A DNA stretch of 24,000 nt from Marinomonas sp. 2405UD68-3 (GCF_047525455.1 NZ_JBLIXL010000006.1:7373-31372); one strand, 5' to 3'; shown: positions 1-24,000, counted from the stretch's first letter. Notes: generated by a model from the letters alone, not told the origin. Program-made: numbers and translations.

Positions 1-1068
1 TAAACTGTAAGTATCTGTCGTTATTTCATGAGATTTTCCAGTCTCAGGGCGAATATTAACATCATGGAATAAGCTTGAATTTTCAGAGCTTTGATTGATC
101 TGTATCGATGTTAAAGAAAGCAAATCTTTACCATACTCACCGTTATAATCTAGGCCTAATGCATTTTGAGAATTCATGCTATCAGCAAGAACGATGGCCT
201 GCTGCCCCAAGCGTCGATCCATTTCCGTTAGCATATCATTGCGATAGTCCATTAAAGCGCCTAACTGTCCACCCAGAGACTCGTTATTCAAGCCTATCTC
301 ATAACGACCAAAATCTAATTTCAGATCAAACTCTGAAGGATTTTGCTCATTAGGAGACAGTATCAACTCTTTCGCATCATCCTGTAAAACTAATGGCTGG
401 CCATTTTTTAATTGAAGCTCCATTAGACCATTAGAGTCATACGATAATTTCACATCGATCATCTCACTAATGCCTCTTGCCAATTCTTCTTGCTGATCTC
501 TCAATTCATTAGCAACACGACCACCGACAGCTTCTTGAACTGAGATCTTTTCATTCAAATTAGCGATTTGACCTGCTATTTCATTGATTTCATTAATCAC
601 TGTGCCGAGTTGACCATCCACTAGATCACTTTGACTATCCACAAAACCAGCCAACTCATTAAACTGGCTCACCATATTGGTTATATTCGTATGAACGATA
701 TCTCTCGTTGCCAAATTGGTCGGCTCTGCGTTTGCCGCTTGAAGCGCAGAGAACATATTATCAAGGTAAGTATTTAAAGAAACAGACTGATCACCGACAA
801 TTTCATCAGCCGTTGTCGCCAACTGATGATATTTTTCATAATAATTATTGGCAGATGTATCCGCCCGAACCTGCTGATTTAAGAATTGATCAACTACACG
901 ATCAGTATCACGAATCGCAACACCGCCATTTAGCGTGGAAGTAAGAATCGTAGTTTGTCGATTAAACCCAGCCGTATTAACGTTCGCTGTATTCTGCCCA
1001 GTTGTAGTAATAAGGGCACTACTGGCTTGAATACCGGACAATCCAATTGAATATAAGCTTGCACTCAT
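1..1068 (-). CDS. flgK: Flagellar hook-associated protein 1 FlgK, N-terminal 356 codons (3' end beyond window start)
   Basis: Missing from the ORF track because it runs off the window. ATG at 1068-1066 is preceded by AGGTGAG (1074-1080). I checked every codon from 1 to 1068 in this frame and found no stop. Translation begins MSASLYSIGLSGIQASSALITTTGQNTANVNTAGFNRQTTI, the conserved FlgK axial-protein N-terminus. Its position after flgJ fits flgB-L synteny. Confidence 0.85.
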   Translation of the reverse strand, partial: MSASLYSIGLSGIQASSALITTTGQNTANVNTAGFNRQTTILTSTLNGGVAIRDTDRVVDQFLNQQVRADTSANNYYEKYHQLATTADEIVGDQSVSLNTYLDNMFSALQAANAEPTNLATRDIVHTNITNMVSQFNELAGFVDSQSDLVDGQLGTVINEINEIAGQIANLNEKISVQEAVGGRVANELRDQQEELARGISEMIDVKLSYDSNGLMELQLKNGQPLVLQDDAKELILSPNEQNPSEFDLKLDFGRYEIGLNNESLGGQLGALMDYRNDMLTEMDRRLGQQAIVLADSMNSQNALGLDYNGEYGKDLLSLTSIQINQSSENSSLFHDVNIRPETGKSHEITTDTYSL

Positions 1069-1130
1069 AACGACTCACCTCGATTTCACTTCAATTTTTT
1101 TATGCTAATAGGTTAGCAAGGATATTAAGT

Positions 1131-1157
1131 CTATCGGTTAGGCATGCAAAAACTTGA
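1131..1157 (-). promoter_or_regulatory. Sigma28 (FliA)-type promoter upstream of flgK
   Basis: Minus strand reads TCAAGTTT (1157-1150), an 11-nt spacer, then ACCGATAG (1138-1131). The enteric FliA consensus is TAAAGTTT-N11-GCCGATAA. It lies about 60 nt upstream of the flgK ATG, in the 116-bp flgJ-flgK gap. Confidence 0.6.
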
Positions 1158-1184
1158 CCAATTTATGAAAAGTACTAAATCAGA

Positions 1185-2195
1185 TTAAAGAAGTGTTTCA
1201 AACCATTTACTAGAAAGGATACTGTCTATTTTCTGACTGTAATTAGGATCGGTGGCATACCCACCTTTTTGAAGATAAGCGGCAAACATTGCCGCATTAT
1301 CGCCAACTAATAAGGCATCTTTATACCGCTCACTGGTTTGAAGAAAATTAGCATAATCATTAAAGCTTTCCGCAAAGGATTCATACGCTCTGAAAGGGGC
1401 TTTTTGCTTTTTAGCCACACCATTATCGTATTCAAGCGTTGTAACAACAGCCCTCTCTCCTCCCCAACGTGAGTCCGCTTTTATACCAAACATATTAAAA
1501 CTTGCCGTTCCATCCGCCTTAGCAATAGGGAATTTCCCCCACCCTGTCTCCAAAGCCGTCTGAGCTAAAATCGCTTTAGGATTGACCCCAAGCTGTTCTC
1601 CAGCTTGCTTTGCCAATGGCCACAGCTGCTCAACAAACGCTTCGGGTGACTCAAATATCACATTTTTTACAGGAACAGGAGCGTATTGAGCAGAGCTATT
1701 CGCAGCGACATTCCCTATAGGTTGGTTATTTGAAACACTCTCTGCCTCGATGCGCTCAGACTTGTCCAATAAACGCCGACTCGCCTCTTGAGCCAACAAT
1801 TGGATTTTAGCCAAGTCTTGAGTCGCTATATTTTGCAGTAACTCCGTATCTCCCCCAGAAGAATCAAACTGAGCAATACCAGACGTACCACGTCCTTCAA
1901 ATTGCCTAATCAACGCATCAGCCAACCCAACACCACCAGATTTCGCCATTGATTGTGCCATTTGAGAATCTAACATTTCTTCATATTGACGAGTTTGATT
2001 ACTAGAAAACAAATCACTCCCACCAATCAGCTCATTAGAACTGCGCATGTTTTTTAGTAGCATCCCAATAAAAATTGACTCAAACTCTTGAGCAACTTTT
2101 TTCAACGCAGCCCCAGGGTCCTTTTGAGCTTGCGTTTTCAATGCTGCCAATGAAGAGAAATCAGCATAAAAATCATTTGAATTAATTTTATTCAT
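1185..2195 (-). CDS. flgJ: Flagellar rod-assembly protein / peptidoglycan hydrolase FlgJ
   Basis: 336 aa. N-terminal rod-binding block (EFESIFIGMLLKNMRSS). C-terminal glucosaminidase-type block (AQTALETGWGK, MFGIKA, GGYATDPNY). ATG 2195 with GGTGGTGAG upstream. Synteny after flgI. Confidence 0.9.
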   Translation of the reverse strand: MNKINSNDFYADFSSLAALKTQAQKDPGAALKKVAQEFESIFIGMLLKNMRSSNELIGGSDLFSSNQTRQYEEMLDSQMAQSMAKSGGVGLADALIRQFEGRGTSGIAQFDSSGGDTELLQNIATQDLAKIQLLAQEASRRLLDKSERIEAESVSNNQPIGNVAANSSAQYAPVPVKNVIFESPEAFVEQLWPLAKQAGEQLGVNPKAILAQTALETGWGKFPIAKADGTASFNMFGIKADSRWGGERAVVTTLEYDNGVAKKQKAPFRAYESFAESFNDYANFLQTSERYKDALLVGDNAAMFAAYLQKGGYATDPNYSQKIDSILSSKWFETLL

Positions 2196-2243
2196 AACTT
2201 CTCACCACCTAAATATTATGCATCCAACTCAGTTAAACAAACA

Positions 2244-3329
2244 TCATATTACAACCAAATCAGCATTCAATGCACCCGCTTGCTTTAACCCTTCAAGTAT
2301 CGCCATTACATCACCAGGGGCCGCACCCACTTGATTAACCGCCCTTACAATGTCATTGAGAGAAGCACCTGGGTCAAATAGAAACATATGACCACTGTCT
2401 TCATCAACCGTGATTTCGGTTCTTGGAGCAAGAATCGTCTCCCCTCCAGCCAATGCGTTGGGTTGACCGATTTCTGGATTCTCTTTAATTGTTACCGTAA
2501 GACTACCGTGAGTCACGGCTGCTGGGGTTACTGTTACATTTTGACCAATTATAATGGTTCCCGTACGAGAGTTAATCACAATTTTAGCTCGCTCTTTTCC
2601 AAGCTCGACTTCTAAGTTTTCTAAAATTGATAAGAAAGCCACTCGTTGGCTAGGGTCTCTCGGGGCAGAGACACGTATAGACGTAGCATCTAACGTTTGA
2701 GCAACACTCGGCCCTAGTAAGTTATTAATGCGATCCGTCACATGCTTGGCTGTCGTAAAATCAGGTCGATGCAAATTAAAAGTCAACGTATCACCACGAT
2801 TAAAGCTACTTGGCACAACTCTTTCAACCGAGGCGCCATTTGGAATACGACCTACTGTAGGTATATTAACTGATAGCCTAGAACCATCCGCACCTTGCAC
2901 ACCCAACCCACCAACAACTAAGTTGCCCTGAGCAATAGCATAAACCTCACCATCAGCCCCTTTCAGAGTAGACAACAACAATGTGCCCCCCCTTAAACTG
3001 CTCGAATTGCCTATAGAAGATGCCGTCACATCAATATTCTGCCCCGGTTTTGAAAAAGCAGGCAATGTTGCAGTTAAAGAAACCGCAGCCACATTATCTG
3101 AATCTGTTGACACTCCTTCCGGCAAAGTAATACCAAATTGGGACAACATACTGGCAAAACTCTGCTCAGTGAACGCAGTGCTGTCTCCAGTGCCGTTTAA
3201 CCCAATAACCAAACCATATCCAAACAATTTATTATCACGAACTCCTTCCACAGAAGTGATGTCTTTTAATCTTTCTGCATAAGAAAAGCTAGAAACAATC
3301 AACAATAGAAAAATAAATAACGATCTCAT
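2244..3329 (-). CDS. flgI: Flagellar P-ring protein FlgI
   Basis: 361 aa. Signal peptide [18 protein letters not shown]. Conserved blocks [13 protein letters not shown] and VGRIPNGA, and the LNADLVVI C-terminus. Confidence 0.95.
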
Positions 3330-3352
3330 AACATCAGCCTAAGTAGATTTCG

Positions 3353-4015
3353 TTAGAACGGCATCCAGCTTGAATTAACAAACCGACTTAACCACCCCTG
3401 TTTGCTTCCTTCAGCAAGCTCACCCGTACCGGAGTAAGCAATCCTTGCATCCGCCAAGCGAGTTGAGCTGATTGTATTATCAGCACCAATATCAGCATCT
3501 CTAACCAACCCAGAGACCCTTATATATTCTTGACCCCGATTAAGTGTAATCCATTTCTCACCACGAACAGCAAGCAACCCATTTGGATAAATATTGTAAA
3601 CAGTAACCGTAATACTTCCTGACAAACTGTTGCTTTGGTTCGCATCCGCGCTACCAGAAAAATCTGTAGAGGTACTAGGTAAGTTTGTATCCAGACCGAT
3701 AGGAACCCCTAATAAGGTTGGATTCGTAATAGTAGAAGAAGACGATTTAGATAAACTGGACGCATTCGATTTGGTTGATCGAGTACTTTCACTCAAATTA
3801 ACAGTAAGAATATCACCAATTTGCCTTGCTTTTTTATCACCAAAAAAGATGTCCCCCATCCCAGCCTGATAAATACTACCATCCGCCCTATTATTCGCCT
3901 GAATACGCTCCTGAATAACTGGCGCATAAAATGGATCATCTGATGTTGGGGTGGGTTCTACGACAGCACAACCAACTAAAAACACCATAAAAACAGTTAA
4001 CGTAAACAGTTTCAT
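3353..4015 (-). CDS. flgH: Flagellar L-ring lipoprotein FlgH
   Basis: The ORF-track start at 4060 would overlap the flgG 3' end. ATG 4015 has AGGTGG upstream and yields MKLFTLTVFMVFLVGC with a lipobox (LVGC). The FlgH-like body includes GDILTVNLSE and YIRVSGLVR. Confidence 0.9.
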   Translation of the reverse strand: MKLFTLTVFMVFLVGCAVVEPTPTSDDPFYAPVIQERIQANNRADGSIYQAGMGDIFFGDKKARQIGDILTVNLSESTRSTKSNASSLSKSSSSTITNPTLLGVPIGLDTNLPSTSTDFSGSADANQSNSLSGSITVTVYNIYPNGLLAVRGEKWITLNRGQEYIRVSGLVRDADIGADNTISSTRLADARIAYSGTGELAEGSKQGWLSRFVNSSWMPF

Positions 4016-4034
4016 AATACCACCTAATCTCACC

Positions 4035-4820
4035 TTAGAGCTGCTGAGTAACAAAACCAAGCATAGAGTCTGCCGTCGAAATTACTTTAGAATTCATTTC
4101 GTACGCTCTTTGAGTTGTTATCAAATTAACCAGTTCTTCAACAGAATTCACGTTAGATGCTTCCAACATCCCTTGTCGCAGCCCCCCCAATGAATCCTCT
4201 CCAGGAACACCAACAATCGGCGCACCACTGGCATTGGTTTCGGTAAATAAGTTTTGACCAATAGCAGTAAGGCCCGATGAATTGATAAAGCCTGCAATAT
4301 TTATCGCTCCAACTTCTTCCGTATCAGTTTGACCCGCTCTTAACACCGAAACAACGCCATCATCACCTATAGTAATCTCAACTACGTCTGGATCAATCGT
4401 CACAGCAGGCTCAAGCAGTAAACCATTCGGAGTAACAATTTGCCCATCACTGTTTAACTGAAAACTACCATCTCTTGTATAACCAACAGTTCCGTCAGGT
4501 TGCAAAACTTGAAAAAAGCCGTCACCTTGAATTGCAACATCAAGCTGACGATCAGTCACATTATAGTCACCTTCTGAAAAATCTTTCTGCGTCGCTGTGA
4601 CTCGCACACCTGACCCAATCTGCAAACCCGACGGCAACTCATTGTTTTGAGAACTTAATCCTCCAGGTTGTCTCACCGTATGGTACAAAAGATCTTCAAA
4701 TACAGCCCTATCTTTCTTAAAGCCAACAGTAGATATGTTTGCCAAGTTATTTGAAACAACAGACAATTGCTTATCCATTGCACTTAAGCCTGTTCTACTA
4801 ATCCAGAGCGCTGAATGCAT
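4035..4820 (-). CDS. flgG: Flagellar distal rod protein FlgG
   Basis: 261 aa. N-terminus SNNLANISTVGFKKDR and C-terminus LEASNVNSVEELVNLITTQRAYEMNSKVI are typical FlgG. AAGAAGG sits upstream of ATG 4820. Confidence 0.95.
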   Translation of the reverse strand: MHSALWISRTGLSAMDKQLSVVSNNLANISTVGFKKDRAVFEDLLYHTVRQPGGLSSQNNELPSGLQIGSGVRVTATQKDFSEGDYNVTDRQLDVAIQGDGFFQVLQPDGTVGYTRDGSFQLNSDGQIVTPNGLLLEPAVTIDPDVVEITIGDDGVVSVLRAGQTDTEEVGAINIAGFINSSGLTAIGQNLFTETNASGAPIVGVPGEDSLGGLRQGMLEASNVNSVEELVNLITTQRAYEMNSKVISTADSMLGFVTQQL

Positions 4821-4892
4821 ACTATTACCTTCTTATTAATTTATCTAAAACAATACGGCGATAATTTATTTTGTGCTTATTTTGCTGCTATT

Positions 4893-5636
4893 TTAACCAT
4901 TACGCTGCAATATGCGTGCCGCAGCATTTTCATTATTTCTAACCGTATCCATAACTTTGATATTAAGCTCAAAACGCCGAGATAAATTCATTATATGAGT
5001 CATCTCTTCAACCGCATTAACATTACTGCCTTCGATAAACCCCGATATTATTTTTGCATCAGGGCTCTGATCAAATACTTGACCATCCTTCCCATATATC
5101 AAACCACTGCTCCCCTTTTCCAATTGCTTTGTATCCGGAGAAACCAGTTTAACTTGATTAATCACAGCAATTTCAGCCAAGGTTCCACCCTGAGGAACAA
5201 TCGAAATCGTACCGTCATCACCAAAATTAATCTGATCTAGAGGAGGCAGAAAAATTGGCCCATCATTCCCCATAACAGGCAATCCTGTTGCGGTTACAAG
5301 TTGGCCAGAGGATGTAATTTGAAGGTTACCCGCACGAGTATAAGACTCACGCCCTAATTCATCTTGAACGGTAATAAAACCTTTATCTTGGATGGCTATA
5401 TCCAGATTACGATCTGTTTGAATCAATCCACCCGATTCAAAACGCGTACCAGGATTTTCTGTCATTGCATACACACGAGAAGGAAAGTGCTCGCCATTAA
5501 TTTGCATTGAACGCGCTTGTTCAAAATCAGAACGAAAACCTGTTGTACTGACATTTGCCAAATTATTAGCATGGACCGTTTGAGCGTGCATAGTCTGTTT
5601 GCCACCGCTCATGGCAAGGTAGAGTGCTCTATCCAT
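4893..5636 (-). CDS. flgF: Flagellar proximal rod protein FlgF
   Basis: 247 aa. Axial-protein N-terminus (ANNLANVSTTGFR) and C-terminus (EGSNVNAVEEMTHIMNLSRRFE). Located between flgE and flgG. GAGGG upstream of the ATG. Confidence 0.9.
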   Translation of the reverse strand: MDRALYLAMSGGKQTMHAQTVHANNLANVSTTGFRSDFEQARSMQINGEHFPSRVYAMTENPGTRFESGGLIQTDRNLDIAIQDKGFITVQDELGRESYTRAGNLQITSSGQLVTATGLPVMGNDGPIFLPPLDQINFGDDGTISIVPQGGTLAEIAVINQVKLVSPDTKQLEKGSSGLIYGKDGQVFDQSPDAKIISGFIEGSNVNAVEEMTHIMNLSRRFELNIKVMDTVRNNENAAARILQRNG

Positions 5637-5653
5637 TCAACATACCCTCAAAA

Positions 5654-5703
5654 AAAAGAATCTATACAGACAATACAATAAGTATGCCAGTATAGATTCT
5701 TTT
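5654..5703 (-). terminator. Intrinsic terminator after flgE
   Basis: Perfect 11-bp inverted repeat AGAATCTATAC (5657-5667) / GTATAGATTCT (5690-5700), extendable by A:T pairs. On the minus-strand transcript it is followed by a run of 7-8 U (plus-strand A run 5650-5657). The loop is unusually long at 22 nt. Confidence 0.55.
5675..5689 (-). promoter_or_regulatory. Sigma54-like -24/-12 element upstream of flgF (imperfect)
   Basis: Minus strand reads TGGCAT-ACTTA-TTGT, against the consensus TGGCAC-N5-TTGC. Spacing is correct, but the -12 GC is GT. It lies about 38 nt upstream of the flgF ATG, inside the terminator loop. Confidence 0.3.
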
Positions 5704-5780
5704 AGAAAGGTAGCTTATTAATGCACATAGAACGACATCAAGCTAAAGAAGATCAATTAAAAAATCGATCTAAATAATCA

Positions 5781-7478
5781 TTATAAGTTAATAATCGTCT
5801 GAGTTACCGTGTTTTCTGTCTCTAGGGTTTTCGAGTTTGCCTGATAGTTCCTTTGAGCTTCGATCAACGCAACCAATTCAGAAGTTAAGTCCACATTCGA
5901 CTCCTCAAGAGCACCGCCTCGAATACTACCAAGCGTCCCAGTGTTCGCTCGGCCAACGTTTGCCGCCCCAGAGCTAGAGCTTGCCGCCCACGCCGTATTC
6001 CCCACAGGACTTAAGCCATCTGTATTGTCAAACGTTGCCAAAGCCACTTGCCCCAAAATTGCAGTTTGTTGATTAGTATAAGTTGCCAACAAAGAACCGT
6101 CCTCATCAAAAGACACTCCTTGCAACTCACCCGCAGCAAAACCATCCTGCTCAAATTCATCATTACTGTCCAATGCATATTGAGTTGAACCAGTCAGATC
6201 CACAGGAATCTCTGCAGTTGGATCAGTAGGATCAAAACCTGTAATAGAAAGCTGAACAGGAGACGATATTGCAAATGGTGGAAACCCTTCAAACGTTCCC
6301 GACAAATTACCCGACACATCAAACGTTACCACAGTATCTTCAGGTACAAAACGAGTTGGAAGCCCTGTAACGGGGTCATTAAACGTTTGCCTTCCATCAA
6401 CCGTTACTTTTAGTTCATACGTGTTTGCTTCGCCTTGCTGAATAAAATAATAACCAAGCGTATGGACATCTCCTAAAGCATCATAAATATTTTTTGTATT
6501 TCCATAATTGTAACTTGAAGGATCAGCTGGATCGAAAGCATTCCTACTAACATTCGATGGTTCAATCACATTTGCAACAACCAAGGAATCAGCAATGGCG
6601 ATACCATTTAAATTACCTGCCAAGGAAAAATTCGCCTGATTCAGAGCAGCAACATCTGAAACCTGAGGTAAATTTGTGCCAGAATAAAGAACCTGAGACC
6701 CACCAGGCTGTACCACCCCAAGAGCATCTCGATAGCCATCCTCACCATTAAAAGTAATAAATTGATCCGTAAGCCATTCCGCTCCACTATCATCAGTCGG
6801 AGAACCATCAACCGTCGCGTACACCTGATACGTGTTCGGCAACTCTGATTTAGCATAATAATAAGTGACTATATGATTTTGCGGTGGAACCTGACCATCA
6901 GCAACTGTCTGTGTTTGAGTATAATTAAACGTTTCAGGATCAGTCGGATCGAATACATCAACTATAAACGCAGGCACATCATCCGATCTAAAATCCAACT
7001 GGACCTCAATAGCCACCTCAGCAGTAGCCTGCGGCGCAATACGCTCTGTTGGTACAATAAGATCCTCAAGATTACCCCCGACAATACCATCTACAGCATT
7101 ATAACCTTGTACATTCGCGCCATCATTAGTAACCAAGAAACCCTCTTCGTCCAACTTAAAGTCACCAGCCCGAGTGTATATCTGAGTACCACCTTCATCC
7201 AAAACAAAAAAGCCATTCCCATCAACTGCCAAATCTAGGTTACTACCTGTATCCGAAATATTACCCGGGGCAAATTGCTGAGCCACATTATTGACACTGA
7301 CACCCGAACCAATGGCATTATTGCTCCCTGCACCAACCACACTGGTATTATAAAGATCACCAAACTCCACTCGGGAACGCTTAAAGCCAGTTGTATCGGA
7401 GTTTGCAATGTTATTACCTGTAGCGCTCAAAAAATCTGCAGAAGCCTTGATACCTGAAAGTGCTGTATTAAATCCCAT
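5781..7478 (-). CDS. flgE: Flagellar hook protein FlgE (enlarged, 565 aa)
   Basis: N-terminus MGFNTALSGIKA...NNIANSDTTGFKRS. C-terminus LEESNVDLTSELVALIEAQRNYQANSKT. GGAGGG upstream of ATG 7478. The central region is longer than the roughly 400-aa enteric hook protein. Confidence 0.9.
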   Translation of the reverse strand: MGFNTALSGIKASADFLSATGNNIANSDTTGFKRSRVEFGDLYNTSVVGAGSNNAIGSGVSVNNVAQQFAPGNISDTGSNLDLAVDGNGFFVLDEGGTQIYTRAGDFKLDEEGFLVTNDGANVQGYNAVDGIVGGNLEDLIVPTERIAPQATAEVAIEVQLDFRSDDVPAFIVDVFDPTDPETFNYTQTQTVADGQVPPQNHIVTYYYAKSELPNTYQVYATVDGSPTDDSGAEWLTDQFITFNGEDGYRDALGVVQPGGSQVLYSGTNLPQVSDVAALNQANFSLAGNLNGIAIADSLVVANVIEPSNVSRNAFDPADPSSYNYGNTKNIYDALGDVHTLGYYFIQQGEANTYELKVTVDGRQTFNDPVTGLPTRFVPEDTVVTFDVSGNLSGTFEGFPPFAISSPVQLSITGFDPTDPTAEIPVDLTGSTQYALDSNDEFEQDGFAAGELQGVSFDEDGSLLATYTNQQTAILGQVALATFDNTDGLSPVGNTAWAASSSSGAANVGRANTGTLGSIRGGALEESNVDLTSELVALIEAQRNYQANSKTLETENTVTQTIINL

Positions 7479-7490
7479 AACGCCCTCCGA

Positions 7491-8183
7491 TTAACCTATT
7501 ATTTCCAATCCACCTGTCAGGCTAATTTTGCCATGACCAGCTACATTAAGCTCAGTGCCATTCGCACCATTAATTGTGACCCCCTGAATTCGCGCAGGGA
7601 GCAGAGTACTTAAATCCAAAGTATCACCATCAAACGTTTTTCCAGTTGCTGAGAAAGTATAATTGCCAGACGGCAATGAATTGCCATCCTTATCTCTACC
7701 ATCCCATTTAAATTCTTTTGAGGTTAGTTCAAACTCATTAACCACACTCCCATCTGCATTAGATATTTTCAAGGTGGTCCCCTGAACATCGTCAGGTATG
7801 CCCACTCTCAAAGAAACATCACCACCCTCAACAAGCTCTGCCGAATTCTGAGCCACAAACACAGATTTACCCACCAGCGTTGACGCTCCAAGAGCCTGAC
7901 TGGATGTTAAAGACGCAGCCATAGCTTCGATACGCGTTGAAATGGTCGTCAACTGCTCAACCTGATTAAATTGAGACATTTGAGCAACCATGTCATTTGT
8001 ATCTTGAGGAGCAGTAGGGTCTTGATTTTTTAGCTGCTCAATATAAAGAGTCATAAAGACATCTTGATCCCCAATGTTCGCTTTTTCAACTGCAGTTTGC
8101 TCATCTACCCCAGAGCTTTTCTTAGCTTTATCGGTGCCATATTGAGCAATTAAACTACTAAAACCACTGTTTATTTCAGACAT
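7491..8183 (-). CDS. flgD: Flagellar hook capping/assembly protein FlgD
   Basis: 230 aa. FlgD N-terminal block FMTLYIEQLKNQDPTAPQD. C-terminal block KWDGRDKDGNSLPSGNYTF. Synteny between flgC and flgE. Confidence 0.9.
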   Translation of the reverse strand: MSEINSGFSSLIAQYGTDKAKKSSGVDEQTAVEKANIGDQDVFMTLYIEQLKNQDPTAPQDTNDMVAQMSQFNQVEQLTTISTRIEAMAASLTSSQALGASTLVGKSVFVAQNSAELVEGGDVSLRVGIPDDVQGTTLKISNADGSVVNEFELTSKEFKWDGRDKDGNSLPSGNYTFSATGKTFDGDTLDLSTLLPARIQGVTINGANGTELNVAGHGKISLTGGLEIIG

Positions 8184-8192
8184 ACATCACCC

Positions 8193-8642
8193 CTAAGACT
8201 GACCAAGTGTCAAGACTTTCTGCATCATGCTTTTAGCCGAATTCATAATCTCAACATTCGTCTGAAAAGACCGAGAAGCCGACATCATATCCGCCATCTC
8301 TTCGACTGGATTTACATTCGGGTAAAAAACAAAACCCGTTTCATTTGCCATAGGATGATCAGGCTCATATCTAGGCTGCAAAGGGGCGTCAGATTCAACA
8401 ATACCCTTTATTTGCACCCCAATCCCAGCACCCATCCCATCATCATTTACATTGTTCCAACCATGAGACTTCATAGACTCATCAAACATTTCAGCGAAAA
8501 CAGGCTTACGAGCACGATACGTCTGATCGACAGAGCTTGAAACACTGTCCACGTTCGCAATATTACTTGCTACTGTATTTAGACGAACAGACTGAGCACT
8601 CATTGCCGACCCAGCAATGGCAAAAATATTATTTAAAGACAT
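8193..8642 (-). CDS. flgC: Flagellar proximal rod protein FlgC
   Basis: 149 aa. RLNTVASNIANVDS at the N-terminus and VNPVEEMADMMSASRSFQTNVE at the C-terminus, typical FlgC. Confidence 0.95.
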   Translation of the reverse strand: MSLNNIFAIAGSAMSAQSVRLNTVASNIANVDSVSSSVDQTYRARKPVFAEMFDESMKSHGWNNVNDDGMGAGIGVQIKGIVESDAPLQPRYEPDHPMANETGFVFYPNVNPVEEMADMMSASRSFQTNVEIMNSAKSMMQKVLTLGQS

Positions 8643-8644
8643 TA

Positions 8645-9049
8645 CTAACGCCCTCCTGATAGAGCTTTTTTCATACCGCTAATTTTTCGATCCAGAAACA
8701 AAAAACTAGTATCGAACTGCAAAGAGTTTTGAGCAAACTCAGCTTGCTCTCTTTGCATATCAACCGTATTACCATCCAAAGATGGCTGACTAGGCGTACG
8801 ATACAAAAGAGCGTCCGCATCAATAGAAGTAAATCCTGAGGTCTGAGAAAGATGCTTTTCATTCGTTACGTCCATTGATAATTGACTGCGCATAGATTGA
8901 CTCATCATTGACTCAAAACTAATATCACGAGCTTTATAATTAGGTGTATCTGAATTGGCTATATTATTCGCCAATACAGCAGAGCGAGCACTTCGAAATA
9001 ACAACGCTTTATCATGCCCTGCAAGCGCACCTTCAAATGTAATCGCCAT
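8645..9049 (-). CDS. flgB: Flagellar proximal rod protein FlgB
   Basis: 134 aa. SAVLANNIANSDTPNYKARD block, plus DGNTVDMQREQAEFAQNSLQF at the C-terminus. It is the first gene after a 250-bp non-coding region. Confidence 0.95.
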   Translation of the reverse strand: MAITFEGALAGHDKALLFRSARSAVLANNIANSDTPNYKARDISFESMMSQSMRSQLSMDVTNEKHLSQTSGFTSIDADALLYRTPSQPSLDGNTVDMQREQAEFAQNSLQFDTSFLFLDRKISGMKKALSGGR

Positions 9050-9095
9050 CTACACACCCCAAAAATCAAACAATTAATAACCCTAATAGAAACTA

Positions 9096-9111
9096 AGCAA
9101 AATGGATGCCA
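9096..9111 (-). promoter_or_regulatory. Sigma54 -24/-12 promoter of the flgB operon
   Basis: Minus strand reads TGGCAT-CCATT-TTGCT, against the consensus TGGCAC-N5-TTGCW. The GG and GC are at the exact consensus spacing. The -12 element is about 45 nt upstream of the flgB ATG. Sigma54 control of flgB operons is established in Vibrio and Pseudomonas polar flagella. Confidence 0.65.
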
Positions 9112-9265
9112 AAAAAATAAAACATTGAATATCAATAAGATAGAAGAAATAGAAAACAGAGACGGCAAAAAGCGGCAATAAAACAACAAAGGCAAAAACA
9201 AAAAAGGAGTATTAAGAAGGTAATTAGCTAAAACACTAAAGAAAAGAAAACCAGAAGATAAAAAC

Positions 9266-9291
9266 AGGACCGACCCGCTAAAGAAGGTCCT
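9266..9291 (-). terminator. Possible intrinsic terminator after cheR
   Basis: AGGACC (9266-9271) pairs with GGTCCT (9286-9291), right after the cheR stop. On the minus-strand RNA it is followed by GUUUUUAUCUUCUGGUUUUC. The stem is short and the loop is 14 nt, so this is weak. Confidence 0.3.
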
Positions 9292-9300
9292 TTATACAAT

Positions 9301-10128
9301 TCATTTAACACGATAGACAATACCAGGGTGGCACTGAACAATTTCAAACATAGAAGACAGACCACTTAACGCTTCCGACCCCCCTAAAAACAAATACCCA
9401 CCAGGATTAAGTGATTTATGCATTCTGGTCAATATATCCAGCTTCAAGTTAGGGGAAAAATAAATAAGAACGTTTCGACAGAAAATAACATCGAACTTCC
9501 CTAGGCTTGAATATGAATCAATAAGGTTCAAATAACGAAAATCAACACGACTACGTATAGGCGCTTTTATTTTCCATGATCCAGAATCTAATTTATCAAA
9601 GTAGCGTTTTTTCAAATCATCACTGAGACCACGAACAATTGCAAGACTGTCGTATTCAGCTTGTTTAGCATGCTCCAAAATATTAGTACAAATGTCTGTA
9701 GCTATAATTTTCTCACCCGATCTTAACTTACCTGGACACGAGGACTTATATTCATCGATTACCATACTTATTGAGTATGGCTCTTGTCCAGTTGATGACG
9801 CGGCAGACCAAATCCTAAGAGGGTGACTAGAAAACTCCGGTAGAATTTTTTCTTTCAATATCTTAAAAGGATGAATATCACGAAACCACAAAGTCTCATT
9901 CGTTGTCATGGCATTAATCACTTCTTCTTCTAATGCCCCATCACTTCTTTCCAATAATGAAACTAGATCTTCTAACCTATCAATTTCTTCTCTTTCTAGC
10001 AGCTTACCTAACCGACTGGCAACTAAGTATTGTTTATTATCACTCAACATAATGCCACATACTTTTTCTAAGTATTGCTGAAACTTTGCATACCCCTGTG
10101 GCGTTATTACGTCTGTACTGCTCAACAT
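9301..10128 (-). CDS. cheR: Chemotaxis protein methyltransferase CheR
   Basis: 275 aa. CheR hallmarks ETLWFRD, IWSAASSTGQEPYSI and FDVIFCRNVLIYF. The cheV-cheR-flgB order matches Vibrio-type clusters. Confidence 0.9.
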   Translation of the reverse strand: MLSSTDVITPQGYAKFQQYLEKVCGIMLSDNKQYLVASRLGKLLEREEIDRLEDLVSLLERSDGALEEEVINAMTTNETLWFRDIHPFKILKEKILPEFSSHPLRIWSAASSTGQEPYSISMVIDEYKSSCPGKLRSGEKIIATDICTNILEHAKQAEYDSLAIVRGLSDDLKKRYFDKLDSGSWKIKAPIRSRVDFRYLNLIDSYSSLGKFDVIFCRNVLIYFSPNLKLDILTRMHKSLNPGGYLFLGGSEALSGLSSMFEIVQCHPGIVYRVK

Positions 10129-10184
10129 TATTGCTCCAAATAAGCATACTAATCAGGTTAAGTAAGTGCTCTATAACCGCCGAA

Positions 10185-11117
10185 CTATTCAGGCTCTTTT
10201 GCCTGTACGGTTTCTATTGCTAAACGAGCTAACTCATCAGGCTGGAATTTCGCAAGGAAACCATCGGCACCCACCTTTTTCACCATAGCCTCATTAAACA
10301 CACCACTTAATGAAGTGTGTAAAAGAATAAATAGATCACTCAATCTACTGTCATTCCGTATTTGAGTAGTTAAAGTGTAACCATCCATTTCAGGCATTTC
10401 GATATCTGATATAATCATTGAAAACTCTGTGGTTACATCACCGCCTTCATCAGCAATACTCAAAAGATACTCTAGAGCCTCACGACCATCACACAACACA
10501 GTCGTTGCAAAACCAACGTCTTCCATGCATCGTTTGATTTGTTTACGAGCCACACTCGAATCATCAACAATAAGAATATGGTACTGTTTCGCATTTTCCT
10601 GCACCGAGTCTGTGACAATTCCCACAGAGATGTCTTGTTTTGTCGGTGCTACTTCAGAAAGAATTTGCTCAACATCAATAATTTCTACCATCTCTTTTTC
10701 AACCTGACAAACAGCGGTCAAATAATTATCATGAGACAATCCTTTTGGAGGTGGCTGAATATCGCTCCAATTCATGTTAACAATTCGTTCGACTCCTTTG
10801 ACCAAAAAACCCTGAATTCGACGATTGTATTCTGTAATGATGACAAAGCATTCGCTTATATTTTCAATTGGTCGATCACCCGTAGCAAGGCCTAGATCAA
10901 GTATCGGGATTGTGCCTCCACGAATATGGGCAACACCTCGAACTACAGGACTACTGTGAGGCATCGTTGTCAGCTTTGGACACTGCAACACTTCTTTTAC
11001 TTTAAAAACGTTAATTCCGTATATTTGCTTCCCATTCAAACGAAACAACAACAACTCCAGACGGTTCTCACCAACAAGTTGAGTACGCTGGTTAACTGTA
11101 TCGAGAACTCCGGCCAT
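10185..11117 (-). CDS. cheV: Chemotaxis coupling protein CheV (CheW domain + receiver domain)
   Basis: I prefer ATG 11117 (AGGAGA upstream) over the ORF-track start at 11183. N-terminal CheW-like region (LELLLFRLNGKQIYGINVFKVKEV). C-terminal REC domain (ILIVDDSSVARKQI, ISDIEMPEMDG, LSDLFILLHTS). Confidence 0.9.
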   Translation of the reverse strand: MAGVLDTVNQRTQLVGENRLELLLFRLNGKQIYGINVFKVKEVLQCPKLTTMPHSSPVVRGVAHIRGGTIPILDLGLATGDRPIENISECFVIITEYNRRIQGFLVKGVERIVNMNWSDIQPPPKGLSHDNYLTAVCQVEKEMVEIIDVEQILSEVAPTKQDISVGIVTDSVQENAKQYHILIVDDSSVARKQIKRCMEDVGFATTVLCDGREALEYLLSIADEGGDVTTEFSMIISDIEMPEMDGYTLTTQIRNDSRLSDLFILLHTSLSGVFNEAMVKKVGADGFLAKFQPDELARLAIETVQAKEPE

Positions 11118-11174
11118 AACTAAATCTCCTATGAACCTTACTATGTCGCCAAGGCGAACCTCAAAAAAATATGT

Positions 11175-11203
11175 AAATATCACCCAATCATAGAGTGATA
11201 TTT
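11175..11203. promoter_or_regulatory. 9-bp perfect inverted repeat in the cheV/flgA divergent intergenic region
   Basis: AAATATCAC (11175-11183), an 11-nt spacer, then GTGATATTT (11195-11203). It lies between the divergent cheV and flgA starts. This geometry fits a dimeric regulator operator, but no known consensus is assigned. Confidence 0.3.
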
Positions 11204-11262
11204 GTTATTTTACTAATACCTTATGCAAGCTTAGAGTCAAAATCGCGAGATATTTATCTATT

Positions 11263-11958
11263 ATGAATAAAAATCTATTTTTTCGAGCATTAATACTATG
11301 CACTTTGCCTTCTGTTTGTCATGCAACCAATCTTCAAGACTATATTATTAATTTCATTGAACAAAATGAAAAACCTCGTTTAGCCACGCTTTATCCTAAG
11401 GCAGAAATACATATTGAATTAGGAAACCGAGCGAATTTTAGCTACTTGCCAAGTTGTCCAAAAGACAAACTGTCCATTTCTAATTCTCGCCGTGACGCTC
11501 AAAAAAGAACGACATACACAGTTCAATGCATTACACCAACATGGAAAATTTTTATTCCAGTGAATCAACAAATATTATTGAGCGCTTACACCGCAATTAC
11601 ACCCATATCAAGAAAACAACCAATAACAACAAACAACACTGACTTAATAAAGGTGGATATCACCAAATTACGAGGGGACATTTATAGTCAAGACAACCCA
11701 CCATATGGGCTTATTGCCTCACGAAACATTAATATCAACACAGTCATAACAGACAAAATAACAGAACTACCAATAATAATAAAAAAAGGCTCTCGAATCG
11801 TGATAAAAGCCCAAAGTAGCACTATCAGTATAAAGATGAACGGAGAATCACTTGAAAATGGGGTGTTAGGCCAGCAAATTCGAGTGAAAAACACCAGTTC
11901 TGGTCGAATTGTGTACGGAAAAGTTGTATCCAGCAACGAGATTCTTGTAAACTATTGA
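11263..11958 (+). CDS. flgA: Flagellar P-ring assembly chaperone FlgA
   Basis: 231 aa. Signal peptide MNKNLFFRALILCTLPSVCHA. C-terminal block GQQIRVKNTSSGRIVYGKVVS, typical of FlgA. Divergent from the flgB-side cluster and followed by flgM and flgN. Confidence 0.85.
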   Translation: MNKNLFFRALILCTLPSVCHATNLQDYIINFIEQNEKPRLATLYPKAEIHIELGNRANFSYLPSCPKDKLSISNSRRDAQKRTTYTVQCITPTWKIFIPVNQQILLSAYTAITPISRKQPITTNNTDLIKVDITKLRGDIYSQDNPPYGLIASRNININTVITDKITELPIIIKKGSRIVIKAQSSTISIKMNGESLENGVLGQQIRVKNTSSGRIVYGKVVSSNEILVNY

Positions 11959-12006
11959 AACGAGCAAAAAGAAATCGCCATTTAGAGTATTTTTTATAAA
12001 AATGTC

Positions 12007-12033
12007 TAAAGTTTATATATAGACGGTCGATAA
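12007..12033 (+). promoter_or_regulatory. Sigma28 (FliA) promoter of flgMN
   Basis: TAAAGTTT (12007-12014), an 11-nt spacer, then GTCGATAA (12026-12033). Against the consensus TAAAGTTT-N11-GCCGATAA this is 15 of 16 matches. It is 38 nt upstream of the flgM ATG. Confidence 0.8.
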
Positions 12034-12070
12034 GTGGAGTAGGTGGCAAAATTCAGAGCAGGTAAGCATC

Positions 12071-12385
12071 ATGGCAATTAATCTTGGTAATATCTTAAAT
12101 CAGTCAAATGTCAGTAAAAATGATCGTTTGCAAAAATCTTCAGGAGAAACTGAAGGTGTCAAATCAAAAGTACCTTCTAATAAAGAAACATTAGCAGAAG
12201 ACACAGTAAAGTTAAGTGGCACTGCTCAAGTATTAAAAAATCAGGAAGAGAAAATATCGAATCTTCCTGACATTGATATGGATAAAGTGGAAGAAATCAA
12301 ACAGGCTCTAGCCGCTGGCGAATATAAAATCGACACGCAAAAGCTAGCAAGCAACATGCAAAGTATTGATGCTCTATTTTCGTAA
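12071..12385 (+). CDS. flgM: Anti-sigma-28 factor FlgM
   Basis: 104 aa, hydrophilic. C-terminal FlgM block DMDKVEEIKQALAAGEYKIDTQKLASNM. Synteny flgA-flgM-flgN. Confidence 0.85.
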   Translation: MAINLGNILNQSNVSKNDRLQKSSGETEGVKSKVPSNKETLAEDTVKLSGTAQVLKNQEEKISNLPDIDMDKVEEIKQALAAGEYKIDTQKLASNMQSIDALFS

Positions 12386-12423
12386 TAAAAATTAGCCTTA
12401 ATTAAGGAAAAGTAATTCTTCTT

Positions 12424-12900
12424 ATGGTACCTGTTGAACCTATATTTGCTCGCAACAAAGAACTACTCGATTCATTATCAACACTACTAGATAATGAGCG
12501 AGACGCACTTGCCAAACTTAGTTCTGAAGCCATATTAGAAATTGCAGCACAAAAACGTGCAATTTTAGATGAATTAGACGCTTTAAATACTAAAAGACAT
12601 TCGTTATTGATAAAATTTGGAATCATTAATCAAAAGCAACCAGAAGAAGGCCAGTTTAAGGAGTGGTTACATACTCAACATAAGGATGTGAAATTAATCG
12701 AGCTCGTTAGCCTATGCGAAAAGCTCCTAGAAACCTGTAAAGAAAAAAATCACACTAACGAGCAAATACTGAATATCGCTCAAAAGCGTAACAAATCTTT
12801 CCTAGAAATACTCAAGGGTTCAGACAAAAAAAGTCGCATATACACGGCAAAAGGCAGCACTAGACCAATCAATAGTAAACACACGATTGGCAAAGCATAA
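12424..12900 (+). CDS. flgN: Flagellar export chaperone FlgN
   Basis: 158 aa, helical. N-terminal region (LLDSLSTLLDNERDALAKLSSEAILEIAAQKRAILDEL) resembles the FlgN family. Located immediately after flgM. Start-codon choice is uncertain. Confidence 0.75.
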   Translation: MVPVEPIFARNKELLDSLSTLLDNERDALAKLSSEAILEIAAQKRAILDELDALNTKRHSLLIKFGIINQKQPEEGQFKEWLHTQHKDVKLIELVSLCEKLLETCKEKNHTNEQILNIAQKRNKSFLEILKGSDKKSRIYTAKGSTRPINSKHTIGKA

Positions 12901-13073
12901 CCGACCTCTTTAAACATGTCACAATAACATTACCTTCATTTCAAATATGAAAATAACGCTTTGATTTGCCGATCAATAAAAAATAAGGTATAAAACCACC
13001 TGCTTTCGAATTGATGGTTAAAAGCACCAATAATCTATTAATTTTAAAATTATCAATACTAAAAAACTCTCAT

Positions 13074-13149
13074 GTCTCCATAGGTAAACAGGATATACCT
13101 GCCGCCTCCTAAGCGGCTATTCCAGGTTCGAGTCCTGGTGGGGGCACCA
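13074..13149 (+). tRNA. tRNA-Arg (anticodon CCU)
   Basis: Folded by hand. Acceptor stem GTCTCCA/TGGGGGC with two G-U pairs. D arm GGTA...TACC with GG in the loop. Anticodon stem GCCGC/GCGGC with loop CTCCTAA (anticodon CCT). T arm CCAGG-TTCGAGT-CCTGG. Encoded CCA. Close to E. coli argW in layout. A T run follows. Confidence 0.9.
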
Positions 13150-13242
13150 TCTTTTTTACAAAATTTTTTTATATGATTGAACTAGTTAATAGAGACTGGG
13201 TCTGACGTTATATAGTTAAAAAATGGTTTAGTTTATATATTT

Positions 13243-13812
13243 ATGCTCGATACCTTACTCAGTTGGTCGCACAACCCCTACATCATTATGCTAGGGATCA
13301 TTTTTATCTCCTACTTATTAGAAGATGCCGCGATTGTTGGTGCAGCGCTTTTGTCTGTTGAGGGAACCTTACCTATTCATTTAGGTATACTTGCTGTATT
13401 TATTGGCATTGCGTCTGGAGACATCATTTTATTTTACATTGGCCGATATAGCCATAAATTTAAATGGGTCCAGCTACGCCTAGCTCATCCAAAAGTAATA
13501 ACAATCCAAAAAAAATTACAAAAAAATGCGTTTTTAAATGTATTTCTTATTCGGTTTTTACCCGGCCTGAGAGGTACGGGGTATCTAGTATGTGGAGCAT
13601 TGCATATTAAACCCATGACATTTTTCTTCTCTGTTGGGCTAGCCACATTACTCTGGTCAATTGTAGTCTATACCTCTGTTTTTGCTTTGGGCGATGCACT
13701 ATGGTTAGAAGGCGCTTTGTGGCGTTGGGTCCTAGCGCCTCTTTTAATTGTTGTTATTATGCTAATAAATAAAGTAATTAATACTTATCTTCTGGAGGAA
13801 CGCTCCGTTTGA
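13243..13812 (+). CDS. DedA / VTT (SNARE-associated) family inner-membrane protein
   Basis: 189 aa, multi-pass hydrophobic. DedA signatures GIASGDIILFYIGRY and FLIRFLPGLRGTGYLVCG. First gene of the five-gene operon. Confidence 0.8.
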   Translation: MLDTLLSWSHNPYIIMLGIIFISYLLEDAAIVGAALLSVEGTLPIHLGILAVFIGIASGDIILFYIGRYSHKFKWVQLRLAHPKVITIQKKLQKNAFLNVFLIRFLPGLRGTGYLVCGALHIKPMTFFFSVGLATLLWSIVVYTSVFALGDALWLEGALWRWVLAPLLIVVIMLINKVINTYLLEERSV

Positions 13813-14933
13813 ACATTCGAAAAGTCCCCTTGCCGCAAGGTATAAATGAAGGCATGCCACCTCTTGAACTTACAGAGAAGCCTGTTTCTTTTTTTGAATT
13901 CTGGCCTGCTTGGGCGATGTATGCTCCAGTCATTATTCAATGTGTTGGATTGAGTATAAAATACAGAAGTATCGGTTTGCCGTTAATTTCAAACCCTAAA
14001 ATACCATTGAGTGGCATGGTCGGTGAATCTAAAGCCGACATATTAGATCAACCCAAAAAAGAAGTTCGATCTTTTCTCTGTGAATATGTGACTTCTACAA
14101 AAAAAGAGAATCTGACATCGAAAGAAAGCACAAAGCTCTTGCTTGATCAATATTTTGACAAAGGCCTGTCCTTACCTGCTGTAGCGAAACCAGATCTTGG
14201 ATGCAGAGGTGTTGGTGTTCGATTAATTGAAAACGAACAAGAGCTATCAGATTACATTGAGCTTTTTCCTGAAAATGCACGTTTTTTACTGCAAGAAAAA
14301 TCCAAGTACCAAGCCGAAGCAGGAATTTTTTATATTCGCTACCCTGGAGAGAGAAAAGGAAAAATTACCTCCATCACACTAAAGTACACCCCCTGGGTTG
14401 TTGGTGATGGTGTACAAACACTTAAAGAGCTTATTTTAGCAGACCCACGAGCAGGGCTTCTTTCTCACATTTACCTACCAAGACACAAAGAAAATCATGA
14501 CAAAGTGATCCCTGAAGGAGAGGCTGTACGAATTGCCTTTGCAGGCAGCCACAGTGGCGGTAGTATATTTCGTGACGGTAATCGCTACATTACTGAAGCA
14601 CTCACACAGTCATTAGATACTTTTTTTGATGGTATGCCAGAGTTTCATTTTGGTCGTCTCGATGTCAAGTTTAAACATATTGATGAACTCATGGACGGTA
14701 AAAACTTTCAAATCCTTGAAATCAACGGTGCAAGCAGTGAAGCCACTCATATATGGGATAGCAAAACAAAATTTCCAGATGCAATTAAGGCATTATTATT
14801 TCAATATCGAACTTTATTCGAAATTGGACATCTAAATCGAAAAGCGGGTTACCAAACACCGTCTTTGCTATCATTGTATCGCGCTTGGCGAGAAGAAAAG
14901 AGTTGGGTAGTTGATTACCCATCAATGGATTAA
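13809..14933 (+). CDS. ATP-grasp fold carboxylate-amine ligase with hydrophobic N-terminal segment
   Basis: 374 aa. TTG start at 13809 overlaps the upstream stop, with GGAGGA (13794-13799) 9 nt upstream. The alternative start is ATG 13854. Hydrophobic stretch FFEFWPAWAMYAPVIIQCVGLSI. ATP-grasp-like blocks AKPDLGCRGVGVRLI and FQILEINGASSEATHIWD. Confidence 0.7.
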   Translation: MNIRKVPLPQGINEGMPPLELTEKPVSFFEFWPAWAMYAPVIIQCVGLSIKYRSIGLPLISNPKIPLSGMVGESKADILDQPKKEVRSFLCEYVTSTKKENLTSKESTKLLLDQYFDKGLSLPAVAKPDLGCRGVGVRLIENEQELSDYIELFPENARFLLQEKSKYQAEAGIFYIRYPGERKGKITSITLKYTPWVVGDGVQTLKELILADPRAGLLSHIYLPRHKENHDKVIPEGEAVRIAFAGSHSGGSIFRDGNRYITEALTQSLDTFFDGMPEFHFGRLDVKFKHIDELMDGKNFQILEINGASSEATHIWDSKTKFPDAIKALLFQYRTLFEIGHLNRKAGYQTPSLLSLYRAWREEKSWVVDYPSMD

Positions 14934-14936
14934 TAT

Positions 14937-16742
14937 ATGAAAACGACATCAGAGTTCAGCCCTTTTTTACTTCCTAGAACAAAATCTATGAAGTGGTTTG
15001 CTCCGATATTAGAGAATATAACGGGGCTAAAACGACTGCATCAGCATTACTTAATGCGCCCTAAAAACTCAGATACCAACACCTTTTTAACCCACACTCT
15101 TGACGCCCTTGGTATCAGTTTCCATTCATCTGGAGAACCTCTAAACACAATACCTAGCAGCGGGCCTTTACTTATTGTCGCAAATCACCCTTTAGGGGGC
15201 GTAGAAGGCGTCATTCTCGCTAAAATGCTTATGGAATATCGTCCTGATATTAAAGTGATGGCCAACCTCTTCCTTAAACGCATTCCAGAATTAGACAACT
15301 TATTTATTGGTGTTGATGTCTTCGAAACAAAGGAAGCCCGTAGAACCAATATGAAAGCAATTAAGGAAGCAGGGCAACACCTAACAACAGGGGGAGCATT
15401 GCTTATTTTCCCCGCAGGTGAAGTATCTACATTTGATGAAAACAGCAACTACCTTCAAGATAAAGAATGGGGGAGGCTTGTAGGTCGATTAGCACGCTCC
15501 AGTAAAGCAACATGTTTGCCCATTTTTATAGAAGGTCAAAACTCCCCTTTCTTTTACAAAGTAGGGAAAATTCATCCTCGATTCAGAACTGCTTTACTTG
15601 GCCGCGAATTATTAAATAAAAAGAACAAATCAATTGGAGTGCGCTGTGGTTCAGTCATAGAGCCCAATGAAATCGCGAAAATGGACAACGATCAAGACAT
15701 CACAAACTATTTACGCTTGAACACCTATTTATTAGAGCAAAATCACTTAAAACAAAGTGGTACAACACTCACAGGATCCTATCGACTACTCACGCCTATT
15801 TTAAAGGACATCAAAACAGATATTTTGAATCAAGAGATTCAAACTCTACCCGCTACGTCTATCCTTGTAGAACAAAAACAGTTCAATGTCTTTATCGCAA
15901 GCGCCCATGAAATCCCTAATATTTTAAAGCAGATCGGTGTCATCCGAGAACGTAACTTTAGAGAGGTGGGTGAAGGTACAGGAAGAGAAATTGATATTGA
16001 TCAGTTTGATGATGTGTACTTACACCTCTTTATTTGGGATAAAGATCAACAGGCAATTGCAGGGGCTTACAGGCTAGGTCTAGTAGATTCTCTTGTACAA
16101 AAGTCAGGCATTCACGGTTTATACAGTCGCACCCTCTTTAAGTTTGACCAAGCATTCTTAGACACACAACCAAACGCAATAGAAATGGGACGATCTGTTA
16201 TTGATAAACCTTATCAAAAAAACCTGTCTCCTCTTATGCTTCTATGGAAAGGCATTGCCACTTTTATTTCTCGCAATCCCAAATACACGACGCTTTTTGG
16301 CCCAGTCAGCATCAGTGGTGAATACAAAGAGCTGACACATCAATTAATCGTCAGCAGCCTTACCGCCCATTTTTACGATTCAAACCGATCAAAGCTAGTG
16401 GAAGCAACTCACCCTATTCCAATTGCGAGTAAACCTTTTTGGTCTGTAAACTTACTTTCAGGGCTTGCCGACATCCAACTTTTATCAAACGTTGTTTCTC
16501 GCCTTGAAAACGGGGCAGGCGTCCCTGTATTAATTCGCCAATATTTATCTCTTCAGGGCCGTTTTATTAGTTTCAATGTTGATCCAGACTTTAATCAAAC
16601 AGTAGATGGGCTTATCACTGTTGATCTAACCCAACTATCGGAAAGAGTATTAGGGAAATACATGGGCAGAGAATCCGCAGAAAGCTATCTAGAGTTCCAT
16701 AACACAAACACACAACGGCCTGACACTCAGGAGGAGACATGA
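14937..16742 (+). CDS. OlsF-like bifunctional acyltransferase (N-terminal PlsC-type O-acyltransferase + C-terminal OlsB-type amino-acid N-acyltransferase)
   Basis: 601 aa. N-terminal blocks LLIVANHPLGGVEGV and LLIFPAGEVS resemble glycerolipid acyltransferase motifs. C-terminal blocks RERNFREVGEGTG, DIDQFDDVYLHLFIWD and IAGAYRLG resemble OlsB/GNAT-type lyso-ornithine-lipid synthases. The domain order matches that reported for OlsF. Confidence 0.75.
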   Translation: MKTTSEFSPFLLPRTKSMKWFAPILENITGLKRLHQHYLMRPKNSDTNTFLTHTLDALGISFHSSGEPLNTIPSSGPLLIVANHPLGGVEGVILAKMLMEYRPDIKVMANLFLKRIPELDNLFIGVDVFETKEARRTNMKAIKEAGQHLTTGGALLIFPAGEVSTFDENSNYLQDKEWGRLVGRLARSSKATCLPIFIEGQNSPFFYKVGKIHPRFRTALLGRELLNKKNKSIGVRCGSVIEPNEIAKMDNDQDITNYLRLNTYLLEQNHLKQSGTTLTGSYRLLTPILKDIKTDILNQEIQTLPATSILVEQKQFNVFIASAHEIPNILKQIGVIRERNFREVGEGTGREIDIDQFDDVYLHLFIWDKDQQAIAGAYRLGLVDSLVQKSGIHGLYSRTLFKFDQAFLDTQPNAIEMGRSVIDKPYQKNLSPLMLLWKGIATFISRNPKYTTLFGPVSISGEYKELTHQLIVSSLTAHFYDSNRSKLVEATHPIPIASKPFWSVNLLSGLADIQLLSNVVSRLENGAGVPVLIRQYLSLQGRFISFNVDPDFNQTVDGLITVDLTQLSERVLGKYMGRESAESYLEFHNTNTQRPDTQEET

Positions 16743-17272
16743 TACCTGTTATAAAAGGTAACATAGAAACCATTAATCAAGCTTTGGCTTTACTTGACAC
16801 AATTGATAACAAAGCGTACTGCCATATAAGTGCACCTTACATTAATAGCAGTATAGGTCAACATGTTCGACATATTATCGATAATTATTTAGTTATCGTG
16901 AATGGCGTGTCCCAAGCACACATTAACTATAATATTCGACGTCGTGGCGCGGCTGTTGAATCCTGTATTGAAACAGCAAAAAAAGAATTAAACGACATTC
17001 AGACTTGGCTACACACTATAGAGAGTAACGCTCTAATGACTTCAGTGACCATTTTTTCAGAAGTTTGTTTAGAACAGGAACAATCAGACCATTTAGTATC
17101 AAGCCTTCATAGGGAGCTCATATTTGTTGCTAGCCATTGCATACATCATATGGCACTTATTGGCGTTGCCGTGAAATTACAAAATATAGAAACACCAAAA
17201 CATTTCGGCTTGGCTCCAGCGACCGCGACTTATGTACGTCAGCAAGAGTCTCAAGGTGCAGCTAACTCCTAA
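16739..17272 (+). CDS. DinB-fold (DinB_2-like) putative metalloenzyme
   Basis: 177 aa. ATG overlaps the upstream TGA (ATGA at 16739-16742), with AGGAGGAG immediately upstream. His-containing helices SIGQHVRHIIDNY and FVASHCIHHMALIG fit the DinB four-helix-bundle His triad. Assigned from motifs only. Confidence 0.6.
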   Translation: MIPVIKGNIETINQALALLDTIDNKAYCHISAPYINSSIGQHVRHIIDNYLVIVNGVSQAHINYNIRRRGAAVESCIETAKKELNDIQTWLHTIESNALMTSVTIFSEVCLEQEQSDHLVSSLHRELIFVASHCIHHMALIGVAVKLQNIETPKHFGLAPATATYVRQQESQGAANS

Positions 17273-17274
17273 TT

Positions 17275-18015
17275 ATGTGTACGATAAGCTGGCTATACAA
17301 TCATCAAGGTTACCAAATATTTTTCAATAGAGACGAACAACGCCGACGCGAAAAAGCACACCCTCCTGAAGTATTTCAATCGAAGCTAAATAACAGCCAC
17401 TACATTATGCCTGTTGACCCTCAAGGGAATGGATCTTGGATGGGAGTAACCTCTGACGGCGTATCCATATGTTTACTCAACTATTATCAAGGCAACTTAC
17501 CTAAAGGGCAGCTCACCAGTCGAGGAATGCTCGTTAGAAACTTACTTGAATTAACGTCTTATAAAAAAGTAGAACAATACCTAAACACTATGGATTGTAT
17601 GCAATATGCACCATTTACATTGCTTATTTTTTCCCGATCTAAAAGCCATCCTTTAAGCGTATGTTGGGATGGGCAGACAACGCTTAAAAACATTCAGGCC
17701 ACCTCGCCATTTACTTCTTCTGGTGTCGACTTCCCTTCCGTTTCAAATCACCGACAAGAAAGTTATGCAAAACTTCTAAAGCATAATAATGGAACAGTAG
17801 ACGATCATCTATTACTTAAACTCCACAGATCTCACTTACCTGAAAGATCAATGAACTCTGTTTGTATGCACAGAGGGGATGCAAAAACCGTCAGCTTAAG
17901 TCACATCAAGATCGATCAACACCAAGCGGATTACACGTATTGGGATGGGTCACCTTGCGCAACGGCAAAAGTTCATAAACAAAGATGTAAAATTTCAGAA
18001 CGAATAGAAGACTAA
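17275..18015 (+). CDS. NRDE family protein (bacterial TANGO2 homologue, Cys-nucleophile Ntn-like fold)
   Basis: 246 aa. Begins MCTISW...IFFNRDE, carrying the family-defining Cys2 and NRDE motif. Starts 2 nt after the DinB stop. Confidence 0.8.
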   Translation: MCTISWLYNHQGYQIFFNRDEQRRREKAHPPEVFQSKLNNSHYIMPVDPQGNGSWMGVTSDGVSICLLNYYQGNLPKGQLTSRGMLVRNLLELTSYKKVEQYLNTMDCMQYAPFTLLIFSRSKSHPLSVCWDGQTTLKNIQATSPFTSSGVDFPSVSNHRQESYAKLLKHNNGTVDDHLLLKLHRSHLPERSMNSVCMHRGDAKTVSLSHIKIDQHQADYTYWDGSPCATAKVHKQRCKISERIED

Positions 18016-18060
18016 CACTTCGCCCTGAATCTTTTACAAGACCCAAGGCGAAATAAAAGC

Positions 18061-18474
18061 TTACTCAGCGTCAATAACAGTAAAACTATGGGTAATTTCA
18101 ACACCACCGCGTTCAAGCATTAAAGACGCGGAGCAATACTCTTCAGCCGATAACTTCACAGCACGCTCAACTATTTTTTCTTTTAACTTACGGCCTGTTA
18201 CTACAAACGTAATATGAATTTTGGTAAAAACAGCAGGTATAGCATCCGACCTTTCTGCATCAATTTCAGCGACACAAGAAACCACATCTTGACGCGACTT
18301 TTGTAAAATTTTCACCACATCATAAGACGTACAACCACCAAGACCAGCTAAGATCAACTCCATTGGTCGAGCGCCTTTTTCTTGATTACCATCGATTTCT
18401 ATTTGAAAACCAGAACCCGTTTGTGCCGTAAAATGCACATCTTCTTGCCAAGCCACACTTGCTTTCATATTCAA
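18061..18474 (-). CDS. OsmC/Ohr-family peroxiredoxin-like protein
   Basis: 137 aa. Two conserved Cys contexts, GLGGCTSYDV and SAEEYCSASLML, typical of the OsmC family. Convergent with the five-gene operon. Confidence 0.8.
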   Translation of the reverse strand: MNMKASVAWQEDVHFTAQTGSGFQIEIDGNQEKGARPMELILAGLGGCTSYDVVKILQKSRQDVVSCVAEIDAERSDAIPAVFTKIHITFVVTGRKLKEKIVERAVKLSAEEYCSASLMLERGGVEITHSFTVIDAE

Positions 18475-18494
18475 TTCTCTACTCTCAAATTTAA

Positions 18495-18508
18495 AAACGT
18501 TAACGTTT
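18495..18508. promoter_or_regulatory. 14-nt perfect palindrome between trpC stop and osmC-like start (weak terminator or operator)
   Basis: AAACGTTAACGTTT equals its own reverse complement. CTCAAA (18484-18489) and TTTGAG (18506-18511) offer an alternative stem. A T-rich tract follows on the minus strand. Confidence 0.3.
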
Positions 18509-18548
18509 GAGATAAGATACTTTCAAGCATCTTTATCACAATAAAATA

Positions 18549-19364
18549 TTAGTTTTTGAATAGCTCTGCTAACTTTTCACCAGGCTGATCCGCCCTCATA
18601 AAAGCCTCACCAACAAGAAACGCATTCACATTTTTTGCTCTCATGGCTGCCACATCATCCATAGTGTGAATACCACTTTCTGTTACGATAAAGCGCTCAT
18701 CAGGGATGCTATCGAGTAAATCAAATGTATTATTTAAACTCAAATCAAACGTATGTAGATCTCGGTTATTAATCCCCAAAAGCTCACTCTTTGAATACTC
18801 TAACGCCAACTCAAGCTCTGCGCGGTTATGGACTTCAACCAACACATCCAAACCCAGCTCGCGTGATAACTTATCTAAACTAAATAACGCTTCACCTGAT
18901 AAACATGCCACAATCAAAAGAACGCAATCAGCCCCAATTGCACGGGCTTCATAGACCTGATAGGGATCGACAATAAAGTCTTTTCGAATAACAGGAAGCT
19001 CGCAAGCATTCCGTGCTTCAATAAGATAATTTTCGTGTCCTTGAAAAAAATCTTTGTCCGTCAATACAGACAAGCACGCTGCGCCACCTTGTTCATAAGA
19101 TTGAGCAATTTCATTAGGTATAAAGTTATCTCTTAAAACACCTTTGCTCGGAGACGCTTTTTTTATCTCAGCAATAACACCCGGTTCACCATTGGCCACT
19201 TTCGCTTTTAACGCCTTGGCAAACCCTCTAACGGGGTTGTTTTTATTTGCAGCAAGAGCAGACGCCTTAATGTCATCAAGAGAGATATGTTTTTTTCTTT
19301 CTGATATTTCTTCGTGCTTTCGAGCAACAATTTTTTTCAATATCGTTGGAGTTTCAACTTGCAT
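18549..19364 (-). CDS. trpC: Indole-3-glycerol phosphate synthase TrpC (monofunctional)
   Basis: 271 aa. Blocks [46 protein letters not shown] and ESGI. No fused PRAI (TrpF) domain. Confidence 0.95.
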
Positions 19365-19395
19365 AGTAGACCTTATCTATTTATTCGAACACACA

Positions 19396-20418
19396 TTAAA
19401 AACAACGAGTAAAACTCGCAAGTGCAGAGAACTTTTCTGTCGCTAATCCACCACCCATCACATCCTCAGCCATGGATACCCCTTCATAAAAAGAAGACGC
19501 AACACCGGACACATAGATCGCCGCACCTGCGTTCAAAGAAACAATATCACGGGCAGGGTTTACCTTACCTTTACCAGCTAATGCTTGTTTAACAAGAACA
19601 AGACTGGCTTCTGCATCCTCAACTTGTAATGTGTCAATTGATTGGCGAGGAATATCATAATCTTCAGGTACAATCTCATACTCAGTAATGACACCGTCTT
19701 TTAACTCTGCAACAAATGTTGGCTCAGCAATGCTTATTTCATCTAAGCCATCTTGAGAATGCACAACCATAACGTGTTTACTGCCTAAACGCTGTAACAC
19801 TTCAGCCATAGGTCGAACCCATTGCTTATCAAACACACCCAATACTTGATTTGTTACCGTTGCAGGGTTGGTTAATGGCCCTAACAAATTAAAAATTGTG
19901 CGTACTGCCATTTCTTTGCGCGGCCCTATAGCGTGTTTCATAGCAGAATGGTGATTAGGAGCAAACATAAACCCTAAACCCACCTCATCGACACATCGTG
20001 AAACTTGCTCTGGTGTTAGATTTAAATTAATACCTGCATGCTCAAGTAAATCCGCACTGCCCGATTTTGAAGAAATAGAACGATTGCCATGTTTTGCAAC
20101 ATAAGCACCTGCAGCGGCCGCTACAAACGCCGTCGCAGTCGACACATTAAACAACTTGCCACCATCACCACCTGTACCGCAAGTATCCACTAAATGCGCT
20201 TGATCAATGACCACTTTACTTGAAAGCTCACGCATCACCTGTGCGGCCGCCGTAATCTCATCAACGGTTTCGCCTTTCATTCGTAAACCAATAAGAAAGC
20301 CGCCAATCTGAGCCTGACTCGCCTCACCCGTCATAATAATACGCATCACTGCGCTCATTTCTTCTATTGTAAGATTTTGCTTATCGATGACTGTGGCAAT
20401 GGCCGTTTGAATGTTCAT
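19396..20418 (-). CDS. trpD: Anthranilate phosphoribosyltransferase TrpD
   Basis: The ORF-track start at 20424 is TTG. ATG 20418 has AGGAG 6 nt upstream. Blocks [26 protein letters not shown] and [10 protein letters not shown]. Confidence 0.95.
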
Positions 20419-20540
20419 CAACAACTCCTATTGAATCAAGTAAAAAGTTACCGATATTCTACACTCCTGCATCTTTACTGTCTGTAGCATAGAAAGTGCA
20501 GTAATTACGAACTCTAAATATTAAGTAACATAGATATACC

Positions 20541-20901
20541 TTATAAGGTTGAGTCTACAAGCCGTTCCAACTGCTTTGGTAAACACACTCGTGTTAAATC
20601 AAAGTTCTGCTGAATCGTTTGACGTACTTGCTGTCGAATAGACATCATATCTTCAGGATGGGACAACACCCAATTGACACATGCTGACCGTTCTTCGGTA
20701 TACAAAAATGGGCAAACCATTCCGACCATTTTCAATGACATCTTCTACAGACTCAATACGAGACGCAATAACTGGAGCAGCACAGCTCATCACTTCTAAC
20801 ATGGATCAAGAAAGTACGAAGGGATAAGTCAAATAGGTGTGGGCTTTACTTAACTGCAAAGCGACCAAAAACACATAATAAGATACAAACCTTGCACTTT
20901 C
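20541..20901 (-). pseudogene. Relic of a family-1/4 glycosyltransferase (C-terminal part only; nonsense codons plus a frameshift)
   Basis: Minus-strand frame reads [65 protein letters not shown]. This is the GT-B E-x7-E region, with TGA (20806-20808) where a Trp is expected in my recollection of related GT sequences. TAA (20902-20904) and TGA (20908-20910) lie just upstream. Near the T run at about 20705-20720 the reading continues in a different frame, as track ORF 20541-20741. A full-length N-terminus cannot fit before the phosphohexomutase stop at 21172. Confidence 0.6.
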
Positions 20902-21171
20902 TTAGCGTCACCAATCTCTCCCGATTGAACATAGAGATCCCATGATACAATTAGATCCATAGAGACGAGAAAATCGATCGAGCTTCTAGTTTGTCGAAGA
21001 TCTTTATCAAACATTTCAACTAGCGATAATCGTTGTGACAGTGGCTCTGTTTTTAATTGGCATCATACAAAAAGGATAACTACGATAATACAAAGGCAAG
21101 TAGCACCCAACCCAGCTTTCGATGCTTTAAAGGCTTATCGATATAACATGATCAAACACATTTCCTCCATA

Positions 21172-22596
21172 TTATAAATTGAGTGAACACCACTGGGATA
21201 ATTTTCCCAGAACATCACGCATTAGGTTCTCTGCTTTCTCAGGTGAATCCGACTCCACATAACAACGCAATTCAGGCGCATTTCCTGAAGGCCTAATATG
21301 AACAACATCCGCATTTTTTAATGTTAATCGTAAGCCATCTAAAGAATTACTCTCTTGCAATTCTGATGCTAAATGCAGATCAGTAAAAGCCAAACTAGGA
21401 TCAGAAAACCATTTCTTCAATAAATTATTCATACGGTTTACATCAATATTTTGCAATCGATCACTTGCCGTATGTCGTGTAAGAAGCTTTGAAACCAAAC
21501 TTGATACAGATACTTTTTCTAATCGTGATTTTGCCAATACAGCAAGCGCAGGCAGAATGGCGTCGCGCGTTGGTAAAGCCGCTAGAGGATTACCGCCTAA
21601 ATACAGCCCCTCACCACATAAAAAACCTCCATTCGCTTCAAAGCCTGCAACAGAAGCATAACCTTGAGCTAAAGATTCCATTCCAGCAATCACATAGGGC
21701 GATCCGATACGTGTTCGTTCTATTTTTTCAAAACCAACGCTATCGACAGAAGTATTAGAGTTAATCGGTAACGATACCACACGTGCCAATACCGCTTGGG
21801 CACACAAAATCCCTAATACGTCGCCTTTAAGCCAAACGCCATTTTCATCTGATAATAACGGTCTATCCCCATCACCATCCGTTGAAAAAACAGCATCCAA
21901 TTGATGCGTTTGAATCCAATCAAGCGCCTTCTTCTTATCAATATCAGACACGGCTTCTGTATCAATTGGAACAAACGAATCTGACCGTCCTAGAGAAATC
22001 ACCGTAGCACCAAGCGACTCAAAAACCTCACGATTGAGATCACGTCCAGCCGCAGAATGTTCATAAATACCAATTTTAAAACCTTTAAAAAGAGTATTCG
22101 AAAATGCTGTTATATAACGGTTCACATAATTTTCTTTCGCCAGCGACAATTCATTTAATTTAATGGCGGAAAAAGCAGGCAATGTCGTTGCATCTGATAA
22201 AATCAACAACTCATCGGCTTTGGTTATTTCACCATCCGGCCGATAAAACTTGATGCCATTACGGTCAAACGGAATATGACTGCCCGTTATCATGATTGCA
22301 GGCATTTCATCTGACATCGCCTGTAAAGCTAAGGCTGGAGTAGGCAATACACCATAAAATAATACATCGTACCCAAGAGCAGACAATGCCCCTGCACATG
22401 CTTGTGCCATAAAAAGGCTGGAAGGCCTCCTATCCATTGCCAAGGCCACTTTTTTAAATGAATACTCTTGCCTCATTGCATTCACAAACGAAACAGAAAA
22501 CGCAGCACACACGTCCTCTGTAAATTGCGTATTCAACCCGCGAGCTCCGCTTGTTCCAAAAGAAATACCACTTTCTTTAATAATTCTACTTATCAT
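21172..22596 (-). CDS. Alpha-D-phosphohexomutase (phosphomannomutase/phosphoglucomutase family)
   Basis: 474 aa. Catalytic-Ser loop ITGSHIPFDRNGIKF, metal loop FSTDGDGDRPL, sugar loop GFEANGG and phosphate loop IRPSGNAPELR. Appears intact. Confidence 0.85.
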   Translation of the reverse strand: MISRIIKESGISFGTSGARGLNTQFTEDVCAAFSVSFVNAMRQEYSFKKVALAMDRRPSSLFMAQACAGALSALGYDVLFYGVLPTPALALQAMSDEMPAIMITGSHIPFDRNGIKFYRPDGEITKADELLILSDATTLPAFSAIKLNELSLAKENYVNRYITAFSNTLFKGFKIGIYEHSAAGRDLNREVFESLGATVISLGRSDSFVPIDTEAVSDIDKKKALDWIQTHQLDAVFSTDGDGDRPLLSDENGVWLKGDVLGILCAQAVLARVVSLPINSNTSVDSVGFEKIERTRIGSPYVIAGMESLAQGYASVAGFEANGGFLCGEGLYLGGNPLAALPTRDAILPALAVLAKSRLEKVSVSSLVSKLLTRHTASDRLQNIDVNRMNNLLKKWFSDPSLAFTDLHLASELQESNSLDGLRLTLKNADVVHIRPSGNAPELRCYVESDSPEKAENLMRDVLGKLSQWCSLNL

Positions 22597-22612
22597 CTTT
22601 ACTCACTTGAAT

Positions 22613-23023
22613 TCAAGTCACAAAAAACGGATATACATGTAATTGTCGAACCAAATAAAGCCCCATATCGGAGCCAAGGTCGATTCTTATTGCCCCCGTG
22701 AATTCAGGACCATCAATTAAAAACGACAAAATCACTTCACCCGCCAACACATTCACTGTAAACATATTATCAACATGAAATTCAGAGTGTGCTTTGGTAA
22801 TGTAATACAACCAAACAACACCTGAGCAAGGTGTTTTTAACGTCACCCAAAACCAATAACGTTGAGAGTACAACTTTACTCCCATCGGACTATTATACGG
22901 ATTAATGTAAGAGGCTAAAGAATCGTTGATAGCGGGCATAGGGTCTTCTACCATTGTTAGTTTTGGGGTAAAAAGGTTCAACCACCTCTTTTGGATCGTC
23001 AATGATTCCAAGTTGTCGTACAC
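22613..23023 (-). CDS. Hypothetical protein (orphan ORF; GTG start; weak cupin-like pattern)
   Basis: 136 codons stay open in AT-rich DNA, and the stop is 16 nt before the phosphohexomutase start. No confident family match. The segment AHSEFHVDNMFTVNVLAGEVILSFLIDG...GLYLV loosely resembles cupin-type sugar-nucleotide isomerases (FdtA/WxcM C-terminal domain). Its 5' end overlaps the gmd relic. Confidence 0.35.
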   Translation of the reverse strand: MYDNLESLTIQKRWLNLFTPKLTMVEDPMPAINDSLASYINPYNSPMGVKLYSQRYWFWVTLKTPCSGVVWLYYITKAHSEFHVDNMFTVNVLAGEVILSFLIDGPEFTGAIRIDLGSDMGLYLVRQLHVYPFFVT

Positions 23024-23144
23024 GCCAAAAGTTTACAGATAGGCTTCTTTGGTCAGTTCCGCAAACATCATAACCTTGTTCTAGAAGGTGCTGCGCTAAA
23101 TACGCGCCATCCTAACCCGTAATCCCCATCAATATTGCTTTCAT
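22995..23144 (-). pseudogene. gmd: Relic of GDP-mannose 4,6-dehydratase (gmd) N-terminus with in-frame TAG
   Basis: Minus-strand frame from ATG 23144 reads MKAILMGITG-TAG-DGAYLAQHLLEQGYDVCGTDQRSLSVNFWRVRQLGIIDD. It matches the Gmd Rossmann N-terminus (GITGQDGAYLAxxLLExGYxVxG...WRLRELGI), with TAG (23112-23114) at the conserved Gln. Similarity ends after about 50 codons and the frame closes at about 22899. The rest of a roughly 340-370-aa Gmd is absent. Confidence 0.65.
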
Positions 23145-24000
23145 CCGTTGCATTTTCCCCATTATTAAAGCTCTTATCCACTTTATTCGCAGTAAACACA
23201 TTCAAATGGCGATCGGAAATAATCGGCCAATTATGATCCATTAGCCATTTTTCACGCTCCACTAGCAGGGAATCGTAGCCATGTGCTTTTATACGCCCAA
23301 TAAAAGTACTTAAAAATTGCGCTATATTCTCTGAGTCATATCCATTTAGAGAGTGTGTAACATCCCTTACTTCATCAAAAATAGGCGCTGGGGTCGTTGC
23401 AACATGTTTACAACTAATAATTGCATTTCGCACGGCGCCACTACACGATTCAAGCGTAAATTGATAAGGTAAGATAATAACGTCACAACCTGACAATTTT
23501 TCTTCGCATTCTTCACTTGGCAAAAAATCAGAATACCAATCCACATTATTTTTTACATTCAAGTCTTCTATTAGTTTTTCACAACGTTCTTTTTCATAAA
23601 AAGAAGTACCATCAGGACGCACCGCATTCACTAATCTTAATCGACTACCAACAGGTATGGTTTGTTGCTGTAACGCAGAAGAAAACCCTTTTATTAAAAT
23701 GTCAATTCCCTTATGAGGCATTAAAAAACCAAAACTCCCAACAACAAATGGCTTATCATTAATTTGATTATTACTACCATCTTCTAATAGAGGGTATTTT
23801 ACACCATGAGGCATAAGCATCACATTATCCACCAGACCTAACCGCTTTAACGTATTTAGATCATCAAGCGCATGAACAAAAATCCGTTCAAAAAAACTTA
23901 GGCATTTGACCGCAATTTGCAAATTATTCTTGTCATAAGAAAGTAATGGTCGAGTCGTATGGAGAGTGATATAAATGGATTTACCTTGTTGACGCTGAAA
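23068..24000 (-). CDS. Glycosyltransferase (GT-B, family 4-like), 5' end beyond window
   Basis: The track ORF starts at a TTG (23922), but the frame stays open to position 24000 (FQRQQGKSIYITLHTTRPLLSYDKNN...). The gene therefore begins outside the window. GT-like blocks FGFLMPHKGIDILIKGF, CDVIILPY and ESCSGAVRNAIISCKHVATTPAPIFDEV. Its 3' end overlaps the gmd relic start. Confidence 0.7.
   Translation of the reverse strand, partial: FQRQQGKSIYITLHTTRPLLSYDKNNLQIAVKCLSFFERIFVHALDDLNTLKRLGLVDNVMLMPHGVKYPLLEDGSNNQINDKPFVVGSFGFLMPHKGIDILIKGFSSALQQQTIPVGSRLRLVNAVRPDGTSFYEKERCEKLIEDLNVKNNVDWYSDFLPSEECEEKLSGCDVIILPYQFTLESCSGAVRNAIISCKHVATTPAPIFDEVRDVTHSLNGYDSENIAQFLSTFIGRIKAHGYDSLLVEREKWLMDHNWPIISDRHLNVFTANKVDKSFNNGENATDESNIDGDYGLGWRVFSAAPSRTRL

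Follow-up and report, generated by a model that had tools for sequence, protein, structure and literature searches.

A translationally coupled DedA, ATP-grasp, OlsF-type, DinB-fold and TANGO2 operon of Marinomonas belonging to a widely conserved aminolipid gene cluster

Known OlsF genes have been described as sufficient alone for the synthesis of ornithine lipid (OL). In Marinomonas sp. 2405UD68-3, by contrast, an OlsF-type gene is joined to four partner genes in a run of five plus-strand ORFs, which encode DedA/VTT, ATP-grasp, OlsF-type, DinB-fold and TANGO2/NRDE proteins (positions 13243–18015 of the window, i.e., the whole stretch of 24,000 nucleotides analyzed). The question raised by this locus is what such partners do beside an aminolipid synthase.

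Layout and boundaries of the operon

The features of the locus are collected in Table 1. The tRNA-Arg(CCT) gene is the upstream limit of the operon and is outside the pathway, and the leader that follows is the sole room for an operon promoter. A scan for the sigma-70 consensus gave no match in this leader and no enrichment overall (11 matches found versus 17.6 expected). At the other end, the hairpin lies directly 3′ of ORF5 and is common to a convergent OsmC-like gene; it is likely a bidirectional terminator and the downstream limit of the operon.

Table 1. Features of the Marinomonas locus, with positions counted in the window.
Feature	Position	Strand	Basis
tRNA-Arg(CCT)	13074..13149	+	Rfam tRNA, 53 bits; ARAGORN: tRNA-Arg, anticodon CCT
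AT-rich intergenic leader, 93 nt	13150..13242	+	Sequence read
ORF1, DedA/VTT family, 189 aa	13243..13812	+	Pfam VTT_dom
ORF2, predicted ATP-grasp carboxylate-amine ligase, 374 aa	13809..14933	+	Fold and profile searches
ORF3, OlsF-type bifunctional aminolipid synthase, 601 aa	14937..16742	+	Pfam, NCBIfam
ORF4, predicted DinB/YfiT-fold four-helix-bundle protein, 177 aa	16739..17272	+	Pfam DinB_2 (marginal); Foldseek
ORF5, TANGO2/NRDE family, Cys-Ntn-hydrolase-like, 246 aa	17275..18015	+	Pfam TANGO2
G+C-rich hairpin, 18-pair stem (terminator-like site)	18016..18055	.	Sequence read

All the junctions were read in the sequence, and they are overlaps or gaps of 2–3 nt between same-strand ORFs, just as a preliminary description of this DNA had reported. 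The TTG start of ORF2 at 13809 overlaps the TGA stop of ORF1 at 13810–13812 (TTGA), with a GGAGGA Shine-Dalgarno sequence about 9 nt 5′ of that start, and ORF3 and ORF4 have in common the ATGA at 16739–16742, with AGGAGG upstream. The gap is 3 nt between ORF2 and ORF3, and 2 nt between ORF4 and ORF5. Among species loci, an ATG, TTG or GTG begins one base before the DedA stop and overlaps it (xTGA) in 45 of 79, and TANGO2 follows DinB at −1 to +3 nt in 57 of 76. Since the packing is conserved across species loci, it exceeds what chance would give. Together with the TTGA and ATGA overlaps, this upholds the earlier claim of a single unit: the five ORFs are one translationally coupled operon, the form taken in Marinomonas by an aminolipid gene cluster that is widely conserved.

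Identity of the five proteins

Concerning ORF3, a PlsC-type O-acyltransferase was found in its N-terminal part (Pfam Acyltransf_2, 8.1e-18, residues 50–268; Acyltransferase, 9e-6) and an OlsB-like N-acyltransferase in the C-terminal part of the same polypeptide (Pfam Acetyltransf_5, 1.8e-23, residues 336–437). The NCBIfam model of GlsA also matched ORF3 (3.6e-30), and those of OlsB and GlsB matched its C-terminal half. The best NCBIfam match was OlsF (NF052615), full length and with 401.9 bits, below the equivalog cutoff of 620. However, VCA0646 of Vibrio cholerae, a proven OL synthase, scores 439.6 bits with this model, so a genuine OL synthase of this subclade falls below the cutoff. Over 577 aa, ORF3 and VCA0646 are 46% identical, and ORF3 aligns over its full length, with the same two-domain architecture, to the OlsF proteins of Serratia proteamaculans and V. 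cholerae (VC0489 and VCA0646). By profile and alignment, ORF3 belongs to the OlsF family, as had been proposed, and VCA0646 is its syntenic V. cholerae ortholog. The best reading is that ORF3 would make OL.

ORF1 is a member of the DedA/VTT family (Pfam VTT_dom, E = 5.5e-16, 59.6 bits versus a cutoff of 33.9), and hydropathy revealed four to five hydrophobic segments, which point to a multi-pass membrane protein. A more specific identity as UptA, the undecaprenyl-phosphate transporter, was rejected, with 17.9 bits versus the equivalog threshold of 250 (NCBIfam NF052604).

ORF2 is 100% identical to an NCBI protein of the same strain. Profile searches gave no Pfam match, weak NCBIfam matches to RimK and cyanophycin synthetase and, in the PDB, CphA2 and CphA1 at the top. 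With its AF2 model (pLDDT 86.6), the top Foldseek matches were the CphA1/2 G domain, GshAB and Ddl (probability 1.00, E 1e-10 to 1e-7), at 10–18% identity in the alignments. K127-P-D, E304 and N306 are invariant, the residues K127, E304 and N306 being so in both alignments. The predicted fold, with the ATP-binding Lys and the Mg2+-binding E-x-N, places ORF2 among the ATP-grasp carboxylate-amine ligases. Fold and motif residues are shared with the cyanophycin synthetase G domain, GshAB and Ddl, whereas the ORF2 family differs from them by an N-terminal segment of its own and by fusion or coupling to DedA. This family-specific segment, the first 110 residues, is predicted to associate with the membrane via an interfacial helix (about residues 29–52, motif FEFWP..Y.PV), conserved and moderately hydrophobic; the Kyte-Doolittle maximum of ORF2, 1.29, is under the transmembrane level.

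Many members of the ORF2 family are named 'D-alanine--D-alanine ligase' by NCBI and UniRef, and Ddl structures occur among the fold matches, as would suit a cell-wall ligase lying beside OlsF by accident. Such an identity is hardly credible. No NCBIfam Ddl model matched, so that full-length agreement with a curated model was lacking; the PDB match to a Ddl sequence covered 47 residues (E = 0.022), and those to cyanophycin synthetases were stronger. Besides the membrane-associating N-terminal segment, the fusion of family members to DedA in many phyla also speaks against a Ddl, and the adjoining genes are lipid genes rather than mur or ddl.

ORF4 fell just under the Pfam DinB_2 cutoff (a marginal 24.5 versus 24.8 bits). 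Its AF2 model (pLDDT 93.7) matched DinB/YfiT proteins, mycothiol S-transferase (MST) and BstA in Foldseek. Residues H42, H45, H133, H136, H137, R44, R125 and E126 are present in 100% of 81 cluster homologs, and the same His, Arg and Glu residues are invariant in a 20-sequence cross-phylum alignment. ORF4 can be placed in the DinB/YfiT superfamily, as a predicted four-helix bundle with a conserved, putative His metal site. The relatives of this fold with a characterized function are mycothiol and bacillithiol S-transferases.

ORF5 matched Pfam TANGO2 (PF05742, 7e-14, 53 bits versus a cutoff of 22.6) and, weakly, the NCBIfam C45 proenzyme (acyltransferase/hydrolase). Among 78 cluster homologs, its Cys2 is conserved in 100% and its N18-R19-D20-E21 in at least 99%, in keeping with TANGO2/NRDE membership. 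These residues correspond to the active site proposed for human TANGO2, with catalytic Cys2 and Asn25-Arg26-Asp27-Glu28 (PMC13044924), to which the sequence match of ORF5 is weak (E = 0.1). The N-terminal Cys2 and the NRDE are kept as in TANGO2 and the Cys-Ntn hydrolases (NAAA, acid ceramidase, bile-salt hydrolase, isopenicillin N acyltransferase); no member of the TANGO2 family has a known activity, and the hydrolase role of ORF5 is putative. The bacterial family member HtpA (SO0126) is linked to heme, and its gene neighbourhood differs from that of ORF5. Profile and fold searches thus agreed with all five family assignments made earlier (DedA, ATP-grasp, OlsF-like, DinB and NRDE). None of the five proteins matched PADLOC anti-phage defence models, considered owing to the V. 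cholerae cell-death phenotype described below.

Conservation of the gene set

A gene-neighbourhood survey, which the preliminary description had recommended, gave strong support. The ATP-grasp is encoded in 507 species genomes of the scanned collection, and in the best 80, which were examined, it has DedA adjacent in 79, DinB in 79, TANGO2 in 76 and OlsF in 70; the five-gene set is together in 70 of the 80, in three different gene orders. Among 80 diverse metagenome loci (G+C 35–74%), DedA and ATP-grasp are fused in 73, as 38 triple fusions (abhydrolase::VTT::ATP-grasp) and 35 double ones (VTT::ATP-grasp), and unfused in 7. Both fusions are common, across many phyla, among the best 150 family representatives listed. 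OlsB/OlsA-like genes, with the OlsB and OlsA models as best matches of the split genes, occur in 15 of the 16 metagenome loci having at least 4 kb on both sides, and in Acidobacteria-type loci split OlsB+OlsA replaces OlsF in the set. In these 15 loci and 70 genomes, OlsBA or OlsF lies in one strand-contiguous cluster with the partners, although the order is shuffled and the G+C differs widely.

The set of genes persists while their order and fusions vary. DedA and the ATP-grasp ligase form one fixed pair, a single polypeptide in many phyla, which backs the idea that both work together. The DinB-fold and TANGO2/NRDE proteins are a second fixed pair, and both retain putative catalytic residues. 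All four partners travel with OlsF or split OlsB+OlsA in Gammaproteobacteria, Acidobacteria-type and other lineages.

Another observation is that two more proteins are encoded in many clusters, one a secreted YHS protein and the other a DoxX-like membrane protein; the preliminary description had overlooked them, as well as the prior studies of vca0646-0649.

The partners also occur elsewhere. DedA, ATP-grasp, DinB and NRDE are found without adjacent ols genes in Salinivibrio and, with 10 kb of flank examined, in about 7 species of Vibrio or Marinomonas. In Bacteroidota, YHS, DoxX, DinB, TANGO2 and ATP-grasp are present without DedA or Ols. Azospirillum has DedA::ATP-grasp alone and Paracoccus has ATP-grasp, abhydrolase and VTT, neither with adjacent ols; a Komagataeibacter ATP-grasp homolog (33% identity) adjoins neither ols nor DedA genes.

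The occurrences in Bacteroidota, Salinivibrio and several Vibrio would be expected if the ATP-grasp, DinB and TANGO2 (with DoxX and YHS where present) formed a co-localized but chemically independent stress module that never touches the aminolipid. Its role would be to synthesize or process a small thiol or redox compound, or to render an electrophile or metal harmless at the membrane; its link with the production of OL would be one of shared regulation only, in an envelope-stress response. In line with it are also the S-transferase relatives of the DinB fold, the resemblance of the ATP-grasp to the ligase domain of the glutathione synthetase GshAB, the match of the YHS partner to a 'YHS domain-containing (seleno)protein' model, a DoxX/MauE-like partner from redox-associated membrane families, and the separate promoter of VCA0646. 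On the other hand, OlsBA or OlsF is strand-contiguous with the partners in 15 of the 16 long metagenome loci and in 70 of the 80 genomes, a persistence in different phyla that would be unusual for co-regulation alone; all five Marinomonas genes are translationally coupled; and a lipid substrate is favoured by the fusion of the ATP-grasp to an alpha/beta-hydrolase and to DedA, a lipid-handling domain. An independent module seems, on balance, rather unlikely.

The Vibrio cholerae counterpart and the proposed pathway

The V. cholerae cluster VCA0651-0646 has the order VTT, ATP-grasp, DinB-like, TANGO2, YHS, OlsF. The five Marinomonas families are all there, with OlsF last instead of third, a secreted YHS protein (vca0647) that the Marinomonas window lacks, and an 89-nt gap with separate promoters instead of full translational coupling. 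VCA0646 makes OL in E. coli and, at low salinity, in V. cholerae, and contributes to polymyxin tolerance; it uses free ornithine, forms OL without the ATP-grasp and gives plain OL when alone in E. coli (PMC12186959). By one-dimensional TLC, no lipid species besides OL was reported in V. cholerae; a low-salt-inducible promoter serves VCA0646 itself, and the upstream one is weak and does not respond to salt (PMC12186959). The genes vca0646-0649 are activated by HapR and their overexpression leads to cell death; co-overexpression of vca0646 and vca0647 kills cells and either alone does not, vca0648 and vca0649 being dispensable for the phenotype (bioRxiv 10.1101/2024.09.23.614608). The two studies of this operon assigned no functions to vca0647-0649 and did not discuss vca0650/0651 (PMC12186959; bioRxiv 10.1101/2024.09.23.614608).

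The nearest structural relatives of the ATP-grasp (Ddl, GshAB, CphA) ligate small amino-acid or peptide substrates. Dipeptide aminolipids, such as flavolipin and Lipid 654, are known. The ATP-grasp could accordingly be imagined to ligate two small molecules (e.g., an amino acid and ornithine, as Ddl or GshB would), with OlsF or OlsB then N-acylating the product to a dipeptide-type aminolipid. This route is improbable, as VCA0646 produces OL from free ornithine without the ATP-grasp, and a predicted membrane association and fusion to DedA are unnecessary for a soluble precursor.

We favour, with a probability of about one half, that the OL made by OlsF is modified and/or moved by the DedA/ATP-grasp pair and tailored or hydrolysed by DinB/TANGO2. 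OlsF would build OL at the cytoplasmic face of the inner membrane. The ATP-grasp, anchored there by its own N-terminal helix and DedA, would activate a carboxylate as acyl-phosphate to create an amide on the head group of the lipid, most likely at the free alpha-carboxylate of ornithine; DedA would translocate OL or the modified OL across the membrane, and the Cys-Ntn TANGO2-like and His-metal DinB-like proteins may hydrolyse, transfer or tailor an amide or thiol-linked group of the same lipid. OL is proposed here as the ATP-grasp substrate, which the sequence does not in itself indicate.

The chemistry has a parallel in the ATP-dependent transfer of taurine to the OL carboxyl, giving cerilipin, in Gluconobacter cerinus, for which no gene is known (PMC12971839). 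An ATP-grasp that works together with OL synthesis should catalyse just such an amide ligation at the OL alpha-carboxylate, the likeness being one of chemistry only. MprF, the lysyl-phosphatidylglycerol synthase/flippase, offers an analogy of logic only, head-group modification coupled to flipping: its cytoplasmic modifying enzyme is joined to a translocation domain, and its lipid product lowers susceptibility to cationic peptides. It is not homologous, uses aminoacyl-tRNA instead of ATP-grasp chemistry, has a flippase domain other than DedA/VTT and acts on PG, not an aminolipid.

In planctomycetes, OL is acted on by an ATP-dependent amide ligase, OlsH, and an alpha/beta-hydrolase, OlsI. OlsI is paralleled by the alpha/beta-hydrolase domain of the triple fusions, whereas OlsH, an adenylating enzyme of the GH3 type, is no ATP-grasp. 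The same pair would fit a turnover or remodelling unit, in which the TANGO2-like Cys-Ntn enzyme acts on the amide bond of OL or lyso-OL, cleaving off or exchanging the fatty acid, any alpha/beta-hydrolase present removes the ester-linked acyl chain, the ATP-grasp re-ligates a fatty acid or amino acid, and DedA moves intermediates. The closest enzymatic analogues of TANGO2 (NAAA, acid ceramidase, bile-salt hydrolase) do hydrolyse fatty-acid amides, isopenicillin N acyltransferase exchanges acyl groups, human TANGO2 binds acyl-CoA, and the weak C45 match of ORF5 goes in the same direction. Nevertheless, this seems improbable: OlsB or OlsF is present in these clusters, so, unlike in the OlsH/OlsI pathway, a ligase is not needed for the first acylation and a second amide ligase would be redundant. 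No ATP-grasp enzyme is known to activate long-chain fatty acids, and no OL-degrading activity has been described in cluster-carrying organisms.

Returning to head-group modification of OL, some observations count against it: the accessory genes found without adjacent ols, the separate VCA0646 promoter and the dispensable vca0648 and vca0649. The model also leaves unexplained that the characterized DinB-fold enzymes are thiol S-transferases. In the literature, modified OL has been reported from no cluster-carrying organism. In favour of the model, the effect of vca0646 and vca0647 together is a genetic interaction within the cluster, and Marinomonas phaeophyticola 15G1-11, which has the same operon, contains an unidentified aminolipid as major polar lipid (PMC11165874).

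So, of the aminolipid pathway first suggested for this locus, the protein identities, the coupling and the conserved neighbourhood hold, while the plain OL so far reported for VCA0646, its own promoter and the partners living apart from ols weigh against the rest; the individual roles (ligase extending the head group, DedA flipping, DinB and NRDE tailoring) are those that we infer. The partnership recurs in bacteria that range from Vibrio cholerae to soil Acidobacteria, which suggests a step, so far undescribed, that modifies or moves these phosphorus-free membrane lipids.

Operon layout and boundaries

The ORF calls confirmed the five open reading frames of the preliminary description, and reading of the sequence upheld the tight packing claimed for them. 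The TTG start codon of ORF2 and the TGA stop codon of ORF1 are merged in a TTGA tetranucleotide with a GGAGGA ribosome-binding site upstream, ORF3 and ORF4 overlap in an ATGA preceded by AGGAGG, and the gaps between ORF2 and ORF3 and between ORF4 and ORF5 amount to 3 nt and 2 nt, respectively. The five genes form an operon.

Concerning the surroundings, the flagellar and chemotaxis block upstream comprises flgA/M/N, flgB–J and cheR/cheV-like genes, with flgJ, flgI, flgH, flgG, flgF, flgE, a cheR-type methyltransferase gene and a CheV-like gene on the minus strand and flgA, flgM and flgN on the plus strand; trpC/trpD lie downstream of the operon. The tRNA-Arg(CCT) gene adjoins the 5′ side of the operon, tRNA genes being common integration sites, and was the sole Rfam match, with neither riboswitch nor leader found. 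The search for sigma-70-like sites between positions 12300 and 18700 returned 11, versus 17.6 in shuffled sequences, and no promoter was assignable. The OsmC-like gene is kept at the same place in related Marinomonas (loci L004–L008 and L074), as a minus-strand ORF of 134–136 aa.

Features of the window and of homologous loci (L-numbers) from other genomes and metagenomes
Sequence	Feature	Coordinates	Strand	Remark
Window	Flagellar/chemotaxis block	1185-12900		Ordinary context upstream of the operon
Window	tRNA-Arg(CCT)	13074-13149		Between flgN and ORF1; upstream limit of the operon
Window	ORF1, DedA/VTT	13243-13812	+	
Window	ORF2, ATP-grasp	13809-14933	+	
Window	ORF3, OlsF-type	14937-16742	+	
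Window	ORF4, DinB-fold	16739-17272	+	
Window	ORF5, TANGO2/NRDE	17275-18015	+	
Window	Strong hairpin	18016-18055		Downstream limit; common to the operon and the convergent OsmC-like gene
Window	OsmC-like peroxiredoxin-family gene	18061-18474	-	Convergent to the operon
L001	Extra YHS/DoxX genes	8525-8971		
L045	Extra YHS/DoxX genes	12434-13337		
L009	Extra YHS/DoxX genes	11108-12043		
L168, Ferruginibacter MAG	Bacteroidota version of the cluster	6066-9329, 11278-12294		LPG_synthase_TM (MprF-type) domain gene about 2 kb downstream
L171, Paracoccus denitrificans PD1222 plasmid 1	ATP-grasp, alpha/beta-hydrolase, VTT	7950-10641		Separate neighbours
L087, Rhodanobacter MAG	Distant unfused ATP-grasp	6702-10970		With YqcI_YcgG, DUF1989 and a DcsG_N-domain protein

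Identity of the five products

ORF1 encodes a membrane protein of the DedA/VTT family (Pfam, 5.5e-16); an assignment as a UptA-type C55-P transporter was rejected, since the score was below the equivalog threshold. The ATP-grasp identity proposed for ORF2 was borne out, despite the absence of a Pfam match, by a profile search against the PDB, in which CphA2/CphA1 ranked first, and by an AF2 model (pLDDT 86.6) resembling the cyanophycin synthetase G domain, GshAB and Ddl; weak matches were also obtained to RimK and cyanophycin-synthetase models. The lysine of a KPD motif and the E-x-N magnesium ligands were invariant in the alignments, and the enzyme is catalytically intact. Its N-terminal segment of about 110 residues is family-specific and holds a moderately hydrophobic helix, with a Kyte-Doolittle maximum of 1.29, which is below transmembrane level. 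The ORF2 product is 100% identical to a protein of Marinomonas sp. 2405UD68-3, which establishes the source organism. Among the members listed for this family, which comprises thousands of proteins, many bear the label ‘D-alanine--D-alanine ligase’ in NCBI and UniRef. As no Ddl model matched ORF2 and its neighbours are lipid genes, this name is probably a propagated misannotation, and the assignment as Ddl was rejected; that ORF2 could be a genuine Ddl, in spite of the likeness of fold, is extremely improbable.

Profile searches showed in ORF3 the OlsF architecture attributed to it earlier. The protein is 46% identical over its full length to VCA0646, the ornithine lipid (OL) synthase of Vibrio cholerae. 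The scores against the OlsF model were 401.9 for ORF3 and 439.6 for VCA0646, with an NCBI cutoff of 620; because a protein known to synthesize OL also falls below the cutoff, the sub-threshold score of ORF3 is not evidence against this activity. The orthology of ORF3 to VCA0646, as against VC0489, rests on synteny. VCA0646 makes OL when expressed in E. coli and is required for OL at low salinity in V. cholerae, where its gene has a separate, salt-responsive promoter; it also adds to the tolerance of polymyxin (PMC12186959).

In V. cholerae, the homolog of ORF2 belongs to a cluster with the order VTT, ATP-grasp, DinB-like, TANGO2, YHS, OlsF, corresponding to vca0651–vca0646, in which vca0647 is the YHS gene. 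The genes vca0646–0649 are activated by HapR, i.e., they are under quorum-sensing control; co-overexpression of vca0646 and vca0647 causes cell death independently of T6SS, and the functions of all four genes were given as unknown by the authors (bioRxiv 10.1101/2024.09.23.614608). The ATP-grasp and DedA genes are mentioned in neither of the two V. cholerae papers (PMC12186959; bioRxiv 10.1101/2024.09.23.614608). The idea of a defence system, raised as abortive infection for the V. cholerae operon, was dropped, as PADLOC gave no match for any of the five proteins of the window.

The folds proposed for the last two products also held. For ORF4, the Pfam evidence was marginal, and the DinB/YfiT fold was supported by an AF2 model (pLDDT 93.7) whose Foldseek matches were DinB/YfiT proteins, mycothiol S-transferase and BstA; its histidines were invariant in alignments of homologs. 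ORF5 was recognized by Pfam as TANGO2/NRDE, with Cys2 and the N-R-D-E motif conserved in 78 homologs, the same residues that form the proposed Cys-Ntn active site of human TANGO2 (PMC13044924). The putative active sites of both proteins are thus intact. Concerning the spacing of their genes, an overlap of 13 nt between the DinB-like and TANGO2-like genes recurs in soil or acidobacterial-type loci (L088, L102, L159, L085), and the spacing in Vibrionaceae ranges from -1 to +3 nt. Such close coupling points to a complex of the two proteins.

Conservation and rearrangement of the gene neighbourhood

Conservation of the five genes as neighbours had been set as a check, and it holds in related genomes. 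A scan for the ATP-grasp gene, with one genome per species, gave 507 positive genomes, of which the best 80 were annotated with the five proteins of the window; these belong to Marinomonas, Vibrio, Enterovibrio, Grimontia, Photobacterium, Aliivibrio, Endozoicomonas, a Psychromonadaceae MAG and a groundwater gammaproteobacterium. Among them, the ATP-grasp gene was adjoined by those of DedA (79 genomes), DinB (79), TANGO2 (76) and OlsF (70). Three gene orders were found. That of the window (DedA, ATP-grasp, OlsF, DinB, TANGO2) is restricted to one Marinomonas clade, and other Marinomonas display the Vibrio order, with OlsF last. The group with the window order (the window, L004–L008 and L074) has common flanks, flgN/tRNA on one side and osmC/trpC on the other; the second group (L042, L046, L059, L060, L068) has the Vibrio-type order, YHS/DoxX included, at another locus. 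This division points to two lineages of the cluster or to horizontal transfer. The two extra genes, absent from the window, occur in many clusters (most of the Vibrio-type, Endozoicomonas and Psychromonadaceae) and code for a secreted YHS protein with a signal peptide and a conserved GGYCAW motif (NCBIfam ‘YHS domain-containing (seleno)protein’) and for a DoxX/MauE-like membrane protein of about 148 aa.

The survey was extended to a set of 1.8 billion representative proteins. Proteins of about 520–590 aa and 800–935 aa were common among the 150 best representatives listed, and Pfam scans of ten of them revealed VTT::ATP-grasp and alpha/beta-hydrolase::VTT::ATP-grasp fusions, so that DedA is often fused to the ATP-grasp protein. 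With one fusion as the query, members from Sumerlaeota, Hydrogenedentes, Acidobacteria and Rhodothermales were added. One acidobacterial contig had the order OlsB-like, OlsA-like, a 176-aa ORF (DinB-like by phmmer), TANGO2, VTT::ATP-grasp, DoxX; another contig had OlsB-like, OlsA-like and abhydrolase::VTT::ATP-grasp. The 80 loci of a metagenome scan (G+C 35% to 74%) comprised 38 triple fusions, 35 double fusions and 7 unfused cases. In 16 of these loci the flanks reached 4 kb or more on each side, and 15 of the 16 carried OlsB/OlsA-like genes, whose best matches were the OlsB and OlsA models. The association holds therefore for a fused (OlsF) or a split (OlsBA) synthase alike, and it survives extensive rearrangement.

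The accessory genes can also occur with no ols genes next to them. In Salinivibrio, the set is limited to VTT, ATP-grasp, DinB and NRDE; about seven Vibrio or Marinomonas genomes lack a nearby OlsF despite some 10 kb of sequence downstream of the ATP-grasp gene; in Azospirillum, the fusion stands by itself; and Bacteroidota contigs carry YHS, DoxX, DinB, TANGO2 and an ATP-grasp protein of 35–36% identity, N-terminal helix motif included, with neither DedA nor Ols. The LPG_synthase_TM gene near the Ferruginibacter cluster may represent a different lipid-translocating partner. The three-gene set of P. denitrificans PD1222, a genetically tractable model organism, is the unfused counterpart of the metagenome triple fusion, with the VTT gene on the opposite strand. 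From these distributions, the ATP-grasp protein is the hub of two modules, one with DedA (with or without the hydrolase) and one with DinB/TANGO2 (with or without DoxX and YHS). Two further contexts were set aside. On Komagataeibacter plasmids, the neighbours of a 33%-identical ATP-grasp are genes for an iron redox enzyme and a methyltransferase rather than ols or DedA genes, and this lead from acetic acid bacteria to cerilipin was uninformative; the Rhodanobacter homolog was taken, from its YqcI/DUF1989/DcsG_N context, which is possibly that of small-molecule biosynthesis, as a different subfamily.

The Ols-free occurrences, together with the thiol-transferase relatives of DinB and the YHS/DoxX partners, would fit an independent thiol/redox or detoxification module co-localised with OL synthesis. 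Persistence of the linkage across phyla and the DedA and hydrolase fusions speak against this explanation, which we consider unlikely.

Possible action of the partner genes on an aminolipid

The preferred reading is that the partner genes act on the aminolipid, to which we assign a probability of about one half; any specific chemistry deserves considerably less weight. The genetic interaction of vca0646 with vca0647 in V. cholerae and the polymyxin phenotype give circumstantial support. So does Marinomonas phaeophyticola 15G1-11 (L005): it bears the same five-gene operon, and its major polar lipids include an unidentified aminolipid that is ninhydrin-positive, whereas the co-described M. rhodophyticola has none (PMC11165874).

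In mechanistic terms, ORF3 would make OL, and the membrane-associated ATP-grasp enzyme would form a head-group amide via an acyl-phosphate, most plausibly on ornithine's free alpha-carboxylate. Only one such reaction is known, the ATP-dependent transfer of taurine that yields cerilipin, and it has no assigned gene (PMC12971839). Use of the ligase in a precursor route, for dipeptide head-group synthesis, seems improbable. DedA would translocate the lipid, and DinB and TANGO2 would tailor or hydrolyse it; a role of the genes in aminolipid turnover or remodelling is given similarly little credence. In an attractive variant, the Cys-Ntn protein would supply or remove an amide group, with Ntn amidotransferases and MurT/GatD as what we take to be its analogues.

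A more ambitious form of the aminolipid reading, which is tentative and rather doubtful, would see in DedA/ATP-grasp/DinB/TANGO2 a hitherto unrecognised, phylum-spanning system for modification and translocation of aminolipid head groups. The ATP-grasp protein would be the missing ATP-dependent ligase amidating the alpha-carboxylate of ornithine, with a cerilipin-like product or a plain amide, by which zwitterionic OL would become cationic; DedA would serve as flippase for the aminolipid, and the TANGO2 homolog would hydrolyse or transacylate N-acyl amides (aminolipids).

OlsF and its role are already known, and the V. cholerae operon had been noticed, its partner genes being left unexplained. 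No paper making either connection emerged from literature searches on DedA with ATP-grasp and on Ols with TANGO2, DinB or DoxX. The conserved association, across several phyla, of an aminolipid synthase with DedA, ATP-grasp, DinB and TANGO2, its occurrence with OlsBA as well as OlsF, and the DedA::ATP-grasp fusions, with or without alpha/beta-hydrolase, appear to be unreported in the literature searched.

About half of the bacterial species sequenced make OL, which is important under phosphate limitation, for stress tolerance and for resistance to polymyxin-type peptides. A review offers no account of how OL crosses the inner membrane and no gene for ATP-dependent head-group modification (PMC12971839). 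The cluster, found with OlsF or OlsBA in bacteria ranging from Vibrio cholerae to Acidobacteria, is a candidate for both functions, with the DedA::ATP-grasp fusion central to this possible further layer of OL biology, and it could account for the puzzling vca0646–0649 operon, quorum-sensing controlled and lethal on overexpression. Human TANGO2 is a metabolic disease protein whose substrate is debated and whose function is not agreed. A bacterial homolog that retains the catalytic residues and is encoded in a lipid N-/O-acyltransferase operon provides a tractable system and, if the proposal is true, the TANGO2 family would gain its first physiological substrate class, an N-acyl-amide aminolipid.
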